Below are positions 1 to 64,000 of a stretch of DNA of 64,000 nt, in pieces. The notes below the pieces were generated by a model that saw nothing but the letters and a program-made list of their open reading frames with translations, was not told where the DNA came from and did not search any database. The stretch comes from Clostridia bacterium (GTDB taxonomy: Bacteria; Bacillota; Clostridia; Oscillospirales; Acutalibacteraceae): positions 33,865-97,864 of the forward strand of contig JAFQOT010000006.1 in the NCBI GenBank assembly GCA_017403065.1, written 5' to 3'. Position numbers and translations under genes: made by a program. Numbering within the stretch: the stretch's first letter is position 1; each line of letters begins with the position of its first letter.

Positions 1-37
1 AAGCAAACAAACCATAAAATTTATGTTAATTTATTCG

Positions 38-66
38 TTGACAAAATCTTGCATTTTTATTATAAT
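38..66 (+). promoter_or_regulatory. sigma-A-like promoter for the yitT-like gene
   Basis: TTGACA (38-43), 17-nt spacer, TATAAT (61-66). Confidence 0.5.
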
Positions 67-95
67 TACAGTGATTTTTAAACCGAGGTGTGCTT

Positions 96-935
96 ATGTC
101 AGATAAAATAACTAAATATGCAAAGATTTTTATAGGTGCCGTTATGACCGGTTTTGGCGTAAGCGGCTTTTTAACACCTAACAAAATTGTAAACGGCGGA
201 CTTTCAGGTTTATCCACCATTCTTTATCATACTTTAGGAATAGAAACAGGTATTTCCTTTTTCGCCATTAACGGTATTTTACTGTTGTTAGCGTTGAAAT
301 TTTTAGGCAAAAATTTTGTTATCAACACAATTTTCGGCGCTACTTCCCTCTCGATTACAGTTTATATTTTCTCATATTTCCCACCCGTTACTAACAATTT
401 GTTTTTAGCTACAATTTTAGGCTCTGCTTTATACGGTATGGGAATCGCCATTGTTTTAAGCGAAAACTCAACCACAGGTGGTACTGATATTTTAGGCCGT
501 CTTATCCAACGCGCCTTTCCCACCTCAAAAATAGGTAGCACAATTTTTGTTGCCGACATATTGGTGGTTGCAATTTCTCTTATCACCTTTAAACAGGTAG
601 AGCTTGTTTTATACGGAACAATCGCTCTATTTATTTCATCCTTTTCAATAAACTGGTTTATAAGAAAACTTAACATTTCAAAATTAGCATTCGTTATAAG
701 CGAAAACGGTGAAAAACTTGCAGAAACACTGGTGAATACTTCCCATCGCGGTGTTACGGTGTTAGATGCAAAGGGCGCCTACACATCGGTTTCTAAAACA
801 GTTTTATTATGTGCCCTTAAAGAAAAAGAAGTCGAAGGCTTTCAAAAAACAATTTCAGAAATTGACCCTGCCGCATTTATAATATTTTCGGAATCCTCCC
901 AAATAATAGGCAAAGGCTTTAGATTATACCGATAA
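96..935 (+). CDS. YitT-family integral membrane protein with a C-terminal soluble (DUF2179-like) domain
   Basis: ORF 90-935. The ATG at 96 follows GAGGTG. Multi-TM N-terminus plus C-terminal tail ...GVTVLDAKGAYT...IIFSESSQIIGKGF typical of YitT proteins. Confidence 0.8.
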   Translation: MSDKITKYAKIFIGAVMTGFGVSGFLTPNKIVNGGLSGLSTILYHTLGIETGISFFAINGILLLLALKFLGKNFVINTIFGATSLSITVYIFSYFPPVTNNLFLATILGSALYGMGIAIVLSENSTTGGTDILGRLIQRAFPTSKIGSTIFVADILVVAISLITFKQVELVLYGTIALFISSFSINWFIRKLNISKLAFVISENGEKLAETLVNTSHRGVTVLDAKGAYTSVSKTVLLCALKEKEVEGFQKTISEIDPAAFIIFSESSQIIGKGFRLYR

Positions 936-948
936 TTTCATAAAAAAC

Positions 949-986
949 AAAGAAGATGCAGTTTTAAATAACTGCATCTTCTTTTT
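949..986. terminator. bidirectional rho-independent terminator between the yitT-like gene and nadE
   Basis: Perfect stem aaagaagatgcagtt / aactgcatcttcttt, flanked by A-run and T-run. Confidence 0.7.
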
Positions 987-1716
987 ATATTTTCGGTTTA
1001 AAAGACGGCATCATTTGTAGCTTGAATAAATTTCGCTGATGCATACTGTCTATTTTTTCCTTTTTCTGCTTATCATCCATTTTTCCTGTACGGATATAAA
1101 CATCAAGCTCGGCATAGGTAAATCCTAAGTTTTCCTCATCGGTTTTACCACAAAGACCGTCTATAGGCACCTTGTCTACCAAACCTTCAGGAAGTCCCAA
1201 AATTTTGCCTATTTCCTTTACCTCGGTAACAGTTAAATTACTTAAAGGACTGAAATCCCCCGCAGCGTCACCGTAACGGGTAGAATATCCCACCCAGTCC
1301 TCCGACAGATTACAGGTGTTTACAACTCTGCCGTTTACACTTTGCGAAACCGCATAAAGAGTGCTCATACGTATCCGCGGCGGCAGATTTATATCACTTT
1401 GACGGCTAAGCTCCAGCTCTTTTGGAAAGCTTGATTTTAATCCGTCAATACAATCCTTGATATTAACCTCGTAATATTTAATTCCTAAGTGATTGCAAAG
1501 CTTATATGCGCAGTCAATATCACCCTGAACACCGCAGGGCATTAAAACACCTATGACGCGGTCTTTTCCCAAAGCCTCCACACATAAGGCCGCCGCAACC
1601 GAGCTATCCTTGCCGCCCGAAATTCCTATAACTGCATTACAGTCGCTGCCGTTTTCTTTGAAAAACTGCTTTATCCATTCCACACAGGAATTTTTTACCT
1701 TAATCGCATCAAACAT
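985..1716 (-). CDS. nadE: NH3-dependent NAD+ synthetase
   Basis: PP-loop motif ISGGKDSSV; length and overall sequence typical of NadE. Confidence 0.9.
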   Translation of the reverse strand: MFDAIKVKNSCVEWIKQFFKENGSDCNAVIGISGGKDSSVAAALCVEALGKDRVIGVLMPCGVQGDIDCAYKLCNHLGIKYYEVNIKDCIDGLKSSFPKELELSRQSDINLPPRIRMSTLYAVSQSVNGRVVNTCNLSEDWVGYSTRYGDAAGDFSPLSNLTVTEVKEIGKILGLPEGLVDKVPIDGLCGKTDEENLGFTYAELDVYIRTGKMDDKQKKEKIDSMHQRNLFKLQMMPSFKPKI

Positions 1717-1731
1717 ACTAAACCCTCTTAT

Positions 1732-2562
1732 TTAATCCAGCTTAGGCTTTTTGGATTTAGAAATGATTTTAACATCATCCCTATGCACCTTATAAATTAT
1801 TCCCTCGTCGTTAGATCTTATTGTAAGCCTTCCCGTTATAACGCTTGAGTCGGTAACGGTGGCAACTATACCATCCTTAGTTTTAACAACGTTTCCTACC
1901 AATGGTGTAAAAGAGTTAAGATATTCGTATGCCTCTTGCTCGTATTTAAGGCAACACATAAGTCTTCCACAGCTGCCCGAAACCTTTGTAGGATTAAGAG
2001 ATAGCCCCTGTTCCTTCGCCATTTTTATAGAAACGGTCTGAAAATCGTTTAAAAATTGCTTGCAGCAATAGGGCTGACCGCAAATTCCAATACCGCCAAG
2101 CATCTTAGCTTCATCACGGACACCTATCTGGCGAAGCTCTATTCTGGTGTGGAATTTCGCCGCCAAATCCTTTACAAGCTCGCGGAAATCCACTCTGCCA
2201 TCAGCAGTAAAGAAAAATACTATTCGGCTTGAGTCAAAGGAATATTCCACGTCAACAAGCTTCATAACAAGATTGTTTGCCAATATCATTTCTTCACAGA
2301 TTTTAAAGGCTTCTTGCTCTTTTTTCTTGTTTTCCTCTACCCTTTTAAAATCTTTTTCGTTAGCAAAGCGAAGCATTTTGCAAAGAGGCTTTACAATAGA
2401 AGCTTCGTCAACCTGATGGTTGCCCTCGCTTACGGTACCCATTTCCTTGCCACTTTGCATTTCAACTATTACCTTGTCTCCCTCTTTTGCCGTATTTCCT
2501 GCAGGGTCGAAGTAGTAGGCCTTTCCGCCTTCCTTAAATTTTACAGATATAACCTCTGTCAT
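1732..2562 (-). CDS. ricT: PSP1-domain protein RicT/YaaT (stage 0 sporulation / RNase Y maturation complex)
   Basis: PSP1 C-terminal domain with Cys cluster CGQPYCC...CGRLMCCL. ORF extends to 2574, but the ATG at 2562 has a GGAG SD. Confidence 0.85.
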   Translation of the reverse strand: MTEVISVKFKEGGKAYYFDPAGNTAKEGDKVIVEMQSGKEMGTVSEGNHQVDEASIVKPLCKMLRFANEKDFKRVEENKKKEQEAFKICEEMILANNLVMKLVDVEYSFDSSRIVFFFTADGRVDFRELVKDLAAKFHTRIELRQIGVRDEAKMLGGIGICGQPYCCKQFLNDFQTVSIKMAKEQGLSLNPTKVSGSCGRLMCCLKYEQEAYEYLNSFTPLVGNVVKTKDGIVATVTDSSVITGRLTIRSNDEGIIYKVHRDDVKIISKSKKPKLD

Positions 2563-2579
2563 ATTATTCTCCATTCGGT

Positions 2580-3506
2580 TTATTTCATAATTTTTACAGC
2601 CGTAGCCACAAGGTTAGAAAACCAAAGCCCTAAATTTATATTAGTGTTAAGACTTTTTTCCAGCTGAGGCAAAGTGCTGTATAATAAAGCTAATTTCTTA
2701 GCTTGAACACCCTTGTGATTATTTTTGATTTGAGTGACAATATAATATTTCAGCTCTTTTACAAAACGGTCTGCATCAACACGGGACCTTTCAAGACCGG
2801 CGCACACATTAAGACAGGCGTAACCGTCGCCCCGTAGCAAAAAACCTATAAATTCCTCTGCGGCGGCAGATATTTTACTTTGAGGCTTACCTGAAAGTAT
2901 TTTTTTCGCCTTGCCTATATTACAACGCGCATCAATTAAAGCGGATTTTATATCCTCCCTGTTATATGAGCTGTTTTCACTAAGCCAACTGGCAGCCACA
3001 TTTAATTCAGGGGTAGTTAGTGTTAAAATTACACACCGCGAAATAATCGTATCTAAAAAAGCGGCCTTGCTTTCAGCAATTAAAATAAACATTACCTGAG
3101 CGGGCGGCTCTTCCAAAATCTTTAATAAAGCGTTTTGCGACTGGGCATTCATAGTATCTGCAAAATCGATTATAAAAACACGTTTTTTTGCCTGATGGGG
3201 CTTTATATAAGCCTCGGTCTTCAACTGCCTTATTTGATTTACGCCGATATTTTTCTTCTTATCTTCAGGGGTGACTGTCAAAACATCGGGATGACCGCCT
3301 TTTTGGATTAAATCACAGTCTTTACATACTCCGCAGGGCTTATGCGCCTCTTTGCAAAGGGCGGCCTTAGCGATAAAATTTGCCAGAGTGTGTCTGCCTG
3401 TGCCTACATCCCCCTCAATTAAAACGGCATGAGGCAAGCGGTTTTCTTTTATTGCATTTAAGGTTATATCCTTAATTTTTTCATTTGCAATAAGAGGAAA
3501 AATCAT
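2580..3506 (-). CDS. holB: DNA polymerase III delta-prime subunit
   Basis: Clamp-loader AAA+ N-terminus HAVLIEGDVGTGRHT, Zn-module Cys CGVCKDC; synteny with ricT. Confidence 0.85.
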   Translation of the reverse strand: MIFPLIANEKIKDITLNAIKENRLPHAVLIEGDVGTGRHTLANFIAKAALCKEAHKPCGVCKDCDLIQKGGHPDVLTVTPEDKKKNIGVNQIRQLKTEAYIKPHQAKKRVFIIDFADTMNAQSQNALLKILEEPPAQVMFILIAESKAAFLDTIISRCVILTLTTPELNVAASWLSENSSYNREDIKSALIDARCNIGKAKKILSGKPQSKISAAAEEFIGFLLRGDGYACLNVCAGLERSRVDADRFVKELKYYIVTQIKNNHKGVQAKKLALLYSTLPQLEKSLNTNINLGLWFSNLVATAVKIMK

Positions 3507-4513
3507 AGTACAAAACCGACCTTTTTCATAGCCTTGAAATAAGTTTTCTTAGCTACCCTTTCAGCCTTTTGAGCGCCCTCGCGGTATAGCTGCTCTAAAG
3601 CCTTTTTATCGGTGATAATTTCGTCATATTTCTTTTTAATTGGGGCCAAGGTATCAGCCACAGTTTCGCCTACAGCAAGCTTAAATTCGCCGTAGCCCTT
3701 ACCCTCAAATTCCTTTTCAACCTCTTGACTGCTCTTGCCTGTAACAGCAGAATAAATAGTAATAAGGTTTGAAATTCCGGGCTTGTCTTCTGACATACGA
3801 ATAGTAGCATCAGAGTCGGTAACCGCGCGCTTGAATTTTCGTATAATATCGTCCTTACTGTCTAAAATAGCAACCCAAGAATTAAGATTATCGTCAGATT
3901 TCGACATTTTCTTAGATGGGTCCTGCAAAGACATAACACGTGCGCCCACCTTTGGAATATAAGGCTCGGGAACAGTAAATACGTCACCGTAAAGGTTGTT
4001 AAATCTTATTGCTATATCGCGGGCAATTTCCAAATGCTGCTTCTGGTCGTGACCTACAGGCACTAAATCAGGCTTGTATAAAAGAATATCAGCCGCCATA
4101 AGCACAGGATATGAAAATAATCCCACATTTACGTTGCTTGGATTTTTAGCTGATTTGTCTTTAAATTGGGTCATTCGTGACATCTCGCCAAACTGAGTAT
4201 TACAGGAAAGAAGCCAGGAAAGATTAGCGTGCTCAGGCACGTGGGATTGTATAAACAGGGTGTTTTTTTCGTGGTCAATACCCAACGCGAGAAGAAGCGC
4301 ATAGGTAGAATATATTTGTTGTCTTAGCTTTGCAGGCTCCTGACGTACTGTTATAGCGTGTAAATCGGCTACAGCAAAGGTACAGTCAAACTCATCCTGC
4401 ATAGCAACCCAGTTTTTTAACGCTCCCAAGTAATTACCCAAGGTCAGCATACCGCTGGGCTGTATACAGCTAAGCACCTTTTTTGGAGCTTGCTGAGAAT
4501 TTTTTTCGCACAT
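3503..4513 (-). CDS. trpS: tryptophan--tRNA ligase
   Basis: Class I aaRS KMSKS motif (KKMSKSD), HIGH-like GNYLG region; about 336 aa as expected for TrpRS. Confidence 0.9.
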   Translation of the reverse strand: MCEKNSQQAPKKVLSCIQPSGMLTLGNYLGALKNWVAMQDEFDCTFAVADLHAITVRQEPAKLRQQIYSTYALLLALGIDHEKNTLFIQSHVPEHANLSWLLSCNTQFGEMSRMTQFKDKSAKNPSNVNVGLFSYPVLMAADILLYKPDLVPVGHDQKQHLEIARDIAIRFNNLYGDVFTVPEPYIPKVGARVMSLQDPSKKMSKSDDNLNSWVAILDSKDDIIRKFKRAVTDSDATIRMSEDKPGISNLITIYSAVTGKSSQEVEKEFEGKGYGEFKLAVGETVADTLAPIKKKYDEIITDKKALEQLYREGAQKAERVAKKTYFKAMKKVGFVL

Positions 4514-4579
4514 TTATATCACACCTTAATTTTTCATAAAACTTAAAAAGATTTTATCATATAAAGAATTATTTTACAA

Positions 4580-5104
4580 CTACCGCTTAATAAACTGCAT
4601 CTCGAAAATTTTGTACTTTTTTATAGCAAGATAAAAAGGTATTCCTAAAACAAAACAAACTATAATCTCGCCTAAGCCAACCTGTAACGCCGAAATAACG
4701 AAGCCCCATACACTAAAATCCTGAGGCAGAAAAAATACCGCTATTTCAAGACCTATAATCAAAGCGTTAATAACCACAGGCGAAAGCATAGACAGTATAG
4801 GCAGCTTTTTAAAGGTAATGTTTCTTAGAAGATATGTTAATATCGCGGCTGTTAGGGTTGCCAATGTTCCAAAAATCATATCAACCCAGTTAAAAGAGCC
4901 TATATTTGCTATAAAACAGCCTACCGTAAGTCCGGGAATTGCCGCAGGGGTGAATATAGGTAACAAGGTCAAAACCTCAGACACTCTTAACTGAATAGGG
5001 CCATACGCCAGACCGAAGGCGTTGCTTAAATAGGTCAGCCCTGCATAAGCCGCGGCTATAAGCGCCCCTAAAACCATATTGCTTATGTGATTTTTTCTTT
5101 CCAT
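4580..5104 (-). CDS. queT: QueT-family queuosine-precursor transporter (ECF S-component-like)
   Basis: 174-aa, 5-6 TM protein resembling the QueT family (AYGPIQLRVSEVLTLLP). Confidence 0.7.
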   Translation of the reverse strand: MERKNHISNMVLGALIAAAYAGLTYLSNAFGLAYGPIQLRVSEVLTLLPIFTPAAIPGLTVGCFIANIGSFNWVDMIFGTLATLTAAILTYLLRNITFKKLPILSMLSPVVINALIIGLEIAVFFLPQDFSVWGFVISALQVGLGEIIVCFVLGIPFYLAIKKYKIFEMQFIKR

Positions 5105-5551
5105 TTAATCTTCCTGCAATCTTTTATAAAATTCTACAGCTAATTTATCACAACGCTCATTTTCAGGGTGACCGGCGTGACCCTTAACCCAATCAATAGT
5201 TACCTCGTGGTAATCAAATAAATCTAAAAGCCGCTCCCACAAATCAGGATTTAAAGCAGGCTTTTTATCAGCCTTACGCCAGTTGTTTTTACGCCAGGAT
5301 TCTGCCCATCCCTTAGTAATTGAATCTGCCAAATATTTAGAGTCAGTAACAAGGCGCACCTTACAGGGCTGATTCAAGGCAGAAAGCCCCATAATTGCCG
5401 CAGTTAGCTCCATTCGGTTATTTGTTGTGTTTATTTCGCCGCCTGAAAGCTCTTTTTCAACCCTTCCAAACCTTAAAATCACACCCCAGCCCCCAGGACC
5501 TGGGTTTCCCGAACAGGCGCCGTCTGTAAATATTTCTACATATTTTTTCAT
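5105..5551 (-). CDS. rnhA: ribonuclease HI
   Basis: N-terminus [17 protein letters not shown] and C-terminus [14 protein letters not shown] are classic RNase H1. Confidence 0.9.
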
Positions 5552-5555
5552 AAGC

Positions 5556-6143
5556 TTAATACTTTCTATAGCTTCCTACAACCTTGCCCAAAACCATTGG
5601 GTTTTCAGGGTAAATAGGAGAATAATCAGGATTTTCAGGCATAAATATTACCTGACCGTCTTTAATTTTAAGACGCTTTACGGTAGCATCGTCCCCATCC
5701 ATACCAACAATTATATCACCGTTGCGACAGGGCTTGTTTTTATCAGCCACGATAATATCACCATCTAAAATTCCCGCATCCCGCATAGAAAGTCCCACTA
5801 CCTTTAGGGCAAAAAGACCCTCTGCATCATTTGACGGGTATGGAATATAATCCTCAATTTCCTCTATAGCTAAAATAGGCTTGCCTGCGGTAATTTTACC
5901 CACCAACGGCACCATTGTTGAAGCTGCACCTATATCCAGCTTAATAGAACGGGAATTTTTAGGGTCGCGGATAATATATCCCCCCTCCTCCAACGCGCTT
6001 AAAACCGCATGAACCGTAGAGGTGGATTTTATTCCCGTAGCAGCGCAGATTTCTCTCACAGTAGGGGGAAATCCCGCTGACATCTGCTTAACCAGAAAAT
6101 TATAAACTTCCTGTTGTTTTTCTGTAAGTGGAGTTTTTGACAT
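5556..6143 (-). CDS. lexA: LexA repressor
   Basis: N-terminal wHTH plus S24 peptidase core ([16 protein letters not shown] ... KRL); GGAGG SD. Confidence 0.92.
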
Positions 6144-6165
6144 AGTTAACCTCCATAAATAAAAA

Positions 6166-6179
6166 CGAACTAATGTTTT
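6166..6179 (-). promoter_or_regulatory. SOS (Cheo-type) box overlapping the lexA promoter
   Basis: Minus strand AAAACATTAGTTCG = GAAC-N4-GTTC with one mismatch. It lies just downstream of a TTGATA-17-TATAAT promoter, 23 nt before the lexA ATG. Confidence 0.6.
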
Positions 6180-6239
6180 TTTAATTATAACAAATATATC
6201 CCTTTATATCAACAATTTTATAAACAAAAATTTAAAAAG

Positions 6240-6268
6240 TTGACATATAAATTTTAATATAGTAGAAT
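6240..6268 (+). promoter_or_regulatory. sigma-A-like promoter for mntP
   Basis: TTGACA (6240-6245), 17-nt spacer, TAGAAT (6263-6268). Confidence 0.5.
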
Positions 6269-6298
6269 ATAACCTATCTTTTGAAGGGTGGCAATAAC

Positions 6299-6859
6299 AT
6301 GGGCTTGTTAGAGCTTTTTATTTTGGCGGTAGGTCTTTCTATGGACGCTTGCGCCGTTTCTATATGCAAGGGCTTGGCATCAAAAAAAGTGACCTTTAAG
6401 CAAATGGGGCTTGCGGGTATATGGTTTGGCGGATTTCAGGCTCTGATGCCTCTTATCGGCTACTTTTTAGGCTCGGCTTTTGAAAAATACGTAACCGCTA
6501 TTGACCACTGGATAGCCTTTGTGCTTCTTGGTGCTATCGGCATAAATATGATTAAGGAGGCTTTTTCCTGCGAAGAAAACGAAGCCAACTGCGATTTTTC
6601 ACCAAAAACAATGTTTGTAATGGCTGTAGCTACAAGTATTGACGCTTTAGCAATCGGTATTACCTTTGCTCTTTTACCCGATGTCAATATTTTTGCCGCA
6701 GTTTTATTCATCGGTATTATAACCTTTGTTTTCTCTGCAGCAGGGGTACGGCTTGGCAACATTTTCGGAGCTAAATACAAGTCCAAAGCGGAGCTTACAG
6801 GTGGCGCAATACTTATTATTTTAGGGTCAAAAATACTTATCGAGCACTTGATGGGCTAA
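6299..6859 (+). CDS. mntP: manganese efflux pump MntP
   Basis: DUF204 repeats (GLSMDACAVS ... SIDALAIG). ORF begins at 6281, but the ATG at 6299 follows GAAGGGTGG and lies downstream of the promoter. Confidence 0.85.
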   Translation: MGLLELFILAVGLSMDACAVSICKGLASKKVTFKQMGLAGIWFGGFQALMPLIGYFLGSAFEKYVTAIDHWIAFVLLGAIGINMIKEAFSCEENEANCDFSPKTMFVMAVATSIDALAIGITFALLPDVNIFAAVLFIGIITFVFSAAGVRLGNIFGAKYKSKAELTGGAILIILGSKILIEHLMG

Positions 6860-6865
6860 AATATC

Positions 6866-6900
6866 AAACGGTTGTATTACTAAATGTAATACAACCGTTT
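6866..6900. terminator. bidirectional terminator
   Basis: aaacggttgtattac / gtaatacaaccgttt perfect inverted repeat between convergent genes. Confidence 0.75.
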
Positions 6901-7683
6901 TTATGTTTTGGGTTTATTTTTGTTTTTGGCAAACTGTGACGGCGGCAATCCCGCATACATTTTAAACATTTTACTAAAGGCATAAACATTTTCAAAGCCC
7001 AGTCTTTCAGCCGTTTTGCTTATGTCGGCAATATCATACAAAAGCATACTTTTCGCCTTTTCTATACGAAAACGGTTTTTATAGGTTATTGGAGACATCT
7101 GATATTCTTTTTTAAAATACCGTCTTAGCTGAGATTCGCTCATAAAGCAAAGCTTTGCCAAATAGCCTATATCGACCTTTTCTTTGTAGTGCGCCTCAAT
7201 GTACTCTATTGCGGGCTGTATTTTGCTATCGCTTTCCTTTTCAGCGGCATTCTGGGTAGGAATAAGAGTAGATATTTTATAAAGGCAGCTAAGCGCCTCC
7301 AGATAGCTTGACGGATCATTAGTGTTGTACAGATTTATTATTTTCTCGAAATAATCCTTTACACCCTCAAAGGTGTTGGTTTTACACGGATGGGTAACAT
7401 AAGAAATGCTACTGTTATGAATGTCAAACTCCACCTGATAGCAGTATGCCCTTTGACTGATTATTTTATAAGAGTAGGTGGCCCCCTTTGGCACATAAAT
7501 AATATCGTCTGCCTTAGCGGTGAATTCTTGTTTATCAAACCGATATTCGTACTCACCCTCGATAATATACATAAATGTATGCTGCGACCGAGAATTGATG
7601 CTCATAGTTTTATTTTGCGGATGATATCTCATTGCAAAAAGCAAGGACAACCAGATTTTTTTAAAATCTGTACCCTTTTCCAT
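6901..7683 (-). CDS. AraC-family transcriptional regulator (cupin + HTH)
   Basis: C-terminal AraC HTH (SESQLRRYFKKEYQMSPITYKNRFRIEKAKSML ... GFENVYAFSKMFK); divergent from the sugar-acid operon. Confidence 0.88.
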   Translation of the reverse strand: MEKGTDFKKIWLSLLFAMRYHPQNKTMSINSRSQHTFMYIIEGEYEYRFDKQEFTAKADDIIYVPKGATYSYKIISQRAYCYQVEFDIHNSSISYVTHPCKTNTFEGVKDYFEKIINLYNTNDPSSYLEALSCLYKISTLIPTQNAAEKESDSKIQPAIEYIEAHYKEKVDIGYLAKLCFMSESQLRRYFKKEYQMSPITYKNRFRIEKAKSMLLYDIADISKTAERLGFENVYAFSKMFKMYAGLPPSQFAKNKNKPKT

Positions 7684-7841
7684 TCCTCCACCCCCTTAAC
7701 TTGAATGAATTATACATCATTTTAGGGTAAAATGTCAACTGTATGACTGTATTTGATAAATCTATGCCTAATTTATACATTTACCCTTATGTATAAATAA
7801 TTTATAATCAAAATATAAAAGCAAATCTAAGGAGGTTTTTT

Positions 7842-8606
7842 ATGTCATCGGTTTTTATTACGGGCGCAACAAAAAACACAGGTCTTTGTATCGCCGAAAA
7901 ATTTGCAAGCGAGGGCTATGATGTTGCCATTTCAAGCAGAACTGAAAAGGAACTGAAGAGAGCCGTATCTTATCTTTCCGATAAGTATAAGGTTAAGGTT
8001 AAGGGCTATACTTTGCAGCTTGACAGCGTTTCGGATATAAAAAATGTGTTTGCCAAAATCGAAGCTGACTTTGGCGGATTAGACGTTTTTGTACCTAACG
8101 CCGCTAACTTAGGCGTAGATTACGATATGCTTACTGTTACTGAAGAGGATTATGATGCTGTTATAGACGTTAATCTTAAGGGTACATATTTTTGTTGTCA
8201 ACAAGCGGCGCTTATAATGAAAAAACAAAACAAAGGCTCTATCGTTATAATCAGCTCTATACACTCAAAGGAGTGTATTTGGGGCAGAAGCCTTTATACT
8301 GCGTCAAAAGGCGGCTTAAACGCGCTTATGCGTTCTATGGCTATTGAGCTTGGACCATTTGGCATACGTGCCAACTGTATTATTGCAGGAGCTATACGAA
8401 CAGATCGTTGGGACAATTTTACCCCAGAGCAAATTGCCAAAAGAAGAGCCAACTGGCCTGTTGGACTTGAATCCACAGGTGAGGATATTGCAAACGGAGT
8501 ATATTATTTAGGTACAGATTTATCAAAAACTGTTACTGGTACTGAACTTACTATTGATTCAGGCCTTTTGATTTGTCTGCTACCCTTTAACGGAGGTAAA
8601 CACTAA
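7842..8606 (+). CDS. SDR-family oxidoreductase
   Basis: TGATKNTG Rossmann motif, catalytic YTASK (YxxxK); strong AGGAGG SD. Confidence 0.88.
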   Translation: MSSVFITGATKNTGLCIAEKFASEGYDVAISSRTEKELKRAVSYLSDKYKVKVKGYTLQLDSVSDIKNVFAKIEADFGGLDVFVPNAANLGVDYDMLTVTEEDYDAVIDVNLKGTYFCCQQAALIMKKQNKGSIVIISSIHSKECIWGRSLYTASKGGLNALMRSMAIELGPFGIRANCIIAGAIRTDRWDNFTPEQIAKRRANWPVGLESTGEDIANGVYYLGTDLSKTVTGTELTIDSGLLICLLPFNGGKH

Positions 8607-9796
8607 TGAAAATTACAGATGTAAAAATTTACACACTTGACGCTTACAGAACAAACTGGGCATTTATTAAGGTTGAAACCGACGAAGGTCTTTACGGTTG
8701 GGGCGAAGCATCCTTAGGCACTAACGAAAATGCTCTTGAGGGTATGGTTGAGGACCTTAAGCGCCTTGTTGTAGGCAGAAACCCATTAGAAATTGAAAAA
8801 ATGTGCTTTGAGGTTTACCGTGATATTTACTGGAAAGGCGGAGCTGTTTTAATGTCTGCAATAAGCGGAATTGAAATTGCTTTATGGGATATTGCAGGTA
8901 AATACTTCAACACCCCTACATACAATCTTTTAGGCGGTAAAATGCGCGATAAGGTTAAGATGTACGCAAATGCTTGGTTTATAGGCGCAAGAACACCAGA
9001 GGAGTTTGCAAAAAAAGCTAAGCAAACCACCGACCTTGGCATTAAAGCGCTTAAGTGGGATCCCTTTGGAGCTTCCCATATGACAATTTCCCGTGAACAG
9101 CTGCACAAAAGCGTTGATATAGTAGGCGCCGTTCGTGAAGCAGTTGGAGATAACGTAGATTTGCTTATCGAATGTCACGGACGTTTCAATCCCACCACAG
9201 CTATTGAAATTTCACGTGAGATAGAGCAGTTTAAGCCTATGTTTATGGAGGAGCCCTGTGTTCCTGATAATATGGACTCTACCGCTTATGTAAGAGCTCA
9301 CTCAAATATTCCTGTTGCCGCAGGCGAACGCGGTTACACAAAATATGCTTTCCAGGAAATGTTTGATAAAAACGCTGTTGACTATGCTCAGCCTGACGTA
9401 TTCCACACAGGCGGTCTTATGGAAGGTAAAAAAATCGCCGCTATGGCAGAAGCTAAGCATATTATGGTATCATACCATAACCCATCAGGTCCTATTTCAA
9501 ACGCTGCTATTTTACAGCTTGCCGCAACAGTTCCTAACTTTGTTATTCACGAAATTATGCTTACCGACGGTTCTTTCAGAAAAGCCATAACAAATGAAGA
9601 GGTTGTTTTCGAAGACGGATATATTTTAATTCCAAACAAACCGGGTCTTGGTATAGACGTTAATGTTGAAGAGGTGCTTAAGCGTCCTTACACTCCTCGC
9701 AATTTACGTCATTATACAGGCACTGTTACCGACATCAGACCTAAGAACGATACCTTCTATTATTTCAAGGGATTAGAGGATAAAGTTTATGAATAA
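8606..9796 (+). CDS. enolase-superfamily acid-sugar dehydratase (mandelate racemase / galactonate-mannonate dehydratase-like)
   Basis: N-terminal capping domain (GWGEA), barrel with metal ligand contexts (KWDPFG, MEEP, AAGER) and a ~400-aa length. Confidence 0.8.
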   Translation: MKITDVKIYTLDAYRTNWAFIKVETDEGLYGWGEASLGTNENALEGMVEDLKRLVVGRNPLEIEKMCFEVYRDIYWKGGAVLMSAISGIEIALWDIAGKYFNTPTYNLLGGKMRDKVKMYANAWFIGARTPEEFAKKAKQTTDLGIKALKWDPFGASHMTISREQLHKSVDIVGAVREAVGDNVDLLIECHGRFNPTTAIEISREIEQFKPMFMEEPCVPDNMDSTAYVRAHSNIPVAAGERGYTKYAFQEMFDKNAVDYAQPDVFHTGGLMEGKKIAAMAEAKHIMVSYHNPSGPISNAAILQLAATVPNFVIHEIMLTDGSFRKAITNEEVVFEDGYILIPNKPGLGIDVNVEEVLKRPYTPRNLRHYTGTVTDIRPKNDTFYYFKGLEDKVYE

Positions 9797-10445
9797 TATG
9801 ATTTCTCAACAAGGTCTTATTGTAATTTTCAGGGGCGTTCCTTTAGAGAAAATCCCCGAAACTGCAAAGGCTCTTTACGAAGGTGGCGCAAGGGTTGTTG
9901 AAATTGCATTCAACCCCAGCGATAAAGATACCGTTAAAAAGACAACCGATATTATCAAAAAAGTGTACGAAACTATGGGCGACAAGCTTTTAGTAGGCGC
10001 AGGAACCGTTATTTGCGAAGAATATTTAATGGCAGCTTACGAGGCTGGTGCTAAATTTATTTTCTGCCCCAATACCGACGTTGATATTATCCGAAAAACA
10101 AAGGAGCTGGGACTGATTAGTATCCCAGGTTCCTTAACACCGTCAGAGGTTATGACAGCCTATAAAAACGGCGCTGACATTATCAAGCTTTTCCCTATCA
10201 CTAAGGACGATTTAGGCTACGTTACAAACATAACCCGCCCTCTTTCTCACATTCCGTTTATTTGCGTAGGCGGTGCAAACATAGATACTATAGAAGGATT
10301 TATCAAGGCTGGAGCATTAGGTGTAGGAACGGGAATTTCTATCTTAAAGCCTGAGCTTATAGAAAATGAAGATTATGCGGAAATCACAAGACTGACAAAA
10401 CTTCATTTAGAAAAAATTGATGCCGCAAGAAAGGAAAGCTTATGA
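9789..10445 (+). CDS. KDPG/KHG-type class I aldolase (Eda family)
   Basis: Eda-like pattern GARVVEIAFN ... IKLFPI ... GVGTG; ~218 aa. Confidence 0.8.
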   Translation: MNNMISQQGLIVIFRGVPLEKIPETAKALYEGGARVVEIAFNPSDKDTVKKTTDIIKKVYETMGDKLLVGAGTVICEEYLMAAYEAGAKFIFCPNTDVDIIRKTKELGLISIPGSLTPSEVMTAYKNGADIIKLFPITKDDLGYVTNITRPLSHIPFICVGGANIDTIEGFIKAGALGVGTGISILKPELIENEDYAEITRLTKLHLEKIDAARKESL

Positions 10446-11119
10446 AAGTAACTTGGTTAGGTCAAGGCGGTTTTTTGTTTGAGCACAACGAAACCAAAAT
10501 AATTGTAGACCCTTATCTGTCTGATAGTTGTGAAAAGGTTAACCCAAAATTAAAAAGACGTTTTCCTGTAGATAAAAAATTCTTGGAAATTTGTCCTGAT
10601 ATATTGATTCTTACCCACAATCATTTAGACCATACAGACCCCGAAACCTTAGAAATTTATCTGAACAAAGGCAAGCCCGTAACCGTGCTTGCTTCGGGCA
10701 ACGCTTGGACAACGGTAAGAAAATTCGGCGGAGAACACAATTATGTCACCTTTAACGAGGGAACAGAATTTACCGTTTCGGGAATAACCTTTAAAGCTAT
10801 CTATGCAGAGCATTCTGACGATTATTCAATAGGTGTGTTGTTCGGTATAGAGGGCAAAAACTACTACATAACAGGCGATACCCTTTACAACAAAAAAATA
10901 TTAAACCAGTTGCCCGAAGATATTTATGCGGTATTTCTACCCATAAACGGCAGGGGTAATAATATGAATGGCTACGATGCAAAAAGATTTGCAAAGGAAA
11001 CTAAGGCTGAAAAAGCAGTGCCCTATCACTTCAGTCTTTTCGACAGTATAAACGCCAAAGAAGAATTCGATTTCAAAAAGGCTGTTATACCCACTCCGTT
11101 CAACGAAATAGATATATAA
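10442..11119 (+). CDS. MBL-fold metallo-hydrolase (possible lactonase)
   Basis: HxHxDH motif (THNHLDHTD); start overlaps the aldolase stop (ATGA). Confidence 0.8.
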   Translation: MKVTWLGQGGFLFEHNETKIIVDPYLSDSCEKVNPKLKRRFPVDKKFLEICPDILILTHNHLDHTDPETLEIYLNKGKPVTVLASGNAWTTVRKFGGEHNYVTFNEGTEFTVSGITFKAIYAEHSDDYSIGVLFGIEGKNYYITGDTLYNKKILNQLPEDIYAVFLPINGRGNNMNGYDAKRFAKETKAEKAVPYHFSLFDSINAKEEFDFKKAVIPTPFNEIDI

Positions 11120-11136
11120 TTAAAGCATTAACTAAA

Positions 11137-11175
11137 ACAGGCTGTCTTACTAAACGTAAGACAGCCTGTTTTTTA
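11137..11175. terminator. bidirectional terminator
   Basis: acaggctgtcttac / gtaagacagcctgt followed by TTTTT. Confidence 0.8.
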
Positions 11176-12453
11176 TTCACCTGATGGGAAATTAAATGCT
11201 CCGCCCTGTGTAGCTGAAGTTTTATAGCTTGATTCGCTTATGTTAGCCCTAAGGGTAACTGTTACCTCTTTGGTCTGGCCCTTAGATGTAACTATGGTGA
11301 CGGTTATTTTCTCTCCCGCCTTGCTTTGCTCTATTATATCAAGGACCACAGTATCACTTGTTACCTCAATACCGTTAATTTGAGTAATATAATCTCCGCT
11401 CTGAGCTTTTCCGTAAAGGTCGCTATCCTGAGAGATTTCTCCGATTAAAAGACCCTCACAGAGATAGTTTCCTATTTCTTTTGTTACAGAATTTATTGCC
11501 GTGTAGGTAATTCCCAGTTTTGCGCGGCTTTCAACTCGGCCTTTAGAAATAAGCTCGTCAACTATACGCTTCATTGTAGTTGTAGGTATAGCGTAGCCCA
11601 CCGCATCATACTCCACACTTGCAAGCTTAGAGGATGTAACACCAATCACCTGACCGTACATATTTACCAACGCTCCACCCGAAGAGCCTGGGTTAATAGC
11701 GCTGTCGGTCTGAATAAGCTTTGCAGAATAGCTTGATGTGGTCTGAACACGGCGGTTTACAGCAGAAACAACACCTCTTGTAATGCTTGACGCATCAAAG
11801 GCATTATTAGGTCTTCCCACAGCAACCACGTTTTGTCCGTAATAAACCTCATCAGAATTTCCGAAAACAGCAGGGGTAAAGCCAGAGCCGTCGATTTTAA
11901 GTACTGCTAAATCACTCACCTTGTCACCTGCTACAAATTTCGCATCGTACTCGGTTCCGTCATAGGTGAAAATTTTGAATTTAGCAGAGGGAACCTCTGA
12001 ATAAATATGGTCATTTGTAACTATATATCCGTCCTTTGAAAAGACTATTCCGCTGGCTTGGCTCATAGCGGAGCTTTCATTATAAACTATAATTCCCACC
12101 ACCGAGCTGTTTACCTTTTCGTAAACCTGAGCCGTTGTCATTTCGTCAGTATTAGCAGGCTTTCCCTCAAGGTCAAGAGAAATATTACTCGATGGACTGC
12201 TTTTCACACTGTTTCTGCCGATAAAATAGCCCACTGTGCATACTGATGACAAAACAATCACCGCCACAAGAATGCCTGCAAACACCTTTAATCCCTTTGA
12301 TATAGGCTTATAATCTGCCACCGACTCTACAGGTGAATATTGCACAGAGTTATATACAGTCTTATTTTCCGCTTCATTTATATTTTCCCTATCAAACTGG
12401 TTTTCAAGGGTATCGTCATTCTGATTTTGGTTTTGATTAAAATTCTCGTTCAT
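11173..12453 (-). CDS. HtrA/DegP-family serine protease with N-terminal TM segment and C-terminal PDZ domain
   Basis: Catalytic contexts TNDHI, DLAVLK, GSSGGAL. ORF extends to 12465 (TTG), but the ATG at 12453 has a GGAG SD. Confidence 0.88.
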   Translation of the reverse strand: MNENFNQNQNQNDDTLENQFDRENINEAENKTVYNSVQYSPVESVADYKPISKGLKVFAGILVAVIVLSSVCTVGYFIGRNSVKSSPSSNISLDLEGKPANTDEMTTAQVYEKVNSSVVGIIVYNESSAMSQASGIVFSKDGYIVTNDHIYSEVPSAKFKIFTYDGTEYDAKFVAGDKVSDLAVLKIDGSGFTPAVFGNSDEVYYGQNVVAVGRPNNAFDASSITRGVVSAVNRRVQTTSSYSAKLIQTDSAINPGSSGGALVNMYGQVIGVTSSKLASVEYDAVGYAIPTTTMKRIVDELISKGRVESRAKLGITYTAINSVTKEIGNYLCEGLLIGEISQDSDLYGKAQSGDYITQINGIEVTSDTVVLDIIEQSKAGEKITVTIVTSKGQTKEVTVTLRANISESSYKTSATQGGAFNFPSGE

Positions 12454-12474
12454 TTCTTTCTCCAATTTTTCATT

Positions 12475-13899
12475 TTATAAGGGCAGGGTTACAATAAAGC
12501 TTGTAGCTTCATTTTCTTTAGCCGATACCCTTATTGTACCGGCGTGGGAATTTATGATGGTTTTTACTATATACAGTCCCAAGCCTGTACTGTTTTTTAC
12601 ACCCGACCTTGCTTTATCCCCCTTGTAAAACCGCTCGAATATATGCGGCAAATCCTTTTGGGGAATACCCTTACCTGTGTTGGTTATAGTAAATATAGCA
12701 AATTTACCCTCAGTCTTCAGACCAAACTTTATGCTTCCGTTAGGTTGGTTAAACTTTATTGCATTATCCACTAAATTATAAATGACTTGATGGATTAAAT
12801 CCTTGTCAGCATTTACACAAACACTTTCCATCTCGTCAAGGCCGATTATTTCAAGCTGTGATTTTTCAATTCTTTGCTCCTGACTTAAAACTATATTAAC
12901 CAGAAGCTCCCCTAAATCAAAAAGCTCAGGCTTTAAGGCAAATTCGCCTGATTCAAGCTTGGACATACTAAGCATAGAATTAACCAGTCGGGTAAGACGC
13001 TTAACCTCATCAGACACGATATTAAGGTAATAATCCTGCTTATCCTTAGGAATTGTACCGTCCAAAATACCGTCGATAAATCCGCCTATGGTAGTCATTG
13101 GGGTTTTTAGCTCGTGGGACACATTTGCCACAAAGCTTTTACGCATTCCCTCAAGCTGAGCCAATGAATTTGTCATCATATTAAAGGACATAGAAAGCTC
13201 GCCGATTTCATCGTCACTCATAACAGGAATACGCTTTGAAAAGTCGCCCTTTGCCATAGCCTTTGACGCTTGTGACATAGACTTAAGCGGCTTTGTCAGT
13301 CGATAAGTCATAGCGTAAATAGAAAGGAACATCAATATAAGGGGTATCATAGCCGATACAAGATAAAGCTTAACAACGGTAGACAAAAGTCTGCTTACTG
13401 CTGTTACAGGGGCGGCGGCATAAACTGTACCCATAAGCTCGCCCTGTGAATTTTTCAAGGGCGACATAGCCACGTAATGCGGCGCTTGGTATACACCCAA
13501 ATCACTTAAGCCTACTTCCCCGTTATGCAGATTTTGAGCTATTTCTGTATAGGAAACGGTATTAACGCTATGTAAACAGCTGCCCGACTCGCTAAAATCC
13601 ACACATCCACAGACAAAAACCCTGCCGTTTTGGTCGGTTATAAAAACGTCAGAATCGTAAACAGATGTAAGAGTTTTAACCGTATCTGTCAAATCCAATG
13701 TATCTATGCTTTTACCCTGTGTAACGGCAGTATTTATTTGCTCGCCAATCTCGTCACAGCATCTTAACAGTATCTGTTGCTTTGATTTTGCAATGTAGTT
13801 ATTAAGCACAAAGGACAAAATCATCATCATAACAGCAAGGCTGAAAATTATGATAAAAGAAGTGGTTAAAAAGAATTTGTTAAAAAGCTTTAACCTCAT
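12475..13899 (-). CDS. sensor histidine kinase (2 TM, HAMP, HisKA, HATPase_c)
   Basis: H-box FVANVSHELKTP, N-box NLVDNAIKF, G-boxes GKGIP / GLGL. Confidence 0.9.
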   Translation of the reverse strand: MRLKLFNKFFLTTSFIIIFSLAVMMMILSFVLNNYIAKSKQQILLRCCDEIGEQINTAVTQGKSIDTLDLTDTVKTLTSVYDSDVFITDQNGRVFVCGCVDFSESGSCLHSVNTVSYTEIAQNLHNGEVGLSDLGVYQAPHYVAMSPLKNSQGELMGTVYAAAPVTAVSRLLSTVVKLYLVSAMIPLILMFLSIYAMTYRLTKPLKSMSQASKAMAKGDFSKRIPVMSDDEIGELSMSFNMMTNSLAQLEGMRKSFVANVSHELKTPMTTIGGFIDGILDGTIPKDKQDYYLNIVSDEVKRLTRLVNSMLSMSKLESGEFALKPELFDLGELLVNIVLSQEQRIEKSQLEIIGLDEMESVCVNADKDLIHQVIYNLVDNAIKFNQPNGSIKFGLKTEGKFAIFTITNTGKGIPQKDLPHIFERFYKGDKARSGVKNSTGLGLYIVKTIINSHAGTIRVSAKENEATSFIVTLPL

Positions 13900-13902
13900 T
13901 TT

Positions 13903-14589
13903 TTATTTTACCTCAAATTTATAGCCCACACCCCAAACGGTTTTTAAGGACCATTCTTCCGACACATTTTCAAGCTTTTCTCTAAGCCTTTTCACGTGAA
14001 CATCAACCGTTCTTGAGTCACCGTAATAGTCAAAGCCCCAAACCTCATCAAGTAGCTGATCGCGGGTGTAAACCCTGTTTGGATTACTTGCCAAATGGTA
14101 TACAAGCTCTAATTCCTTAGGGGGTGTATCAACCTGAACTCCGTTTACGATTAGCTCATAATTAGTAAGGTTGATTTTTAATTTATCGTAACGTACCTCT
14201 TTGACTTGATTTTGCTTGTCGTTTTCATTACTGCGGCGAAGCACCGCTTTAATACGGGCAATAATTTCTTTAGTATCAAAGGGTTTGGTAACATAATCGT
14301 CGGCTCCAAGCTCAAGACCTAAAATCTTATCAAAAGTTTCTCCCTTAGCAGTAAGCATAATTATGGGAGTTTCGCTTGTTTTTCTGATTTCTCTGCAAAC
14401 CTGCCAACCGTCAAGCTCGGGCAGCATTATATCAAGCAAAATTAAATCGGGAGAATACTTTTCAGCATATTTTACCGCAGTTAAACCGTCGTTTGCAACA
14501 ACTGTTTCAAAACCATCCTTTTCAAGATAAAGCCTTAACAATTCGCAAATATTATTATCATCATCAACAATAAGTATTTTATACTGCAC
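13903..14589 (-). CDS. OmpR-family response regulator
   Basis: Receiver domain (ILIVDDD ... LLDIMLP) plus winged-helix C-terminus (VWGVGYKF). Confidence 0.92.
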   Translation of the reverse strand: MQYKILIVDDDNNICELLRLYLEKDGFETVVANDGLTAVKYAEKYSPDLILLDIMLPELDGWQVCREIRKTSETPIIMLTAKGETFDKILGLELGADDYVTKPFDTKEIIARIKAVLRRSNENDKQNQVKEVRYDKLKINLTNYELIVNGVQVDTPPKELELVYHLASNPNRVYTRDQLLDEVWGFDYYGDSRTVDVHVKRLREKLENVSEEWSLKTVWGVGYKFEVK

Positions 14590-14714
14590 TTTTATTCCCT
14601 CCTTAGCATTTATAAGGTTATTCTAAATAAATAATATAATAACAATATTAAGAAAATATGAATAATTATAATTTTATTTCACAAAACAATACTATGAGAA
14701 AAGGGGGACAATTT

Positions 14715-14888
14715 ATGGGTCTTATTCAATGCGCCGAGCAATGTAAATTCCAAATGGACGGCTACTGCAATTTAGAAAAATGCAGTACTGTAAATTCCTT
14801 AAACAAAAATTGCCCCTATTTTATACCCTTATCCTTTGATTATACCAATAGCTTGTCCCAAACTGCGAACACCTACAAGCTCAAGTGA
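14715..14888 (+). CDS. small Cys-rich hypothetical protein (57 aa)
   Basis: GGGGGA SD 7 nt before the ATG at 14715. The 3' third overlaps the convergent radA end. Confidence 0.35.
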   Translation: MGLIQCAEQCKFQMDGYCNLEKCSTVNSLNKNCPYFIPLSFDYTNSLSQTANTYKLK

Positions 14889-16196
14889 GTCAGGACAGGA
14901 AGAAATCTGCTTTATGCAAGCTTTAGGCAAAATACACTTTGTAAATCCAAGCCTTGCGGCTTCATTTATTCTCGCCTGCGCTCTGGGTACAGAACGCAAT
15001 TCGCCCGAAAGCCCAATTTCACCGAAAGCGATAACATTTTCATCTATAGGCACATCCTTTAGTCCTGAAACTAAAGCAAGGGCTACGGCTAAATCTGCCG
15101 CAGGCTCATCAAGGCGCATACCGCCTACAATATTTACATAAGCATCCAGATTAGAAAAGCCTAATCCTAAACGTTTTTCAAGCACAGCCAATAAAAGATT
15201 TAATCGGTTATAATCAAAGCCTGTAGCGGTTCTGCGCGCATTGCCAAAGCCGCTTGGGGTCACAAGTCCCTGTACCTCTGCCAAAATAGGACGGGTGCCC
15301 TCTATAACACATGTGATGCAACCGCCCGAAACCTCACTCATTCTGCCTGAAAGCAACATGGCAGAGGGGTTTTCCACCTCTTTAAGTCCTGTTTCGGTCA
15401 TTTCGAAAACACCGATTTCATTAGTAGAGCCAAATCGGTTTTTAATGCCTCTTAAAATTCGGTACGACTGATTTCTCTCTCCCTCAAAATACAGCACTGT
15501 ATCCACAATATGCTCCATAACCTTAGGTCCTGCAATATCGCCGCCCTTATTTACGTGTCCCACAATGAACACAGGTATTTCAAGGCTTTTGCCTGTACGC
15601 AAAAGCATATTTGTAGATTCCCTAACCTGAACTATGCTTCCTTGAGAAGAAGAAATTCCCTCTATTTGCATTGTCTGTATTGAATCTATCATAACAAGGT
15701 CAGGCTTTTGAGATTTAATATATTCACAAACTGCGCAAACGTCTGTTTCTGTCATTATAGAAAGATTATCGCTTTTTACACCTATTCTGCCTGCCCGCAT
15801 TTTAATCTGAAAGGCTGATTCCTCACCCGAAACATAAAGTATTTTTAGGTTTTTCTGTAACGCGTTACATATTTGTAGCAAAATAGTTGATTTACCAATG
15901 CCTGGGTCCCCGCTTAAAAGCACCACCGAGCCCTTAACTATTCCACCGCCGAGAACACGGTCTAATTCAGAAATTCCTGTTACAAAACGGGGTTCTTCGG
16001 TAAAGTCAATTTCCGACAAAGACTTTGCTGTGGCTATCCGTCCCGTAGGAATAACCGTCCCATTGGATTTTAACGGTACGGCAACCTCCTCTGTCATAGT
16101 ATTCCACTCGTTACAGTTAGGACATTTACCCACCCATTTAGCCGTTTCATAACCGCAATTTTCGCAAATATAAACTGTTTTTGCTTTAGGTGACAT
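14829..16196 (-). CDS. radA: DNA repair protein RadA/Sms
   Basis: N-terminal Zn finger CENCGY...CPNC, Walker A GDPGIGKST, KNRFG motif, Lon-like C-terminal domain. Confidence 0.95.
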   Translation of the reverse strand: MSPKAKTVYICENCGYETAKWVGKCPNCNEWNTMTEEVAVPLKSNGTVIPTGRIATAKSLSEIDFTEEPRFVTGISELDRVLGGGIVKGSVVLLSGDPGIGKSTILLQICNALQKNLKILYVSGEESAFQIKMRAGRIGVKSDNLSIMTETDVCAVCEYIKSQKPDLVMIDSIQTMQIEGISSSQGSIVQVRESTNMLLRTGKSLEIPVFIVGHVNKGGDIAGPKVMEHIVDTVLYFEGERNQSYRILRGIKNRFGSTNEIGVFEMTETGLKEVENPSAMLLSGRMSEVSGGCITCVIEGTRPILAEVQGLVTPSGFGNARRTATGFDYNRLNLLLAVLEKRLGLGFSNLDAYVNIVGGMRLDEPAADLAVALALVSGLKDVPIDENVIAFGEIGLSGELRSVPRAQARINEAARLGFTKCILPKACIKQISSCPDSLELVGVRSLGQAIGIIKG

Positions 16197-16914
16197 TTTT
16201 GTTCTCCTTAAAAAAGTTAGTAATTCCGCAATATATACTAAAAGCCATTTTGTTTTGGTAATCCTCCCGCTTTAATAATTCTAATTCAGAATTATTGCTT
16301 AAAAATCCGCACTCCACAAGAACACAGGGTATTGTAGCATTGTATAAAATGTAGGTGGATGAGGTTGCTTGTTTGTTAACGCGGGTATTTTCAGGCTGCA
16401 AAAGACCCACCACGCTTTTTCGTATTTCCTCGCCTAAGAGCTTTGATTTTTCTATCCTTGGGCTGTAAAAAATTTGCGCCCCCTTAGCCGAAGAGGTGGT
16501 AAACTTATTAAGATGAATACTTACAAAAATTGCGTCCTCATAATCCTCCATCAACTCAAGACGGTTTTTAAGGTCGCTTTTTTTACGCGCGCTGATTTTA
16601 TCCGTTTCCACATCATCGGTTGAAACATCTGATTCTCTTGTCATTATAACGTTATAACCGTCTAATTTCAAAAAATGGGAAAGCGTAGTGGCAATTTCTA
16701 AATTTATATCCTTTTCAACCGTACCGTCCCCCGCCACAGCCCCTCCGTCAAACCCGCCGTGGCCTGCATCGATGATGATTTGCGGTTTTGTATTTGCTTT
16801 TACCAATGTTTCCTTTGCCAGTCTATCAGGCGCTTTTATCATAGAAATACCCACAACCAAGCATAGCAAAAGACATATTCCAATAACTCTTTTTTTCAAA
16901 ATCACATTTATCAC
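16186..16914 (-). CDS. cwlD: N-acetylmuramoyl-L-alanine amidase, CwlD-like (Amidase_3)
   Basis: IIIDAGHGGFDGGA, HLN, ECGFLSN motifs; N-terminal TM/signal segment. Confidence 0.8.
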   Translation of the reverse strand: MINVILKKRVIGICLLLCLVVGISMIKAPDRLAKETLVKANTKPQIIIDAGHGGFDGGAVAGDGTVEKDINLEIATTLSHFLKLDGYNVIMTRESDVSTDDVETDKISARKKSDLKNRLELMEDYEDAIFVSIHLNKFTTSSAKGAQIFYSPRIEKSKLLGEEIRKSVVGLLQPENTRVNKQATSSTYILYNATIPCVLVECGFLSNNSELELLKREDYQNKMAFSIYCGITNFFKENKNVT

Positions 16915-17069
16915 TCCAGATTTTACTGTTTAATAAATATGATTTTTCGCTTTATAATATAATACCTTTAAATATTATATTGTATTTCTTTTTATTTTTC
17001 AATATTAAACATAAGCGTCAACTATAATATTGCACAAAAGATTTTCGTTATAGTGCTATTTAGGTAAAA

Positions 17070-17107
17070 CAAGCAAAACACCCTACAAATTATATTTTGT
17101 AAGGTGT
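17070..17107 (-). terminator. rho-independent terminator after the capD-like gene
   Basis: acaccctacaaa / tttgtaaggtgt hairpin; T-run on the minus strand. Confidence 0.65.
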
Positions 17108-17115
17108 TTAAAAAT

Positions 17116-18975
17116 TTATCTAATATTATTAGGAATATATGTAGGAACTATTTGCTGTACAAGAGAACGCACGTCCACGTTTTCATCATACATAACCGCC
17201 TTCATTCTTTCTAATGTTTTATAAAAAACTTCCTCGTCGAAGTCAATAGGCTTGCCTATATGGATTAAAGCATTTTCTGTAGCAGTTAATCCTTCCTCAG
17301 ACATTAAAAGCTCCTCATAAAGCTTTTCGCCCGGACGAAGCCCTGTGAATTTTATATCAATATCCTTATAAGGTGTAAAGCCTGAAAGTCTTATAAGATT
17401 TTCTGCAAGAGTCAAGATTTTTACAGGCTCGCCCATATCAAGAACAAAGATTTCGCCGCCCTTGGCGTTGGCGCCTGCCTCTAACACAAGGGATACCGCC
17501 TCAGGTATGGTCATAAAATATCTTATAATATTAGGGTCGGTAACAGTAACTGGGCCACCCTCTTTAATCTGCTCTTTAAATATAGGAATAACGCTACCGT
17601 TAGAGCCTAAAACATTACCGAAACGAACTGCAACAAATTCGGTTTTAGATTTTTTATTCCAAGACTGAACTATCATTTCGCAAATTCGCTTACTGGCGCC
17701 CATAATATTAGTAGGGTTAACCGCCTTGTCGGTTGAAATAAGCACAAATTTTTCGGCGCCGTATCTATGGGCGCATTCGGCGGTTTTATATGTACCGAAA
17801 ACATTATTTTTGATAGTTTCGTTGGGACTATCTTCCATCAAAGGAACGTGCTTATGGGCAGCCGCGTGGTATATAATATCAGGCTTGTAGGTTGCAAAAA
17901 CGCTGTCAAGCCGCTTGCTGTCACGCACCGAACCGATAAGGGTTAATAAATTAAGTGTTGGGAACTTTCGTAAAAGCTCGTTTTGAATTTCATAGGCTGT
18001 GTTTTCGTAAATATCAAAAATTATAAGCTTTTTTGGGTTATACGCCGCAATCTGACGGCAAAGCTCTGAGCCTATAGTACCGCCGCCGCCTGTAACCAAT
18101 ACGGTTTTGTCGGTAACATAGCCAAGCTTTTGTTCAAGACAAATATTTATTGGCTCTCTGCCCAATAAATCCTCAATTTCTACCTTGCGGATAGCAGGTG
18201 TCAGCTCAGACATTTCATACATTTTGCAAATTGATGGAACTATTCGTAATTCGCATCCTGTTTTTTGGCAGATGTTTAAAATAGCGGTTTTCTGCTCACT
18301 GCTGCAGTTGGGAATTGCAAAAACAATAAGGGAAATATCGTATTTCTTTACAGCCTCTGCTATTGCTTCCCTGCCGCCGATTATTTTAATGCCTAAAATA
18401 TACTGCCCGTGCTTATAGGGATTATCGTCAATAACGCACTTAATCTTGCAATTTCTGTGATTATACTTGCGAGAAACCTCGCTTATAAGCATTTCACCTG
18501 CGTTTCCCGCGCCGATAAGCATAATGTTACCTGAAAGCAACGTATCGTCTTTGGTCTGATTTTTTTTCCTTCTTGATTTGGAAAATTCATTCATAATTCT
18601 CTTAAACACAACACGCTGAGCTATGATTATACCACTTAAAATAAAGAAGGTAAGCACATATACAGAAACATCAAAGTATGCGCGGTAAACCGACATTTGC
18701 ACAATAAAAAGAATTACCATAGAAATTCCTGTTGCTACACAAATACGAATCCATTCTGCAATACGGGAATACCGCCAAAGAATATTGTAGATTTTAAAAA
18801 CATAGAAAACAACCAACAATATGCCGCCTAAAATAAGATATGACATATTTGTCATATGATAACCATAGGCTAAAAGCTCATTGTTAGTTAATAAATATGA
18901 TAAACCTAAAGAGAAAATTGCCGAAACGAAATCACAGAGCAAGAAAAATAACAAAGCGACGTAACGTTTTTTCAT
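17116..18975 (-). CDS. membrane-bound polysaccharide biosynthesis protein, CapD/PglF-like NDP-sugar 4,6-dehydratase
   Basis: 4 N-terminal TM helices, two Rossmann motifs (GAGNAG, VTGGGGTIG), YxxxK context (MGASKRICE). Confidence 0.88.
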   Translation of the reverse strand: MKKRYVALLFFLLCDFVSAIFSLGLSYLLTNNELLAYGYHMTNMSYLILGGILLVVFYVFKIYNILWRYSRIAEWIRICVATGISMVILFIVQMSVYRAYFDVSVYVLTFFILSGIIIAQRVVFKRIMNEFSKSRRKKNQTKDDTLLSGNIMLIGAGNAGEMLISEVSRKYNHRNCKIKCVIDDNPYKHGQYILGIKIIGGREAIAEAVKKYDISLIVFAIPNCSSEQKTAILNICQKTGCELRIVPSICKMYEMSELTPAIRKVEIEDLLGREPINICLEQKLGYVTDKTVLVTGGGGTIGSELCRQIAAYNPKKLIIFDIYENTAYEIQNELLRKFPTLNLLTLIGSVRDSKRLDSVFATYKPDIIYHAAAHKHVPLMEDSPNETIKNNVFGTYKTAECAHRYGAEKFVLISTDKAVNPTNIMGASKRICEMIVQSWNKKSKTEFVAVRFGNVLGSNGSVIPIFKEQIKEGGPVTVTDPNIIRYFMTIPEAVSLVLEAGANAKGGEIFVLDMGEPVKILTLAENLIRLSGFTPYKDIDIKFTGLRPGEKLYEELLMSEEGLTATENALIHIGKPIDFDEEVFYKTLERMKAVMYDENVDVRSLVQQIVPTYIPNNIR

Positions 18976-19071
18976 ATTGATTTTCCTTTAAAATATGTAA
19001 TAATTATTAAGAAATTAAAAACCATTATTATTTTACCATATAAAAAATAAATAGTCAACTTTTGAGCTATT

Positions 19072-19106
19072 TAAAAGACCGAAATTCTGAAAAGAACTTC
19101 GGTCTT
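19072..19106 (-). terminator. rho-independent terminator after uxaC
   Basis: agaccgaa...ttcggtct hairpin followed by TTTT on the minus strand. Confidence 0.65.
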
Positions 19107-19111
19107 TCTTA

Positions 19112-20509
19112 TTACAGATTAAAATATCTTGCAGCGTTGTTGTAGCATATATCTTCAACTAATTTGCCCAAGGTTTCTTCATCTGCGGGATATTCACCGT
19201 TTTCAACCCATTCACCTATTACATTACAGAGTATTCTTCTGAAATATTCGTGACGTGTATAGGATAAAAAGCTTCTTGAATCGGTAAGCATACCAACAAA
19301 GTTACCAAGTACAGAAAGGTTTGCCAAGGATTTAAGCTGATTTTCCATACCTGTTTTTGTATCGTTAAACCACCAAGCAGAGCCGTGCTGAATTTTGCCT
19401 GCCACCTCTGTGCCCTGGAAGCAGCCTAAAATAGTGCCAAGCATCTCATTATCCTGTGGGTTTAATGAGTACAGAATAGTCTTAGGAAGCATTCCCTCAA
19501 CCTGAAGGGCATTTAAAAAGCCTGTAATAGCAACGCCGCAATCCTTAACAGAAATGCAGTCAAAGCCTGTATCAGCCCCTAAACGCTCAAACATTTTGGT
19601 GTTTGTATTACGCTGCGCGCCGTAATGCAGCTGCATAACAATATTGCGCTTTGCATATTCGCGGCCCAAGTGAAGCATAATAGCGGTTTTATACATATCA
19701 GCTTCTTGCTGAGTGATTTTCTTACCCTTAATAGCTTTTTTGAATATTTTTTCTACCTGAGTCTCTGTTGCTGGTGAATAAACAACGTAATCCAGACCGT
19801 GGTCGGTAGCGCGACAGCCCAATGAACAGAAAAAGTCAAGTCGGTTTGTTAAGGCTTTTTTTACATCAGCGGCAGAGCTAATAGGCATACCAGCCGCCTT
19901 AGAAAGAGCACCTATGTACTCAACAAAGCCCTCTTTTTCGATGTTTATCGCCTTGTCAGGACGGTATGATGGAACAACCTTTACAGAAATACTTTCGTCC
20001 TCGGCGATCTTTTTATGCCATTCAAGAGTGTCAATAGGGTCATCGGTAGTTCCGATTAAAGCAACATTTGATTTTTCTATAATTTTACGAACCGTCATAT
20101 CGTCGCTTTGAAGCTTAGCATTACATTCATCCCACGCCTTTTGAGCAGTATTTCCGCTTAAAATCTCGTCAAAGTCAAAGTAACGCTTTAACTCAAGATG
20201 AGTCCAATGATACATAGGGTTGCCGATAGCGCGGGGTAACATTTCTGCAAAATGCTGAAACTTTGTACGGTCATCAGCAGAGCCTGTAATTTCGTTTTCG
20301 TCAACACCGTTGCTACGGATAAGACGCCATTTGTAATGGTCGCCGCCCAACCAGATTTGAGTTATATTTTCAAATTTACGGTTTTCGTAAATTTCCTTTG
20401 GGTTAATATGGCAGTGATAGTCGATAATCGGCATTTTTTCTGCATATTTGTGATAAAGGTTTTTAGCAGTTTGATTAGTTAAAATAAAATCGTCCTTAAT
20501 AATACTCAT
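19112..20509 (-). CDS. uxaC: glucuronate isomerase
   Basis: N-terminus YHKYAEKMPIIDYHCHI... and ~465-aa length are characteristic of UxaC. Confidence 0.92.
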   Translation of the reverse strand: MSIIKDDFILTNQTAKNLYHKYAEKMPIIDYHCHINPKEIYENRKFENITQIWLGGDHYKWRLIRSNGVDENEITGSADDRTKFQHFAEMLPRAIGNPMYHWTHLELKRYFDFDEILSGNTAQKAWDECNAKLQSDDMTVRKIIEKSNVALIGTTDDPIDTLEWHKKIAEDESISVKVVPSYRPDKAINIEKEGFVEYIGALSKAAGMPISSAADVKKALTNRLDFFCSLGCRATDHGLDYVVYSPATETQVEKIFKKAIKGKKITQQEADMYKTAIMLHLGREYAKRNIVMQLHYGAQRNTNTKMFERLGADTGFDCISVKDCGVAITGFLNALQVEGMLPKTILYSLNPQDNEMLGTILGCFQGTEVAGKIQHGSAWWFNDTKTGMENQLKSLANLSVLGNFVGMLTDSRSFLSYTRHEYFRRILCNVIGEWVENGEYPADEETLGKLVEDICYNNAARYFNL

Positions 20510-20521
20510 TTTAAACTCTCC

Positions 20522-22003
20522 TTAAAGGGTTACACCGTCTTTAAAAATTGCAAGCTCGTGTTTGTCAAGCTTTTCGGATTTAGCTTTTTTATCGCCTGAG
20601 GCAATTTGAATAATAAAGTCAATAAATTGGTCTGAAAGACTATCCATATCTGTTCCTTCAAGCAATGCCCCCGCATTAAAATCTATCCAGTTGTTTTTCT
20701 TGTTAAAAAGAGCTGTGTTACTGGAAATCTTAACTGTAGGAACAGGACAGCCAAAGGGTGTTCCACGTCCAGTAGTGAAAAGAACAATGTGTGCGCCCGA
20801 AGCCACAAGAGCGTTAGCTGCAACAAGGTCGTTGCCGGGTGCCTGTAAAACAGAAAGTCCTTTTTTATAAACAGGCTCGCCGTAGGAAAGAACTGCCTCA
20901 ACAACACCTGTTCCGCCTTTTTGAACGCAGCCTAACGACTTATCCTCCAAGGTGGTGATGCCGCCTGCCTTGTTACCTGGTGACGGATTTTCGTCCACCT
21001 TTTCGCCGTAACGCATAAAATATTGCTTAAAGTTGTTTATCAGCGCCACCATTTTTTCAAACTCATTTTCTGTTCGGCAACGGTTCATAAGTATGGTTTC
21101 TGCGCCGAACATTTCAGGCACTTCGGTTAATATAGAGCTTCCGCCCATTGAAATCAATTTGTCGGAAAAAGCGCCTAAAAGCGGATTTGCGGTAATGCCT
21201 GAAAATCCGTCAGAGCCGCCGCATTTAAGGCCTACAATCAACTCGCTTACAGGGCATTCTTCCCTCTTAAAGCGGTCTGCATATTGGCAAAGCTCTTTCA
21301 AAATTTCGCAGCCCTTAGCAATTTCATCCTCATAATCCTGACAAACGAGGAATTTAACCCTGTTTTCGTCACACTCGCCTAAAACTCGCTTAAGCTCGGC
21401 AATATTGCCGTTTTCACAGCCAAGACCCACAACTAAAACAGCCGCAGCATTAGGATGGCGGATAAGCCCTGCAAGATATTTGAGGGTGTTTTCCTGATCA
21501 TCGCCAAGCTGTGAACAGCCGTAAGGGTGATTATAGGAAAAAATACCGTCAATATTTTCGGTTTTAAAGTCAGCCGCTTGGGTTTCTAAGGTTCTTACAA
21601 TAGAATTTACACAGCCGACTGTTGGAATTATCCAAACCTCGTTACGAATACCAACCTTGCCGTCTGGCCTCTTGTAGCCCATAAAGGTTTTAGCTTCTTT
21701 AGAGGTTAATTCGCTGAAATCGGGCTTGTATTCATAGTCAAGCAGCTCGCCTAAATTAGATTTAACGTTAGGGGTGTGAACGTGGCTTCCCACCTTAATA
21801 TCAGTCTTTGCATGGCCGATGGGAAAACCGTATTTTATAATGTTCTCTCCCATTTCAATATCCCTTATAGCCACCTTGTGACCTGCGGGTATACTGTCAT
21901 TGGCAACAATAGTCTTGCCGTCAATTTCAAAGGAATCACCCTTTAAAATCTCGTTAACACAAACCGCAACATTGTCGCTTACGTGAATTTTTAATGCTTT
22001 CAT
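20522..22003 (-). CDS. uxaA: altronate dehydratase
   Basis: SAF N-terminal domain (DNVAV...AGHKVA) plus UxaA/GarD C-terminal region; ~493 aa. Confidence 0.9.
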   Translation of the reverse strand: MKALKIHVSDNVAVCVNEILKGDSFEIDGKTIVANDSIPAGHKVAIRDIEMGENIIKYGFPIGHAKTDIKVGSHVHTPNVKSNLGELLDYEYKPDFSELTSKEAKTFMGYKRPDGKVGIRNEVWIIPTVGCVNSIVRTLETQAADFKTENIDGIFSYNHPYGCSQLGDDQENTLKYLAGLIRHPNAAAVLVVGLGCENGNIAELKRVLGECDENRVKFLVCQDYEDEIAKGCEILKELCQYADRFKREECPVSELIVGLKCGGSDGFSGITANPLLGAFSDKLISMGGSSILTEVPEMFGAETILMNRCRTENEFEKMVALINNFKQYFMRYGEKVDENPSPGNKAGGITTLEDKSLGCVQKGGTGVVEAVLSYGEPVYKKGLSVLQAPGNDLVAANALVASGAHIVLFTTGRGTPFGCPVPTVKISSNTALFNKKNNWIDFNAGALLEGTDMDSLSDQFIDFIIQIASGDKKAKSEKLDKHELAIFKDGVTL

Positions 22004-22006
22004 TTG

Positions 22007-23470
22007 TTATTCTCCCAAAACGGATTTTATTGCCTTTGCGGTATCCTCTTTAATAGCCTTAACATACTCTGTAACCTTGTCTGAAAATTCAGGATATTTA
22101 GTTAAATCCTCGCCCCAGAAATCCACATTAGAAGCCACCGCATTTACAAAATCGCTGTCAGCCTTGCCGCTATTTGCAGCGAAAAATTGTAAAACCTGAG
22201 CATCGTCGTGTACTACATATTCAGTACCGTCAGCGCGTTTGTTGTATAATCCGTCTTCTCTTAAATCAGAGCTTCTGTAGAAAGAAAGCAAAGCCGCGAA
22301 CGAGAATGTAATCATTGTAGGAATTTTGCCGTTTGCATTGAAATTATCCTTAAATGAAGATAATACTCTCGCCTTCCATTTAGAAACTGAATTTAATGAT
22401 ATTGAAAGCAGAGCGTGGTCTATAAATGGGTTTTCGAAACGTTCAAATACAGATTCGCCGAAAGCCAAAACCTCATCTAAAGGAAGCTTAACCATTGGGG
22501 CAATTTCCTTTACGACAATATCTCTTACGAATTTACCCATAATTTCATCCTGCATACAATCTCTAACAATATCAAGACCGTAGAGATATCCTGCAAGTAC
22601 AGAAGATGTATGCGCACCGTTGAGAACACGTACCTTGCGCTCGCGGTATGGCTTTTGATTATCGGTAAATACAACCGGCAAACCGATTTTAGCAAGAGGA
22701 AGCTCGTCGCTTATATCCTTTTCGCTTTCGATTACCCAAAGAGCAAAAGGCTCGCCCACGTCTAAAAGGTTATCCTCATAGCCTAAAGCCTCGCAAATCT
22801 TATCAGCCTCGCCTCTTGGATAGCCTGTAACAATACGGTCAACGAGTGTGCTGCAGAAAACGCAAGCCTCGTTTAACCAAGCCTTGAACTGCTCGCCTAA
22901 ATTCCAGCAATCGCAAAGAGCCAAAACACATTCCTTAAGCTTAATTCCGTTATCCTCAATAAGCTCAACAGGTAAAATTATAAGTCCCTTTGATTTGTCG
23001 CCCGAAAAAGCATTAAAGCGTTCATAAAGCATTTTTGTAAGCTTGCCTGGGTATGTATTGGGAAGACCGTCAAAATTATCGTTTTTATCAAGTACAATAC
23101 CAGCCTCGGTTGTGTTTGAAACAACAAATCTTAAGCTGTCAAGACGGGCAATATCCATCATACCGTCATAATCCGCGTAACAGTCAACAACCTTTTCCAC
23201 CGAGGTAATCACGCGACTTTCGTCAACAACCTTTCCGTTTTCCTTGCCGCGCAGAACAACGGTATAAAGATTGTCCTGATTATTAAACATTTCAAGACTG
23301 CCAAAGGGCACTGCCTTTAAAATAGCGATATTGCCGTTGAAATCGCTTTTTTCGTTAGCAATATCAATCATATAGTCAACAAACGCGCGTAAAAAGTTGC
23401 CCTCGCCGAACTGAACAACCTTAATAGGTCTTTGCTGTCTCTTAATGTTTAGCTCTGTGATTTTTTTCAT
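22007..23470 (-). CDS. uxaB: tagaturonate reductase (altronate oxidoreductase)
   Basis: Mannitol-dehydrogenase-family N-terminus VQFGEGNFLRAF and ~487-aa length; synteny with uxaA/uxaC. Confidence 0.88.
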   Translation of the reverse strand: MKKITELNIKRQQRPIKVVQFGEGNFLRAFVDYMIDIANEKSDFNGNIAILKAVPFGSLEMFNNQDNLYTVVLRGKENGKVVDESRVITSVEKVVDCYADYDGMMDIARLDSLRFVVSNTTEAGIVLDKNDNFDGLPNTYPGKLTKMLYERFNAFSGDKSKGLIILPVELIEDNGIKLKECVLALCDCWNLGEQFKAWLNEACVFCSTLVDRIVTGYPRGEADKICEALGYEDNLLDVGEPFALWVIESEKDISDELPLAKIGLPVVFTDNQKPYRERKVRVLNGAHTSSVLAGYLYGLDIVRDCMQDEIMGKFVRDIVVKEIAPMVKLPLDEVLAFGESVFERFENPFIDHALLSISLNSVSKWKARVLSSFKDNFNANGKIPTMITFSFAALLSFYRSSDLREDGLYNKRADGTEYVVHDDAQVLQFFAANSGKADSDFVNAVASNVDFWGEDLTKYPEFSDKVTEYVKAIKEDTAKAIKSVLGE

Positions 23471-23506
23471 AATTAGCCTCTCCTTGCTGAATTTATATAA
23501 AGATTT

Positions 23507-24529
23507 TTATTTTTCAAACTCTTTGTTTGTTATACGGTCAAATTCGTTCCAGGCAACATCCTTGAAATAACGGTGTCCGCCCTCGCCTGTAACCATAGAA
23601 CAGTTTTGCTCGACCCCTGCGGATTTGTAAATTTCCTTAATAACCTCAAAAGTTTTTACAACTCCTTCGTGAAGGAAAATTTTATCCTCCCGTCCGTTAA
23701 CAACAACAAGCTTTCTTGGAGCTATCATAGCAGCCAAATCACCCATACGGAAGTACTTTGCTATTCCAGGTACATAGTTGCAGGTACAGTGGGGAACATT
23801 TGCAATAGATTCTTCGTAGGTGCAAATCCCGCAAGACGGCATCGCAACGGTTATGCGCTCGTCAAGACAAGCGGCATAATATGTAGCTGTTCCGCCACCT
23901 GAATTTCCTGTGCAGGCGATACGTGTTGCATCTATTTGTGGGAATGTAAGGGCGGCATCAATACCCACCGAAATATCCCAAACCCTGTCGCCTAAAAGGG
24001 TTCTTCCAAGTAATAGGTTTATCATGGCTGTTGGAGCGCATCTTGGCTTGCCGTTATCATTCTGATTCCAAGCTATTTTTGTGCGTCTTTCACCGAAACC
24101 TCTTTGCTCTAAGCAAATGGTGGCAAAGCCCTTTTCTAAAGCCTGAATAGCAATATCCCTGTCGCCTTCCTTTGCGTTGTCGCCCTGATATTTGTTTTCA
24201 CCCATTTGAATATGCATTCCTGTGCCGTGACCTGAAAGCACTACAACCAAAGGATATTTTTCCTTATTAAGCTTTGGTATGCAAAGACGGGCAAGTCCCT
24301 TGCAATTCTCTTCTACATCGTAATTTATACGGTATTCGGTATACTTTTCGGTTTCGGTTGTTTCCTCAACCACTAAGTTAAGATCCACTTTCTCTCTCTC
24401 GACACCTAAAAGCTCTCTTAATTTTTCCCTCATAGCCGTCTGCTGAGCTTTAAAATCCTTTGAACTGTCAAAAGCTAATCGAGGCTTATTAGCGAGTAAT
24501 TTTTTTTGTATATAATCAGGCGAATACAT
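23507..24529 (-). CDS. alpha/beta-hydrolase, probable carbohydrate esterase
   Basis: Nucleophile elbow GNSGGG, C-terminal GGH; first gene of the uxaBAC string. Substrate not inferable. Confidence 0.7.
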   Translation of the reverse strand: MYSPDYIQKKLLANKPRLAFDSSKDFKAQQTAMREKLRELLGVEREKVDLNLVVEETTETEKYTEYRINYDVEENCKGLARLCIPKLNKEKYPLVVVLSGHGTGMHIQMGENKYQGDNAKEGDRDIAIQALEKGFATICLEQRGFGERRTKIAWNQNDNGKPRCAPTAMINLLLGRTLLGDRVWDISVGIDAALTFPQIDATRIACTGNSGGGTATYYAACLDERITVAMPSCGICTYEESIANVPHCTCNYVPGIAKYFRMGDLAAMIAPRKLVVVNGREDKIFLHEGVVKTFEVIKEIYKSAGVEQNCSMVTGEGGHRYFKDVAWNEFDRITNKEFEK

Positions 24530-24687
24530 ATTATCAATCCTTTTTAAATTAAATCATAAAAAATCATTCAATAAAAACTTAAACAATTTTTTAACATTCT
24601 AATTTATATTAGTTAGCGTGACAGGGAGACACCCTGCCACGCTATTATAAATACTATGCAATTTTCTTAATAATTTAATTTTGCATT

Positions 24688-26448
24688 TTAGAATTTTTCT
24701 TCTTCGCCATTAGTGGTAAAGAAGGACTTTTCGAAATCGGAACGCTGATAGATTCTCATATAATCTATCTTTGTTTCATAGATATTGTCGATCATATCCT
24801 CGCTCCATCTAACGTTACCGTAGACACTGCTTCCAAGACGGCCGCCGAAAATAGGCTGAAGAATTACTTCTCTTAAAACTTCAGGTCCGCGGTTTTGGAA
24901 TTCACTCTTAATATCATAGGTGTAGAACACATCGCCGTTTGCTGCAAAGGACATAAAATCAGGTGTCCATTCCATGCTGAGAACGTAAAATTCGTCGTCT
25001 AAGAGAGGCTCGCCCTCTTTTACGTTGAATATTCTGTCCTCAGACCACTTTGTACCGTCGATAGAGGTATGACCTCCACTTGCATCAACACTTCCGTCCG
25101 CATTGTAAATGTCCCACCAACGGTGAACGTTAGATCTGAAATAGTCATTATAACCGAAGTTTTCTAATGCATCAATTTCTATACGGGGCTGCCATTTTAA
25201 CTGTTGAACAGTACCAAACCACCAAGACAATGTAGCTGGTGAGTCTGCCTGCTTATAGCGAGCTTCCCATAAACCATATCTAAACTGAACCTTTTTGTTC
25301 TGAGCACTCGGCGCATAGAAGTTTCTGGTAGTTTTATCGCACCAGTAAGGAAGTGTCCATATACCGTCCTTAACGGTGGTATATTTATCGAAATCCTCTC
25401 CGGAATACCAAATGAAGTCCGTACCGAGAACGCTTTGTTTTTCGTTAACCGATTTACCTCTGATAGTCCAACCTTTATAGTCGGCTTTAGAGTTGAAATC
25501 CAGACTCCAGACAAGCTTATAATCGCTGTCAGTAAAGGTTGCCATTTCGGTTACGTTATGGTCCTTAGTGTAAGAGAAGATCTTATCCTCTTTAGCGCTG
25601 TTAACAAAATCGTTATAGAAAACCTTTACTGCGATAGCTAAGGTTGCATCATCCTTAGCGTTGATAACAAGCTTCTTGCCTACAACGCGGATAGTGTAAT
25701 CCTTGCCTGCTAAATCAACCTGACTTTCCTTACGGTTTGTATTGCCAATAAGAATTTCATAATCGGTTTCAGCCTTTAAATCATTTACGAGTTCCATCTT
25801 AACGCCTGTCTGGGCGAAGTAAAAATCGGTCATTTCTTTGCAAGGCTTATAAGCAACCATAGCGCAGTTGAAAGGAGTAACAATACGGAATTTGCTAAGC
25901 TCGACTCCTGCTATGTTGTGCTTTTTTTCGTCGAACTTTTTCTGATAAATAAATTCGTATCCGTTATATAAATTCTCCCAGCTTTTCTCGTCTTTACAGA
26001 AGGTTTCTAAAAACCACTCCAAAGCTTTTTGTGTTACATCGTCACTAAAAGCATAAATAACGATTTTGTAGCCTGTTGCCTTAACAATAAAGTCATTTGC
26101 TGAATTTTTGCGGTTTTCTTTAAGAATTTTTTTAGCATCTGCTGTTTCGGGACGGTTTGTTTCACCTACTAAAAGCTCATAAGTCTGAGCATCGTAATCT
26201 AAAACGTCCTTCGAAAGAGTAGCAGCGCATGAAAGATTTTTACGAACATTTATTCTGAAATCTTTAACTGCATCAGTAAGCTCTGTAGTAGCTTTTTGTG
26301 GGTAAACAATAGCATAAGTAAATTTACCTTTTGTAAGCATTTCAGGGATTTCAACCGATGCGGTGGTAGAACCACCGCAGGCTGTTGCTGTTAAAATCAT
26401 AAGCAAAGCTAAGGTTAATGAAATTAAACGAATTATTTTAGTTTTCAT
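24688..26448 (-). CDS. lipoprotein with two N-terminal alpha/beta repeat domains and a C-terminal GH16-like beta-jelly-roll
   Basis: Lipobox LTATAC; repeated ...YE(L/I)L(V/I)G(E/N)TNR... modules; GH16 catalytic signature EIDALE in PRIEIDALENFG. Confidence 0.75.
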   Translation of the reverse strand: MKTKIIRLISLTLALLMILTATACGGSTTASVEIPEMLTKGKFTYAIVYPQKATTELTDAVKDFRINVRKNLSCAATLSKDVLDYDAQTYELLVGETNRPETADAKKILKENRKNSANDFIVKATGYKIVIYAFSDDVTQKALEWFLETFCKDEKSWENLYNGYEFIYQKKFDEKKHNIAGVELSKFRIVTPFNCAMVAYKPCKEMTDFYFAQTGVKMELVNDLKAETDYEILIGNTNRKESQVDLAGKDYTIRVVGKKLVINAKDDATLAIAVKVFYNDFVNSAKEDKIFSYTKDHNVTEMATFTDSDYKLVWSLDFNSKADYKGWTIRGKSVNEKQSVLGTDFIWYSGEDFDKYTTVKDGIWTLPYWCDKTTRNFYAPSAQNKKVQFRYGLWEARYKQADSPATLSWWFGTVQQLKWQPRIEIDALENFGYNDYFRSNVHRWWDIYNADGSVDASGGHTSIDGTKWSEDRIFNVKEGEPLLDDEFYVLSMEWTPDFMSFAANGDVFYTYDIKSEFQNRGPEVLREVILQPIFGGRLGSSVYGNVRWSEDMIDNIYETKIDYMRIYQRSDFEKSFFTTNGEEEKF

Positions 26449-29400
26449 TACAGTTTAGCCTCCTTATTCTTTTTATTCTTAATTAAAATTACGGTTAATA
26501 CTACGCCGCCTGCAATTAAAATTACAGCTGCGCAGATTATAATTACAAATACTGCTACAGGCATACCTGCTACAGAACCGCTTGAAGCAGGACGTGAGCC
26601 TAAGTTAGGATCAACAATCTTTTCTTCGCCCTGTTCCTGTGCTTGCGCATATTTCTCGTATGCTTTAACCTCAGCTTCGATTTCATAATCCTCTAAAGGT
26701 TGAACACCGCGGCTTAGCTGAGCGCCTTCGCCTTGATATTCTATCGTAAAGTCATCGAAGAACAAGCTGCACATACCAGGTGTTCTAAGAGAAATGTACT
26801 GCGCCTGAGCTACGAATGTGTAGGTTACCTCATGCCACTGATTGTCTGTTAAATCAGAAATGTTTATAACGTTAGTATAGTTACCCTTTCTGGAATAACC
26901 GTACTCTGGGCTGTGACAGGAAGCAATGGCAATAGAACCCTTTGTATGAGTTGTCTTATCCATCTTAACCCAGAAGGTAAGCTTGTATATAGCGCCTACA
27001 CCCATCATATCCTTAGGTGACATTATCTGCATAGCGCTATATGGTACGCCGTTACCAATTCTGTGGAAAGAATTATTGCCGCCGTGTACATTTGCCTTAT
27101 TATAGCCCGCGGTCTTTGGAGTATAAAGCTCTGAGTCGAAACCTTGGAACGGATTCAAAAGCGCTTCATCGAAATTCTCGAAATCCTGAGTGATAAGACG
27201 CTGTGCCCAAGAAGCATAAATCATTGTATCCTTAGTGAGCTTGAATTTCTTTATCTTGGTTGTCATTGAGTTTGAATCATAGTAGCCTACGAAAGCCATC
27301 TCCTTGTTACAAGGCTTAATCTCAGGAATGGTAACTGTTGTGTTTGTTTTGTAAATAAGGTATGGAACTTCCATTCTCTCAAAGGATGAGAAGGTTAACG
27401 CGCTTTGATTATCATCAAGACGGGTTATGGTGATGTTATCAATGCGGAAATCTGTATTAGCACCGCCAGCCAAAGATAATGCTAACTCGCCGTTTCTCTG
27501 AGTGGTGATAACACCTGCATAGGTGCCCCATTTCTCAAGAGGCGTGTTTTGAGTAAGCTGGTAAACAACGGCTTGATTTTTCGTATTCACACCAAGAATA
27601 GGTTCCTCTTCTTTTAGATCCTGGGTAGTGTATATAGTACGTGCTGTGTAGCCTATACTTCCTGTGTAGAATGTTATACCAGGTCTTTCAATGTTAATTG
27701 TAGGTGGAGTGATTAAATAATAATCAAACGATACCGCGTATCTTTCACCCTTCTTAGCAATAATATTCTCTCCGTCGAACATAAGCGGAATAGAGGTATA
27801 CATAGAGATACCTGGATTACCGTTAGAGTTAGGAATATTCGTGTCAAACTTAAGACTGTATTTACCTTCGGTTGCATAGTCTGTTACACGTGAGAGCTGC
27901 TTTGTATATTTGCCTGACTGGAAGTCGAATGTGTAATCGTCTTCAAATCCGCAAACAAGCCTTTGGCCTGCAGCGAATGCCCAGTTAGCATAAACGAATA
28001 TATCCTTATCGGTTTTAAAGGTGCCGATAGGTTGGCTTAAATCCTCGTCAGCATACCAACCGTAGAAGGTCTTTTTAGTACCAAGTGCAGCTCCGTCTAA
28101 TTTAGGCAGAGTTACATTAGCATTCTTCTTAACGATGAAGTATGGCTGAGTCTGTGCATATCCGCTCTTTGCAATTACAACAGCCTCATCAGCAGCAACA
28201 GCTTCAATACGGATATTGTCGATATAACCCTCGGATCCTTTACCTCCAGAAAAAGCAAAGGTTATGCAGTCTCTTGCATTTTCAAAGGTCATAGTGTCGG
28301 TCACAACAGACCACTTATCAACAACTGTTAGGTCATTTGGTGCCTTGTAACCAAGTTGTTTTTCGTTAGTTGATACAATATTACCGTATTTACCTAAGGT
28401 GTATTCCCCACCTGCTCTTGCAGAAAGACCTAAATACAGGTTACCTGAGGCAGCGTTGGTAACAATATAGTAATCATAAGAAATTACATATTTCTGACCT
28501 GCTTTTACAGTTACAGGCTTGCCTGAAGCGTCAACAAGAGCCAGACTTGCAGCACTTTTACCGTTATCAGCTACCGACTTATTAGGGTCAGGTGCCTTAA
28601 AGTGAAGCATTTTACCGTTAGCGCCGTCTACTACTTCAAAGAGGGCCTTTTTAGGATTAGCGGTAGATGAAGATTCTAAATCAACCGTTCCGTTACCTTC
28701 AAAGTCGATAAAATATTTATCTCTTGCGGCAATAACCCATCTTGCATATACAAGCTTGTTATCGTCAACAGCGGTAAAGCTTGATACCTTTTTATCTGCA
28801 GAGCAATCCTTGTCGGTATACCAGCCCTCAAATGTCATTTGAGAAGCAGAATCATAATACTCAACATTTGTAGGTAAGATATAATCCTCACCCTTTGTTA
28901 CTATGTAGTAAGGTGTATTAAGCTTCATACCTGAAACTGTAGAAACAACTACAGCCTGTTCATTATCTTCAAGCTTTCTGATTTTGATGTTATCGATATA
29001 ACCCTCGGTATTTTTACCGCCCATCATAACCAAAGCCAAGTACTTCTGGTTAGAACCGCTAGTAGTTGTGCCAATTGTTACAACGTCGGTCTGAGTAATC
29101 CAGCGACCCTCTTGGGTGTTACCGTAAGGAATAGCATGGTAAGCCGAGTAAATATACTGCTGAGATGCCTTACTTGCGGTAGTTGGGAAGAATTGTAAGA
29201 TATGGAATGCATTAGAGGTATTTCTGTTTTCAAAGCCTATGTAAAGCTTATTGCTATTAGTAGTAGCATTTGTCTTTAAGTAATATTCATAGGATATTAC
29301 ATATTTTTCCCCTGGGGTAGTTTCAATATAATTACCGCTTCCGTCCTTGAACATTAAGCGTGTAATTTTACTTATGGAGCCTACATGCTTATCTGTATCG

Positions 29401-31319
29401 GATTTGAAGTGGAAAGCCTTGTTGGTTGTTCCTGGGAAATCTGCAACCTCGAAGGTTGCGTTATAATCATTAGCACTCTTGGCGTCATTAGCATCGACAG
29501 TTCCGTTTTCAGTGGTATCAAAATCGATGTTGTAATAACCTTCAATCTGACTTGAGGGTGGTCCGCCAGGTGTTGGTGTTAAAGACTGTACGTCCCACTT
29601 ACACTTAACTGCAGCATCACCTGCAGGAGTTTTGGTCATATCGAGAGCTGAGCTTTCAGCATTTAACCAAGCGATAGTTGCAGTCTTTTCAGCGTCAGTA
29701 TATGTCTGGTTGGTTAAAATTTCAGCATAAGTTTTAGTAGTTACGCCGTTTTCACCGCCCTCATATGTGTAATATGGAACCTGAAGCGGATACTCTGTTG
29801 TATCAGGAATAAGAGCGTATTTACCTGCTGTTGTAGCACCGTCTCTTAATCTTTCGATTTTAAGGTTAGCAATGTAAAGGTCAGCGTTTTTACCCTTACT
29901 CAAAGCAAGAGATGCAGTGGTAAAGTCTTTACCAACAACCATAACACCTGTTACGGTAACCCACTTGCCTGTACCATCCTTTAGGATTTTAAAGTAGGTG
30001 TTGCCGCCGTGACCTGTTGTATAAGTTTTATTACCCATACGGGCAGTACCGTTTTCAATAACGTATGCATAAACGTCTTGGTCGCCTGACGCTAAATAAT
30101 ACTCAAAGGTTACTGCATAGTAAGCATTTTTTGCTATGCTTATTTTCTGACCCTCTGTATTATAAAGGTCGAAATAATACGGTGTATTTAAATTTGTTGA
30201 GTTCCAAGCACCGAATTCTTTACCGGATCTGTTAATAGCTGCATGATATGCGGTTCTGCCGTCTTTCTGAATAACTTCGGTAGTAACATTGCCGTTGTTA
30301 TCGTGAAGGGCAGTTGGGTTTGCACCCTGATATGCCGCATTATTAAAATCAACAGGTATTGCATTGGTGTTTATGGGCTTATCCTTCCAAGCGCACTTAA
30401 CTACCCCGTCCTTTACAGGAGATGTAGTCATATCAAGAGCTGCTGTACCCTCAGCGTTTAACCAAGAAATCATCTTCTCAGCGCCATTATCGTTATAGTA
30501 CTGAGTGTCTAATATATCGCTGTATTTAGCGGTTGTTACACCGTCTGCCTCAGCAGCAAATGTATAATATGGTTTGTCTAAAGGATAGGTTGTATTATCA
30601 GGAATAAGAGCGTAGTTACCTGCTGTTGTAGCGCCGTCTCTTAATCTTTCGATTTTAAGGTTAGCAATGTAAAGGTCAGCTCCTTTACCGAAACTCAAAG
30701 CAAGAGATGTTGTGGTAATGTTGCTACCAATAGCCATAACACCTGTTACGGTAACCCACTTGCCTGTACCATCCTTTAGGATTTTAAAGTAGGTGTTGCC
30801 GCCGTGACCTGTTGTGTAGGTCTTATTGCCCATACGAGCAGTGCCGTTTTGCATAATAGTTACATAAACATCTTGGTCGGCTGACGCTAAATAATACTCA
30901 AAGGTTACTGCATAGTAAGCATTTTTTGCTATGCTTATTGCCTGACCCTCTGTATTATAAAGGTCGAAATAATACTTTGAATAGTGCTTTTCGTTTATTT
31001 CGGTTGTTGTTGTATCGTCTGCTGTGGAATAGGTGCCGAAATCTTTACCGGCTTTGTTAATAGCTGCATGATATGCAGTTCTGCCGTCTTTCTGAATAAC
31101 TTCGGTAGTAACATTGCCGTTGTTATCGTGAAGGGCAGTTGGGTTTGCACCGCTATATGCCGCATTGCCGAAATCAACTGTAAAGCTTTGACCGTTTGAA
31201 AGTGTTACGGACTCAGCCGACGCAGCAAAGGGCAAACCTATAACCACAATAGCTATAGCGCAAACTATAGCAACAGTTCTGGCAGAAAGTTTTGATAAAA
31301 TATTTTTGATATTTCTCAT
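26448..31319 (-). CDS. 1623-aa cell-surface protein: signal peptide, six CBM4_9-like beta-sandwich modules, five of them followed by B-repeat-like modules (three clear, two variant), C-terminal TM anchor
   Basis: Module ends YI(A/D)N(L/I)KI(E/R); (F/Y)xG(W/Y)Y...(V/I)YA(R/N/S)W repeats; C-terminal VAVFVIIICAAVILIAGGVVLTVILIKNKKNK; no catalytic motif seen. Confidence 0.85.
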   Translation of the reverse strand: MRNIKNILSKLSARTVAIVCAIAIVVIGLPFAASAESVTLSNGQSFTVDFGNAAYSGANPTALHDNNGNVTTEVIQKDGRTAYHAAINKAGKDFGTYSTADDTTTTEINEKHYSKYYFDLYNTEGQAISIAKNAYYAVTFEYYLASADQDVYVTIMQNGTARMGNKTYTTGHGGNTYFKILKDGTGKWVTVTGVMAIGSNITTTSLALSFGKGADLYIANLKIERLRDGATTAGNYALIPDNTTYPLDKPYYTFAAEADGVTTAKYSDILDTQYYNDNGAEKMISWLNAEGTAALDMTTSPVKDGVVKCAWKDKPINTNAIPVDFNNAAYQGANPTALHDNNGNVTTEVIQKDGRTAYHAAINRSGKEFGAWNSTNLNTPYYFDLYNTEGQKISIAKNAYYAVTFEYYLASGDQDVYAYVIENGTARMGNKTYTTGHGGNTYFKILKDGTGKWVTVTGVMVVGKDFTTASLALSKGKNADLYIANLKIERLRDGATTAGKYALIPDTTEYPLQVPYYTYEGGENGVTTKTYAEILTNQTYTDAEKTATIAWLNAESSALDMTKTPAGDAAVKCKWDVQSLTPTPGGPPSSQIEGYYNIDFDTTENGTVDANDAKSANDYNATFEVADFPGTTNKAFHFKSDTDKHVGSISKITRLMFKDGSGNYIETTPGEKYVISYEYYLKTNATTNSNKLYIGFENRNTSNAFHILQFFPTTASKASQQYIYSAYHAIPYGNTQEGRWITQTDVVTIGTTTSGSNQKYLALVMMGGKNTEGYIDNIKIRKLEDNEQAVVVSTVSGMKLNTPYYIVTKGEDYILPTNVEYYDSASQMTFEGWYTDKDCSADKKVSSFTAVDDNKLVYARWVIAARDKYFIDFEGNGTVDLESSSTANPKKALFEVVDGANGKMLHFKAPDPNKSVADNGKSAASLALVDASGKPVTVKAGQKYVISYDYYIVTNAASGNLYLGLSARAGGEYTLGKYGNIVSTNEKQLGYKAPNDLTVVDKWSVVTDTMTFENARDCITFAFSGGKGSEGYIDNIRIEAVAADEAVVIAKSGYAQTQPYFIVKKNANVTLPKLDGAALGTKKTFYGWYADEDLSQPIGTFKTDKDIFVYANWAFAAGQRLVCGFEDDYTFDFQSGKYTKQLSRVTDYATEGKYSLKFDTNIPNSNGNPGISMYTSIPLMFDGENIIAKKGERYAVSFDYYLITPPTINIERPGITFYTGSIGYTARTIYTTQDLKEEEPILGVNTKNQAVVYQLTQNTPLEKWGTYAGVITTQRNGELALSLAGGANTDFRIDNITITRLDDNQSALTFSSFERMEVPYLIYKTNTTVTIPEIKPCNKEMAFVGYYDSNSMTTKIKKFKLTKDTMIYASWAQRLITQDFENFDEALLNPFQGFDSELYTPKTAGYNKANVHGGNNSFHRIGNGVPYSAMQIMSPKDMMGVGAIYKLTFWVKMDKTTHTKGSIAIASCHSPEYGYSRKGNYTNVINISDLTDNQWHEVTYTFVAQAQYISLRTPGMCSLFFDDFTIEYQGEGAQLSRGVQPLEDYEIEAEVKAYEKYAQAQEQGEEKIVDPNLGSRPASSGSVAGMPVAVFVIIICAAVILIAGGVVLTVILIKNKKNKEAKL
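29595..31181 (-). repeat. intragenic tandem duplication (about 0.8 kb per copy) inside the 1623-aa gene
   Basis: aa ~47-311 and ~322-575 are near-identical. A 74-nt identical DNA run occurs at 30253-30326 and 31078-31151 (offset 825 nt). Confidence 0.9.
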
Positions 31320-31440
31320 ATTTTGTATACCCGCAATACTTGTAAATATTGCAAAATATACTTTCCACCTTCCTTTCTGAAAGATTTGAAAAAGGGATTC
31401 TCCCCAAAATGTGACTAAAAATGCCTATAGCCACCAAATC

Positions 31441-31468
31441 GGATTGTCGGAAATTAACCCGACAACCC
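31441..31468 (-). terminator. intra-operon hairpin (partial terminator or stabiliser) after the 442-aa SBP gene
   Basis: Minus strand GGGTTGTCGG-N8-CCGACAATCC, 10-bp stem including one G-U pair, weak U-tract (GATTTGG). Confidence 0.4.
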
Positions 31469-31485
31469 GTTAAATTTTTTAAGAA

Positions 31486-32814
31486 TTATTTATATTCTTC
31501 TATAGTTTTATCAATAATAGCATTAGCTTCCTGAATGCAGTTATCTAATGTGCCACTTACGGTTGCGATGTTAGTGGTGATCTGGCTTGAAGAGCCCTTA
31601 ACAACAGGGTTCATAAAGACCTGAGGCATTCCGTTTGGATACAATACTCTGTATATAGTACCTTCACACATATAAATAGAAAAATCACCATTCTTAAGCT
31701 GGTCTTTCGCTAATTTAGCAGAAGATTCGTTCAGGTAAACCTCATCCATATCGTAGTTGTTATCATCTAAGAAGTAACGAATGAAGTAACCTGCTGCGAG
31801 TGGGTTTTTAGAGCCTTCGCAAAGACCGTATGTGCGTGAAGCAATATAAGTGCCAGGATAATTTTCATCAGAAGCATTTCTCTTAGGTAATTTTGTATAT
31901 GCTACAGTTGCTGGGTCAACGTTTTTATAATATCCATTCTTTCTTAAAGCAAACGCAGAGGTTAAACACATTACGCCTGTACCATCAGGGATGCCACTTG
32001 TAGTCATACCTGATGGTGTATAAGCAAGATTGCTTTCGCTTATTTCAAGTATGTACTTATAGCAGTCAAACAAGTTTGTGTTGGTAGAAATGTTTTCATA
32101 TTTACCTGTTTCGGTATTGAAATTGATCCACTGAGCGCCATAAGCATTTAAGAATTGTTGGACGTCGAGAGAGGTGTTGTTATTATCACCGTCAGCAGGA
32201 GCGTTTCTAATATCCTTCATACACTGCTTGAAGGTTTCCCAAGTCCAGTTGTTTTCTTTTATGTACTCATCAGGTGTTTTAATTCCGTAAGTTTCAAAAA
32301 ATTCAACGTTATAGGTAATAATAGAGGCAGCTAATCTATTGTATGAATTAGCACCGTTTACTGCGTAGGTCTTGCCACCAAAGGTGTAGTATGGTATTGC
32401 ATTTTGATCCCAGAATTTATCCTTGGGGTCTATTCCTGCATTTTCAATAGGTTGAAGAACCTGTAAAAGTGTGGCAATAGTACCGTTTTCAACTATAACA
32501 TCAGGAGCATCGTCAGCTGCTATCTGAGCCTGTAGCTTAGCAACGTACTGAGCTTCTGGATAAATTTCCATTTCAACGTCAATACCTGTTAAGTCAATAA
32601 AGCCCTCGATAACGCTTGCGCACTCATCTGCTGTATGGTCACGCCAAGAAGCAAATCTAACGGTTGAGCCAACTAAATCAACAGGAATATTGTCAAAATA
32701 CGCTGTATCAACGTTTGCTTGCTTGCCGCCCTTGTCTTTGTCGTCACCACAACCGGTGAAACAACAAGCGATCATGCAAACCGCCATAAGAATTGCTGAA
32801 ATTCTCTTAATCAT
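31486..32814 (-). CDS. CUT1-family sugar ABC transporter substrate-binding lipoprotein
   Basis: Lipobox CFTGC. ORF reaches 32829 (GTG), but the ATG at 32814 follows GGAGG by 8 nt. SBP family-1 architecture. Confidence 0.85.
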   Translation of the reverse strand: MIKRISAILMAVCMIACCFTGCGDDKDKGGKQANVDTAYFDNIPVDLVGSTVRFASWRDHTADECASVIEGFIDLTGIDVEMEIYPEAQYVAKLQAQIAADDAPDVIVENGTIATLLQVLQPIENAGIDPKDKFWDQNAIPYYTFGGKTYAVNGANSYNRLAASIITYNVEFFETYGIKTPDEYIKENNWTWETFKQCMKDIRNAPADGDNNNTSLDVQQFLNAYGAQWINFNTETGKYENISTNTNLFDCYKYILEISESNLAYTPSGMTTSGIPDGTGVMCLTSAFALRKNGYYKNVDPATVAYTKLPKRNASDENYPGTYIASRTYGLCEGSKNPLAAGYFIRYFLDDNNYDMDEVYLNESSAKLAKDQLKNGDFSIYMCEGTIYRVLYPNGMPQVFMNPVVKGSSSQITTNIATVSGTLDNCIQEANAIIDKTIEEYK

Positions 32815-32840
32815 AGGTTTTTCCTCCACTTTAATATTTT

Positions 32841-33347
32841 TTATTTATTAGCCGAAAAATCCCAAACTATTTTGTAATCATCGGCATATAGGGTTTCAAT
32901 CGAGTTTTTGGGGAATATAGCCAGGTCTAATCTGCCTTCGCCTTCGTCTCTCATACCTGTATTAAGGTCGTGAAATACGCTATAACGTCCCTCATTATTC
33001 TCGTGATCGTTTTTGAAATTATAATACATAGCGTAAACCATAGAGTCTGTTTTCTCTACATAGCCTACAACGTATTTTGCAAAATCATCAGTAGAATTGA
33101 TAACATAGTCATCTTCCTTGCGGCAAACAACTACATATTCTACATTTTCTTTTAATTCTAACTTCTTTTCTTCTGAAGAAGTTGCCTCAGAACTGTCTGT
33201 AGCAGTACCGTCCGAAGAATCTGTTACATCTGAAGAAGCCACAGTATCCTTCGAAGGTGTTTTTTCACCTGCATCGGTTTTGCCTTCGCCGCATGCAACT
33301 AAAGATGCTGCCATTAAAACTGCAAGAAATAAAGCTAATTTTTTCAC
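32841..33347 (-). CDS. small lipoprotein of unknown function (S/T/D-rich linker plus ~100-aa domain)
   Basis: Lipobox LVAC. The GTG at 33347 is preceded by AAAGGAG (the ORF track extends to 33389). Confidence 0.6.
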   Translation of the reverse strand: MKKLALFLAVLMAASLVACGEGKTDAGEKTPSKDTVASSDVTDSSDGTATDSSEATSSEEKKLELKENVEYVVVCRKEDDYVINSTDDFAKYVVGYVEKTDSMVYAMYYNFKNDHENNEGRYSVFHDLNTGMRDEGEGRLDLAIFPKNSIETLYADDYKIVWDFSANK

Positions 33348-33416
33348 ATTTATACTCCTTTCTTGAAAATTCGTTTGTGCAAAAGTCATAAAAAGACCTC
33401 ACATCGCACTATAATT

Positions 33417-34400
33417 TTATCCTGTAATGCCTACTTTGTCAATACTTTGTACGAATTTTTTTTGTACAATCATATACATAATTAAAACAGGTAAAATAAA
33501 GATTAAGCAAGCCGCCATAACTATCATCGCTTTTTCTGTTATGGCATGTTTTCTGAATAAAACACTAATAGATTCTTCTATAGTGTTCAGTTTAACTGCC
33601 ATTGGGTAATTCGATGATGTATACATAACGGCGAGATAATAATCGTTCCAGTGCCAGATTACAGAGAATACAGAAACTGTGAAGAGTATAACGCCTGAGG
33701 ATGGTATTGCAATACTTAGGAATGTTCTGAAAGGACCTGCGCCGTCGATCCACGCAGCTTCTTCAAGCTCTTTCGGAAGTCCCTTAAAGAACTGTATATA
33801 CATAAATATTATGATACCTGCGCGTAAGCCTACACCAAAAAGACTTGGTAAATAGAAAGGCCATACAGAATTTAACAAATTGATTTTTATAGGCTCACCT
33901 ATAATATTTTCAATAAGTCCCACTATTCCTAAAATATCAAAATCTGAGAAATTGATGGTCATAGGAATAATAATCATTTGTGAAGGGATGAATATAAGCA
34001 GCATAAGGAATACATTTAAAATACCCTTAAGCTTAAAGTCGAAACGTGCCATACCGTAAGCCGCCAATGTGCAAGAGAAAATTTCAATAACAGCGGCTAC
34101 TATTTCGTATACTAATGTGCTTATAAACGAATTAGAAAAATCTAACGCCTCGAAAGCCTGAGTAAAGCCTTCTAATGAAAACACCTTAGGAATCCACACA
34201 ATGCTTGGGTCTAAGAATGCGTCAGGTGTTTTTAAAGCTGTTGTTATCATAAATACCATAGGGTAAATAATAACGTAGCTTATTGAAATAAGCAGAACAT
34301 ATCGGTAAAGCGATACCAAAAATGAGCCTGCCTTTTGCATCATTTTTTTCTGGTAAAGAGCCTTACTCTCAGGGGTAGAAAACTGTTTCATTTTTAACAT
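33417..34400 (-). CDS. carbohydrate ABC transporter permease (MalG-like)
   Basis: 6 TM, EAA-type loop LEEAAWIDGAGPFRTFLSIAIP. Confidence 0.9.
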   Translation of the reverse strand: MLKMKQFSTPESKALYQKKMMQKAGSFLVSLYRYVLLISISYVIIYPMVFMITTALKTPDAFLDPSIVWIPKVFSLEGFTQAFEALDFSNSFISTLVYEIVAAVIEIFSCTLAAYGMARFDFKLKGILNVFLMLLIFIPSQMIIIPMTINFSDFDILGIVGLIENIIGEPIKINLLNSVWPFYLPSLFGVGLRAGIIIFMYIQFFKGLPKELEEAAWIDGAGPFRTFLSIAIPSSGVILFTVSVFSVIWHWNDYYLAVMYTSSNYPMAVKLNTIEESISVLFRKHAITEKAMIVMAACLIFILPVLIMYMIVQKKFVQSIDKVGITG

Positions 34401-34416
34401 AAAATCTACCTCCTTT

Positions 34417-35313
34417 TTATTGCCAACGGCTAGCGCAGAAACGGTTGTACAACCAAAGCACTAAACCTGTTGCGGCGCCAACGCATAAGAAATAGGTCCA
34501 AAGCATAGCAGAAGCTCTGCCATATAACTGAGAATCCATCAAAGCGTAAGCCTGCGTCATAACAACATCTGTCTGAGATGTCATAGCGTCAACTACTGTA
34601 AATACCAAAACTAAAACTATAACGTTTGAAAGCATTGGAAGTGTGATAAACCAGAATTCCTCCCATTTGGTTGCGCCCTCAACCTTGCCTACCTCGTAAA
34701 GAAGCTCAGGAATTGTTTGCATACCCGAAATAAAGAGAACTATCTGTATACCGCAGCTCCAGATGATATTCATAATACCGCTAAGTGTAGTGCTTATGAA
34801 ATCACCGATTTGCTGAGGAAGACCTGTGAAAGCGATAATCTCACTTACATCTATCATACCGGAGGATACCGATTCATCTGACTGTATAGAAGAAACGTCA
34901 CCTGCTTGATATTGGAAAAGCATTGCAAGAACCGAGCCCGCAGCCATAATAGCAGGTAAGAAGTACACTACTCTGAAGAACAAACGTCCTTTAAACTGGC
35001 CACTAAGCATAATTCCGATAATCATACTTAATATCAAAATTACAGGACAGGTATATAAAAGTGTGAATAAGCCTTGGCCTAAGTTATTTGCAAATTCAGG
35101 GTCTTTTTGGAATATGTAATTGATATTGTCAAGACCCACCCACTTCATCATTGTTCCGCCTACTACAACTCTAACGTCTGAGAAGATGTATATAAGCGAT
35201 TGGAAGATAGGATACACGAAGAAAAGCAGTAAGCCTATAATCCAAGGGGTTACAAACATTAAACCGTATCTGCTTTTAAGCGTTTCTATTCCTCTGTGCT
35301 TTTTTAGTTTCAT
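34417..35313 (-). CDS. sugar ABC transporter permease (MalF-like)
   Basis: 6 TM, EAA-type loop YEVGKVEGATKWEEFWFITLP. Confidence 0.88.
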   Translation of the reverse strand: MKLKKHRGIETLKSRYGLMFVTPWIIGLLLFFVYPIFQSLIYIFSDVRVVVGGTMMKWVGLDNINYIFQKDPEFANNLGQGLFTLLYTCPVILILSMIIGIMLSGQFKGRLFFRVVYFLPAIMAAGSVLAMLFQYQAGDVSSIQSDESVSSGMIDVSEIIAFTGLPQQIGDFISTTLSGIMNIIWSCGIQIVLFISGMQTIPELLYEVGKVEGATKWEEFWFITLPMLSNVIVLVLVFTVVDAMTSQTDVVMTQAYALMDSQLYGRASAMLWTYFLCVGAATGLVLWLYNRFCASRWQ

Positions 35314-37562
35314 GATTGTCCCCCCGATACATTGTTAATTACCAAATAATCCTTGGCTTCTACTACACCGTCGGCTGTTTGATAAGAAGTGTCGCCATAG
35401 TTTACGTAAATTACGCTGCCATTATCAAAGGTTGTTTTGCGAACGTTGTTTTCAACTATATCGTAGCCTTTGATTTTAGCGCCACAAACCGATTTGTAGC
35501 AATTTGAATATTCCTCAACCATTTTCGCTACAGTTTCTTTATTGCTTTCATATTCAGAAGCAAAGAAGGCAGTGTAGCTGTCATGCAGACCCTCGTTATA
35601 TTCGTCTGATAATGTGAAGAGCAAGCCAAGACCTGTCTGAACTGTATTAAGGAATGCCTTTTCAGGCTCATTAGAAAGGTTGATTGCGGTACCAGTCATA
35701 GGTACGTAGCCCTTGAAAACGATTTGATAGAAAGGAATGTCGCAGTCAAACAAATCGCTTTGAGATGATGTTGTAGGCGAATCATAAATTATGTCAGACA
35801 TAGTGGCAGCATAATCGAATGCGCCGTGTGACATGACCTTTTTGCCACTCTTTTTAACATTAGCAAGCTGCTGTGAAACCTGTGTTGCAACAGAGCCCTT
35901 ACTGTAATATTTTTGTTCTGAGTAATCAGAATACGCTGTGCTTGTTAAAGAATCTAAGGAAACTCCTGAAATTTCTAACTTATCAGCAAATTTAATAGCC
36001 TTTTGTATAGCTTCAGGTATTAAGTCACGTCCCAGAAGCTTATATGTTGGTAAATTTTTATCAACACCCTTGTTACCGATGTTGTAGGTTTTAATAGTGG
36101 TGGCTCTGTTGTTGGTTGCAACAGCAGAATCAAACATATTTGAGAAACCGTCGCCTGATTTTGCAAAGGCTGTAACATCCATATCAACATAAAGTGAAAA
36201 GTCTTGCTCCTCGCACCAAGCTGAAAGCTCTTTTACACCCTTTTTACCGCCCATACCTGAATGAATGGTATATCCACCGGCAATTTTACCCACATTTACA
36301 CCGCTTTCACCGAAGCCTACAAGGCAAACATTAGGGTTGGTATTTGTTGTTTTCTTAATATCCTTTAAAATGTCAACAACATCATCGGTTGTTGTTGAAG
36401 CAAACATAGATTTATAAGGAACACCTAAAAATGATTTTTGGGTTTCAGCTCCGCCCAAAATATTAAGGTTGAGAATATTTTCTTCTGCGTTTGCCTTCAT
36501 ACCGTAAGTATCCACAAGATAATCACGGTAAATATCTGCCATTCCGGTAATGTTTGCGTTACCGTTATTTAACGGATAGTAGGATACCGAAATTTTTTCA
36601 GAAATAAATTCATCAGAGTAAAGCTTTGACTCTTTAGTAATCATTCCCTTTGCGGTTACGTTTTGGTATCCGCGAATGTCAAATCTTGGATAAACGGTTG
36701 TATATCCAATATTTTTATTAGCGTAGTTTACCTGAAGTGTAGCAGCGCCTGCGCCACTGGTAATAATTCCGAACACACCTCTTGAGCCGCTTGCATCAGC
36801 CGAGCCGAAAACAGGCAAAGCAGTATTCTTTTCAATAGAATATTGAATTAAATCCTGTGGATAAATCTGTAAGTCGTTTCCGTAAACGCTTGTTGAGTAT
36901 GAAAGAGAAGCGTCTAAATTATCCTTAGCGTATATAAGCGCGCCGCTTCCTGACGGAACAAATAAATATCCGTTCTGGGCATTTTCAATACCACAGAAAT
37001 ATGGAGCAAGGTTAATGCTTATAAGAGTGTTTTTGCCCTCTTGAATTTCATTGGGGTCGATAGAAATCTCAATATGGTCGTCAGCAAGGATATAGCTTAC
37101 AGGGATTACAAATTCTTCCCTTTCAAAGCAGTATATAAGCTTAAAACCGTTATCGATTTTTTCTATCTTATAGTCCTTTTTCCTTAATGATGAGGTATAA
37201 CTGTTTGCAGTAGCTATCTCTATGCTGCCTTCCTTCATATAGTTAACCATCATTCCGGATTCAAGCATTACTGCATTGTTGATTACATTGCCTTTTTCGT
37301 CATACTTAGGAACCAATGCGCTTGAAGGAATATTAGTCCATACCGAGCCGTCATTTTTATCTGTCATAAGGATTCGGTAATTCTCAGAATCCCACGAAAG
37401 AGCATAGCGTGAGTTTTCAGCCGCTGTAAAGCTATCTACTGCTTTGGCGCTGAAAGCTTTGAACGCTTTAGGAGCTATAGGCTCCTCTCCGCCGCATGCC
37501 GTAAAGGTTGCGGTCATAACCAAGCACATCGCTAGAACAAAAATACGTTTTAAATTTTTCAT
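35310..37562 (-). CDS. 750-aa lipoprotein of unknown function (resembles proteins I recall labelled DUF5696; unverified)
   Basis: Lipobox TFTAC, GGAGG SD, start/stop coupling (ATGA) to the downstream permease; no motif I can assign. Confidence 0.8.
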   Translation of the reverse strand: MKNLKRIFVLAMCLVMTATFTACGGEEPIAPKAFKAFSAKAVDSFTAAENSRYALSWDSENYRILMTDKNDGSVWTNIPSSALVPKYDEKGNVINNAVMLESGMMVNYMKEGSIEIATANSYTSSLRKKDYKIEKIDNGFKLIYCFEREEFVIPVSYILADDHIEISIDPNEIQEGKNTLISINLAPYFCGIENAQNGYLFVPSGSGALIYAKDNLDASLSYSTSVYGNDLQIYPQDLIQYSIEKNTALPVFGSADASGSRGVFGIITSGAGAATLQVNYANKNIGYTTVYPRFDIRGYQNVTAKGMITKESKLYSDEFISEKISVSYYPLNNGNANITGMADIYRDYLVDTYGMKANAEENILNLNILGGAETQKSFLGVPYKSMFASTTTDDVVDILKDIKKTTNTNPNVCLVGFGESGVNVGKIAGGYTIHSGMGGKKGVKELSAWCEEQDFSLYVDMDVTAFAKSGDGFSNMFDSAVATNNRATTIKTYNIGNKGVDKNLPTYKLLGRDLIPEAIQKAIKFADKLEISGVSLDSLTSTAYSDYSEQKYYSKGSVATQVSQQLANVKKSGKKVMSHGAFDYAATMSDIIYDSPTTSSQSDLFDCDIPFYQIVFKGYVPMTGTAINLSNEPEKAFLNTVQTGLGLLFTLSDEYNEGLHDSYTAFFASEYESNKETVAKMVEEYSNCYKSVCGAKIKGYDIVENNVRKTTFDNGSVIYVNYGDTSYQTADGVVEAKDYLVINNVSGGQS

Positions 37563-37572
37563 GTTTTACCTC

Positions 37573-39696
37573 CTAACGAAATGCTACTTCTAAGAATATG
37601 GTGCCAACAAATGTGAAAATCTGCTGAACCATTATTATTGTTACTGCAATAAGGAATACAACGAGAAGTAATCCAAATATAGAAAGAATTGAAGTTCCAA
37701 CGAATTTACCGAATGTGTAATCGTGAATTTTCATCAAACCTATTGCCAAAAGCAACACTGTATATATAACAGCAACTGTGCCGATAATAGAAAGGAATGA
37801 TGCTTCGCTTTCTAACAGGAAGTTGGACAACACTGTTGTAACCACATTGGAAATTATTAAAACTATTAACGAGTAACAGGTAACAATGTAAATTTCTTTA
37901 ATTTTACCTAAACCGTTAAATAATGTACATACAGCCCAGTTAACAACTGTCCATATAAGTACCGCACCCAAGGAGCGAATTAAAACTACTATAGAGTTAA
38001 AGGCTGTAGCATCAGTTGAAGAAAATGTAAATCCGTAAAAATCGTTTTTGAGAATTTCAGAAATATAATAAACTACCAAAATTATTGTAGCGTAAATTAC
38101 AGAGCCTTTTTTCTTCTCTCTGATTTCGCCAAAATTGTTTGCAGGGTGAATAGGTACAGTAAGAGCAAGTCTTAAATCGTAATTTTTAATAAATACAATA
38201 CCCTTTTTCTTCTTGTAAACCAGTCCTGCCCAAAGCGCTGCCACCAACAAAACGCAGCCTACAAATATAAATCCGAAGTTTTTGCTTAACAGGTCACTTC
38301 TTAATTGCTCGTAAGCTCTTCCGTAGGTATCTCTGTCTAAGCCCTTCTTTGAATATTCAATAGCGGCTTCATAGTCAGCTCTGTTAAATGCAGCTCTTCC
38401 CAAGCCGATATACGCAAGCTGGCAGTTTTTATCCTGTGCGAGAATATTTTCCCAAAGGTCCTCTGCCTTATCATAATCACCGTCGTTAGAATACTGCTGA
38501 GCAGTTCTTAAAAGCTGACCGTATTCGGTAAACTTGAAAATGGTAACGCTTTGCTTTAACTGGTCGCAGACATAAAGCCTGTCGTTATAATAATCAATGC
38601 CGCAAGGCTTTTTAAATGTTCCCGCCTGAGTGCCGTTACCAACACCTCCACCGAAAGCAGAAACGAAATTGCAGCTGTTGTCATACATATATATATTGCC
38701 TAAGGAACTGTCGTAGCAATACAAGAAGCCTTGGTTATCTACGCATACACTTGAAATGTCAGGTTTAACGGTTCTTCCTAAAGAGTTATGGGTGATTTGA
38801 TCCTCGCCGAAAGGCTTTTCGCCTTTTAGTATATTTGTACCTATTGGGCTTAAGCGGCGAATAGCATTCACTCTGTTGTTGTTATTAGTAGAGCCGGTTG
38901 CAGTATAAACGAAGCCTTCGTTATCTACATATATATCTACCAACTGATACGGCAAGCTTTTTACACTATAGTCATACTTTTCGCTTGTCATTGTTAAGTT
39001 TTCCCACAAATTAGCAAGAGCTGACAAGAAGGAAGCTTCCGCTTCGTTAGCGCCGTAGAAGCCTATAAACTTACCGTCGGGATTATATAAAATCGCACCG
39101 TAATAGCAACCGTCACTTAAAACATAGGTATAACCGCTTTGGTCAACCGTTACTCGTATGGGACGGAAGGTAAAATCATCAGGCATAAGTGATGAATCCG
39201 GAACGGTGATAATATCACTTACGTTACCCTGCGTATCCGACACGATAATTCTTGCATTGTCGGTATCGCATATATACATTACGTTTTCGGGAGAAACAAA
39301 TATTCCTCTCGGTTTTTTAAGCTTTAACACTTCACCGTTATTGTTAAAAGAAGTAATCTGATGAGAAAGCTTATATTCTGAACTAATTACTGTTACCTTT
39401 GCCTCGGTTGTATCTACTAAATAAATAGAACCGTCAGGACCCACGCTCATATCAGCTATCTCGGTAAAGCCTGTAAGACCAAGTGTTCCCGCATCAACAA
39501 CTGTATCTACGCTGAATGCTGCTTTAGTGGGCACAGGCTTGTTTACATAAGAATCTTGCCAATATGTATACGAGTTATAGGCCGTATCTGATTCGTATCC
39601 CGCAGCAGATACAACCAATGTAGCAGACAAAATAAATGTAATCAGAGCAAAGATAAAACATCTTGTAAATAAGTTTTTAACTGAATGTTTTTTCAT
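37573..39696 (-). CDS. fusion membrane protein: signal peptide, six-bladed NHL-repeat propeller, TPR segment, Yip1-like 5-TM domain
   Basis: Six NHL-like blades (DGSIYLVDT, VMYICDTDNARIIV, GYTYVLSDG, GFVYTATGS, GFLYCYDSSLGNIYMYD, RLYVCDQLKQSVTIF), a TPR-like helix pair, then TM helices. Confidence 0.8.
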   Translation of the reverse strand: MKKHSVKNLFTRCFIFALITFILSATLVVSAAGYESDTAYNSYTYWQDSYVNKPVPTKAAFSVDTVVDAGTLGLTGFTEIADMSVGPDGSIYLVDTTEAKVTVISSEYKLSHQITSFNNNGEVLKLKKPRGIFVSPENVMYICDTDNARIIVSDTQGNVSDIITVPDSSLMPDDFTFRPIRVTVDQSGYTYVLSDGCYYGAILYNPDGKFIGFYGANEAEASFLSALANLWENLTMTSEKYDYSVKSLPYQLVDIYVDNEGFVYTATGSTNNNNRVNAIRRLSPIGTNILKGEKPFGEDQITHNSLGRTVKPDISSVCVDNQGFLYCYDSSLGNIYMYDNSCNFVSAFGGGVGNGTQAGTFKKPCGIDYYNDRLYVCDQLKQSVTIFKFTEYGQLLRTAQQYSNDGDYDKAEDLWENILAQDKNCQLAYIGLGRAAFNRADYEAAIEYSKKGLDRDTYGRAYEQLRSDLLSKNFGFIFVGCVLLVAALWAGLVYKKKKGIVFIKNYDLRLALTVPIHPANNFGEIREKKKGSVIYATIILVVYYISEILKNDFYGFTFSSTDATAFNSIVVLIRSLGAVLIWTVVNWAVCTLFNGLGKIKEIYIVTCYSLIVLIISNVVTTVLSNFLLESEASFLSIIGTVAVIYTVLLLAIGLMKIHDYTFGKFVGTSILSIFGLLLVVFLIAVTIIMVQQIFTFVGTIFLEVAFR

Positions 39697-39713
39697 TTAA
39701 TTTTCGCCTCCTA

Positions 39714-40619
39714 CTATTCCTTGATACCGGCGCTGCTCATAGATTCCATAATGTTGCTCTGGGAAATCATATAAACTAAGATAGGCGGTATCATCATAAT
39801 TACCGTAACCGCCATGGCGCTACCTGAACGGGCGATACCGCCGGCAGTAATTTGTTGCATGATGGTAGGTAATGTTTTTAAGCTTTCATTAAATATTGTA
39901 CCTTGTGGTGTAATAGCCCACGCTTCGCGGAATCCAAAAAGAATAAGGGTAAGAAGACAAGGCTTAACTATAGGCACAGCTATCTGGAAGAAAATTCTGT
40001 ACGCTCCTGCTCCGTCAACCCTTGCAGCTTCAAGAAGCGCGTTTGGTATAGCACCCTCCATATACTGCTTCATAAGGAATACACCCATTGTAGAAGCAAC
40101 GTGAGGAATAATCATAACCAAATATGTATCAATAAGACCAAACCAAGAATAAATCAAGTATCTTGGAATTGACAGTGTGTACGCATTAAACAAAAGCGCG
40201 AACTGTACTATAAGGAAGAAGGTCTTTCTACCTTTTATTTTTGACTTGCATAGAGCAAAAGCAGCCAATGTTGCCAAAAATACATATAAAAGAGTAGAGG
40301 TTATTGTAACAAACAAGCTGTTAAATACATATCTGGAAAGAGGTATTCTCAGGTTTGATAAAAGTCCCGGTAAAGCGGCGTAGTTAGCTACTGTAGGACG
40401 TATTACAAAGAAACGCGGCGGGAATACCAAAAGCTCATCCAAAGGCTTAAAAGATGTAACAATACAGTAAACCAAAGGAAGTACCGAAAAGGCGCCAAAT
40501 GCAACTAAAAACAAAACATAAAAGAAGTTGCCCACTTTTGATCTTGTATAGCGTTTATATTGACTTTCTTTTGACACCTTTAATTTGGGAGTCTTTGTCT
40601 TAACATTATTTTTTGTCAT
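39714..40619 (-). CDS. carbohydrate ABC transporter permease (MalG-like)
   Basis: EAA loop LLEAARVDGAGAYRIFFQIAVP; 6 TM. Confidence 0.9.
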   Translation of the reverse strand: MTKNNVKTKTPKLKVSKESQYKRYTRSKVGNFFYVLFLVAFGAFSVLPLVYCIVTSFKPLDELLVFPPRFFVIRPTVANYAALPGLLSNLRIPLSRYVFNSLFVTITSTLLYVFLATLAAFALCKSKIKGRKTFFLIVQFALLFNAYTLSIPRYLIYSWFGLIDTYLVMIIPHVASTMGVFLMKQYMEGAIPNALLEAARVDGAGAYRIFFQIAVPIVKPCLLTLILFGFREAWAITPQGTIFNESLKTLPTIMQQITAGGIARSGSAMAVTVIMMIPPILVYMISQSNIMESMSSAGIKE

Positions 40620-40632
40620 TATTAAATCCTCC

Positions 40633-41535
40633 CTATCTTCCTACAGAATCAATGGCCTTTTTGATTACAGCACGTGTTACGGCCATCATTACGAACAATA
40701 CAACTGCCAATGCAGATGCATATCCCATTTCATACTTAACAGTACCAACGTCATGCATATAAGAAACGATGGTATCAACTGCATAGTTAACGCTGGGGTA
40801 GCCTGCAAGCTCAATAGCGATAGCGCTAACCGAGAAGGCAGAGGCTATCTGCATAACAGCGCTGAACAACAGCATGTGCTGCATAGCAGGCAATGTAATG
40901 TACCAAAGCTCTTGCCAGCGGTTTCTGATACCGTCAATAGCGCCCGCCTCATACATTTCACCATTTACGTTCTGCAAACCTGAAATGTTAGAAAGGAAAG
41001 ATACACCCATACTCTGCCACAACTGGACAGCTATAATAATCGGCATAACATAGGTAGCATTTTTAAGCCAGGAAATCGGCTCGGTTAAGATGCCTATAGA
41101 CATTAAAAGGCTGTTTACATAACCGTAGCTATCTGACGAGAAGGCTGTCTGCCATACGAAGTAGGCGTTACCTACAAGGGCAGGACAATAGAAAAGGAAT
41201 GATAAAATAGTACGCACCATTGGACTGAATTCGTTAATAAACCAAGCTAAAACGAAGGCAAGCAAAAAGCCTAAAGGTCCTGTGATAATTGCGAATACTA
41301 CTGTATTTTTAACAGTAATAGAAAATATTTCATCATTTAATATCATACGGGCGTAGTTATCCACACCGTTAAATTTAGGGGCGGAAACCATATCAAAATC
41401 CGTAAAACTAAAAATTATGGAGGTGATAACAGGTAATACCGTTAATATAACGAATACTATAAAAAACGGTAACACCATTGTGTAATACGGAATCCATTCC
41501 TGAAGAATGTTCCGTGTTTTTGTAGTCATTTTCAT
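40633..41535 (-). CDS. sugar ABC transporter permease (MalF-like)
   Basis: EAA loop YEAGAIDGIRNRWQELWYITLP; 6 TM. Confidence 0.9.
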   Translation of the reverse strand: MKMTTKTRNILQEWIPYYTMVLPFFIVFVILTVLPVITSIIFSFTDFDMVSAPKFNGVDNYARMILNDEIFSITVKNTVVFAIITGPLGFLLAFVLAWFINEFSPMVRTILSFLFYCPALVGNAYFVWQTAFSSDSYGYVNSLLMSIGILTEPISWLKNATYVMPIIIAVQLWQSMGVSFLSNISGLQNVNGEMYEAGAIDGIRNRWQELWYITLPAMQHMLLFSAVMQIASAFSVSAIAIELAGYPSVNYAVDTIVSYMHDVGTVKYEMGYASALAVVLFVMMAVTRAVIKKAIDSVGR

Positions 41536-41552
41536 TAAATCTTCTCCTCCAT

Positions 41553-44441
41553 TTAATCAGCGTACTGTGCTATCTTACGTTGGATTTCGCTGTCGGCAAT
41601 CTTATCCCATTTGGTTAATGTATCCTTAGGGTTAGCGTCGTTATTATAAACATCCCAGAATGCCTGGTCAACAGATCTTGAGAGGTAATAGCTTCCCGGA
41701 ACCTCAGGAACCTCCTTAATCCAGGTTCTTTGCTCAAGAAGTGTAGCAAGATGCTCTTTATCCCAAGACATACGGCTGAAGGCTTCAACGTTAGCGGTTG
41801 TAACACGCGAAATAGCGCCTAAAATTGATTCTATATTGTTATTATATCTCAACTGTATGTCAGCGCTGGTCCACCACTTAAGGAATTCCCAAGCAGCTTC
41901 CTTGTTTTCGGAATGTTTAAGAATTCCACAGCCTGTACCCGAGCCTGAAACGGTATGATTAACCTTTCCGTTTTCATCCTTAACACCGGGCACCAATGCG
42001 ATAGACCATTTTCCATCAATTTCAGGGGCAGCGTCCGAAATAGTAGTATATATATTGTAGGGCTCTATACCCAAAGGTGTTGTACCTGCTCTGAATCGGT
42101 TATAGAAGCTTTGTACTGTTGGAATACGGTATTTTGTATACAAATCGGTCCAGAAGGTAAACGCCTTGAAGCTTGTTGGGCTTGTAAGCATAGCCTGAGT
42201 TTGTTTTTCATCATACAGGCTACCGCCGTGCTGCTGTAAAATACCGGCAAAGAGGTTAAGTCCGCCCACACCTGTATTTACAGTAGTTGCCGCGCTTATT
42301 TGTGTATAAGGTAAGCCTACCTGTAAATTATTGTGCTGAAGTGATGTTGTAACATCGATAAAATCTTCCCAGGTTTCAGGAACCTTTAATCCAAAGTCGG
42401 CTAAAATATCCTCACGGTAATACATTATATAGAATGCTTGTGTATCAGGAAGCGCATAAGCGCCGTTTTTATACTGATAAGGCATACCTGCAGAATCGCC
42501 AAAGCGCTTCATAATTTCTTCATAGTCATCAAAGTTCTTAAGGTCATATAATGCGCCGCGCATTGCAAGGTTTACAGGCTCGGTTCTCGCCATATGTAAC
42601 GAAAGGTCAGGGGCAATACCTGCCAGCATACCGTTAATAATGCTTGCATTTGTAAGCTCAAGATTAACGTTAATTCCTGTTTGAGGAGTAAAGGACTCCT
42701 GAATCAAGGAGTTCAATACCGTAGCCTGATCACGACCCCAGTTTACCCAGATTTTAATGGTTTCGCCTTCACCGGAAACGTGGGAGATACGGCTGTATTC
42801 ATCTCCGAAAGAAACAAGCAAACGCTTTGTTCCAAATGCAAGACCTTCAAAAAAGCCTGCTTCTCTGCTATCAAATTCCACATCTGCGCCTGTAAGCTGA
42901 ATGCAGTCAAGAGATAAAGGCATTGACTTCATTTCGCTTAACCAAGTACCTAATGTGGTATACTTTGTGAAATAATCCGCAACATAAATATGCGCTTTAT
43001 ATGAATCTTCGCACATAGAATTCAAAATACGAGACATATCGTTAATAGCAGCTATGTACTGACTGCTTCGTTTTCCCGACAAAGCCTTCATACCAGCGGC
43101 AAGGTCGTTGAGAGTGTCTCTGTATGATTCCAAATTTTCAACAAAATTAGGAATTTGCTTATGTAAATCATAGTCGCGGTTTTTATCAGGAGATGAGCCT
43201 GTAATTGTTACTATATCTAAGTAAAAATTACCTATTTTTTCTACCATACCCTCAAGTATGTCATAGGCGAAATCGGTTTCACCCATAGTACCTGCTAAGG
43301 ATATTGTATGCTTGCCCTCGTCCAGATAAATGAGGCAGTCCTCTTCACCGTTATCCAAAACAGTAAACGCCCAGTCAGTATTGTATTCAAACTTTACATT
43401 TTTAGCTTCTTCAAAAGGAGTTTTACCGTCAACTTTTAACCAACGGTAAGAAATACCGTCAATAATCTGGTCCTGCTTGTAATTAAAGCCTATTCTGTAA
43501 AGACCAGCTTTTTCTACGTTGAATTCCCATTGGATTTCTTCCCGTGGAGTTTTCCAGTTTGAAGCGCCAATGTAGTTCATAACAGACTTAGAAACTTCAC
43601 GCGGGCGGATATTAGCAGAAGAGTTGTCGCATTTAGGAACTAAGGATTTAACAGATTTCTTTATGGCATCCTCAGCCTCAATGGTAATAACCTTTCCGTC
43701 ATAATTCTTATAACCCGCAGCCTTATAATCCTTTTTAACATCAGAGTATGACTTAATTTCCTTAGGAGCAACAAGAGATATTTCAGCAATCGCAATATAA
43801 CCTTGGTCTTTTTCTATAGTAATAGTATGCTGACCTGCTGTGAAAGCAAACTGTAAATCCTCAGAAATGCCGCCTGCAGGGTCATACAAAACGGTTGTAT
43901 TGTATTCTCTTACCTGTACCTGCTCAGGAGCATATTCATTTCCTACATCATCCTTGTTTTTACCGTCAGCATCTTTCCACATACAAGTAAAATCAAGCTT
44001 TTCGGCAACAGGGAAAGGACTTACTCCATCTATTTTAAGAGAGAAATCGACATTAGCACCCGATTCATCAATTACGAAATATGTAACCTGAATTTCATAT
44101 AATCCCGCATTGGCAACCATAACAGGAATATTGATGGCATCCTTATCAGATAACCAGACTAAAGCGTTTTTACCCGCATAATCCTCGTATTTAACCGAAG
44201 GGTTTCCTTTTGCTACGGTAAAGGCCGAGAGGTCAAACTTAACATCCTCTTTAGCGGCGCTTAAACCACTTGCCGATTTATACAAATCATAGTCTGACTG
44301 TATAACCAACACATTTGAATCTGTTTCTTTTGCTTCTTCGGCGCTAACGTTGAAAGCAGCACCTACAGGAAGGAAAACCATTCCCACAAGCATAAAAAGC
44401 ATTAAAAGAAACGAAGTGCTTTGTTTAAATAATTTTGTCAT
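41553..44441 (-). CDS. 962-aa extracellular solute-binding protein with two N-terminal CBM6/35-like modules
   Basis: Signal peptide ...FNVSAEE; two beta-sandwich-like modules (AGLYEIQVTY..., IEAEDA...AGLYRIGFNY...GKHTISL); the C-terminal ~420 aa look SBP family-1-like. Confidence 0.8.
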   Translation of the reverse strand: MTKLFKQSTSFLLMLFMLVGMVFLPVGAAFNVSAEEAKETDSNVLVIQSDYDLYKSASGLSAAKEDVKFDLSAFTVAKGNPSVKYEDYAGKNALVWLSDKDAINIPVMVANAGLYEIQVTYFVIDESGANVDFSLKIDGVSPFPVAEKLDFTCMWKDADGKNKDDVGNEYAPEQVQVREYNTTVLYDPAGGISEDLQFAFTAGQHTITIEKDQGYIAIAEISLVAPKEIKSYSDVKKDYKAAGYKNYDGKVITIEAEDAIKKSVKSLVPKCDNSSANIRPREVSKSVMNYIGASNWKTPREEIQWEFNVEKAGLYRIGFNYKQDQIIDGISYRWLKVDGKTPFEEAKNVKFEYNTDWAFTVLDNGEEDCLIYLDEGKHTISLAGTMGETDFAYDILEGMVEKIGNFYLDIVTITGSSPDKNRDYDLHKQIPNFVENLESYRDTLNDLAAGMKALSGKRSSQYIAAINDMSRILNSMCEDSYKAHIYVADYFTKYTTLGTWLSEMKSMPLSLDCIQLTGADVEFDSREAGFFEGLAFGTKRLLVSFGDEYSRISHVSGEGETIKIWVNWGRDQATVLNSLIQESFTPQTGINVNLELTNASIINGMLAGIAPDLSLHMARTEPVNLAMRGALYDLKNFDDYEEIMKRFGDSAGMPYQYKNGAYALPDTQAFYIMYYREDILADFGLKVPETWEDFIDVTTSLQHNNLQVGLPYTQISAATTVNTGVGGLNLFAGILQQHGGSLYDEKQTQAMLTSPTSFKAFTFWTDLYTKYRIPTVQSFYNRFRAGTTPLGIEPYNIYTTISDAAPEIDGKWSIALVPGVKDENGKVNHTVSGSGTGCGILKHSENKEAAWEFLKWWTSADIQLRYNNNIESILGAISRVTTANVEAFSRMSWDKEHLATLLEQRTWIKEVPEVPGSYYLSRSVDQAFWDVYNNDANPKDTLTKWDKIADSEIQRKIAQYAD

Positions 44442-44816
44442 AATCTCTTTCCTCTTTTATCTGATAAAATTATAAGCTTTATTTAAATTCATAAAAATTT
44501 TATGAAATTGAAATAGGGTTATGTTTTGAAAAACCGTTTCCAAAACAGGTAGATGTATTCATATCAAATCACGTCCTTAAACAAATACAAAAAACGCAAA
44601 TTTGTGACAAAAAAAGACAATAAAAGCTTAAAATGGGGATACTATAAGCAATTATATCTTATGATACAGTATACATTATATCACATTTTAGGTGATTTTC
44701 TATAACAATTATGCTTTTTTTTCTTAAAAACAGAAAAAATATGTTCACTTTTTAGAAATAATATAGTATAATATTAACAAATAAATTGATTTTTTATGTA
44801 ACGGTGATTAAAACTT

Positions 44817-45620
44817 ATGGCTATAATGCATAAAAACGACTTTTTTTCTTCAAGCAAAGTTGCTAACGAACGCATACATACACCCCTTCATTTTCATACT
44901 GATTATGAGCTTTGCTATGTACAAGCAGGTGAATTCAGGTTCGTTTTGAATGAAAAAATACTTGATTTAACCCCCGGCGATGCAGTAATTGTTCCAAAAA
45001 ACGCTATACATAATACAGACAGCGGTGATTGCCTTTATAATTATCTTATAACCCTGTCATTCGACAATCACCACCTGTTTTACGAAACCTCAACTATGCT
45101 TTCTGAACTATGTGCCGAAAATATTGTGCATATTCCCACAGACAAAAAAGGTGAGGTCGAGGAGCTGCTTTATAAAATTGAGGATGAATATATAAAAAAG
45201 AGAGACAGCCACCAAACCCTTATTAAATTTTATATTGGCGAGCTTTTAACTATGCTATATCGGTATAGATTATCTCGGACTGAAAATCCCTCTCATTCTA
45301 TGTCTATTATCCAAAAGATTGTCGACTACATAACCTTAAACTTCGACCGTGATATTACCCTTAATACCCTTTGTAAAAAATACAACATAAGCAGCAGCTA
45401 TCTTTCACATAAATTCAAAAACACTATGGGCTGCAGTATCAGCGAATATATAACCTCTGTCCGCATTGCAAATGCCGAAAAGCTGCTTAAAAGCGGAAAA
45501 ATTTCAATTACAGAGGTTTCGGCAAAATGCGGCTTTAATGACAGCAATTATTTCGCCCGCGTCTTTAAACAGCATAAAGGCATAACCCCGTACAAATTTT
45601 TAAAGAATAATATGGAATAA
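44817..45620 (+). CDS. AraC-family transcriptional regulator (cupin + HTH), divergent from the glycan locus
   Basis: C-terminal AraC HTH (SSSYLSHKFKNTMGCSISEYITSVRIANAEKLL ... GFNDSNYFARVFK). Confidence 0.88.
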   Translation: MAIMHKNDFFSSSKVANERIHTPLHFHTDYELCYVQAGEFRFVLNEKILDLTPGDAVIVPKNAIHNTDSGDCLYNYLITLSFDNHHLFYETSTMLSELCAENIVHIPTDKKGEVEELLYKIEDEYIKKRDSHQTLIKFYIGELLTMLYRYRLSRTENPSHSMSIIQKIVDYITLNFDRDITLNTLCKKYNISSSYLSHKFKNTMGCSISEYITSVRIANAEKLLKSGKISITEVSAKCGFNDSNYFARVFKQHKGITPYKFLKNNME

Positions 45621-45622
45621 CG

Positions 45623-45670
45623 AATCAGCTCGGCACCAAAGTGCCGAGCTGATTTCTTTCTTCGTTTTTT
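45623..45670 (+). terminator. rho-independent terminator after the AraC gene
   Basis: aatcagctcggcac / gtgccgagctgatt 14-bp stem followed by a T-rich tract. Confidence 0.8.
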
Positions 45671-45713
45671 GTTAAAAAAGCGAAATATCGTTATTATAAG
45701 CCGTATTTTATTC

Positions 45714-46505
45714 CTAATCCACGTTTACACCCTTATTAAACAATTTAATGTTTATTAAAAATCCAACAATATTTATTACTATATAACTTATAATGCTGTA
45801 AACAACAGCAAATTTAATAACCTCTAAATTCATCGCCTTAGTTGTAACAAATATATTCATAAAATCGCTATTAAAAATTGCAGGTATAAACATTAAAATC
45901 ACAATCGTAATTTGGCTTAGCATATAGATTATAAAGCCAAATAAAACCGACATTCCCAATTTGCCGTTGTTAAAGCGGTGGCCTAAAATAATACCTGTAA
46001 AGCCACACTGTAAAATATTTATAAACTCAAGATATAACACAAAAACAACTAAAACCAAACCCGTCAGTAAGGATATATTAAAGGTATTCAAAATTGGAGA
46101 TATCATAGCTTTTAGGGCATCCGCATTTTCCTTGCTGTAATAGATTACAAAAAGACCCAAAATTAAAACAATTAAGCTAACAAAAGCGGTTATAACGGCT
46201 GTCAGCATTTTTGAGCTATAGATACAATGCTTTTTCACAGGTAAGGTATGGGTAAGATAGGATTCATCTCCATAAACGCTTTGACGAAACTTAACCCAAA
46301 GGCGCAATATGTTATTCGCAAAAGCGCTGAAAAGCATAGAAAAGGCAGCGCCTCTGCATATTTCACCTACTATTTTCATGAACAGGGAATTATCGATATT
46401 TAAAAACAGTCTTGTTAAAACTGCAAAAAACAGACCGAGAATATAAAAAACACTTAAAAATTTCAAAAACTGTTTTAAATCATATTTTAAAAGCCTACCT
46501 AACAT
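45714..46505 (-). CDS. ABC-2-type transporter membrane protein (function unknown)
   Basis: 6-7 TM hydrophobic protein overlapping the upstream ATPase gene. Confidence 0.7.
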   Translation of the reverse strand: MLGRLLKYDLKQFLKFLSVFYILGLFFAVLTRLFLNIDNSLFMKIVGEICRGAAFSMLFSAFANNILRLWVKFRQSVYGDESYLTHTLPVKKHCIYSSKMLTAVITAFVSLIVLILGLFVIYYSKENADALKAMISPILNTFNISLLTGLVLVVFVLYLEFINILQCGFTGIILGHRFNNGKLGMSVLFGFIIYMLSQITIVILMFIPAIFNSDFMNIFVTTKAMNLEVIKFAVVYSIISYIVINIVGFLINIKLFNKGVNVD

Positions 46506-47197
46506 CTGAACATCCTCCTGAAAATTTCATCCACAGAACCGCCTTGTTCTGTACGTAGCTTGTCACACTCAGAATGAAGAATAATTTTACCGTCGTTTAT
46601 AAAAATAACATCATCTAATATACGTTCTATATCGTTTATCAGGTGGGTAGAAATAATAACGCTTGCCCCCTCGTTAAAGTTAGAAAGTATAGTGTCGAGA
46701 ATATATTCTCTCGTAGCAGGGTCGACACCCCCAAGTGGCTCATCAAGTATATAAAGGTCGGCTTTTCGACTCATAACTAAAACCAACTGCACCTTTTCTT
46801 GCATACCCTTGCTCATCTTGGCAAGCTTTTGATTAACATCAAGACCCAATTCTTCTAATAGCTTATATGCCTTTTGGCTATCAAAATTATCATAAAATTC
46901 AGCAAAATATTTTATAACCTGTGCAACCTTCATCGATTTGTCAAGGTAGGTGCGTTCAGGTAAATAAGCAATAATTTTTTTAGATTCCACGCTTGGCGAT
47001 TTGCCGTTAATCAATACTTCTCCTGATGTGGGGGTGAGCAAATCGTTTATAAGCTTTATTAGAGTTGATTTGCCCGTTCCGTTTTTACCAAGTAAGCCAA
47101 CAATCTTGCCACGAGGTATGGTCAGGTTTATATTTTCCAAAACCTTTTTAGCGCCAAAACTTTTGTTTAAATTTTTAAGTTCTAATATGGTATTCAT
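46499..47197 (-). CDS. ABC transporter ATP-binding protein
   Basis: Walker A GKNGTGKST, signature MSKGMQ, Walker B LYILDEP. Confidence 0.92.
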   Translation of the reverse strand: MNTILELKNLNKSFGAKKVLENINLTIPRGKIVGLLGKNGTGKSTLIKLINDLLTPTSGEVLINGKSPSVESKKIIAYLPERTYLDKSMKVAQVIKYFAEFYDNFDSQKAYKLLEELGLDVNQKLAKMSKGMQEKVQLVLVMSRKADLYILDEPLGGVDPATREYILDTILSNFNEGASVIISTHLINDIERILDDVIFINDGKIILHSECDKLRTEQGGSVDEIFRRMFRC

Positions 47198-47559
47198 TTG
47201 TTACCTCCCAGTTGTTCGATTTGTTTGGATATTTCTCCAAGAGAATACCCTATGTCATACATTCTTTTTAAGTAAGTAAGGGTTAATTCCTCAGCATATT
47301 TTTGCTTATAAAAATTTATCAAAGAAGTATCGTGGGTTATAAATTTACCGTTGGTGCGCTCGGTAAAAACAAGTCCCGATTCCTCTAATTCAACAAGCGC
47401 TTTTTGCATAGTGTTAGGATTAACCTTAGTTTCATTGGCAAAATCCCTAACCGACGGTAAACGTTCTCCAGGCTTAAATTTGCCCGCTACAATGTCGGTT
47501 TTGATTTGTTCCACAATTTGAATGTATATGGGTATGTTATTATTAAAGTCAAATTTCAT
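47194..47559 (-). CDS. GntR-family (YtrA-subfamily) transcriptional regulator
   Basis: Short 121-aa GntR wHTH (LPSVRDFANETKVNPNTMQKAL); first gene of the GntR-ATPase-permease operon. Confidence 0.88.
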   Translation of the reverse strand: MKFDFNNNIPIYIQIVEQIKTDIVAGKFKPGERLPSVRDFANETKVNPNTMQKALVELEESGLVFTERTNGKFITHDTSLINFYKQKYAEELTLTYLKRMYDIGYSLGEISKQIEQLGGNK

Positions 47560-47573
47560 ACAAACCTCCTTAC

Positions 47574-47622
47574 TGTATTACTAAACTAATACAATAATAC
47601 ACCGCAATAACGCCTTTGTCAA
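47574..47622 (-). promoter_or_regulatory. promoter plus palindromic operator of the ytrA-like operon
   Basis: Minus strand TTGACA (47617-47622), 17 nt, TATTAT (47594-47599), then inverted repeat TGTATTA-N6-TAATACA (47574-47593). Confidence 0.55.
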
Positions 47623-47633
47623 GAAAAATTAAA

Positions 47634-47663
47634 ATAGAGCGACATTTTGTCGCTCTATTTTTG
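47634..47663. terminator. bidirectional terminator
   Basis: atagagcgac / gtcgctctat stem flanked by an A-run and a T-run. Confidence 0.7.
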
Positions 47664-47730
47664 TTGAAAGGGTTATGTAAATTTTATGTTTCTCTAATTT
47701 TTTCTATGTGTTCGAACCCGGACATATTTA

Positions 47731-47898
47731 GTGATATTGTGCCTTTGGCACAGTGATATTTTTATTCCATAAAAGTGATATTTCTGCTAACGCAGAAGTG
47801 ATATTATATTCGCCATTAAAACTCGCGAAGCGAATATCACTTGGACGAAGTCCAAATATAACTGCGAAGCAATATAACTCGCCAAAGGCGAATATAAC
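47731..47898. repeat. array of about 8 mini-hairpins, each flanked by a conserved heptamer (GTGATAT / its complement ATATCAC / variant ATATAAC)
   Basis: GTGATATT at 47731, 47753, 47775, 47798. ATATCAC at 47834; ATATAAC at 47856, 47872, 47892. Short variable stems with 3-4-nt loops lie between them. Confidence 0.85.
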
Positions 47899-47900
47899 TA

Positions 47901-47932
47901 AAAAAGACGATTGCTTTCGCAATCGTCTTTTT
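47901..47932. terminator. bidirectional terminator-like hairpin
   Basis: aaaaagacgattgc-tttc-gcaatcgtcttttt perfect stem with flanking A/T runs. Confidence 0.7.
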
Positions 47933-48074
47933 CTTTGAAAGGGATTTTGTCTCGGTGCTGCCGCGCCTATCGCCTCGCTCGCGCTCGTTGCCACGTCGGC
48001 GAAAACAACCATTTAGGTTCTTTTCTTCCGCTTCGCTCCCTCCTTGTTCGAATCCCTTTCTCCATATAAAAATT

Positions 48075-48108
48075 AAAAAGGAACCAATCCTTTGGACTGA
48101 TTCCTTTT
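48075..48108 (-). terminator. rho-independent terminator immediately after tRNA-Arg
   Basis: Minus strand GGAATCAGTCC-AAA-GGATTGGTTCC followed by TTTTTAATTTTT. Confidence 0.7.
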
Positions 48109-48112
48109 TAAT

Positions 48113-48189
48113 TGGCACGCTGAAAGGGATTCGAACCCCCGACCCTCTGCTTAGAAGGCAGATGCTCTATCCAACTGAGCTATCAGCGC
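48113..48189 (-). tRNA. tRNA-Arg (anticodon UCU), CCA encoded
   Basis: Hand-folded cloverleaf: acceptor GCGCTGA/TCAGCGT, D-arm GCTC-AGTTGGATA-GAGC, anticodon loop CT-TCT-AA, T-arm GGGGG-TTCGAAT-CCCTT, discriminator G, CCA. Confidence 0.9.
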
Positions 48190-48249
48190 ATACGCTTTAT
48201 CTTAAAGCAAAAGTGATTATATCACACAACCAAAAAATAATCAAGTGTT

Positions 48250-49167
48250 TTATTTTATTTTTTCTATATCATAAGGGGTTGTCTGATAAACGAAATAGTT
48301 AAGCCAGTTAGAGTAGAGTAAATTTGCGTGGGAACGCCACGTAACAATGGGTTTTTTGTCCGCATTGTCTTGGGGAAAATAATTTTTAGGCATTTCAATA
48401 GGCTTATTTGCCTTTAAGTCTCTAAAATATTCGTTAGCTAAGGTTTCACCGTCATACTCGGAATGGCCCGTGATGAAAATCTGCTTTCCGTTTTTGGTAG
48501 AAACGGCATATACACCCGCTTCTTTGGAGCTTGCTAAAATTTTAAGTCCTTTAACCTTTTTTATATCCTCTTCTAAAACGGTAGTGTGCCTTGAATGAGG
48601 CACCATAAATTCATCATCAAAGCCGCGGAACAGTATGGAATTTTTATAGTCCACTCTGTGAGGAAATACCCCGAACATTTTCTTAGAAAGAGGCTTTTTA
48701 TCAATACCAAAGTGGTAATAAAGCCCAGCCTGCGCCCCCCAGCAAATATGAAAGGTGGAATGTACGTGGGTTTTGGTCCACTCCATAATTTCGCAAAGCT
48801 CTTCCCAATACTCCACCTCTTCAAAGGGCATATTTTCTACTGGTGCGCCTGTGATAATCATACCGTCAAAGGTGCGGTCCTTAACCTCGTCAAAGGTTTT
48901 GTAAAAGGTAAACAAATGCTCGGCAGAGGTGTTTTTTGATATGTGACTTTTTGTGTGAATAAATTCTAAATCCACCTGCAAGGGCGAATTGCCCAAAAGT
49001 CTTGAAATCTGGGTTTCGGTTTCAATTTTTTTGGGCATAAGATTAAGCATTAAAATTTTTAGAGGACGAATATCCTGTGTTATGGCTCTGGTTTCGGTCA
49101 TAACAAAGATATTTTCGTCATTTAATGTTTTTACCGCAGGTAAATCGTTTGGAATTTTAATAGGCAT
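48250..49167 (-). CDS. metA: homoserine O-acyltransferase (MetA family)
   Basis: N-terminus [11 protein letters not shown]...LNLMP and ~305-aa length are typical of MetA; active-site Cys context [10 protein letters not shown]. Confidence 0.9.
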
Positions 49168-49191
49168 TAGTCTATACCATTCCTTTTTAAA

Positions 49192-50475
49192 TTAAATATT
49201 GTCTAAAGCTTGCTTTATATCTGCAATTAAATCCTCGGCATCCTCAATACCGCAGGAAAAACGTATCAAATCAGGAGAAATGCCTGCCGCTGTAAGCTCA
49301 TCGTCATTCATCTGACGGTGGGTAGCGCTTGCAGGGTGCAAGCAGCAAGAACGGGCATCTGCAACGTGGGTTTCAATAGCTGTAATTTTAAGACCCTTCA
49401 TAAAGGCTTCTGCGCTTTTTCTGCCGCCCTTAACGCCGAAGCTTACTACACCGCAGCTTCCGTTAGGCAAATATTTCTGGGCAAGGGCATACTCACTGTC
49501 ACCCTCAAGACCTGGGTAGGTAACCCACTCTATTCTATCGTCTTGCTGTAATGCCTTTGCCACAGCCAAACCGTTTTCGCAGTGCTTTTTCATTCTTACG
49601 TGCAGACTTTCAAGTCCGAGATTGATATAAAAAGCGTTCTGTGGTGACTGAATAGAGCCAAAATCTCGCATAAGCTGAGCAGTAGCCTTAGTAATATAAG
49701 CACCCTCAAGCCCGAATCTTTCTGTGTAGGTAACACCGTGATAGCTTTCATCAGGAGTGCAAAGGCCAGGGAACTTATCTGGATACTTTGTCCAGTCGAA
49801 TTTTCCCGAATCTACAATACATCCGCCTACAGAAACACCGTGACCGTCAATATATTTAGTGGTAGAATGGGTAACAATATCCGCTCCCCATTCAAACGGT
49901 CTGCAGTTTACAGGGGTTGCAAAGGTATTATCTATAATAAGAGGAACCCCGTGGTCGTGGGCAGCCTTTGCAAATCTTTCAATATCCAACACCTTTAAGG
50001 CGGGGTTTGCAATAGTTTCGCCGAAAACAGCCTTTGTGTTTTCCTTAAAAGCGGCATTTAATTCCTCGTCGGAGCAGTCGGGTGAAACAAAGGTAAAATC
50101 GATGCCCATACGCTTCATTGTAACTGCAAAGAGGTTATATGTTCCGCCGTAAATTGCCGAAGAAGCAACAATATGGTCTCCACAAGAGGCAATGTTAAAA
50201 ACAGAATAAAAAGATGCTGCCTGACCCGATGAGGTGAGCATTGCGGCAGTACCGCCCTCAAGCTCGCAGATTTTTGCTGCAACTGTGTCGTTTGTAGGGT
50301 TTTGAAGACGTGTATAAAAATATCCGCTTGCTTCTAAATCAAAAAGCTTGCCCATATCCTCGCTTGTTGCATATTTAAAGGTGGTTGACTGAATAATTGG
50401 TACCTGACGAGGCTCGCCGTTACCTGCTGTGTAACCGCCCTGTACACATTTTGTGCCGATTTTTAAGTCTTTCAT
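49192..50475 (-). CDS. metY: O-acetylhomoserine sulfhydrylase (PLP-dependent, Cys/Met metabolism family)
   Basis: PLP-lysine context HSTTKYIDGHG; ~427 aa. Confidence 0.88.
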   Translation of the reverse strand: MKDLKIGTKCVQGGYTAGNGEPRQVPIIQSTTFKYATSEDMGKLFDLEASGYFYTRLQNPTNDTVAAKICELEGGTAAMLTSSGQAASFYSVFNIASCGDHIVASSAIYGGTYNLFAVTMKRMGIDFTFVSPDCSDEELNAAFKENTKAVFGETIANPALKVLDIERFAKAAHDHGVPLIIDNTFATPVNCRPFEWGADIVTHSTTKYIDGHGVSVGGCIVDSGKFDWTKYPDKFPGLCTPDESYHGVTYTERFGLEGAYITKATAQLMRDFGSIQSPQNAFYINLGLESLHVRMKKHCENGLAVAKALQQDDRIEWVTYPGLEGDSEYALAQKYLPNGSCGVVSFGVKGGRKSAEAFMKGLKITAIETHVADARSCCLHPASATHRQMNDDELTAAGISPDLIRFSCGIEDAEDLIADIKQALDNI

Positions 50476-50481
50476 ATTATA

Positions 50482-51288
50482 TCACTCCAAATTAAATACT
50501 CTTTTTGCGTTCATATTTAGTATACACTTAATTTCCCATTCGTCAAGCCCAAGCGACAAAAAATATTCCATTTCGCTCTTACTGTCCCACATAGGATAAT
50601 CGGTGCCAAAAAGAACCTTATCTGCGCCGTATTTACGTATAATTTCTTTAGCCGTTTCAGGCTTGAGGGAATAAAAGCTTGATGAGCAGTCAACATAAAA
50701 ATTTTTTATGCCCTTGTATTCATCTACAGCCGTTTCCCAGAGCGACCATCCGCCCAAATGGGCGCCGATAACGGTTAAATTTGTGTAAATATCCAAAATT
50801 GGCAATAATCTGTTAGGGTTTGAATAGTCGTATCGGATATCCCCCGTGTGCATTAAAACAGGAAGCCCTTTTTCTTCGCAAAGCTCATAAATTTTAAGGC
50901 ATCGCCAGTCATCAATCTTAAAGGCTTGTATATCGGGGTGAAGCTTTACACCTTTAAGCCCTAAGGACAAAAGATGCTCTATATCCCCCTTTATATCCTG
51001 ACTGTCAGGATGCAAAGTGCCCAAACCCACTAATTTTTCAGGGTTTGCGGCAACCTCGTTGGCAATAAATTCATTTATACTTTGCACCTGTTTTGGAGTA
51101 GTAGCAACCGACTGAACAATAAATTTGTCAATCCCTGCTTCTTCGCCCCTTTTTAAAAGATCTTCTACCGTACCGCTTCCAACTGAATGGGTAGAATAAA
51201 AATTATCGGTACCCATTACTGCCTTTTGTGCTATTTTTTCAGGATAAATATGGCAGTGGGCATCTATAGCGTAAATTCCGTTTATCAT
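50482..51288 (-). CDS. metal-dependent TIM-barrel hydrolase (Amidohydrolase_2-like)
   Basis: IDAHCHIYP N-terminal HxH, later KLHP, MHTG, GAHLG, FGTDYP ligand contexts. Confidence 0.8.
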   Translation of the reverse strand: MINGIYAIDAHCHIYPEKIAQKAVMGTDNFYSTHSVGSGTVEDLLKRGEEAGIDKFIVQSVATTPKQVQSINEFIANEVAANPEKLVGLGTLHPDSQDIKGDIEHLLSLGLKGVKLHPDIQAFKIDDWRCLKIYELCEEKGLPVLMHTGDIRYDYSNPNRLLPILDIYTNLTVIGAHLGGWSLWETAVDEYKGIKNFYVDCSSSFYSLKPETAKEIIRKYGADKVLFGTDYPMWDSKSEMEYFLSLGLDEWEIKCILNMNAKRVFNLE

Positions 51289-53780
51289 ACTAAGCCTAAT
51301 CTCTTTGCTGCGTCCTCGCGCATTTTGTATTTCAATATTTTTCCTGCCGCATTCATAGGGAATTTGTCCACAAATTCTATATAACGGGGCACCTTGTGTC
51401 TTGCCATATGGTCGGCAATGTAGGTGCGCATTTCCTCCTGTGTCATATTCTCGCCCTCTTTAAGTATAATGCAAGCCATTATTTCCTCGCCATATTGCTT
51501 ATCGGGTACACCTATAACCTGAACATCCCTTACCTTGTCACAGGTGTATATAAATTCCTCTATCTCTTTTGGATAAATATTTTCGCCGCCGCGAATTATC
51601 ATATCCTTAAGACGACCTGTAATTTTGTAGTTTCCGTCATCATCCTTGCAAGCAAGGTCGCCTGTGTGAAGCCATCCGTCCTGGTCGATAGCCTCAGCAG
51701 TAGCGTAGGGCATTTTATAGTAGCCCTTCATTATATTATACCCCCGCGCAACAAACTCGCCGTTTTCTCCGTTTTTACACTCCTCGTTTGTTTCGGGATT
51801 AACCACCTTGCACTCTACATTTGCAAAGGCGCTGCCTACAGTTTCGGTACGCACCTCAAGAGAGTCGTAATAACTGCTCATAGTACATCCTGGAGATGCC
51901 TCGGTCTGACCGTAAACCGACACAATTTCTCTCATATTCATATCAACTGTAGCTCGCTTCATAAGGTCGGCAGGACAGTTAGCCCCTGCCATAATTCCCA
52001 CGCGCATATATGAAAAGTCGGTTTTTGCAAAATCAGGATGATTCATCATAGCTATAAACATTGTAGGCACACCGTTAAAGGCGGTAATGCGCTCAGAATT
52101 TATACAAGCTAAGGATGATTTTGCCGAAAAATAGGGCATAGGGCACATTGTAGCGCCGTGTGTCATAGAAGACGTCATAGAAAGCACCATTCCAAAGCAA
52201 TGAAACATAGGAACCTGTATCATCATTCGGTCTGCGGTGGACAATTCCATATGGTCGCCTATATATTTACCGTTGTTAACTACGTTATAGTGGGTTAGCA
52301 TAACACCCTTTGGAAAGCCTGTAGTACCTGAGGTGTACTGCATATTGCATACATCGTCCTTATCAACCAAGGCTGCCATACGGTGAACCTCAGAAACAGG
52401 CACCTGTGATGCCCTTTCTAAAGCCTTGCTCCAGGTTAAACACCCTTTTTGGCTGTAGCCTACGGTAATAACATTTCTCAGAAAGGGCAAACGCTTGCTG
52501 TGTAAAGGCTTGCCCTCTTTTGTAGCTTCAAGCTCTGGGCATAATTGGGCTACAATTTCACCGTAATTGCAGTCCCGTGCTCCCTCGGTCATAATAAGGG
52601 TATGGGTATCAGACTGCTTTAAAAGATACTCAATTTCGTGAATTTTGTAGGCGGTATTAACCGTTACCAAAACTGCGCCTATTTTTACAGTTGCCCAAAA
52701 GGCGATATACCACTGAGGAACGTTTGTTGCCCATACCGCAACATGAGTTCCCGCCTTTACCCCCAAGGAAATCAGCGCGCGGGCAAAATTGTCAACATCG
52801 TCCCTGAATTCGCTATAGGTTCTTGTGTAATCAAGAGTAGTATATTTAAAGGCGTATTGGTCGGGAAATTCTTCAACCATACGGTCAAGCACCTGAGAAA
52901 AGGTGCAATCAATAAGTCGGTCCTTCTCCCATACGTACTTGCCTGTATGAGCGCGGTTATAATAAAGGGAATTATCACTTTTAGAGGTGTCGCTGTATTG
53001 CTTCATATAATTTATGAATTGAGCAAAAATAATCTCCATATCCTTTAATTCCTGACACCACTCAGGGTCCCATTCAAGAGATATAAAACCGTCATAATTC
53101 ACCGAGCTAAGACCCAGCATCATATCCCCGATAGGCATTTCGCCCTCGCCAATAAGGCAAAATTCAGCGCCGTTTTCAGTCTTTACAGCATCCTTAATAT
53201 GCACGTGCTTAATATAAGCCCCTAAATTTTTAATAGTGGCTTCAGGGTCCTCGTCATTTAAGAAATATGGGGGATACATATCCCACAAGGCAGCTACATT
53301 GTCGTGAGCAAAGCTATCCAACAGATTTCTCAAGTTTGAGGTGTTGGAATAAATTCCTGTAGTTTCTATTAAAAGGGTTACGTTTTTCTCCTCTGCCTGA
53401 GGTAAAACCTTAGAAATAACCTCTTTCATCATTTCGTTTTTCTCTTGGGTATATTCGCCCCCTGTAGCCCTGATTCTGATATTAGGAATATGCAGCTTTG
53501 CCGCAATTTCTATGCAGGAAGAAATTTCATCAATATCGCAGGTGTTTTTATCTATAGGGTTGCAAACCGTATCAAGACAGGGAAGCTCAAGCCTTTTTTC
53601 ATAAAGCTTTCTTACCGTTGCGTTTGCTTTATAATCGTAAAAAGCCCCGTCTTTATCTGTAAACAAGGGATTATGTATGTCGTGTATTTCAATTCCCTTA
53701 AATTTTAAATCCTCGGCAATATCACAAAAATCCCAAAAGGTGCTGTTTACCCAACCCTTTGTGGAAAAAGATAATTTCAT
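51285..53780 (-). CDS. fusion protein: xylose-isomerase-like TIM barrel (aa ~1-270) plus AMP-forming adenylating enzyme / acyl-CoA-synthetase-like (aa ~290-831)
   Basis: N-terminus KGIEIH...LLIETTG...VHIKD...ISLEWDPEW. C-terminal AMP-binding motifs YTSGTTGFPKGVMLTH, GYYK, TGDLA, RLKDMIIRGGENIYP. Confidence 0.85.
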   Translation of the reverse strand: MKLSFSTKGWVNSTFWDFCDIAEDLKFKGIEIHDIHNPLFTDKDGAFYDYKANATVRKLYEKRLELPCLDTVCNPIDKNTCDIDEISSCIEIAAKLHIPNIRIRATGGEYTQEKNEMMKEVISKVLPQAEEKNVTLLIETTGIYSNTSNLRNLLDSFAHDNVAALWDMYPPYFLNDEDPEATIKNLGAYIKHVHIKDAVKTENGAEFCLIGEGEMPIGDMMLGLSSVNYDGFISLEWDPEWCQELKDMEIIFAQFINYMKQYSDTSKSDNSLYYNRAHTGKYVWEKDRLIDCTFSQVLDRMVEEFPDQYAFKYTTLDYTRTYSEFRDDVDNFARALISLGVKAGTHVAVWATNVPQWYIAFWATVKIGAVLVTVNTAYKIHEIEYLLKQSDTHTLIMTEGARDCNYGEIVAQLCPELEATKEGKPLHSKRLPFLRNVITVGYSQKGCLTWSKALERASQVPVSEVHRMAALVDKDDVCNMQYTSGTTGFPKGVMLTHYNVVNNGKYIGDHMELSTADRMMIQVPMFHCFGMVLSMTSSMTHGATMCPMPYFSAKSSLACINSERITAFNGVPTMFIAMMNHPDFAKTDFSYMRVGIMAGANCPADLMKRATVDMNMREIVSVYGQTEASPGCTMSSYYDSLEVRTETVGSAFANVECKVVNPETNEECKNGENGEFVARGYNIMKGYYKMPYATAEAIDQDGWLHTGDLACKDDDGNYKITGRLKDMIIRGGENIYPKEIEEFIYTCDKVRDVQVIGVPDKQYGEEIMACIILKEGENMTQEEMRTYIADHMARHKVPRYIEFVDKFPMNAAGKILKYKMREDAAKRLGLV

Positions 53781-55159
53781 TAGTTTGCCTCCTCGTAGAC
53801 AATTTTGTTAATAGCGCCTATATAAGCCTTTATGCTTGCGCCTATAATATCGGTGGAAATACCGTTACCTGAATACACCTTTCCGCCGCTTCTCAGCTTA
53901 ACAAGAGCCGAGCCCAAAGCCTGCTTACCCTCGGTTACCGACTGAATCTGGAAATCATCCAGCTCGTAATGGTGTCCGATAATCTGCTCAATAGCTAAGA
54001 AAGCTGCGTCAATAGGTCCGTCGCCTATACTTACCCCCTGTATATTCAAACCGTCCTTTTCAAGTGTAATCTGAGCGGTGGCTGAAATAATATTACCATT
54101 ATTTATCAAATAATTTACAAGCTTGTATGTTGGCGGTACCTGTAAAGCCACGCTAGCTACAATAGCGTCTAATTCCTTAGAACCAACGCTTTTCTTTTCG
54201 GCAACGCGTAAAAATTCCTCGTAAACCTTTTGGCTGTCCTCTTCAGAAAGGTCGTAGCCCAGCTTCATTACTGCGGCAGCTACTGTATCCTTATCGTCAT
54301 TGACACCTAAGGCTATACCGCTGTCAAAAGAAGCAACACTACAGGCTGATTTTTCATTTTTTGCGTTAGAAATAATCCAGCTTATCTGGTTTATAATGCG
54401 GTTAAGCTCGGTGTATTTGATGTCAGAATTAAAACCGTTTATATCACCGCAGTTTTTAATAATTCCTGTTATTGTTTCAAGGGGTATCCCCTCGCCCTTA
54501 ACGTCGGTCTTTATAACCGAAACGCCCTTTTCTAAAGCCATAACTGCATTAGCTGCGGCAAGTCCGTTTTTATTGCTGCACATAACACCGTATTCTACAT
54601 TGTCGCTATCCTTTACATTGGCTGCGGCAAATTCACCAAAAGCCTGAGGCATCATCTCTGCGGCAGAATCGCAAATAGTTACAGCCGTAGCGCCGGCTTT
54701 TACTGCGGTAGAAACAATACTTTCTAAAACATCCTTTTCGGCTCTTGCGGCATCAACCGCGCAAAATTCAACATCATTTATTTTTGATTTTGCCGCCTTT
54801 ATAAGCTTTTCAACAAGCAGCTCCATCTTGTCTGCCTTTTTGTGACAGGTATACTCCATTCCCACGGTAGATACGGGAAGCTCTATTCTGAGCCTTGGCT
54901 TTTTAGTGGTCTGTAAGGCTGCGGCAGCCGCCTCAACGCTCTGCTCGGTCATTCCTGCATTTACCGAAATTACAGTATTTTTAATAAAAGATGCCATAGT
55001 TTTAATCAACAAGGTATCGGTTTTAACATTTGCCATAGCAGGTAATTCTATAACGTCTACCTGAAGCTTATCAAGCTGACGGGCAATTTCAATTTTCTCT
55101 TTAAAGCTAAAAGCGTTTTCTTCTTTGCATAAAGTTCTGTCTGCAATTTTGATTTTCAT
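53780..55159 (-). CDS. LeuA-like protein with degenerate catalytic barrel and intact C-terminal LeuA-dimer/regulatory domain
   Basis: HMGL-like fold, but DRTLCKEEN replaces DTTLRDGEQ and MCSNKNG replaces HxHNDxG. C-terminus ...SGNGISTDIIGASIKAYIGAINK matches the LeuA allosteric domain. Confidence 0.75.
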   Translation of the reverse strand: MKIKIADRTLCKEENAFSFKEKIEIARQLDKLQVDVIELPAMANVKTDTLLIKTMASFIKNTVISVNAGMTEQSVEAAAAALQTTKKPRLRIELPVSTVGMEYTCHKKADKMELLVEKLIKAAKSKINDVEFCAVDAARAEKDVLESIVSTAVKAGATAVTICDSAAEMMPQAFGEFAAANVKDSDNVEYGVMCSNKNGLAAANAVMALEKGVSVIKTDVKGEGIPLETITGIIKNCGDINGFNSDIKYTELNRIINQISWIISNAKNEKSACSVASFDSGIALGVNDDKDTVAAAVMKLGYDLSEEDSQKVYEEFLRVAEKKSVGSKELDAIVASVALQVPPTYKLVNYLINNGNIISATAQITLEKDGLNIQGVSIGDGPIDAAFLAIEQIIGHHYELDDFQIQSVTEGKQALGSALVKLRSGGKVYSGNGISTDIIGASIKAYIGAINKIVYEEAN

Positions 55160-55200
55160 AATTTTCGCTCCTTGATAAAGTCTTATGCAATATAGATAAT

Positions 55201-55462
55201 AAAAAATCCCTGAGACTGCTATATTGCAATCTCAGGGACGAATAATATTCGCGGTACCACCCTGATTACCATAAAAGGTCACTCTACGAGCTCTAACAAG
55301 CTCTTTGTCGTGATAACGGGACAAACCGTAACAGCTTACTTTGTTTCAGCCGTTCTGCTCGGGAATGAGACTTGACACCTTGCACCGCCGCCGACTTGCA
55401 CCAACCGTCAGCTCTCTGAATTTTAGTAACAAAGGCAATAATTCCTTCAACGCATTTATACC
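55201..55462 (-). promoter_or_regulatory. T-box riboswitch leader, probable Leu (CUC) specifier
   Basis: Minus strand: K-turn-like TGCGTTGA...CGAGCA, AGAGAG bulge, GGTTGGTGCAA distal loop, T-box AATCAGGGTGGTACCGCG (55250-55267), terminator 55201-55238 with a T6 run. Confidence 0.9.
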
Positions 55463-55467
55463 TCATC

Positions 55468-55496
55468 ATTATAATACAAGCAAAAAACTTTGTCAA
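55468..55496 (-). promoter_or_regulatory. consensus sigma-A promoter driving the T-box operon
   Basis: Minus strand TTGACA (55491-55496), 17-nt spacer, TATAAT (55468-55473). Confidence 0.7.
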
Positions 55497-55513
55497 GTAT
55501 TTTCTAAAATATT

Positions 55514-55546
55514 AAAGAGGTAAGCTTTTTAAAGCCTACCTCTTTT
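55514..55546 (-). terminator. rho-independent terminator after the oxidoreductase operon
   Basis: aagaggtaggc...gcttacctctt hairpin followed by TTTAATATTTT on the minus strand. Confidence 0.7.
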
Positions 55547-55548
55547 TC

Positions 55549-56541
55549 TTACTTATTGCAACATTTTGTAATAAGCTTATGAAGCCGCAGCTCGTAATCC
55601 GGAGTATACGGATTGGTTTTTTCGCCAGCCACCATTTGAGCAAAGCTTGCAAGCATCGAATCGAAACGATAGTTAGGCTCACACTCGCTGATAATTGATT
55701 GATCGCGCCATTGCTCGCTGAAATATTCTCTTACCCTTGTAGTCTGTGAATCAGGCAGTCCTATCTCAAGAGGGTTTACCTCAACTGTTCCTTTAGAACC
55801 TGTGATTACAAGCTGTCTTCTCTCAAATCCACCTCGTTCTACACCTGAGGTTTTAGCAAAGGATACACCGTTTTTATACCTTAAAGCTACCATGCCCTGA
55901 TCTATATTATGTATCCCGTCGAAGCCTGTTGACGCGCTAAGATTGATAATTTCCTCAGGTTCACCTTGTATTTGATAAATCAAATCTATTAAATGACAAC
56001 CTAGAAAATAAAGCATACCACTTGGGAAGGTGGAAAGCCACTGACGAAGCTCAGGCTTTTGCCAACAGCTCATCTGTGCCTCAACGCTTTGTATTTCACC
56101 GTACTTACCCTCTTTTACGTCCTTAAGCACCTGCATTACACTAGGGTTATATCTATACATATATCCCGTATGAAAAACAAGGTTTTTGGCTTTTACGGTT
56201 TCTATCATTTCCTCAAAGAGAGTGTGGTCTAAGCCGCCCGGCTTTTCCATATGAATGTGCTTTCCTGCCTTAGCGGCAAGCAAAGCATATTTTGTAAGAT
56301 AAATTTCTTCTGTTTCTATAATAACAGCTTCTATTTCTTTATTATTTAAAATTTCCTCAACCGTCATTTCGCGACATTCAGCAAAGGCTTCTACCAAATC
56401 GGGAAATTTTTCCTTTTCGTTTTCAGGAAAAGCACAGCCCACCATTTCAAAAATGTGACTTTGACGCTTAATGCTAGCAAAAATAGGATTACCGTGACTG
56501 TTCTTACTTGTCCCTATTTGCGCTATTTTTATTTTACCCAT
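55549..56541 (-). CDS. Gfo/Idh/MocA-family oxidoreductase
   Basis: N-terminal Rossmann IKIAQIGTS, EKP motif (HMEKPGG). The ATG at 56541 follows GGGAGA and overlaps the upstream stop (TAATG); the ORF track extends to 56556. Confidence 0.85.
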   Translation of the reverse strand: MGKIKIAQIGTSKNSHGNPIFASIKRQSHIFEMVGCAFPENEKEKFPDLVEAFAECREMTVEEILNNKEIEAVIIETEEIYLTKYALLAAKAGKHIHMEKPGGLDHTLFEEMIETVKAKNLVFHTGYMYRYNPSVMQVLKDVKEGKYGEIQSVEAQMSCWQKPELRQWLSTFPSGMLYFLGCHLIDLIYQIQGEPEEIINLSASTGFDGIHNIDQGMVALRYKNGVSFAKTSGVERGGFERRQLVITGSKGTVEVNPLEIGLPDSQTTRVREYFSEQWRDQSIISECEPNYRFDSMLASFAQMVAGEKTNPYTPDYELRLHKLITKCCNK

Positions 56542-57560
56542 TAAAATTTCTCCCAATTAAACTGAACAACAGGAAATGCAGGCTCTTCGACAAGACGTTT
56601 ATACACCTGAGGTGCCTCATCGGGTGTATGAATCTCTTCAACAAGCGAAGCAAACTCGATTCTACCGCAGCTTACCATTTTTTGAATTGCGTACATATCG
56701 TCCTTTAAGGTCCACCATCCGTTAGAGGATTCCTCGTTAGGACGGGCGCAGGTATGAGCGCCAACAAGGGTAATGCCCGGTCCGTGAACCTTTTTGTAAT
56801 AATCTATAGTAAAATCAGAATTACGGGTACAACCTAAAAGAGCCACACGGCCGTATCTTGCCATACAGTCTAATACAGAATCCAAAGCCTTGCCGTTACC
56901 TGTAACCTCAATAGCAACATTAACGCCGCCATTTGTCACACCGCGTACCTGCTCTTCAAAATCCTCGATAAAAGGGTCAAAGGCATAATCTGCGCCTAAT
57001 TTTAAAGCTAACTCCCGCTTTTCAGGAATAGGATCTACAGCAATAATTGGGGAGGCTGCTGCCGCGCGTAAAAGTTTGATTGCCATTATTCCCAATATTC
57101 CCATACCCATTACGATAGCAGACTCGCCCATTTCAAAGCGGCATTTTCTGATTGCTGCAAGGGGAAATGTCGCTATATGCCACAACGCGGCTTCGCTGAA
57201 GCTTATAGACTCATCCTCAATTTTGAAAATATTTTTTTCTTCCATTAACACATAATTTCTGTGTTGAGTCCAAGCCATAGCCACTCTGTCGCCTGGCTTT
57301 ACTGATGTAACCCCTTCGCCTACCTCTACAACTACACCGGATGTGCTATATCCAGATATTCTTGGGTATGTAGCCGTTGTATCTGTATGTCGCTTAGGGC
57401 TTATACTAACACCGCCCATAAGATTAGCGCGCTCAGTTCCGCTGCTTATCGTCGATGACATAACCCTAACCAAAACTTTTCCCGCAGTTGTTTCGGGACA
57501 TTTTCCTTCTACAACCTCTACCACCTTAGGAGCATTGAACATTATTGATTTTCTATTCAT
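56541..57560 (-). CDS. zinc-type medium-chain alcohol/polyol dehydrogenase
   Basis: MDR fold with GxGxxG-like GMGILG and GroES-like N-terminal domain. Confidence 0.8.
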   Translation of the reverse strand: MNRKSIMFNAPKVVEVVEGKCPETTAGKVLVRVMSSTISSGTERANLMGGVSISPKRHTDTTATYPRISGYSTSGVVVEVGEGVTSVKPGDRVAMAWTQHRNYVLMEEKNIFKIEDESISFSEAALWHIATFPLAAIRKCRFEMGESAIVMGMGILGIMAIKLLRAAAASPIIAVDPIPEKRELALKLGADYAFDPFIEDFEEQVRGVTNGGVNVAIEVTGNGKALDSVLDCMARYGRVALLGCTRNSDFTIDYYKKVHGPGITLVGAHTCARPNEESSNGWWTLKDDMYAIQKMVSCGRIEFASLVEEIHTPDEAPQVYKRLVEEPAFPVVQFNWEKF

Positions 57561-57664
57561 TAAAACTCACCTCATTTTTTATTATACATCTTGTTTTTCC
57601 TTTTTAAATATGCTATTCTATAAAAAAAGAGGTAAATTTATCCTTGTTTTCGGAGGTTTTTTAG

Positions 57665-58417
57665 ATGAATGATGTAATTTTCTCAAATAGCTTTGTTTTT
57701 AACCGATGCGAAAGAAGCAAATACTCTTATACCGATTGCACAAAAGGTAGCTGTAAGCACTATTTTGCATATATGCACAAGGGTACTGCAAAAATTGTTT
57801 CTGATAAAACCACTATATATATCAAAGAGGGGGATGTTTTTTATATTCCAAATAAATGTAGCTATAAATCCTACTGGTATGGTGAAGACGCTATCATATT
57901 TGATTCCTTAGGCTTTAAATATATGCCTAATTTCGATGAAAACGGCTTTGTTCTGCAGTCAATCTCCTCAACCAAAGAGGAAATAGATTTAATAGAAAAG
58001 CTTGTTTTGCGTAAACCTATTGACTATGAAGCTGTGGCTGATTTTTACCGTTTAGTATCCCTTTTAGCGCCTAAAATGAAAAAGGACGAAAAAAGCTACG
58101 CTGAACATGTTATAAAAACGATAAAAAAAGAGATTTACTTTGATTGCCACGCAAAAATATCCCATATTGCAAAAAAATGTAATATAAGTGAGTCGGTAAT
58201 CTACGCAACCTTCAAAAAGTACGCCAACATAACCCCCAACGAATTCAGACAGAAGGTTTTAATAGAAAAAGCTAACGAAATTCTTATAACCACCGATAAG
58301 TCTATCGAGGAAATCAGTCAAGCACTTCAATTCAGCTCAAGCTCTTACTTTAGGAAAATATTTAAAAAATACACAGGAACAACACCTAAAGCAGTGCGTA
58401 AAAAAACTATACTTTAA
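57665..58417 (+). CDS. AraC-family transcriptional regulator
   Basis: C-terminal AraC HTH (ISESVIYATFKKYANITPNEFRQKVLIEKANEIL ... SSYFRKIFKKYTG). Confidence 0.88.
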   Translation: MNDVIFSNSFVFNRCERSKYSYTDCTKGSCKHYFAYMHKGTAKIVSDKTTIYIKEGDVFYIPNKCSYKSYWYGEDAIIFDSLGFKYMPNFDENGFVLQSISSTKEEIDLIEKLVLRKPIDYEAVADFYRLVSLLAPKMKKDEKSYAEHVIKTIKKEIYFDCHAKISHIAKKCNISESVIYATFKKYANITPNEFRQKVLIEKANEILITTDKSIEEISQALQFSSSSYFRKIFKKYTGTTPKAVRKKTIL

Positions 58418-59679
58418 TATTTTTCCTTAACATCAACATTCTCGCATTGAATAACTGTTATTTTCTCTTTTGGACAAGAAATACCAATATCACTTATGTT
58501 AACAGTTGAAGCATTTTTTAAATATATACCCTCGCCGTATGAACGCAGTCGTTCGAATGCCATAATCGGCTCTATTCCCTTTTGGGTGCCTGTAATCTCC
58601 ATATCTATATTTTTTATTGTAATATCCCGTACAGGCATCTCGGGCAGACCGTTGATGTAAATTCCTACTCCTCGAACGTTACGGCAAACCGCTTTATCAA
58701 GAGTTATACCCTGTATGCGAGGGGTGGCTTCATCAGGCGTCAGCTTTTCCGGATTTGGTAAATCAGGATCATTTAAATCAGCGCCGCAACGGTAAAATTC
58801 GTTTATAGTAAACGCCGCCATTATATTGTCCATAGTAATATCACTTATATTGATATTTTCTACAAAGCCGCCTCTTTTTCGACGGGTTTTTATTCGGATA
58901 CCCCTGTCGGTATTTTTAAAGATACAGTTGCTTACTGTTACATTTTTTACTCCGCCTGACATCTCGCTTCCAATTACAAGTCCCCCGTGGCCGTGAGCCA
59001 TAACACAGCTTGTTACAGTTATATTTTCACAAGGATACCTTTTTTGAAGCAGGTCGGTTTCGGTTCCCGATTTTAATGTTACGCAGTCGTCCCCTACATC
59101 TATATAACAGTTTTTAATGGTTACATTTTTACAGCTTTCAGGGTTTATGCCGTCTGTATTAGGGGAATCGTACGGGTTAATTACCTTTACCGAATCGATA
59201 ACCACATTTTCACAACACATTGGGTGAACTGTCCAACAAGGAGAGTTTACAACGGTTATGTCCTTTATTTCCACATTTTTGCACAGAATAGGATTTATCG
59301 TTCTGGGTCTTAGCAAATCAGAGGGCATACTCTTCCACCAGTTATAGCCTCTGCCGTCGATTTTACCGCTGCCCTCTATCGTTATGTTTTCAGCGTTATA
59401 GGCGGTGACAATTCCGCTGAAGCCCCCTCTTGTGTAGCCGTCAAGCTGGATTTTTTGGTAATCCTTAATGTCCGAGCTTGCTAAAATTTCACAACCGTCT
59501 TCTAAATAAAGGCTCATATTTGAGTAAAGGGTTATTGTTCCTGTAACATATTTTCCTTTTGGAAAATAGACTGTCCCTCCCTTTTCCTTAAGGCTTTCAA
59601 TAAGCTTTTTTATTAAAGCCGTGTTGTTTGTTTCTCCATCACCAATTATACCATACTTTGTAACATCATACCTCGTCAT
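58414..59679 (-). CDS. glycoside hydrolase family 28 (polygalacturonase-like), no signal peptide
   Basis: GH28 signature set NTDGI, GDDC, GHGG, RIK on a parallel beta-helix repeat. The ATG at 59679 is preferred over the GTG at 59685. Confidence 0.85.
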   Translation of the reverse strand: MTRYDVTKYGIIGDGETNNTALIKKLIESLKEKGGTVYFPKGKYVTGTITLYSNMSLYLEDGCEILASSDIKDYQKIQLDGYTRGGFSGIVTAYNAENITIEGSGKIDGRGYNWWKSMPSDLLRPRTINPILCKNVEIKDITVVNSPCWTVHPMCCENVVIDSVKVINPYDSPNTDGINPESCKNVTIKNCYIDVGDDCVTLKSGTETDLLQKRYPCENITVTSCVMAHGHGGLVIGSEMSGGVKNVTVSNCIFKNTDRGIRIKTRRKRGGFVENINISDITMDNIMAAFTINEFYRCGADLNDPDLPNPEKLTPDEATPRIQGITLDKAVCRNVRGVGIYINGLPEMPVRDITIKNIDMEITGTQKGIEPIMAFERLRSYGEGIYLKNASTVNISDIGISCPKEKITVIQCENVDVKEKY

Positions 59680-59729
59680 TATCACCCTTTTTTGCTAATT
59701 TCAAAACGCAAAATAAAATTTACTCGCTT

Positions 59730-60896
59730 TTAATAATTAAGACCCATAGAACAATGGAAATCTTCAGTAAACTCGGTAACGCCCCAAGAAATCCAACGCT
59801 CATAGTCTGAAAAGTCGTGACGGAATACCTCCCACACCGATGCAAAATAACCTGCCTGAGTAATTTTTCTTGCAATTTCCTCGGTACATTCCTTTGCCCG
59901 TACCTCTATACCCACGCGGCAACCCTTCGCATCAATACCACTGTTACTCAGTTCATCGATTAGAGAGTCATCCCATTCTCTGATATCATAGGTGTATCCT
60001 TCAATATCGGTTCCAAACACCTCATAAGCCGTTTTTAAAATTGGCATATCAAAGCTCTTAATGTGGAAATTCTTGAGTAGTCCTCGGCACTCAAGCATAT
60101 CTCTTACCTGTTTCCACTGCTGTGTCGTAAGTTCTGGGTGGGTACTAAACATTGGACGCATACCCGTTTTTGCACACAAATCAAAGAAGTCTGAAAGAAG
60201 AGGAAGCTTTGTACCCTTATATATCTTATTTTTATAAGAACCATACTCCCACTCCTGAAGCTCGTCATAGGTTTTATCCCAAACATAAATAGGCTCTGTA
60301 GGAGGATTGTTGTCTTTATCTCTTGCAGTTTTATTGATAGTATCATCGTGAATACATACAAAAACCCCGTCCGCAGTTACCTTAGGTACTACAATACAAG
60401 CGGGAAATCCACAAGCTGCCGCCAACTCAAATGCGGGCATAGTATTGTTTGGCGCAAGCCCCCAAAAGCCCAGATGGGCATTGTGTCGCATACCGCCGTG
60501 CCAGTCTCTTGTACCGCGATCCGCTGCTGAGCCAAAGTCAAGCACGCTCAAAACTGTGCCTTCCGGAATTTGTATATGTACCCCCGCTGTTACCTCTTGG
60601 CAGTATAAGGGCGGAACGCGCCATTCCTGTCTTGTGTACTCTTCTTTTTTTCCAACCCTATAGTTGTGTGATTTGTAAAAAGGATTTTTCTGTCCCTTCG
60701 GTGTCAGAGTTATTTGAATTTTAGGAGCCTCTTCGCCTGTGTAGCTGGATAGCATGCAAACTAAAAAACAAGGGTCTGTACCTCTGCGCTCGCAGGTTAC
60801 AGAAAAGCTATCCTTAATTTGCAGCACACCGTCAACAACCTGCCCAAACTGTGATAACGAATTGTAAGAAAACATACTATTCTTTCCTTGTTTCAT
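59730..60896 (-). CDS. GDPD-like (PLC-like phosphodiesterase fold) protein with an unassigned N-terminal domain; non-canonical active site
   Basis: AHLGFWGLAPNNTMPAFELAAACGF...VCIHDDT aligns with GDPD HRG...PENT...ExD...HD, with several ligand substitutions. An alternative start at 60875 has the better SD. Confidence 0.55.
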   Translation of the reverse strand: MKQGKNSMFSYNSLSQFGQVVDGVLQIKDSFSVTCERRGTDPCFLVCMLSSYTGEEAPKIQITLTPKGQKNPFYKSHNYRVGKKEEYTRQEWRVPPLYCQEVTAGVHIQIPEGTVLSVLDFGSAADRGTRDWHGGMRHNAHLGFWGLAPNNTMPAFELAAACGFPACIVVPKVTADGVFVCIHDDTINKTARDKDNNPPTEPIYVWDKTYDELQEWEYGSYKNKIYKGTKLPLLSDFFDLCAKTGMRPMFSTHPELTTQQWKQVRDMLECRGLLKNFHIKSFDMPILKTAYEVFGTDIEGYTYDIREWDDSLIDELSNSGIDAKGCRVGIEVRAKECTEEIARKITQAGYFASVWEVFRHDFSDYERWISWGVTEFTEDFHCSMGLNY

Positions 60897-61049
60897 TTAT
60901 ATAATACTTTCTGTAATAATTTATTTCCTAAAAAATACGGGCTTCAATTATGAATTCGGCTTCGCCGAATGTTATGGTATTTTCGCCAAATTTACCGCAA
61001 TACAACTCATAACACAGCGAAGCCGTTTATTTTTTATAAAACTTAAATC

Positions 61050-62030
61050 CTATTCGAACTCTATTGTACCAACAGGCTTTGGAGTTAAATCCATAAGCAC
61101 CCTGTTTATACCCTCAACCTCGTGGGTTATACGATAGGTTATTTTGTGAAGTATTTCATACGGAATTTCTTCAACAGTTGCGCTCATAGCGTCGGTAGTG
61201 TTAACTGCGCGGATAATGGCAGTCCAACCCTCGTAGCGCTTGCCGTCGCGAACGCCAACACTCTTCATATCAGGTACTGCAATAAAATACTGCCAAACCT
61301 TTTTGGATAACGAACAGTTGTCAAATTCTTCCCTTAAAATCGCATCTGCCTCCCGCAAGGCGTGTAATCTGTCTCTTGTTATTGCGCCAAGACAGCGTAC
61401 GCCTAAGCCAGGACCTGGGAAAGGCTGACGGTAAACCATTTCGTGAGGAAGGCCTAACGCCTCGCCCACAACGCGAACCTCGTCCTTATAAAGAAGCTTA
61501 ACAGGCTCTACCAATTCAAATTCCATATCCTCAGGAAGTCCGCCCACGTTGTGATGCGCCTTTACTCCGTCAGATTCAAGAATATCAGGATAAATTGTAC
61601 CCTGAGCCAAGAAGGATATACCCTCTAACTTGCCTGCTTCCTCATCAAAAACCTTAATAAATTCGCCGCCGATAATCTTTCTTTTTCTTTCAGGCTCGCT
61701 TACTCCTGCCAATAAATCTAAAAAGCGGTCGGTAGCATCTACATATATAAGATTTGCGTCGAGCTTGTTTTTGAAAAGGTCAATAACAGCTTCGCTTTCG
61801 CCCTTGCGCATAAGTCCGTGATTAACGTGAACGCAAACCAACTGCTTGCCTATAGCTTTAATCAGTAAAGCCGCAACAACAGATGAATCTACGCCGCCTG
61901 AGAGGGCTAAAAGCACCTTTTTGTCGCCAACCTGCTCTTTTATTAAAGCAATCTGCTCATCAATAAAAGCATTAGCAAGCTCTCGGGTTGTAATTCGTGC
62001 CATTGAATCGGGACGTACATTACTATTCAT
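61050..62030 (-). CDS. GMP-synthase-type ATP pyrophosphatase plus dimerisation domains only (GuaA subunit-B-like, no GATase domain)
   Basis: PP-loop SGGVDSSV, C-terminal ...GTIEFE. The ATG at 62030 follows GGGAGG by 7 nt (the ORF track extends to 62045). Confidence 0.85.
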   Translation of the reverse strand: MNSNVRPDSMARITTRELANAFIDEQIALIKEQVGDKKVLLALSGGVDSSVVAALLIKAIGKQLVCVHVNHGLMRKGESEAVIDLFKNKLDANLIYVDATDRFLDLLAGVSEPERKRKIIGGEFIKVFDEEAGKLEGISFLAQGTIYPDILESDGVKAHHNVGGLPEDMEFELVEPVKLLYKDEVRVVGEALGLPHEMVYRQPFPGPGLGVRCLGAITRDRLHALREADAILREEFDNCSLSKKVWQYFIAVPDMKSVGVRDGKRYEGWTAIIRAVNTTDAMSATVEEIPYEILHKITYRITHEVEGINRVLMDLTPKPVGTIEFE

Positions 62031-62044
62031 ATTTTTTCCTCCCA

Positions 62045-63241
62045 TTAGTTAGTATAGTTATCGAAATATCCCTGTACAAGAATTACAGGTGTACCTTTAT
62101 CACCCGAGCCGCTTGTAAGGTCGCATAAAGAACCGATAAGGTCGGTAAGCTGACGGGGAGTTGTTCCCTGTGAAGCCATACTGCCAACAAGATTGCTATC
62201 CTTAGCCTTAATGCTGTCAGAAATAGCCTTTTTAAGCTCATCGCCGCTTAAATCCTTATAATCATTATCTGCAAGATATTTCAGCTTTAATTCGTTAGGT
62301 GTACCTACAAGACCGTCGGTAAATGCGGGAGAAACAACAGGGTCTGCAAGCTCCCAGATTTTGCCCTGAGGGTCTTTAAAGGCGCCGTCGCCGTAAACCA
62401 TAACCTCAACATTTTTACCTGTAGCCTTTAAAATACGCGCCTGAATATCTAATACCAAATCCTTGCACTCTCTTGGGAAAAGCTTTACAGTATCTTCGTT
62501 TGCTTTGTTGGAGCCTAAAAGACCGTATTTTTCGTTGTAGCCGTTTTGCACAGGGGCGGTCAAAATCTCGTCAAGACCGTATACGGTCTTAGCGCCTGCC
62601 GCCTTTAAAATACGCTTTGTACGAGCGCGGGTATGGATATCACAGGTTAGTACACAGTCGGTATAATCAAGTATTGCTTTTGGCTGATTAGCAAAAATAA
62701 TCTCAACCTCTGCGCCGCTTTCGCGAACAATATTCATATAATAATCAACATAATCAACACCTGTAAAGGGATGAAGATTTGTTCCAAAAAGCTCGCGGTA
62801 TTTTTCTAAGGTTAAAACGTCTGAATAAGGGTTAATGCCCACCTCGTCAAGCTTGTCAATGCTAACAAGCTCGTTGCCAACCTCATCTGAAGGATAGCTT
62901 AGCATTAAGACAATTTTCTTTGCTCCCTTTGCTATACCCTTAAGGCAGATAGCAAAACGGTTGCGCGAATATATTGGAAAAATAACGCCTAAGGTGCCGC
63001 CGCCGAATTTTGCCTTTACGTCCTGAGCAATATCGTCAATAGAGGCGTAATTGCCCTGAGCTCTTGCAACTATAGATTCTGTCATCGCAATAACGTCACG
63101 GTCGCGAAGCTTAAAGCCCTCGTTTTCTGCCGCTTCAAGAACACTGCTTGTTACTATATCAGCAAGATCATCTCCTTGTCTGATAATAGGACAACGGATA
63201 CCCATAGAGATAGTGCCTACTCTGCGTTCCTTGTTTTCCAT
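62045..63241 (-). CDS. CofE-like (F420-0:gamma-glutamyl ligase family) domain protein, 398 aa
   Basis: N-terminus IRCPIIRQGDDLADIV...DRDVIAMTESIVARAQG resembles the CofE / F420 ligase fold; longer than canonical CofE. Confidence 0.6.
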   Translation of the reverse strand: MENKERRVGTISMGIRCPIIRQGDDLADIVTSSVLEAAENEGFKLRDRDVIAMTESIVARAQGNYASIDDIAQDVKAKFGGGTLGVIFPIYSRNRFAICLKGIAKGAKKIVLMLSYPSDEVGNELVSIDKLDEVGINPYSDVLTLEKYRELFGTNLHPFTGVDYVDYYMNIVRESGAEVEIIFANQPKAILDYTDCVLTCDIHTRARTKRILKAAGAKTVYGLDEILTAPVQNGYNEKYGLLGSNKANEDTVKLFPRECKDLVLDIQARILKATGKNVEVMVYGDGAFKDPQGKIWELADPVVSPAFTDGLVGTPNELKLKYLADNDYKDLSGDELKKAISDSIKAKDSNLVGSMASQGTTPRQLTDLIGSLCDLTSGSGDKGTPVILVQGYFDNYTN

Positions 63242-63372
63242 AAATCATTATCCTTTCAAACCGCTGTTTTTAAGTATTATAATACCCAAAACAGCTTCAA
63301 AATAAGCATACTGTTTGCGAAATAAATACCTTATGGCTTTCTATTTATTTCTACAACCTTCGTAACAGAGTT

Positions 63373-63401
63373 ATTATATACCTATATAATAATTTTTTCA
63401 A
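63373..63401 (-). promoter_or_regulatory. sigma-A-like promoter for the cofE-like/guaA-like operon
   Basis: Minus strand TTGAAA (63396-63401), 17-nt spacer, TATAAT (63373-63378). Confidence 0.5.
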
Positions 63402-63481
63402 GAAATTTCTCATTACACTTAAAAAAATTTTTTAAAACGGATTTTTTATATCACACATTGATAAAAAAAGGTATAACTTTC

Positions 63482-63510
63482 TTGACAGATTTTGTTACAG
63501 ATGTTAAAAT
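63482..63510 (+). promoter_or_regulatory. sigma-A-like promoter for rny
   Basis: TTGACA (63482-63487), 17-nt spacer, TAAAAT (63505-63510). Confidence 0.5.
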
Positions 63511-63660
63511 GTAATCGATATTATAATAAATTTATATAAAGATTGGCGAGCTTTGTATAAAGAATTAGAATTGTATCACGGGCTTAACGCACGGTGCCCG
63601 TTACCTTAATATATGTTTATTTAAAGGATAAATCCGTGTTTATTATATAGGAGGTGCAAT

Positions 63661-64000
63661 ATGCTACCGTACATTATTGGCGGCGTTGCGGCTCTTGTTT
63701 TTGCAGTAGTAGGATTTTTTGCAGGTTCTGCATACCGTAAAAAGTCTGCCGAAGCTACCATCGGCTCTGCCGAGGATGAAGCAAGACGTATTTTAAGCGA
63801 CGCTATGAAAAATGCAGCATCAAAGAAAAAAGAGGCTTTATTAGAAGCAAAAGACGAAATTCACCAGCTCCGTCAGGAAACCGAAAAGGAACTTAGGGAG
63901 CGCAGAAGCGAGGTTCAGCGTCAAGAGCATAGAATTCAACAAAAAGAAGAAACTCTTGATAAAAAGATGGATAATCTTGAAGCTAAAGAGGAAAAGCTTT
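63661..64000 (+). CDS. rny: ribonuclease Y, N-terminal part (truncated by the window end)
   Basis: ATG after AGGAGGTG. N-terminal TM helix then the coiled-coil ...EARRILSDAMKNA...EIHQLRQETEKELRERRSEVQRQE typical of RNase Y. Confidence 0.85.
   Translation, partial: MLPYIIGGVAALVFAVVGFFAGSAYRKKSAEATIGSAEDEARRILSDAMKNAASKKKEALLEAKDEIHQLRQETEKELRERRSEVQRQEHRIQQKEETLDKKMDNLEAKEEKL

Follow-up and report, generated by a model that had tools for sequence, protein, structure and literature searches.

A mirrored hairpin array behind a tRNA-Arg gene as a probable orphan copy of a Gut-1 cassette linked to PF05635 genes

The array of small hairpins behind a tRNA-Arg gene in the window (the whole stretch of 64,000 nt that was analysed) is very probably an orphan copy of a cassette in which the Gut-1 motif (Rfam RF01706) is joined to a gene of the PF05635 family. 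Complete cassettes have a constant order, comprising P0 (a terminator or long hairpin), an A arm of four words with hairpins, a central palindrome, a B arm of three or four hairpins with words, a promoter, and a PF05635 gene of about 120 aa; each is physically linked to its gene, and its words are specific to the clade of the encoded protein. A fuller reading, in which the array derives from a two-armed cassette of gut Oscillospirales whose words would be recognized by the encoded protein, stands in our judgement at about even chances.

Layout of the array and its relation to Gut-1

On the + strand the word GTGATATT starts at 47731, 47753, 47775 and 47798, and it is faced in the other half by four mirror-image words of the form AATATMAC, namely AATATCAC at 47833 and AATATAAC at 47855, 47871 and 47891. 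The words are spaced by 22, 22, 23, 22, 16 and 20 nt, and the six inter-word spacers are all different small hairpins (6/6 by a fixed rule). Those of the + strand are GTGCC-TTT-GGCAC, TTTAT-TCC-ATAAA and TCTGC-TAAC-GCAGA, and those of the - strand are CGCC-TTT-GGCG, GC-TTC-GC and TGGAC-TTC-GTCCA; the A arm has a fourth hairpin, CGC-TTCG-CG, on the same strand. GTGATATT occurs 13 times in the window against 2.6 expected, a count reached by 0 of 100 shuffles, and five of the 13 lie in the cluster. The initial annotation had described a mirrored array of mini-hairpins whose halves repeat one module in opposite orientations, and the word positions of both halves were found exactly as it gave them. 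The halves meet, as it had also reported, at an imperfect palindrome (47806-47832, ATATTCGC...GCGAATAT), which lies at the apex of the predicted fold and is retained in sister copies as AGTTTTAATGGCGAATAT; the perfect terminator that it placed at the end of the array was confirmed at 47900-47933 as an A run, stem and T run. Two of its statements had to be amended. A hairpin follows each of the first three left-hand words, but the fourth word runs into the central palindrome, and the array, although real, has wider boundaries than first drawn, from the terminator at 47631-47661 to that at 47900-47933 (Table 1).

Table 1. Features of the array and its surroundings (positions in the window)
Feature	Position	Strand	Basis
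tRNA-Arg, anticodon TCT; upstream gene in the element's orientation	48113..48189	-	ARAGORN; Rfam tRNA, 68.8 bits
tRNA-Arg intrinsic terminator, 20-pair stem then T run	48071..48113	-	Terminator scan
GC-rich spacer module	47934..48070	-	BLAST within genome; sequence
P0, perfect bidirectional terminator: A run, 15-pair stem, T run	47900..47933	-	Terminator scan
A arm, words GTTATATT, GTTATATT, GTTATATT, GTGATATT (- strand reading)	47829..47899	-	Rfam Gut-1 match; sister alignment
Central imperfect palindrome, ATATTCGCC ATTAAAACT CGCGAAGCGAATAT, arm junction	47806..47832	.	Sequence
B arm, four perfect GTGATATT words, which read AATATCAC on the strand of the element	47729..47805	+	Rfam Gut-1 match; word positions
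Tail module, 67 nt, gene-less	47662..47728	-	Sister comparison; BLAST within genome
P0', second bidirectional terminator hairpin, closing end of the element	47631..47661	-	Terminator scan
GntR-ABC operon promoter, TTGACA-17-TATTAT	47594..47622	-	Sequence scan; Pfam on neighbours

The neighbours of the array, assigned with ARAGORN and Pfam, are tRNA-Arg, metA, a GntR regulator and an ABC transporter. P0 lies immediately next to the first A-arm word, and every sister copy has a terminator or a long hairpin in the corresponding position. The GC-rich module, which contains an inverted 15-nt copy of the tRNA 3' end at 48046-48060 and of which 70 nt recur behind another tRNA on contig C14 (BLAST within the genome), probably lies outside the array element. 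At the opposite end, the tail module occupies the position that the promoter and the PF05635 gene hold in complete copies; it is unique except for short motifs common to other tRNA-linked orphans, and a homology search with it gave no informative match. The promoter of the GntR-ABC operon is outside the element and marks its boundary, with the operon downstream.

The initial annotation knew of no described element with this grammar; one arm, however, is the Rfam family Gut-1. The B arm matched RF01706 at 47729-47809 on the + strand (45.5 bits, E 4.6e-8) and the A arm at 47829-47900 on the - strand (42.0 bits, E 3.7e-7). Both matches cover model positions 1-77 of 77, and both arms have the hallmark of the family, three hairpins with conserved single-stranded linkers of the GUGAAAU type. 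The two scores are under the RF01706 gathering threshold of 50 bits. Nine sister copies in the same genome are over it (51.9-61.9 bits), and the window A arm, which was aligned with 20 sister A arms, matches these over-threshold sisters column for column; the window array is therefore treated as a divergent, sub-threshold copy of this repeat family. A genome-wide search for the module, which had been proposed as a check, yielded 39 RF01706 matches in the 1.24-Mb genome (99.6% complete), nine of them over the cut-off. These matches nearly always form convergent pairs and fall at approximately 28 loci, each a two-armed element, and matches were also present in 30 of 41 relatives, with up to 38 per genome. 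As published, the Gut-1 motif consists of three small hairpins with a conserved GUGAAAU-like linker in gut bacteria, and was described as a single arm, from human-gut metagenomes only, without host or function (Weinberg et al. 2010, Genome Biol 11:R31, PMC2864571). Here, by contrast, that arm is one of two in a mirror-symmetric element, which measures about 300 bp, ends in terminators, is present in about 28 copies in one genome and is tied to a PF05635 gene. A literature search found no publication linking Gut-1 with PF05635.

Linkage to PF05635 genes and the orphan copies

PF05635 is the 23S-rRNA-IVS or Avd-like four-helix-bundle family (also TIGR02436). The genome has a single member (E 1e-27), a gene of 116 aa at about C1:107314-107664, which begins right behind the B arm of one copy of the array, hereafter the master copy (C1:107683-107895). 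The promoter of the master copy, TTGAAA-17-TATAAT, abuts its last AATATCAC, and the last B-arm word keeps a fixed place relative to the -35 box of the promoter of the linked gene. Across 41 genomes, Gut-1 and PF05635 were both present in 27 and both missing in 10, while three had Gut-1 alone (weak matches) and one had PF05635 alone. When 54 PF05635 genes taken from relatives were inspected, 44 had a two-armed array of at least five sites within 330 nt upstream, as compared with one in each of two controls; the arms usually had equal numbers of words, 4 and 4. In the window copy no PF05635 gene follows the B arm, and the 67-nt tail and a terminator stand in its place. Because the gene is missing here and present both in the master copy and in 44 of 54 cases among relatives, the window copy is regarded as an orphan derivative.

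The type of word followed the clade of the protein, with 11 changes on the tree compared with 31.6 after shuffling (0/200), and stayed the same throughout entire clades of the protein that include different families. Contig L157 offers an example of a cassette swap. Agreement of this kind is what physical linkage alone would produce. A residue-to-base recognition code was considered and rejected: residues and bases agreed in 32 of 36 cases (Q with TGAT, H with TGAA), a correlation that is not significant because it comprises only two independent contrasts. The PF05635 protein matched PDB 2RLD, an entry of five chains, with E 8e-30. It is approximately charge-neutral as counted from its sequence, has no match in PADLOC or PHROGs, and has a homologue encoded in only two of 50,697 phage records. 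The approximately 27 orphan arrays of the genome are mostly of the word type of its single PF05635 gene; three loci carry ATGAAAT words, without a cognate gene. Among the ORFs local to the ATGAAAT arrays on contig C8 there was no second, divergent four-helix-bundle gene; these ORFs are one for an unknown 279-aa protein, one of 139 aa that appeared DUF559-like when judged by eye only, and one for a hydrophobic protein, probably of the membrane.

The orphans are the master copy minus its promoter and ORF, with which they align on both sides of a clean gap of exactly these parts; the ends of the element are inverted, and the orphans are thus deletion derivatives of the gene-bearing copy. Many of them occupy the loop of a host terminator whose stem is split around them. 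Of 23 orphans, 9 are flanked by a perfect stem, 12 bp or longer and accompanied by A and T runs, as against 1% in controls, and the murA spacer measures 400 bp here compared with 55-110 bp, occupied by a plain terminator, in congeners. The window copy itself has two complete flanking terminators and no split stem. Of the 22 orphans whose setting could be classified, 12 have convergent genes on either side and none has divergent ones, and 27 of the 28 copies in the genome have no promoter to regulate. No empty site for the window locus was found in congeners; gene order downstream of metA is not conserved in the 24 that were compared, and all same-species contigs carry the element. Likewise, same-species contigs gave no empty site for two recent sister copies, and no clear target-site duplication was observed.

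The folded form and competing explanations

Since variable stem lengths cause misalignment, the MAFFT alignment of the arms was unusable for counting pairs, and pairing was assessed instead by a hairpin test on each spacer with shuffled controls. In 134 array-bearing sequences, 292 of 382 distinct spacers formed hairpins, compared with a mean of 85 and a maximum of 106 after shuffling (76% versus 22% by chance), which bears out the earlier remark that the stems vary while pairing is kept. Stem pairs were 97% Watson-Crick; G-T pairs numbered 16 and A-C pairs 13, and there is therefore no wobble bias. Loops read on the word-first strand had T first in 77% and C last in 53%, so that those of the opposite strand are of the G..A type (GAA, GCAA, GTAA, GATA) and include kinds outside GNRA (GATA, GTTA, GTCA). 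The arrays lie in a poorly transcribed gap, because they begin right after the T run of a terminator and end at a promoter. Gut-1 is filed as an RNA, whereas these stem and loop statistics favour DNA, single-stranded or extruded, as the more likely folded form.

In the reading that we prefer, the 8-mer (GTGATATT / AATATCAC) would be the recognition word of the cognate PF05635 protein, which is probably a pentameric ring and whose gene in this genome would be the single one at C1:107314-107616. The sequence-free hairpins may serve as structural spacers that loop out, so that successive words are presented at one fixed pitch even where spacers differ in length. The cassette would be a selfish, IVS-like element lodging in or just behind terminator hairpins, which would be landing sites of little cost to the host. 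On this view the window copy, located behind tRNA-Arg with a terminator on either side, would be a relic or a decoy binding site, with at most a side role in stopping transcription in both directions. A sequence-specific reader of the conserved tail, as suggested in the initial annotation, is the best explanation. Several observations do count against this reading, either in part or as a whole. The arms hold four words rather than five, a poor fit to a pentamer, and the three ATGAAAT loci persist without a cognate gene. The A-arm words are degenerate at positions 3-5 (GTTTTATT, GTTCTATT), the protein is about charge-neutral, unlike the basic Avd, and the window copy is not in a split terminator.

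An unlikely alternative is that Gut-1 acts as an RNA, in which case the arms would be transcribed inward by read-through from flanking genes and would form a three- to four-hairpin non-coding RNA or 3'-UTR element with a role in transcript-end stabilisation, in termination or as a protein sponge. Citing covariation, Rfam and Weinberg et al. (2010, PMC2864571) place Gut-1 among the certain RNAs, but in the 1644 stem pairs counted here G-U pairs were not enriched over A-C pairs. On the word-first strand many loops resemble UUCG, yet the loop bias as a whole suits the G..A loops of the opposite strand, including the non-GNRA kinds. The single-strand fold of the element is far stronger than that of shuffles (z = -9). 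Both arms face inward, so that a transcript from either side would read word and then hairpin, and the preference of orphans for convergent over divergent gene pairs is consistent with such transcripts; as single-stranded RNA, however, the words of the two arms would look like different sequences, and the arrays occupy a poorly transcribed gap. The window array has two terminators before it and one after it, and since two strong intrinsic terminators intervene, a structured RNA made by read-through from tRNA-Arg, one of the possibilities raised initially, is improbable.

Less likely again is a hierarchical palindrome or foldback MITE without a protein reader, in which words of the A and B arms would pair with each other and thereby rejoin the split host terminator, the repeated words being products of module duplication. 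Minimum-free-energy folds of the whole element do pair both arms, whose word numbers are usually equal, and at least nine orphans are in terminator loops, where a re-closed stem would keep the terminator working. Pairing, however, does not need four identical words per arm, and the degenerate positions of the A-arm words are precisely those at which the B-arm words show no degeneracy; in the window copy a mismatch is present in three of the four word pairs, and the outer pairs of the master copy contain two. The fixed place of the last B-arm word relative to the -35 box of the linked gene, and the persistence of word type over protein clades spanning different families, also argue against pairing as the explanation.

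It is very unlikely that the words are operator or iteron sites in double-stranded DNA, bound as duplex by the four-helix-bundle protein or a host factor and separated by spacers that are palindromic only incidentally. Inverted groups of sites upstream of a promoter, the last of which touches the -35 box, and the position in untranscribed DNA would be expected of operators. Spacings of 16 to 28 bp, on the other hand, leave no common helix face; the excess of hairpin spacers over chance and the strand-biased stable loops are unexplained by duplex binding, and nearly all copies are without a promoter. The initial suggestion of iteron-like sites every two helical turns fails because the spacing varies from 16 to 23 nt in the window copy and from 16 to 28 nt elsewhere, and iterons were likewise rejected in view of the irregular spacing, the neighbouring genes and the 28 copies.

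The initial annotation had also considered a REP/BIME-like element recognized by an HUH enzyme. The part of this idea that stands is that the array is a multi-copy intergenic repeat, but the search for RAYT and IS200-IS605 genes, also proposed there, returned no RAYT and a single Y1 gene that does not track the repeat. Against the IS200 model this only Y1 gene reached 150.6 bits, and against the RAYT model, whose cut-off is 80, it reached 34.5; it belongs to an ordinary IS200 that has hairpins of its own, and no array lies next to it. The array-rich relatives G027, G036 and G008 (34, 29 and 16 matches) have no Y1 gene, and a RAYT/IS200 partner was thus rejected for want of co-occurrence with the repeat. 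No reverse transcriptase, rve, DDE_Tnp_1, relaxase or MobA/MobL domain was found in the 99.6% complete genome, which has only the IS200, two Xer-like tyrosine recombinases and small serine recombinases. One subfamily has an end hairpin that contains AAGTGCGCC, which we take to be the core of a MOBQ nick site. Movement of a REP/BIME-type element by a RAYT, an IS200-type Y1 enzyme or a relaxase acting on an oriT-like hairpin is the least probable of the explanations, for although the multi-copy intergenic hairpins with a conserved tail, the DNA-type GNA loops suggestive of a single-stranded DNA form, the one IS200 tnpA and the AAGTGCGCC hairpin would accord with it, the enzymes are not associated with the arrays, AAGTGCGCC is not conserved because its stem covaries in other subfamilies, and the window copy entirely lacks a hairpin of that type.

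Comparison with known systems and significance

Intervening sequences of 23S rRNA with an S23p/PF05635 ORF have been described in Leptospira and Coxiella, and RNase III excision was shown for Coxiella (Warrier et al. 2016, PMC4990558). The cassette shares with them the protein family, a selfish appearance, an association with stable-RNA genes, an ORF that is prone to decay or loss and, in at least nine sister orphans, paired ends within the apical loop of a host hairpin. It differs in that the host hairpin is a terminator or the region behind a tRNA rather than helix 25 or 45 of 23S rRNA; the window copy in particular is intergenic, behind tRNA-Arg, and has no ORF. To our knowledge, classical intervening sequences carry no word-and-hairpin arrays.

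REP/BIME and REPIN elements with RAYT, known from Enterobacteria and Pseudomonas, are short palindromes that recur between genes in many copies, carry a conserved tail and often form inverted pairs at gene 3' ends; their stems are conserved in sequence, the unit is a single hairpin and the partner is a Y1 HUH enzyme. Here, in contrast, the stems are sequence-free, the modules are arrayed 4 + 4, RAYT is absent and the product of the linked gene is a four-helix bundle and no enzyme. No sequence-conserved palindrome with a GTAG-type 5' tail was found among the arrays, whose 382 spacers are distinct and whose 8-mer tail varies by clade. Other modular repeats or MITEs are BOX (A-Bn-C), RUP and SPRITE of Streptococcus pneumoniae, and IS1397 in REP loops and class C group II introns behind terminators are elements that target hairpins. 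With these the cassette has in common a modular build, a variable number of modules, gene-less derivatives, strong structure and a preference for host hairpins, but it has no transposase, reverse transcriptase or clear target-site duplication, and its defining feature, the alternation of one short word with sequence-free hairpins in two mirrored arms, is not known from any of them.

Avd, of the diversity-generating retroelement (DGR) of Bordetella phage BPP-1, is a homologous pentameric four-helix bundle with a PF05635-like fold and works bound to structured nucleic acid next to its own gene (PMC10053308). The present genome differs in having no reverse transcriptase, template repeat or variable repeat, and its protein is not basic. 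A DGR context was rejected because the genome has no reverse transcriptase, with no RVT_1 match.

We know of no function that has been assigned to the 23S-IVS protein family outside DGR Avd in about 30 years, and Gut-1 has been in Rfam since 2010 without host or function and with one arm described. The present genome joins the two in an unusually clean way. As it has a single PF05635 gene, about 27 orphans, no reverse transcriptase and essentially no transposases, it makes a direct test of binding possible, namely whether the 116-aa protein binds (hairpin + AATATCAC)n and in which nucleic-acid form. For annotation, such arrays should not be labelled as sRNA genes, CRISPR-like arrays or origins. 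If binding is true, the family would supply small natural proteins that differ in the short word each one recognizes, as well as a new kind of mobile element hiding inside terminator hairpins. It is a tentative possibility, and a doubtful one at present, that the PF05635 ring and the mirrored array make up an unrecognized protein-nucleic acid system, with a programmable word of 7-8 nt on DNA hairpins and a selfish cassette homing to the loops of host hairpins, terminators here and 23S rRNA helices in the classical intervening sequences. Should this be so, a small non-enzymatic protein would mark or move the cassette, and the Gut-1 motif of 2010 and the IVS protein family of the 1990s would be explained together.

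The window array and the Gut-1 repeat family

The repeated short tail of the array (the word) was found as the initial annotation had described it, with GTGATATT on the + strand at 47731, 47753, 47775 and 47798, and the mirrored forms AATATCAC at 47833 and AATATAAC at 47855, 47871 and 47891. GTGATATT occurred 13 times in the window versus 2.6 expected (0/100 shuffles), and five of the 13 were within the array cluster. Every stretch separating successive words (spacer) passed a fixed hairpin rule, and the imperfect palindrome at the array centre and the perfect terminator at the array end were confirmed. The array was therefore as described, but its extent was not, because the feature is larger and is bounded by two terminators, P0 and P0' (47933-47631).

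Features of the array and its flanks in the window, in - strand order
Feature	Position	Strand	Remark
tRNA-Arg	48189-48113	-	first in order
Terminator of tRNA-Arg	48113-48071	-	terminator scan
GC-rich spacer, ~130 nt	47934-48070	-	between tRNA-Arg terminator and P0
Terminator P0	47933-47900	-	terminator scan
A arm, then centre, then B arm			between P0 and tail
Imperfect palindrome	47806-47832		array centre
67-nt tail			between B arm and P0'
Terminator P0'	47661-47631	-	terminator scan
Promoter of GntR-ABC operon	47622-47594	-	3' of P0'
Perfect inverted repeat GTATTAGTTTAGTAATAC	47571-47588		between -10 box and ribosome-binding site
GntR-family gene	47194-47559	-

Some flanking sequences were recorded separately. 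The GC-rich module starts with 15 nt that repeat the tRNA-Arg 3' end in inverted orientation (48046-48060). A 70-nt part of the module has a counterpart with 91% identity on another contig of the window's genome (C14:125696-125765), behind another tRNA and terminator, where the inverted copy matches the C14 tRNA and not tRNA-Arg. The Rfam ylbH-leader gave a weak match at 47994-48112 (-; 32.5 bits versus a cut-off of 50). The inverted repeat GTATTAGTTTAGTAATAC is likely to be an autoregulatory operator of the GntR-family gene.

The initial annotation knew of no described element with such a grammar; however, both arms matched Rfam Gut-1 (RF01706), which covers one arm, along the full length of the model (+ strand, 45.5 bits; - strand, 42.0 bits; E ~1e-7; both under the cut-off of 50). 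Gut-1 was reported from human-gut metagenomes as "certainly" RNA, without known function (PMC2864571). The proposed genome-wide search for further modules showed the element to be multi-copy: the window's genome (1.24 Mb, 14 contigs, 99.6% complete) yielded 39 Gut-1 matches (9 exceeding the cut-off) that fall at ~28 loci, nearly all as convergent (+ then -) pairs ~20 nt apart, and several copies were located at contig ends. Matches were present in 30 of 41 genomes (the window's own counted; maximum 38 per genome), comprising 22/24 genomes of the genus and 7/16 from other families of the order. An exact 29-mer from the A arm was shared by over 120 species-level MAGs of gut origin, both animal and human, which bear the labels Acutalibacteraceae, Oscillospiraceae, Eubacteriales or Clostridia. 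These data show that the window array is real and belongs to the Gut-1 repeat family, which is half-catalogued.

When elements were oriented with the conserved arm (A) first, P0 was in every copy a long hairpin after the upstream gene or tRNA: a T-run terminator behind tRNAs, and a stem of 10-12 bp closed by an xTAAGGx loop behind protein genes. The A arm reads GTTATATT-CGCCnnnGGCGA-GTGATATT-GCTTCGCA-GTGATATT-variable hairpin-GTGATATT-hairpin, the centre is AGTTTTAATGGCGAATAT, and the B arm consists of two to four units of AATATCAC plus a variable hairpin. The arms carry four words, not five, which are well kept in the B arm and degenerate at positions 3-5 in the A arm. Copies on contigs C4, C13 and C9 were ~95% identical over ~400 bp with sharp boundaries, P0 and an inverted P0'-type hairpin forming the two ends of the unit.

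The linked PF05635 gene

The window's genome contained exactly one gene of PF05635, the 23S-rRNA-IVS/Avd-like four-helix-bundle family (C1:107314-107616, E 1e-27), immediately 3' of the B arm of the copy C1:107683-107895, hereafter the master copy. There, TTGAAA-17-TATAAT directly adjoins the last AATATCAC and precedes AGAGGTGA and a TTG start. The 116-aa product matched TIGR02436 'four helix bundle protein' and PDB 2RLD (E 8e-30), a five-chain entry, and contained the family motif RxxxSxxxNxxE (PMC3936711). Since no reverse transcriptase was found in this 99.6% complete genome, the protein is not a DGR Avd.

In the 41-genome sample, 27 genomes had both Gut-1 and PF05635, 10 had neither, 3 had Gut-1 alone (weak matches) and 1 had PF05635 alone; in the 16 from other families, both occurred in 5, neither in 9 and weak Gut-1 only in 2. 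Arrays adjoined PF05635 genes in at least 14 cases among the matches listed, and the arrangement was invariably A arm, B arm, gene. We fetched 60 PF05635 loci, picked by score, and a readable ORF was obtained in 54. Of these 54 genes, 44 had a two-armed array with five or more sites in the 330 nt upstream, compared with 1/54 in shuffled upstream sequence and 1 in the far-upstream control. A tRNA T-arm lay within 400 nt of 30/54 genes, the T run of a terminator directly preceded the first word, and in most families the last word touched or nearly touched the -35 box.

At the master locus (C1:106550-107990), a 17-bp split stem, AAAATAAAAAATCGAAG ... CTTCGATTTTTTATTTT, brackets the copy, taking in a 197-aa SAM-dependent methyltransferase as well as the arrays and the PF05635 gene. 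The methyltransferase precedes a right-end motif common to the master and the gene-less copies (orphans). Because its adjacency to PF05635 recurs in two sister species (G010 and G002), and a third carries a gene fragment, we treated it as cargo.

The words seen included GTKATAT, ATGAAAT, GTGAAGT, ATGAAGC, ATGATG(T), AATGAAG and GTTATGA, and in one class hairpins were absent and replaced by plain inverted tracts of purines and pyrimidines. When mapped on a maximum-likelihood tree built from the 54 proteins, the word classes required 11 changes versus 31.6 with shuffled labels (0/200), and the ATGAAAT clade had support of 96/95. The protein clades extend across genomes and families, and several clades can coexist in a single genome. 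These results show that word type tracks protein clade; such a match is predicted for a reader-site pair, and linkage alone predicts the same pattern. The residue after EAxYA was Q with TGAT words and H with TGAA words in 32/36 cases; with just two independent contrasts, this agreement is not significant.

The hairpin-free PF05635-linked element (C5:1-140, L184, L185, L210, L211, L214 and L218-L220, the L numbers denoting individual loci) is a long pyrimidine-rich/purine-rich inverted repeat (cttcacttttcac ... gtgaatagtgaag) behind tRNA terminators, and its proteins fall in separate clades. In the window's genome, ATGAAAT is the word in a minority of copies. One element, C8:2569-2785, is a hybrid with ATGAAAT words in the B arm and GTGATATT words in the A arm, and the ATGAAAT array C8:1-215 overlaps the end of C10. 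No cognate PF05635 gene for the ATGAAAT-word arrays (C8:2569-2785, C3:38799 and C8:1-215) was found in the window's assembly.

Gene-less copies and their locations

Seven orphans of one subfamily aligned with the master from P0 through the B arm, and again over the 3' module GGGTTTGG..CCCAAA..CATTTGTACATACAAATGCGATGCTGGTTCT; the clean gap between corresponds to the promoter and ORF of the master. The 22 classifiable orphans lay between convergent genes (12), between tandem genes with P0 facing the end of the upstream gene (8) or in the reversed tandem arrangement (2), and none between divergent genes. At nine of 23 orphans the two flanks form a perfect inverted repeat (at least 12 bp), preceded by an A run and followed by a T run, and represent the halves of a split host terminator; among mismatched flank pairs, 1% gave a repeat of such length. 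The murA-MBL spacer (C14:134817-135216) is 400 bp in the window's genome and a plain 55-110-bp terminator in most congeners with a readable spacer; in G011 it has the same 'taaataaaagac' leader and the hairpin is intact. Sister copies are thus located in terminator loops. Split-terminator orphans (bracket stems of 12-16 bp) were noted on C1, C2, C3, C9, C10, C11, C13 and C14.

The window copy is of the tRNA-linked class: a complete terminator stands on each side, and a split stem is absent. Homologous arrays occur in the congener G021 (L165), where a PF05635 gene is still 3' of the B arm, behind a tRNA-Arg. The window array represents a cassette that lacks the PF05635 gene carried by complete copies.

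The window locus was found in five other same-species assemblies. The array was covered by three contigs, and two of these showed no difference from the window. The third (L157) represents a strain whose GntR promoter carries SNPs, and differed within L157:1-310 (window 47739-47797) in that two B-arm hairpins were wholly replaced, with words and flanks unchanged, and the replacements matched another locus, C5:237-331. This suggests cassette exchange between copies via common words. An assembly chimera is the alternative, and the contig does begin inside the repeat.

Proposed reader of the word and probable form of the hairpins

The proposal of iterons at every two helical turns was rejected in that form, since spacing is inconstant, the neighbourhood lacks a rep gene and 28 copies exist in the genome; a sequence-specific reader is retained. 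Since word spacing varies from 16 to 28 nt, the family has no helical phasing. A structured RNA made by read-through from tRNA-Arg is unlikely for the window copy, as two strong terminators intervene and a third follows the array. An HUH/RAYT enzyme as the reader was rejected, because the sole Y1 gene (C4:115-585) is a standard IS200 tnpA (150.6 bits with the IS200 model versus 34.5 with the RAYT model, cut-off 80) with its own hairpins and no adjoining arrays, array-rich genomes lacked Y1 genes (G027, G036 and G008, with 34, 29 and 16 matches), and two genomes had Y1 genes and no arrays. This IS200 locus (C4:1-700, L009) is a single copy at a contig end, encoding a 156-aa TnpA and flanked by hairpins ccacccgcatagcgggtgg and accacgcgactatcgcgtggt, and is unrelated to the arrays.

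Hairpins formed in 292 of 382 distinct spacers, taken from 134 sequences, versus a shuffled mean of 85 (maximum 106). Stem pairs were 97% Watson-Crick (n=1644); G-T pairs (16) were not in excess of A-C (13), so that neither strand shows the wobble expected of RNA helices. On the word-first strand, 77% of the loops started with T and 53% ended with C (TTC, TTGC, TTAC, TATC), and hence read GAA, GCAA, GTAA and GATA on the opposite strand, which has the hairpin before AATATCAC; approximately one-third of the tetraloops were non-GNRA. We take these to be G..A mini-loops, of which d(GCGAAGC) is the type example. The hairpins are real and look like DNA, and the loop bias favours folded DNA, which would be the relevant form.

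The PF05635 protein, probably a pentameric ring, would read the word, and the hairpins would loop out, setting the pitch between words. Such looping would explain why spacer length is free and palindromy is not. No rve, DDE_Tnp_1, reverse transcriptase or relaxase was found among mobilising enzymes in the window's genome. The cassette may be an IVS-like selfish element, of which the window copy would be a relic or a decoy.

Follow-up and report, generated by a model that had tools for sequence, protein, structure and literature searches.

A leucine-specific T-box leader and the conserved LeuAx-Fus(-Amh) genes behind it in gut and rumen Clostridia: a possible entry module from isovalerate to leucine

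Behind a T-box leader specific for leucine, gut and rumen Clostridia carry a gene pair or trio that, on comparison of its sequences, is widely conserved yet uncharacterised. It encodes a paralog of LeuA that has lost its catalytic residues (LeuAx), a fusion of a TIM barrel with an acyl-CoA synthetase (Fus) and usually an amidohydrolase (Amh). The reading preferred here, which has about an even chance of being correct, is that LeuAx-Fus(-Amh) forms the leucine-specific entry module of an 'isovalerate carboxylation' route, with LeuAx as a leucine sensor. The window, i.e. the whole stretch of DNA that was analysed, comprises 64,000 nucleotides from a Clostridia bacterium.

A leucine T-box leader in front of five genes

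The promoter, the full T-box leader and the five closely spaced genes that a preliminary description had placed on this DNA were all found, on the minus strand and in the same positions:

55468 to 55496, minus strand: sigma-70-type operon promoter TTGACA-17-TATAAT (12/12 match)
55231 to 55459, minus strand: T-box leader, a tRNA-sensing transcription attenuator (Rfam RF00230)
55367 to 55369, minus strand: specifier codon CUC (Leu), next base A55366 (Rfam alignment and sequence)
55250 to 55264, minus strand: conserved T-box sequence AGGGUGGUACCGCG, the motif being invariant across loci
55206 to 55239, minus strand: intrinsic terminator of the leader, 14-bp stem and T-run (terminator scan)
53780 to 55159, minus strand: LeuAx, 459 aa, HMGL-like and LeuA_dimer (Pfam)
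51285 to 53780, minus strand: Fus, 831 aa, AP_endonuc_2, AMP-binding and AMP-binding_C (Pfam)
50482 to 51288, minus strand: Amh, 268 aa, Amidohydro_2 metal-dependent enzyme (Pfam PF04909, 3.8e-31)
49192 to 50475, minus strand: metY, O-acetylhomoserine sulfhydrylase, 427 aa (TIGR01326, 563 bits above the cut-off of 495)
48250 to 49167, minus strand: metA, homoserine O-acetyltransferase, 305 aa (NF047918 MetA_acetyl, 508 bits above the cut-off of 460.5)
48071 to 48189, minus strand: tRNA-Arg(TCT) and first strong terminator 3' of the operon (Rfam and terminator scan)

The promoter (55496-55468) is the sole 12/12 match to TTGACA-17-TATAAT within the 8.5 kb scanned (47500-56000) and directly follows the terminator hairpin of the upstream operon (55545-55514). 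The gene junctions calculated from the coordinates are, in order, a 1-nt overlap, a 4-nt overlap, 6 nt and 24 nt, the sizes given before. No terminator was detected between the metA stop codon and the tRNA-Arg(TCT) gene. At Rfam gathering thresholds, the 64-kb window yielded only the T-box and one tRNA and no S-box/SAM or other riboswitch, which agrees with the absence of an S-box claimed in the preliminary description; the gap 5' of metY measures 6 nt, and metY/metA are not preceded by a SAM riboswitch. Its assignments of the fusion protein, the Amidohydro_2 enzyme, MetY and MetA were correct according to Pfam and NCBIfam. It had also put the first three genes outside any characterised pathway, and this holds: none of the NCBIfam models reaches its cut-off with them, a literature search found no published description of the LeuAx-Fus-Amh module, and database names of the proteins are 'hypothetical', 'AMP-binding protein' or, wrongly, '2-isopropylmalate synthase'.

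The leader matches RF00230 over model positions 1-219 of 219 with 109.1 bits (gathering score 93, E=3.4e-23), and related leaders score 105-116 bits against the same model. Its amino-acid specificity had been left open between Leu, Met and Cys. Read from the specifier, it is leucine, as 53 of 55 related leaders carry CUC and the other two the synonymous CUG. When 53 distinct leaders were aligned, the specifier column contained CUC in 50 and CUG in two, with one outlier (L042) that is a truncation artefact, the leader itself showing AGTCTCA, i.e. CUC; the leaders of loci L057 and L058, found by Rfam, have CUC as well. The specifier is followed by A in 33, by G in 17 and by C in three of 53 leaders. 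Within the conserved T-box sequence, UGGU at 55259-55256 is predicted to pair with the tRNA 3' end ACCA and thus with discriminator A73, a pairing rule that is well established for T-boxes. The 5' arm of the terminator overlaps the 3' end of the RF00230 match, an arrangement that fits alternative terminator and antiterminator folds.

A motif search located homologous leaders upstream of LeuAx in 57 of 73 loci, and Rfam added those of L057 and L058; within 7 kb to either side of each locus, the sole T-box is the one directly upstream of LeuAx. The leucine T-box leaders of Firmicutes (RF00230), such as those of leuS and ilv-leu in Bacillus subtilis, show the same full architecture above the gathering score and have in common with the window leader a CUC followed by a purine, a UGGU fitting A73 and a terminator right after the T-box sequence. 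Unlike these, the window leader controls the uncharacterised trio and metY-metA, and not leuS, ilv-leu or a transporter.

The module and its neighbours in related loci

Across 80 species, the unit conserved behind the leucine T-box is only the LeuAx-Fus pair or the LeuAx-Fus-Amh trio. The loci originate from Oscillospirales MAGs of the ruminant and human gut. LeuAx and Fus lie side by side in each of the 71 loci where both were seen (median gap 1 nt, mostly overlapping or at most 5 nt apart). Fus and Amh are adjacent in 44 loci (median gap 0); Amh adjoins Fus in most loci, not all.

Recurrent neighbours of the module are vorB/vorA/vorC, a ferredoxin gene, ilvE and a gene for an MbcS-like acyl-CoA synthetase. 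The neighbouring VorB (NF005507, 551 bits above 399) has beta and gamma subunits alongside, IlvE is assigned by NF009897 (506 bits above 307), and the ferredoxin has 68 aa and 2x[4Fe-4S]. A 2-oxoacid:ferredoxin oxidoreductase is present in 22 of the 31 loci that have at least 6.5 kb on both sides. Loci of the L067 type form a single tight operon (LeuAx-Fus-IlvE-P-loop-Fd-VorBAC-HTHcupin-MbcS), and in L063, L064, L066, L073 and L074 the leucine T-box heads LeuAx-Fus(-Amh)-...-vor. In L057 and L058, the oxidoreductase adjoining Fus is a genuine PFOR (TIGR02176, 1694 bits) and could simply be a housekeeping enzyme. Neither vor nor ilvE was found within the 64-kb window or for its clade. No leuB or canonical leuA was found near any locus or in the window, which argues against the isopropylmalate pathway.

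The LeuAx, Fus and Amh proteins

LeuAx carries both domains of LeuA (HMGL-like 7.6e-31, LeuA_dimer 2.9e-30) and scores far below all NCBIfam LeuA equivalog cut-offs (best 263 bits versus 532). Its AF2 model (pLDDT 81.7) matches LeuA structures in Foldseek, including full-length M. tuberculosis LeuA, and the fold of a TIM barrel with a C-terminal regulatory domain is common to LeuAx and LeuA (E. coli b0074; M. tuberculosis 1sr9 and 3fig). In the alignment with the E. coli enzyme, the metal and substrate ligands R13, D14, H202 and H204 as well as E16/Q17, H106 and GERAGN are replaced, about 29 residues of subdomain I are deleted, and the positions equivalent to catalytic residues vary freely inside the LeuAx family. 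The motifs GxGPxDA, G462 and GxGxxTD of E. coli LeuA are retained, and pairwise identity within the family is higher in the regulatory domain (66%) than in the barrel (42%). Judged by these residues, LeuAx is a catalytically dead LeuA paralog with an intact regulatory (LeuA_dimer) domain, and the earlier claim of a dead paralog thereby stands; unlike LeuA, it never adjoins leuB. Because the regulatory domain is more conserved than the barrel and the three motifs are kept, LeuAx is probably a leucine-sensing subunit that gives feedback control. Conservation and gene coupling suggest that it may bind leucine and may form a complex with Fus. In the ATP-phosphoribosyltransferase HisZ-HisG(S), the subunit that senses the amino acid for a pathway-entry enzyme is likewise a catalytically dead paralog, derived from an amino-acid-recognising enzyme; this likeness is an analogy, in which the protein families differ and complex and allostery are putative for LeuAx-Fus.

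Fus consists of two domains:

52990 to 53780, minus strand: N-terminal domain (about residues 1-263), xylose-isomerase-like TIM barrel (Pfam PF01261, 6.2e-24)
51285 to 52928, minus strand: C-terminal domain, AMP-forming acyl-CoA synthetase, PRK12583-like (Pfam, NCBIfam)

The barrel matches profiles of the isomerase Art22 and the dehydratase AsbF (E=8e-11 for AsbF, among the best hits), and its AF2 model (pLDDT 80.6) reaches TM 0.75-0.78 to Art22, UlaE, AsbF and DgpB-C at 13-19% identity. Ten polar residues are invariant, namely E31, H33, C68, D70, R102, E139, H192, H194, D197 and E212. At the positions of the canonical Glu-Asp-His-Glu metal site, the window protein has E139, D167, H192/H194 and E236; among 73 sequences, position 167 is D in 47 and N in 21, and position 236 is E in 44 and V in 25. 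In the ligase domain (AMP-binding 2e-92, AMP-binding_C 2.8e-17), the core motifs TSGTTGFPKG, GWLHTGD and the C-terminal GK with the catalytic Lys are invariant in 73 sequences. The domain reached no substrate-defined subfamily (best NCBIfam model PRK12583, 663 bits below the cut-off of 832), and its best solved relative (E=1.7e-76) covers part of the domain and is not a close one. This domain shows >80% identity across >100 protein clusters. Barrel and ligase are fused down to about 32% identity and split into two adjacent genes in L087, a distribution from which their pairing is judged to be ancient. In petrobactin synthesis, AsbF (3-dehydroshikimate dehydratase) and then AsbC handle the same carboxylic acid in sequence. 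As in Fus, a TIM barrel of the xylose-isomerase type is combined with an adenylating enzyme of the ANL family; unlike in Fus, the two are separate proteins, the substrate is aromatic and the role lies in siderophore synthesis, and AsbF is about 19% identical to the Fus barrel.

In Amh, H11, H13, K115, H117, H147, H177 and D230 are invariant in 45 sequences, and the HxH, further His and strand-8 Asp of the Amidohydro_2 family are present as predicted metal ligands. Among solved structures, the uncharacterised 3irs and 3cjp come closest, followed by ACMSD/LigW-type decarboxylases. The TIM barrel and Amh look catalytically competent and may prepare or salvage the acid substrate.

Leucine supply and other readings of the module

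In the proposed route, uncharged tRNA-Leu would switch the operon on via transcription antitermination at the CUC-specifier T-box. The acyl-CoA-synthetase domain of Fus would activate isovalerate or a closely related branched acid to the CoA ester, which, if the flux runs in this direction, a Vor-type ferredoxin-dependent 2-oxoacid oxidoreductase (encoded next door in most relatives) would reductively carboxylate to 4-methyl-2-oxopentanoate, and IlvE would transaminate the latter to leucine. LeuAx, translationally coupled to Fus and with a strongly conserved predicted leucine-binding domain, would serve as the leucine-sensing feedback subunit.

Physiological work on the rumen demonstrated that leucine is formed from isovalerate (Allison 1962 and 1966, as cited in PMC7356843). 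The habitat, the leucine-responsive regulation and the linkage to a branched 2-oxoacid oxidoreductase and ilvE fit this route, the linkage being seen by synteny in related loci and neither gene lying in the 64-kb window. The definition of the route is physiological, and in the literature searched no dead-LeuA, TIM-fusion or amidohydrolase genes are assigned to it. MbcS of Staphylococcus aureus, like the Fus ligase an AMP-forming synthetase, takes external branched short acids into metabolism; it activates 2-methylbutyrate and isobutyrate and is poor on isovalerate (PMC10026030), which leaves room for a separate isovalerate ligase. MbcS-like genes adjoin vor genes in related loci, and the Fus ligase differs from this MbcS-like neighbour (about 25% identity) by its place in the PRK12583 group and its extra TIM-barrel domain. 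Several points count against the proposed route: the substrate of the ligase cannot be read from sequence, a simple isovalerate-CoA ligase would require no TIM barrel and no amidohydrolase, although invariant polar or metal-binding residues occur in both and the association of barrel and ligase is old, and the window and its clade have no vor/ilvE within 64 kb, with the PFOR of L057/L058 possibly serving housekeeping.

It is possible, though rather doubtful, that leucine is supplied from another substrate and that the TIM barrel and Amh convert a hydroxy- or keto-acid, a lactone or an amide conjugate with a leucine skeleton to the acid for the ligase, in the way that petrobactin synthesis passes the product of AsbF on to AsbC for adenylation. 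The barrel keeps its ten invariant polar residues and an AsbF-like HxHxK(D/N) motif, R102 aligns with R102 of AsbF, and the ancient pairing of barrel and ligase, which also occurs as two adjacent genes, points the same way, as do the complete metal-ligand set of Amh and its co-occurrence with Fus in at least 44 loci. However, no candidate substrate emerged from the comparisons, the nearest structures at 13-19% identity spanning isomerases, epimerases, dehydratases and C-C lyases; the barrel varies at two canonical metal-ligand positions (D167 to N in 21/73, E236 to V in 25/73), and Amh is missing from many loci that retain LeuAx-Fus.

Rumen bacteria are generally known to incorporate branched acids into lipids, and an acyl-CoA synthetase of the right general kind is present. 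It is nevertheless improbable that the module supplies isovaleryl-CoA primers for iso-branched membrane fatty acids and not leucine, the role that MbcS has in Staphylococcus aureus (PMC10026030), as the regulatory domain retained in LeuAx is of the leucine type and the genes linked to the module are ilvE and those of 2-oxoacid:ferredoxin oxidoreductases, not fab genes. The T-box, moreover, senses uncharged tRNA-Leu, and the selected output would therefore be leucyl-tRNA supply.

The preliminary description had assigned all five genes to a single pathway, with the trio producing or using up a homoserine/homocysteine intermediate under the control of tRNA charging. In the window, as in five related species, a single T-box does precede all five genes in close succession, and a MetA homologue is encoded two genes 3' of a distant Fus homologue (L092). 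Comparative data have already weakened this methionine model, which now appears very unlikely. The neighbourhood comparison that was suggested along with it turned against it, as the leucine T-box and LeuAx-Fus are conserved throughout, whereas metY-metA follow the trio in only 5 of 75 species-level fusion-gene loci, plus the window. In about 90% of species-level loci, L010 from the window's own clade among them, the trio has no metY-metA behind it, and the arrangement with these genes is limited to this small clade and one other lineage. The recurrent partners are instead vor, ferredoxin, ilvE and MbcS-like genes, the T-box is leucine-specific everywhere, and MetA and MetY score above curated cut-offs for ordinary enzymes. 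Internal signals had been denied; this remains valid for riboswitches in the Rfam scan, but a promoter-like site (50546-50519) lies 5' of metY:

50519 to 50546, minus strand: candidate internal promoter TTGACG-16-TATACT (10/12), inside the 3' end of Amh (sequence motif)

The other 5 metY-linked loci all have a motif of this type at this position, with identical spacing, and no equal promoter match was found at that Amh position in 39 loci without metY. Independent transcription from an internal promoter had been named as evidence that would speak against a single pathway, and at the level of sequence the conserved motif points to it. metY-metA are a clade-specific appendix outside the conserved module, probably with a promoter of their own.

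Finally, LeuA enzymes are dimers with paired regulatory domains and LeuAx keeps that domain, but a partnership with a genuine LeuA, for example in a heterodimer modulating the isopropylmalate pathway, with the position beside Fus being incidental, is highly improbable, as neither leuA nor leuB lies near any locus and LeuAx and Fus stay together, mostly overlapping or within 5 nt, in every one of the 71 loci.

The operon and its leucine T-box

The preliminary description had named a promoter, a T-box leader and five tightly coupled genes, and this anatomy was borne out, as all of these elements are present on the minus strand and the gene junctions hold (1-nt overlap, 4-nt overlap, 6 nt and 24 nt). 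In the following, LeuAx stands for the dead LeuA paralog, Fus for the TIM-barrel/acyl-CoA-synthetase fusion, Amh for the Amidohydro_2 enzyme, and the trio for all three.

Features of the operon in the window
55545-55514, minus: terminator hairpin, end of the upstream operon, preceding the T-box promoter
55496-55468, minus: sigma-70-type promoter TTGACA-17-TATAAT (12/12, sole perfect match in 8.5 kb scanned)
55459-55231, minus: T-box leader, complete (RF00230, 109.1 bits; gathering score 93; E=3.4e-23)
55239-55206, minus: leader terminator, 14-bp with T-run
55159-53780, minus: LeuAx, 459 aa, HMGL-like and LeuA_dimer
53780-51285, minus: Fus, 831 aa, AP_endonuc_2 TIM barrel, AMP-binding and AMP-binding_C
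51288-50482, minus: Amh, 268 aa, Amidohydro_2
50475-49192, minus: MetY, 427 aa, TIGR01326 (563 bits, above 495)
49167-48250, minus: MetA, 305 aa, acetyl-type NF047918 (508 bits, above 460.5)

MetY and MetA are ordinary enzymes. No riboswitch besides the T-box was found at Rfam gathering scores in the 64-kb window, and no second T-box was found within ±7 kb of any of the related loci gathered for comparison (handles beginning with L). The leader is an ordinary leucine T-box. Its specifier in the Rfam alignment is CUC followed by A (55369-55366), and a T-box motif lies directly 5' of LeuAx in 57 of the 73 loci with enough upstream sequence; beyond these, Rfam detected T-boxes with a variant motif in L057 and L058, again with the specifier CUC. 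Among 53 distinct aligned leaders, the specifier column reads CUC in 50 and CUG in two, and the lone outlier (L042) is a truncation artefact that actually reads AGTCTCA. The bases flanking the specifier are variable and the codon changes are synonymous only, as expected for a leucine specifier. A Met- or Cys-specific T-box was therefore dropped, the codon being CUC or CUG everywhere. Pairing of the T-box UGGN with the tRNA discriminator is an established rule, and the UGGU found here is compatible with a tRNA of discriminator A73.

About one fifth of the loci have no T-box before LeuAx (e.g. L067:5288-5600 and L078:5200-5610). In some of these, such as L030 and L034, LeuAx directly follows ilvE. 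Others combine an AT-rich promoter region with an HTH-cupin gene within the operon, which suggests control by a protein rather than by tRNA in the latter lineages.

Two further observations concern the ends of the operon. At a distance of 60 nt past the metA stop codon comes a tRNA-Arg(TCT) gene (48113-48189, minus strand), which has its own promoter-like site at 48244-48216. The region has its first strong terminator at 48113-48071, and because none is present between metA and the tRNA gene, operon transcripts may run into the latter. Immediately 5' of the T-box promoter, a strain-level indel was seen (window 55549-58417 compared with L001-L004): the window, L001 and L004 carry an AraC / zinc-ADH / GFO_IDH_MocA block that L002 and L003 lack, and in the latter two a GH28 gene lies directly against the T-box leader in its place.

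A widespread trio and a local metY-metA addition

The trio is a widespread, uncharacterised module. A genome scan matched at least 599 stretches, all from Clostridia metagenome-assembled genomes (MAGs); most belong to Acutalibacteraceae, Oscillospiraceae and Ruminococcaceae of the ruminant or human gut. MAG fragments also made up most of the matches when carriers of the fusion in culture were sought by profile. For comparison, 80 species-level loci encoding the fusion protein were used. LeuAx and Fus are adjacent in 71 of 71 loci showing both (the median gap is 1 nt, and most pairs overlap by 4 nt or are 1-5 nt apart), and Amh follows Fus in 44 loci (median gap 0).

The two methionine genes are found downstream of the trio only in the window and in five loci (L007, L008, L009, L015 and L035). 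When Fus sequences are arranged by neighbour joining, L007, L008, L009 and L015 group with the window and L035 is placed elsewhere; L010 lacks metY though it lies inside the window's cluster. Within its final 65 nt, Amh contains a TTGAC(G)-16-TATACT motif (10/12 at 50546-50519 in the window), which keeps its place and spacer length in all six loci with metY. Of 39 Amh genes that are not followed by metY, none matches as well there, the nearest being 9/12 and three nt off (L041). This restriction to metY-linked loci suggests, from sequence, that metY-metA are driven by their own promoter; common ancestry of the six loci could account for part of the motif conservation. The trio belongs to leucine and metY-metA is a local addition. 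The proposal that ties the trio to homoserine/homocysteine chemistry is unsupported, given a leucine T-box and methionine genes that are only local. The trio was rightly described as unassigned, as the literature searched contains no description of it and provides only background on the acyl-CoA synthetase MbcS and the isovalerate pathway.

Amh, MetY and MetA of L035 (L035:9488-12507) resemble those of the window clade (74-85% identity), and its Fus groups with other lineages, possibly as the result of an inter-lineage exchange of the operon's 3' half.

Properties of LeuAx, Fus and Amh

Aligned with E. coli LeuA, LeuAx is devoid of R13, D14, E16, Q17, H106, H202, H204 and GERAGN, and its subdomain I is short by about 29 residues. 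Within the family, the R13 equivalent is C, R, K, S, L or T and the H202 equivalent E, K, Q, R, L or S; since the catalytic positions are unconserved, the site has degenerated and was not re-tooled. Structural motifs of the barrel are kept (D7, T9, P95, S97, DATR, D164, C194), and the regulatory domain retains GxGPxDA, the G457/A460/G462 trio and GxGxSTDI. Mean pairwise identity is 66% in the regulatory domain, whereas it is 42% in the barrel. An AF2 model (pLDDT 81.7) has matches among LeuA structures, one of them the full-length M. tuberculosis enzyme with bound leucine; in a sequence search against the PDB, the regulatory domain alone gave no match. LeuAx is coupled to Fus, and strong selection is kept up only on its leucine-type regulatory domain, which makes LeuAx a good candidate leucine-sensing subunit. 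HisZ with HisG is a conceptual parallel to this putative pairing of LeuAx with Fus. Databases label LeuAx as 'hypothetical', as 'alpha-isopropylmalate synthase regulatory domain-containing protein' or, in at least one source and wrongly, as '2-isopropylmalate synthase'. A genome carrying this last label can appear leucine-prototrophic by the wrong pathway, and recognising the dead LeuA would therefore correct auxotrophy predictions.

The ligase half of Fus contains every ANL core motif at extreme conservation. Its best curated family is PRK12583, below cut-off, and a structure search found no close solved relative of this domain. The TIM half is a member of the xylose-isomerase-like superfamily and has only remote and functionally mixed relatives (isomerase Art22, dehydratase AsbF, epimerase UlaE and C-glycoside lyase DgpB-C, 13-19% identity); for Art22, the top match, the literature searched contained nothing relevant. 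Ten polar residues are invariant, and two of four canonical metal-ligand positions are variable. The association of the TIM barrel with the ligase is old, and fused homologues reach down to about 32% identity. The genomic context of stand-alone TIM homologues is informative in L087 only, other contigs being short. There (L087:2-1156), a gene whose last 105 residues share 66% identity with the Fus ligase ends 13 nt before a distinct gene for a 268-aa TIM barrel (32% identity to that of Fus), i.e. the same two domains split and in swapped order.

Amh has the full, invariant set of metal ligands; its nearest solved structures are uncharacterised proteins, followed by ACMSD/LigW-type decarboxylases. 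A role as TatD-type aminoacyl-tRNA deacylase was dropped, as the TatD match was sub-threshold only.

In L091 and L092, two distant fused homologues, the available sequence starts at the Fus gene. Fus of L092 (L092:161-4825, TIM 32% identity) is followed by a protein consisting only of a 2-oxoacid_dh acyltransferase domain and then by a MetA/HTS homologue, and in L031 a 2-oxoacid_dh-domain protein and a second AMP-binding enzyme come after Amh. These are possible acyl-transfer partners.

Neighbouring genes and a possible route from isovalerate

Branched short-chain acids are growth factors of fibre-degrading rumen and gut Clostridia, and leucine formation from isovalerate has for decades been a pathway known by physiology only. 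All open reading frames of the 80 loci were clustered and cluster representatives were scanned for families, which yielded the following genes.

Recurrent neighbours of the trio
MbcS-like acyl-CoA synthetase, often fused to, or after, an HTH+cupin module
P-loop protein, no good family match
68-aa 2x[4Fe-4S] ferredoxin
VorB (NF005507, 551 bits, above 399)
2-oxoacid:ferredoxin oxidoreductase beta and gamma subunits, with VorB
IlvE (NF009897, 506 bits, above 307)

Among the 31 loci flanked by 6.5 kb or more on each side, 22 have the oxidoreductase. The arrangement differs between lineages. Six loci of one lineage (L067, L068, L070, L071, L076, L080) have a single tight operon LeuAx-Fus-IlvE-P-loop-Fd-VorB-VorA-VorC-HTHcupin-MbcS, and in five others (L063, L064, L066, L073, L074) a leucine T-box and LeuAx-Fus(-Amh) are followed by the synthetase and vor genes. 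The leucine T-box operon of L057 and L058 extends into a bona fide PFOR of 1179-1193 aa, which may be the housekeeping enzyme.

As these neighbours point there, the module might be placed in the isovalerate carboxylation route. Uncharged tRNA-Leu would stabilise the antiterminator and allow transcription of the operon, a well-supported step, and the module would then raise leucine supply. The ligase would convert an acid to its acyl-CoA, Vor (2-oxoisovalerate:ferredoxin oxidoreductase type) would form the 2-oxoacid with reduced ferredoxin and CO2, and IlvE would yield the amino acid, with LeuAx as a putative leucine-sensing subunit giving feedback. For isovalerate carboxylation, the physiological demonstration in rumen bacteria goes back to Allison et al. 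(1962, 1966, as cited in PMC7356843). The characterised MbcS of Staphylococcus aureus activates 2-methylbutyrate and isobutyrate and handles isovalerate poorly (PMC10026030), which leaves room for a separate, leucine-regulated isovalerate ligase, presumably the C-terminal half of Fus. With its substrate, complex, feedback and flux direction all putative, the isovalerate model stands at about even chances.

The need for a TIM barrel and an amidohydrolase is left unexplained by this model, which makes its main rival the conversion of another precursor by the TIM barrel and Amh into the acid that is then activated. Placement in the isopropylmalate pathway was dropped, as the window and all of the loci lack both leuB and a canonical leuA, and so was an HMG-CoA or mevalonate-derived route to isovaleryl-CoA, for which supporting genes were not found.

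A more far-reaching form of the isovalerate model is tentative and somewhat doubtful. The dead LeuA would be the leucine-sensing allosteric subunit of bifunctional Fus, both with Amh would constitute the missing gene-level, leucine-specific isovalerate entry step under T-box control and leucine feedback, and many gut and rumen Clostridia annotated with '2-isopropylmalate synthase' would make leucine from a cross-fed fermentation acid. If true, a conserved leucine-regulated gene module for this route would give a genetic handle on branched-acid cross-feeding, and LeuAx would add to the cases in which a dead paralog of an enzyme has been turned into a metabolite sensor. The novelty is a leucine T-box regulon with a new enzyme module including a LeuA pseudoenzyme; in at least 599 species-level genomes, this module ties a TIM barrel and an Amidohydro_2 protein to leucine supply.

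Two of the neighbours deserve separate mention. Beside vor, the MbcS-like synthetase occurs in some species with N-terminal HTH_3 and Cupin_2 domains (L074:10700-12970, 756 aa) and in others in a split version with a 182-aa HTH-cupin regulator and a 559-aa synthetase (L067:13890-16151), and the two parts may form a ligand-sensing regulator/enzyme pair for branched acids. The P-loop protein (220-231 aa; L074:13033-13916 and L067:10601-11296) has only weak CbiA/ParA-type matches and always lies 5' of the genes for the 68-aa ferredoxin and VorB, and it may serve the oxidoreductase as a maturation or accessory factor.

Follow-up and report, generated by a model that had tools for sequence, protein, structure and literature searches.

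Short-form ATP phosphoribosyltransferase has a regulatory subunit, HisZ, that resembles histidyl-tRNA synthetase and provides a precedent for a dead paralogue acting as a feedback-sensing subunit. Ruminococci are said to build isovalerate into leucine, as Allison, Bryant and co-workers reportedly described in J Bacteriol in 1962. In the M. tuberculosis 2-isopropylmalate synthase (IPMS, LeuA), R80A/K and E218A, among other substitutions, abolish activity (reviewed in PMC10464499), and the isolated PF08502 domain is a self-contained amino-acid sensor, for Ile in the case of CimA (PMC13381585). The synthetase MbcS accepts isobutyrate and 2-methylbutyrate, and isovalerate poorly (PMC10026030), so that isovalerate would call for an enzyme of its own. 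Here we describe a predicted catalytically dead LeuA descendant (pseudo-LeuA) and its partner gene in a 64,000-nucleotide stretch of DNA (the window); no published description of such a system was found in the literature.

The pseudo-LeuA gene and its T-box leader

The pseudo-LeuA coding sequence (53780–55159, minus strand; 459 aa) was defined by ORF calling, Pfam, HMMER, MAFFT and a structure model. It is preceded by a T-box leader (RF00230; 55231–55459, minus strand; Rfam score 109.1 bits, gathering threshold 93, E 1.1e-23), in which the leader sequence gives the specifier codon CUC (Leu; 55369–55367, minus strand), followed by A55366, and the T-box bulge UGGU (55259–55256, minus strand), which fits discriminator A. 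The 71 aligned orthologous T-box leaders from the window’s clade share CUC and a following purine without exception. The first-pass annotation had read this gene as the first behind a Leu T-box, and both the Rfam score and the specifier bear this out; the link of the cassette to leucine is strong. The T-box operon has a sigma-70 type promoter (TTGACA-17-TATAAT, 12/12 matches; 55468–55496, minus strand), next to the upstream gene’s terminator (55514–55545), and the intrinsic terminator of the T-box combines a 14-bp stem with a trailing T run (55206–55239, minus strand).

Fold, lost catalytic residues and conservation of pseudo-LeuA

Pseudo-LeuA has a LeuA-type fold along its length, as had been proposed from the letters alone. 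A degenerate DRE-TIM (HMGL-like) barrel, placed by Pfam and alignments at aa 1–240 (54440–55159, minus strand; Pfam HMGL-like match aa 13–235, E 7.6e-31), is accompanied by a C-terminal LeuA_dimer (allosteric/dimerisation) domain at aa 327–457 (53789–54181, minus strand). The PF08502 match to the latter is nearly complete (aa 327–453, profile positions 4–130 of 131, E 2.9e-30) and this domain is the most highly conserved in the protein, in keeping with its earlier description as well preserved. Foldseek matched the AF2 model (mean pLDDT 86.3) best to MAM synthase, to the LeuA of M. tuberculosis and to catalytic domains of IPMS, with rmsd ~1.9 Å and TM up to 0.91 over the barrel. Identity to comparator LeuAs is 36–42% in the regulatory domain and 27–33% in the barrel, and NCBIfam LeuA equivalog scores (263 against a cut-off of 532; 236.7 against 598.7) are far below threshold. 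A single-sequence PDB search gave no LeuA match to the regulatory domain.

Missing from pseudo-LeuA, according to profile, pairwise and structural alignments alike, are the Arg for the keto acid, the Asp for the metal, the two His of HxH and the catalytic Glu. In MAFFT alignments with LeuA-like comparators, ‘ADRTLCKEEN’ lies on ‘FDTTLRDGEQ’ (R to C, D to K), and HMMER alignment with the solved LeuAs 3rmj, 3ewb, 3eeg and 6e1j matches ‘aHCHNDLGLA’ with ‘vMCSNKNGLA’, in which neither His remains, and ‘fspEDAtR’ with ‘fcaVDAAR’, which lacks the catalytic Glu. The equivalents of M. tuberculosis R80 and E218 are Cys11 and Val135. Replacement of DTTLRDGEQ by DRTLCKEEN (D7–N15) and of HxHNDxG by MCSNKNG (M193–G199), first noticed by eye, was correctly numbered and holds in these alignments, none of which restores RDGEQ or HxH. 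Two other proposed replacements were misread. GERAGN is not substituted by GEGIPL; HMMER and MAFFT show a deletion of 4–5 residues in the ERAGN loop (‘G-EG-----IPLETI’ versus ‘GLGERAGNAALEEI’). The pairing of HESGIH with FDSGIA was a misalignment, as ‘FDSGIA’ pairs with a later ‘..SGIVLGK’ segment (6e1j domain 2), and the HxSGIHQDG loop of subdomain I falls within a deletion of 25–33 residues (50 aa in pseudo-LeuA, 75–83 aa in comparators). With both loops deleted, the loss is more severe than first described. HCS_D2, present in comparator LeuAs, was undetected by Pfam search in pseudo-LeuA, and aa 269–280 are predicted to be disordered (pLDDT below 50). Pseudo-LeuA is therefore best regarded as a bacterial 2-isopropylmalate synthase descendant that is predicted to be catalytically dead and incapable of metal-dependent Claisen condensation.

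The same catalytic losses are common to 107/107 full-length family representatives in the alignment. Of four aligned comparators of ~500 aa, three (P0259, P0269, P0270) have both the Arg-Asp pair and HxH, the exception being P0264. Gut Oscillospirales carry the family, with about 107 full-length clusters at 50% identity and confirmed matches in no fewer than 559 species genomes. The loss of all catalytic residues might suggest a decaying leuA pseudogene whose frame is still open; however, ORFs are intact across these genomes and clusters, the architecture is the same down to 33% identity, the C-terminal domain is strongly conserved, gene order is maintained and a dedicated riboswitch lies ahead. 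These conservation data effectively refute such a relic, and the gene appears from its sequence to be under selection rather than decaying.

Conservation is uneven along the protein. Mean column identity in the family alignment is 0.69 for the regulatory domain and 0.48 for the barrel, with at least 90% conservation at 31/131 and 15/240 positions, respectively. Highly conserved positions largely coincide with those of canonical LeuA, with which the regulatory domain has the motifs GDGPIDA, TEGxxAxG, GxGxSTDI and AYxxAxNK in common. The first-pass annotation had offered either a pseudoenzyme kept as a ligand sensor or a barrel recruited to new chemistry; the better conservation of the regulatory domain and its LeuA motifs favour the former, with leucine as the presumed ligand, although another amino acid could be bound, because the CimA homologue binds Ile. 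The barrel also has near-invariant, family-specific residues (F19, P95, E102, Y103, K108), which could form a new site rather than an interface, and retains D7, T9, S97, D136, R139 and D164. Both sets are compatible with a neofunctionalised enzyme carrying out metal-independent chemistry on an intermediate of the leucine pathway, for example an acyl-CoA or 2-oxo acid, together with two further putative cassette enzymes that have no assigned role, an XI-like barrel and an amidohydrolase. We consider this distinctly unlikely: the barrel is far less conserved than the regulatory domain, subdomain I, the active-site cap in LeuA, is deleted and predicted to be disordered, the retained residues are mostly structural core in common with canonical LeuA, and the barrel shows no new grouping of residues of catalytic type.

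Partner gene and pathway neighbours

Pseudo-LeuA is followed by XI::ACS (51285–53780, minus strand; 831 aa; Pfam AP_endonuc_2, AMP-binding and AMP-binding_C), in which a xylose-isomerase-like TIM barrel (aa 1–~283) is joined to an AMP-forming acyl-CoA synthetase (aa ~284–831), with a PRK12583-like NCBIfam match of 663 bits. In the window the XI::ACS ATG overlaps the pseudo-LeuA stop (TAATG). XI::ACS is directly after pseudo-LeuA in 80/80 loci, the 71 pairs measured all lie -4 to +6 nt apart, and the pairing persists in relatives at 33–42% identity that have no T-box. XI::ACS is thus an obligate partner of pseudo-LeuA, almost always adjoining. In the ACS half, 69% of positions are at least 90% conserved and core motifs are intact. 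One relative (L083) has a pseudo-LeuA homologue alone, with the partner absent.

Obligate synteny and translational coupling would also suit a structural adaptor that assembles or stabilises XI::ACS, or tethers it to a 2-oxoacid:ferredoxin oxidoreductase (VOR) for acyl-CoA channelling, without amino-acid sensing. LeuA_dimer is a dimerisation as well as an allosteric domain (Pfam name; PMC9860122), and HMGL-like barrels channel with partner enzymes, DmpG/DmpF-type structures being among the Foldseek matches. A scaffold is nevertheless unlikely, in that the conserved regulatory-domain residues are those of feedback-regulated LeuAs and extend beyond a hydrophobic interface, the Leu-specific T-box ties the cassette to leucine status, and a scaffold has no need for a whole beta-beta-beta-alpha x2 domain at 0.69 column identity. 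Very improbable, in our view, is heterodimerisation of the dead paralogue with a true LeuA encoded elsewhere, modulating its activity or feedback. In its favour, pseudo-LeuA keeps its dimerisation domain, and LeuA, which forms homodimers with swapped domains, readily yields heterodimers by engineering (PMC9860122), but canonical leuA was found within ±8 kb in 0/80 loci, and the coupled, conserved partner is XI::ACS, even in distant relatives.

XI::ACS is followed by an Amidohydro_2 metal-dependent hydrolase/decarboxylase-family protein (50482–51288, minus strand; 268 aa; Pfam), whose closest solved structure (3irs) is uncharacterised and in which HxH, His and Asp are conserved; its gene is present in 58 of the 65 loci with enough downstream sequence. 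An O-acetylhomoserine sulfhydrylase gene (metY; 49192–50475, minus strand) starts 6 nt past the amidohydrolase and may be co-transcribed with the cassette or driven by a weak internal promoter (50546–50519). Homoserine O-acyltransferase (metA; 48250–49167, minus strand), tRNA-Arg(UCU) (48113–48189) and the next strong terminator (48071–48113) follow.

VOR and IlvE genes are not nearby at the window locus, where metY and metA follow the cassette. One or both adjoin it in 35/80 loci (26 of the 49 with at least 5 kb upstream), and in L082 and L086 a single operon has the order VOR-IlvE-pseudoLeuA-XI::ACS. The neighbouring VorB-type VOR (544.6 against 399) and IlvE (481.8 against 307) both pass their NCBIfam cut-offs. 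HTH-cupin synthetases neighbouring the cassette in the same clusters of related genomes are MbcS-like.

Proposed leucine-sensing role and comparison with known systems

Translational coupling would ensure that pseudo-LeuA and XI::ACS are made together, and pseudo-LeuA would most likely be a non-catalytic regulatory subunit of XI::ACS. Uncharged tRNA-Leu(GAG) would cause T-box antitermination and expression of the cassette; the synthetase would form the CoA thioester of a branched short-chain acid, most probably isovalerate; VOR would reductively carboxylate the thioester to 2-ketoisocaproate, and IlvE would transaminate the product to leucine. Rising leucine would then bind the pseudo-LeuA dimer at its regulatory domain and switch off the synthetase, so that T-box and feedback would give two-level control, as in canonical LeuA. 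We infer that the two proteins form a physical complex, that leucine is bound, that the ACS is specific for isovalerate and that flux runs in this direction; the substrate of the ACS is a guess from context. We tentatively prefer, as a substantial possibility that stops short of probable, a HisZ-like pseudoenzyme that confers leucine sensitivity on an isovalerate-activating synthetase with which a reductive-carboxylation route to leucine begins. The XI-like barrel and the Amidohydro_2 protein have no place in this scheme, which suggests extra chemistry.

Since VOR and IlvE are reversible, isovaleryl-CoA could instead feed lipid primers: the sensor role would be kept, with isovalerate scavenged at leucine scarcity to prime iso-odd branched-chain fatty acids and no leucine made. 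Ruminococci, according to the same 1962 work of Allison et al., reportedly also put isovalerate in branched lipids. IlvE and VOR can run oxidatively, the normal route from leucine, MbcS-like synthetases occur in the same clusters, and S. aureus MbcS primes lipids with other branched acids (PMC10026030). This alternative is quite improbable, as tRNA-Leu T-box control usually belongs to genes that increase the supply of leucine, and an AMP-forming ACS, VOR and transaminase in one operon (L086) lead from acid to amino acid. The lipid-primer and leucine uses of isovaleryl-CoA are not mutually exclusive. If leucine sensing by pseudo-LeuA is correct, the cassette would represent a regulated, still undescribed step from isovalerate to leucine in gut Clostridia.

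Among known systems, canonical LeuA (TIGR00973/PRK00915; 1sr9, 3fig, 3rmj) has the same HMGL-like/DRE-TIM barrel, subdomain II, LeuA_dimer and regulatory motifs, and Firmicutes leuA operons likewise have leuA first behind a Leu T-box. Pseudo-LeuA differs in lacking the substrate Arg, metal Asp, both His, catalytic Glu and the ERAGN and HxSGIHQDG loops, in being ~50 aa shorter and under all equivalog cut-offs, and in being followed by an acyl-CoA synthetase fusion, where leuCDB follows leuA. MAM (6e1j), the top-ranked Foldseek match, and other IPMS derivatives also arose by loss of one functional module; however, it was the regulatory domain that MAM lost, with catalysis retained, the reverse of pseudo-LeuA. 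The proposed likeness to HisZ lies in a dead paralogue of an amino-acid-recognising enzyme serving as end-product sensor of a committed enzyme, although fold and pathway differ and complex and regulation are demonstrated for HisZ and inferred for pseudo-LeuA. The AHAS small subunit IlvH/IlvN (ACT domain) is similarly a separate non-catalytic subunit giving branched-chain amino-acid feedback, but belongs to another domain family and is no pseudoenzyme. S. aureus MbcS (PMC10026030) would be a functional analogue of XI::ACS in the ATP-dependent activation of exogenous branched C4-C5 acids; it is an Acs-like monomer without a regulatory subunit and feeds lipid synthesis, whereas XI::ACS resembles PRK12583/ACSF2 and carries a fused TIM barrel. 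The CimA regulatory domain as a stand-alone Ile sensor (PMC13381585) likewise presents PF08502 as an autonomous amino-acid-binding module, engineered and Ile-specific in that case, while the pseudo-LeuA module is natural and sits on a dead barrel.

Fold, catalytic residues and family of pseudo-LeuA

The 459-aa product of the ORF at 53780..55159 (minus strand), here called pseudo-LeuA, is homologous to LeuA (2-isopropylmalate synthase, IPMS) over its full length. An HMGL-like (beta/alpha)8 barrel (aa 13-235; Pfam PF00682, E 7.6e-31) is followed by a full-length LeuA_dimer domain (allosteric/dimerisation; aa 327-453, covering positions 4-130 of the 131 in the profile; PF08502, E 2.9e-30), and both the LeuA fold and the preserved C-terminal domain described in the first-pass annotation are confirmed. 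For an AlphaFold2 model made with 52 family sequences as input (mean pLDDT 86.3), the best Foldseek matches in the PDB were methylthioalkylmalate (MAM) synthase, Mycobacterium tuberculosis (Mtb) LeuA and three bacterial IPMS (catalytic domains), with superposition on 3ewb, 3eeg and 3rmj at an rmsd of 1.8-2.0 Å and a target TM-score of ~0.8-0.91. A phmmer search of the PDB with the regulatory domain as a single sequence found no LeuA or CimA chain.

Of the LeuA-defining features tested, five are missing from this LeuA-descended protein. In the MAFFT alignment with LeuA-like comparators, ‘ADRTLCKEEN’ falls on the N-terminal ‘FDTTLRDGEQ’ (xRDGxQ motif), with the 2-oxo-acid-binding Arg replaced by Cys11 and the metal-ligand Asp by Lys12. 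HMMER alignments to four solved LeuAs (3rmj, 3ewb, 3eeg and 6e1j) place ‘vMCSNKNGLA’ on ‘aHCHNDLGLA’, where both metal-binding His of HxH are lost (Met193 and Ser195), and ‘fcaVDAAR’ on ‘fspEDAtR’, where the catalytic Glu of the EDA motif (Mtb E218) becomes Val135, at a position that is variable across the family. The ERAGN loop is removed by a five-residue deletion (‘GEG.....IPLE’ versus ‘GLGERAGNASVEE’), and subdomain I with its HxSGIHQDG loop (Mtb His379) lies within a deletion of 25-33 residues, a region in which pLDDT of the model drops below 50 (aa 269-280). HCS_D2 was not detected by Pfam in pseudo-LeuA and is present in P0259 and P0264, two of the four ~500-aa LeuA-like comparators. 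The replacements of DTTLRDGEQ by DRTLCKEEN and of HxHNDxG by MCSNKNG had been read correctly by eye. GERAGN is indeed lost, but by deletion rather than by the proposed substitution with GEGIPL, while the proposed change of HESGIH to FDSGIA was a misalignment, ‘FDSGIALGV’ pairing with a later ‘NSGIVLGK’ in domain 2 of 6e1j.

A shift in the by-eye alignment, named in the first-pass annotation as what would overturn its own reading, was rejected: profile alignment did not restore RDGEQ or HxH, and HMMER (four solved LeuAs), NCBIfam and Pfam profiles, MAFFT and Foldseek are all concordant. The protein scores below the NCBIfam LeuA equivalog cut-offs (NF002086, 263 versus 532; TIGR00973, 236.7 versus 598.7) and below those of the remaining LeuA, CimA and NifV models. 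Identity as CimA, homocitrate synthase, HMG-CoA lyase or a DmpG-type aldolase was also discarded, with scores much below that for LeuA; all of these enzymes depend on the metal ligands that are missing here. R80A/K and E218A are among substitutions reviewed as destroying Mtb IPMS activity (PMC10464499). Condensation of 2-oxoisovalerate with acetyl-CoA is predicted from the sequence to be absent, and 2-isopropylmalate synthase is not an appropriate label for pseudo-LeuA.

Among 1.84 billion cluster representatives, 305 matched in a sensitive search (E <= 1e-30), and the alignment of the best 110 full-length matches contains family members of ~455-497 aa (n = 107) and the four comparators. RDGEQ, HxH and the ERAGN loop are missing from 107/107 family representatives; the Arg-Asp pair and HxH are kept in comparators P0259, P0269 and P0270 but not in P0264. 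The latter, a 511-aa LeuA with HCS_D2 (locus L088, 8001-9536) followed by an aconitase-family (leuC-like) gene, has TLCDGEQ for TLRDGEQ and RAY for HCH in the MAFFT alignment. These differences may reflect either a separate loss of catalytic residues within a canonical leu operon or an alignment/assembly artefact. The regulatory domain is the best-conserved part of the family (mean column identity 0.69, 31/131 positions at >=90%, against 0.48 and 15/240 for the barrel) and is also closer to the comparators (36-42% identity to pseudo-LeuA versus 27-33% for the barrel). Its conserved motifs GDGPIDA, TEGxxAxG, GxGxSTDI and AYxxAxNK are those in common with canonical LeuA; nearly invariant barrel residues specific to the family are F19, P95, E102, Y103 and K108. 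Loss of catalytic residues is thus combined in this family with a retained ligand-recognition module, and the family is under purifying selection. That pseudo-LeuA is a relic is barely credible, given at least 559 confirmed loci in the species-genome collection, losses common to all 107 representatives and the strongly conserved regulatory domain. A genome scan with P0237, the most distant member, gave no match, and its metagenomic contig was found by exact look-up.

Hosts among the matches listed are Acutalibacteraceae, Oscillospiraceae, Ruminococcus and unclassified Clostridia from ruminant, other animal and human guts. The host of the window is a saccharolytic member of the Clostridia, with a uronate/pectin set (UxaC, altronate dehydratase, a mannitol-dehydrogenase-family oxidoreductase, an esterase and GH28; 19112-24529 and 58414-59685); AraC-type regulators and ABC sugar transporters are encoded close by. 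Elsewhere in the window, two ORFs at 26448-31319 probably encode large surface proteins: one of 1623 aa, for which a faint Listeria-Bacteroides repeat was the sole match, and then one of 586 aa with no Pfam match. At 61050-63241 two genes adjoin, one for a 398-aa CofE-like protein of the F420-0:gamma-glutamyl ligase family, which has a long insertion when compared with the 218-position profile, and one for a 331-aa protein in which GMP synthase is represented by just its ATP-pyrophosphatase and C-terminal portion.

Leucine T-box and the XI::ACS partner gene

A promoter with a perfect match to TTGACA-17-TATAAT (55496..55468, minus) precedes a T-box leader (55231..55459, minus; RF00230, 109.1 bits versus a gathering threshold of 93) with a terminator at 55239..55206 (minus). 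The specifier loop reads CUC then A (55369..55366, minus), and CUC followed by a purine (A or G) is invariant in 71/71 alignable orthologous leaders, in agreement with the earlier placement of pseudo-LeuA as the first gene behind a T-box reading Leu. In the test of the orthologous leaders for a match to the tRNA discriminator GGUGGUACC is present; the T-box bulge UGGU is compatible with discriminator A, and the discriminator of tRNA-Leu is A73. From the RF00230 leader, CUC specifier and UGGU bulge, induction of the cassette (pseudo-LeuA, XI::ACS and usually an Amidohydro_2 protein) by uncharged tRNA-Leu, through antitermination, is predicted. An Rfam T-box was found at every sampled close locus save L024, L035, L044 and L055; at the first three the pseudo-LeuA gene comes after that of a branched-chain aminotransferase (IlvE), and at L055 the upstream sequence is only ~370 nt.

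Since metY and metA lie downstream in the window, a Met-specific T-box was considered and ruled out by the CUC specifier of every aligned orthologue. These two genes (metY encoding O-acetylhomoserine sulfhydrylase; 48250-50475) begin 6 nt past the amidohydrolase gene, and a weak promoter-like site (50546-50519, minus) may drive them separately; neither an S-box nor a Met T-box was detected between window positions 44000 and 64000. Among related loci metY is downstream in 24/80 and metA in 21/80, all in the window's subclade.

In the 831-aa product of the next gene, XI::ACS (51285..53780, minus), a xylose-isomerase-like TIM barrel is joined to an AMP-forming acyl-CoA synthetase; the best NCBIfam model of the fusion is PRK12583 (663 bits). 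The start ATG of XI::ACS and the stop codon of pseudo-LeuA share bases (TAATG), and a GAGGAGG ribosome-binding site is present in the last pseudo-LeuA codons. XI::ACS directly follows pseudo-LeuA in 80/80 related loci, the gap being -4 to +6 nt in 71/71 measured pairs, and the pairing is kept in T-box-less relatives at 33-42% identity (L081, L082, L084, L085 and L086). A distant member with 35% identity (P0249; L083, 1287-2693) is found by itself immediately behind a tRNA gene, with no XI::ACS and with mobile-element-like neighbours (RhuM- and HTH-type genes). The 80/80 synteny, short gaps and TAATG overlap point indirectly to a possible complex of the two proteins. Within it pseudo-LeuA might be a pure scaffold or channelling adaptor, a rather unlikely role; that its partner is instead canonical LeuA, in a heterodimer, is very improbable. 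For canonical leuABCD in the carrier genomes the analysis covered flanks of ±10 kb; the contexts of comparators P0259, P0264 and P0270 come from contigs that are unrelated.

The synthetase half of XI::ACS (Pfam AMP-binding, E 2e-92, and AMP-binding_C) is very well conserved, including core motifs TSGTTGFPKG, YGQTE, TGD and GRLKD. The XI-like half (52930-53780) is far less conserved: among 73 orthologues the presumed metal ligands D167 (N/D/H/Q) and E236 (V/E/I) vary, while E139, H192, H194 and D197 are conserved and many other charged residues are invariant. Possibly the XI-like half is another degenerate barrel, with a role in docking. The Amidohydro_2 protein (50482-51288), with HxH, His and Asp intact, comes after XI::ACS in 58/65 close loci and is absent from L086; the closest relative with a known structure is BB4693 (3irs), itself uncharacterised.

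Branched-chain neighbours and a possible leucine-sensing subunit

An AMP-forming synthetase, a 2-oxoacid:ferredoxin oxidoreductase (VOR) and IlvE provide the three steps by which a branched short-chain acid is converted to the matching amino acid through reductive carboxylation. Labelling work of the 1960s by Allison, Bryant and co-workers reportedly demonstrated this route in ruminococci, which have been known since then to require branched-chain volatile fatty acids and to turn isovalerate into leucine; to our knowledge, the genetics and regulation of the isovalerate-to-leucine route are poorly defined. Genes for VOR (alpha, beta and gamma) and/or a class-IV aminotransferase adjoin the cassette in 35/80 loci, or 26/49 among those retaining 5 kb or more of upstream sequence; neither VOR nor IlvE was found near the cassette within the 64-kb window. 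By NCBIfam, the oxidoreductase alpha subunit is above the VorB cut-off (544.6 versus 399) and the aminotransferase above that for IlvE (481.8 versus 307). The gene order is metY-metA-P-loop-ferredoxin-VOR(alpha, beta, gamma)-IlvE-pseudoLeuA-XI::ACS, on one strand, in L086 and VOR-gamma-IlvE-pseudoLeuA-XI::ACS in L082. In L086, metY/metA (934-3173) are thus upstream of P-loop-ferredoxin-VOR, unlike in the window's clade, where they are downstream.

A P-loop protein and one or two HTH-cupin-acyl-CoA synthetases are often found upstream of VOR/IlvE, the synthetases in 22 loci; their best score is to the model of MbcS, the branched short-chain acyl-CoA synthetase of S. aureus (433.6 bits, under the cut-off of 850). 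One example (L033, 716-3154) is an 812-aa fusion of XRE-type HTH, cupin and MbcS-like synthetase, upstream of P-loop/VorB/IlvE, and tandem copies, often two, occur in L017, L027, L031, L035, L038, L056, L057 and L060. With a transcription-factor-like head on an enzyme, these proteins are possibly isobutyrate or 2-methylbutyrate sensor-enzymes. MbcS activates isobutyrate and 2-methylbutyrate and handles isovalerate poorly (PMC10026030), so that a separate, Leu-controlled isovalerate synthetase fits the gene content.

The reading we prefer, plausible but tentative, is that pseudo-LeuA is a non-catalytic, leucine-sensing subunit of such a synthetase. Uncharged tRNA-Leu would switch on the pseudo-LeuA/XI::ACS pair via the T-box, the XI::ACS synthetase would activate isovalerate, and VOR followed by IlvE would yield leucine, which on binding to the retained regulatory domain would turn the synthetase off, giving the same dual control, by T-box and leucine feedback, as in canonical LeuA. 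PF08502 can sense an amino acid autonomously (PMC13381585), and in canonical IPMS the signal passes through the domain-swapped dimer (PMC9860122). More speculatively, a dead IPMS may have been reused as the allosteric subunit of an isovalerate-CoA ligase at a committed, feedback- and T-box-controlled ‘Allison’ entry step in gut and rumen Oscillospirales. On this view, conversion of the first de novo enzyme into a pseudoenzyme would have carried the regulation of that pathway over to a salvage pathway.

The XI-like barrel and the amidohydrolase have no place in this scheme, which together with the lack of VOR and IlvE in the window is its main weakness. The two proteins would fit a reading in which the pseudo-LeuA barrel carries out new chemistry in concert with them, although recruitment of this kind is unlikely. 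A variant compatible with the leucine route, in which the same sensor supplies lipid primers instead of leucine, is improbable.

Naming and relation to known systems

Members of the family are named in databases as ‘hypothetical protein’, ‘alpha-isopropylmalate synthase regulatory domain-containing protein’ or, wrongly, ‘2-isopropylmalate synthase’, and pipelines using the last name could credit genomes with a LeuA activity that is probably missing. Genome-scale predictions from canonical pathways give ~40% of human gut genomes as Leu auxotrophs (PMC10689445), calls that could be wrong for hosts using the isovalerate route and that ask for caution in genome-scale models. The cassette and its neighbours offer candidate genes for isovalerate-to-leucine physiology (the acid-activating enzyme, its regulator, VOR and IlvE), in a family that is abundant at species level in ruminant, other animal and human guts.

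In a full-text literature search, neither an IPMS pseudoenzyme nor a pseudo-LeuA/XI::ACS cassette turned up in any paper, and nothing relevant was found on a T-box with isovalerate and acyl-CoA or on LeuA_dimer or the IPMS regulatory domain. Pseudo-LeuA would be the first described LeuA-derived pseudoenzyme and, by the logic of HisZ, the textbook precedent for a dead paralogue in an end-product-sensing role, another such sensor. By analogy, it would work as the regulatory subunits HisZ and IlvH do. MAM synthase is its mirror image, with catalysis retained and the regulatory domain lost, whereas pseudo-LeuA is the reverse.
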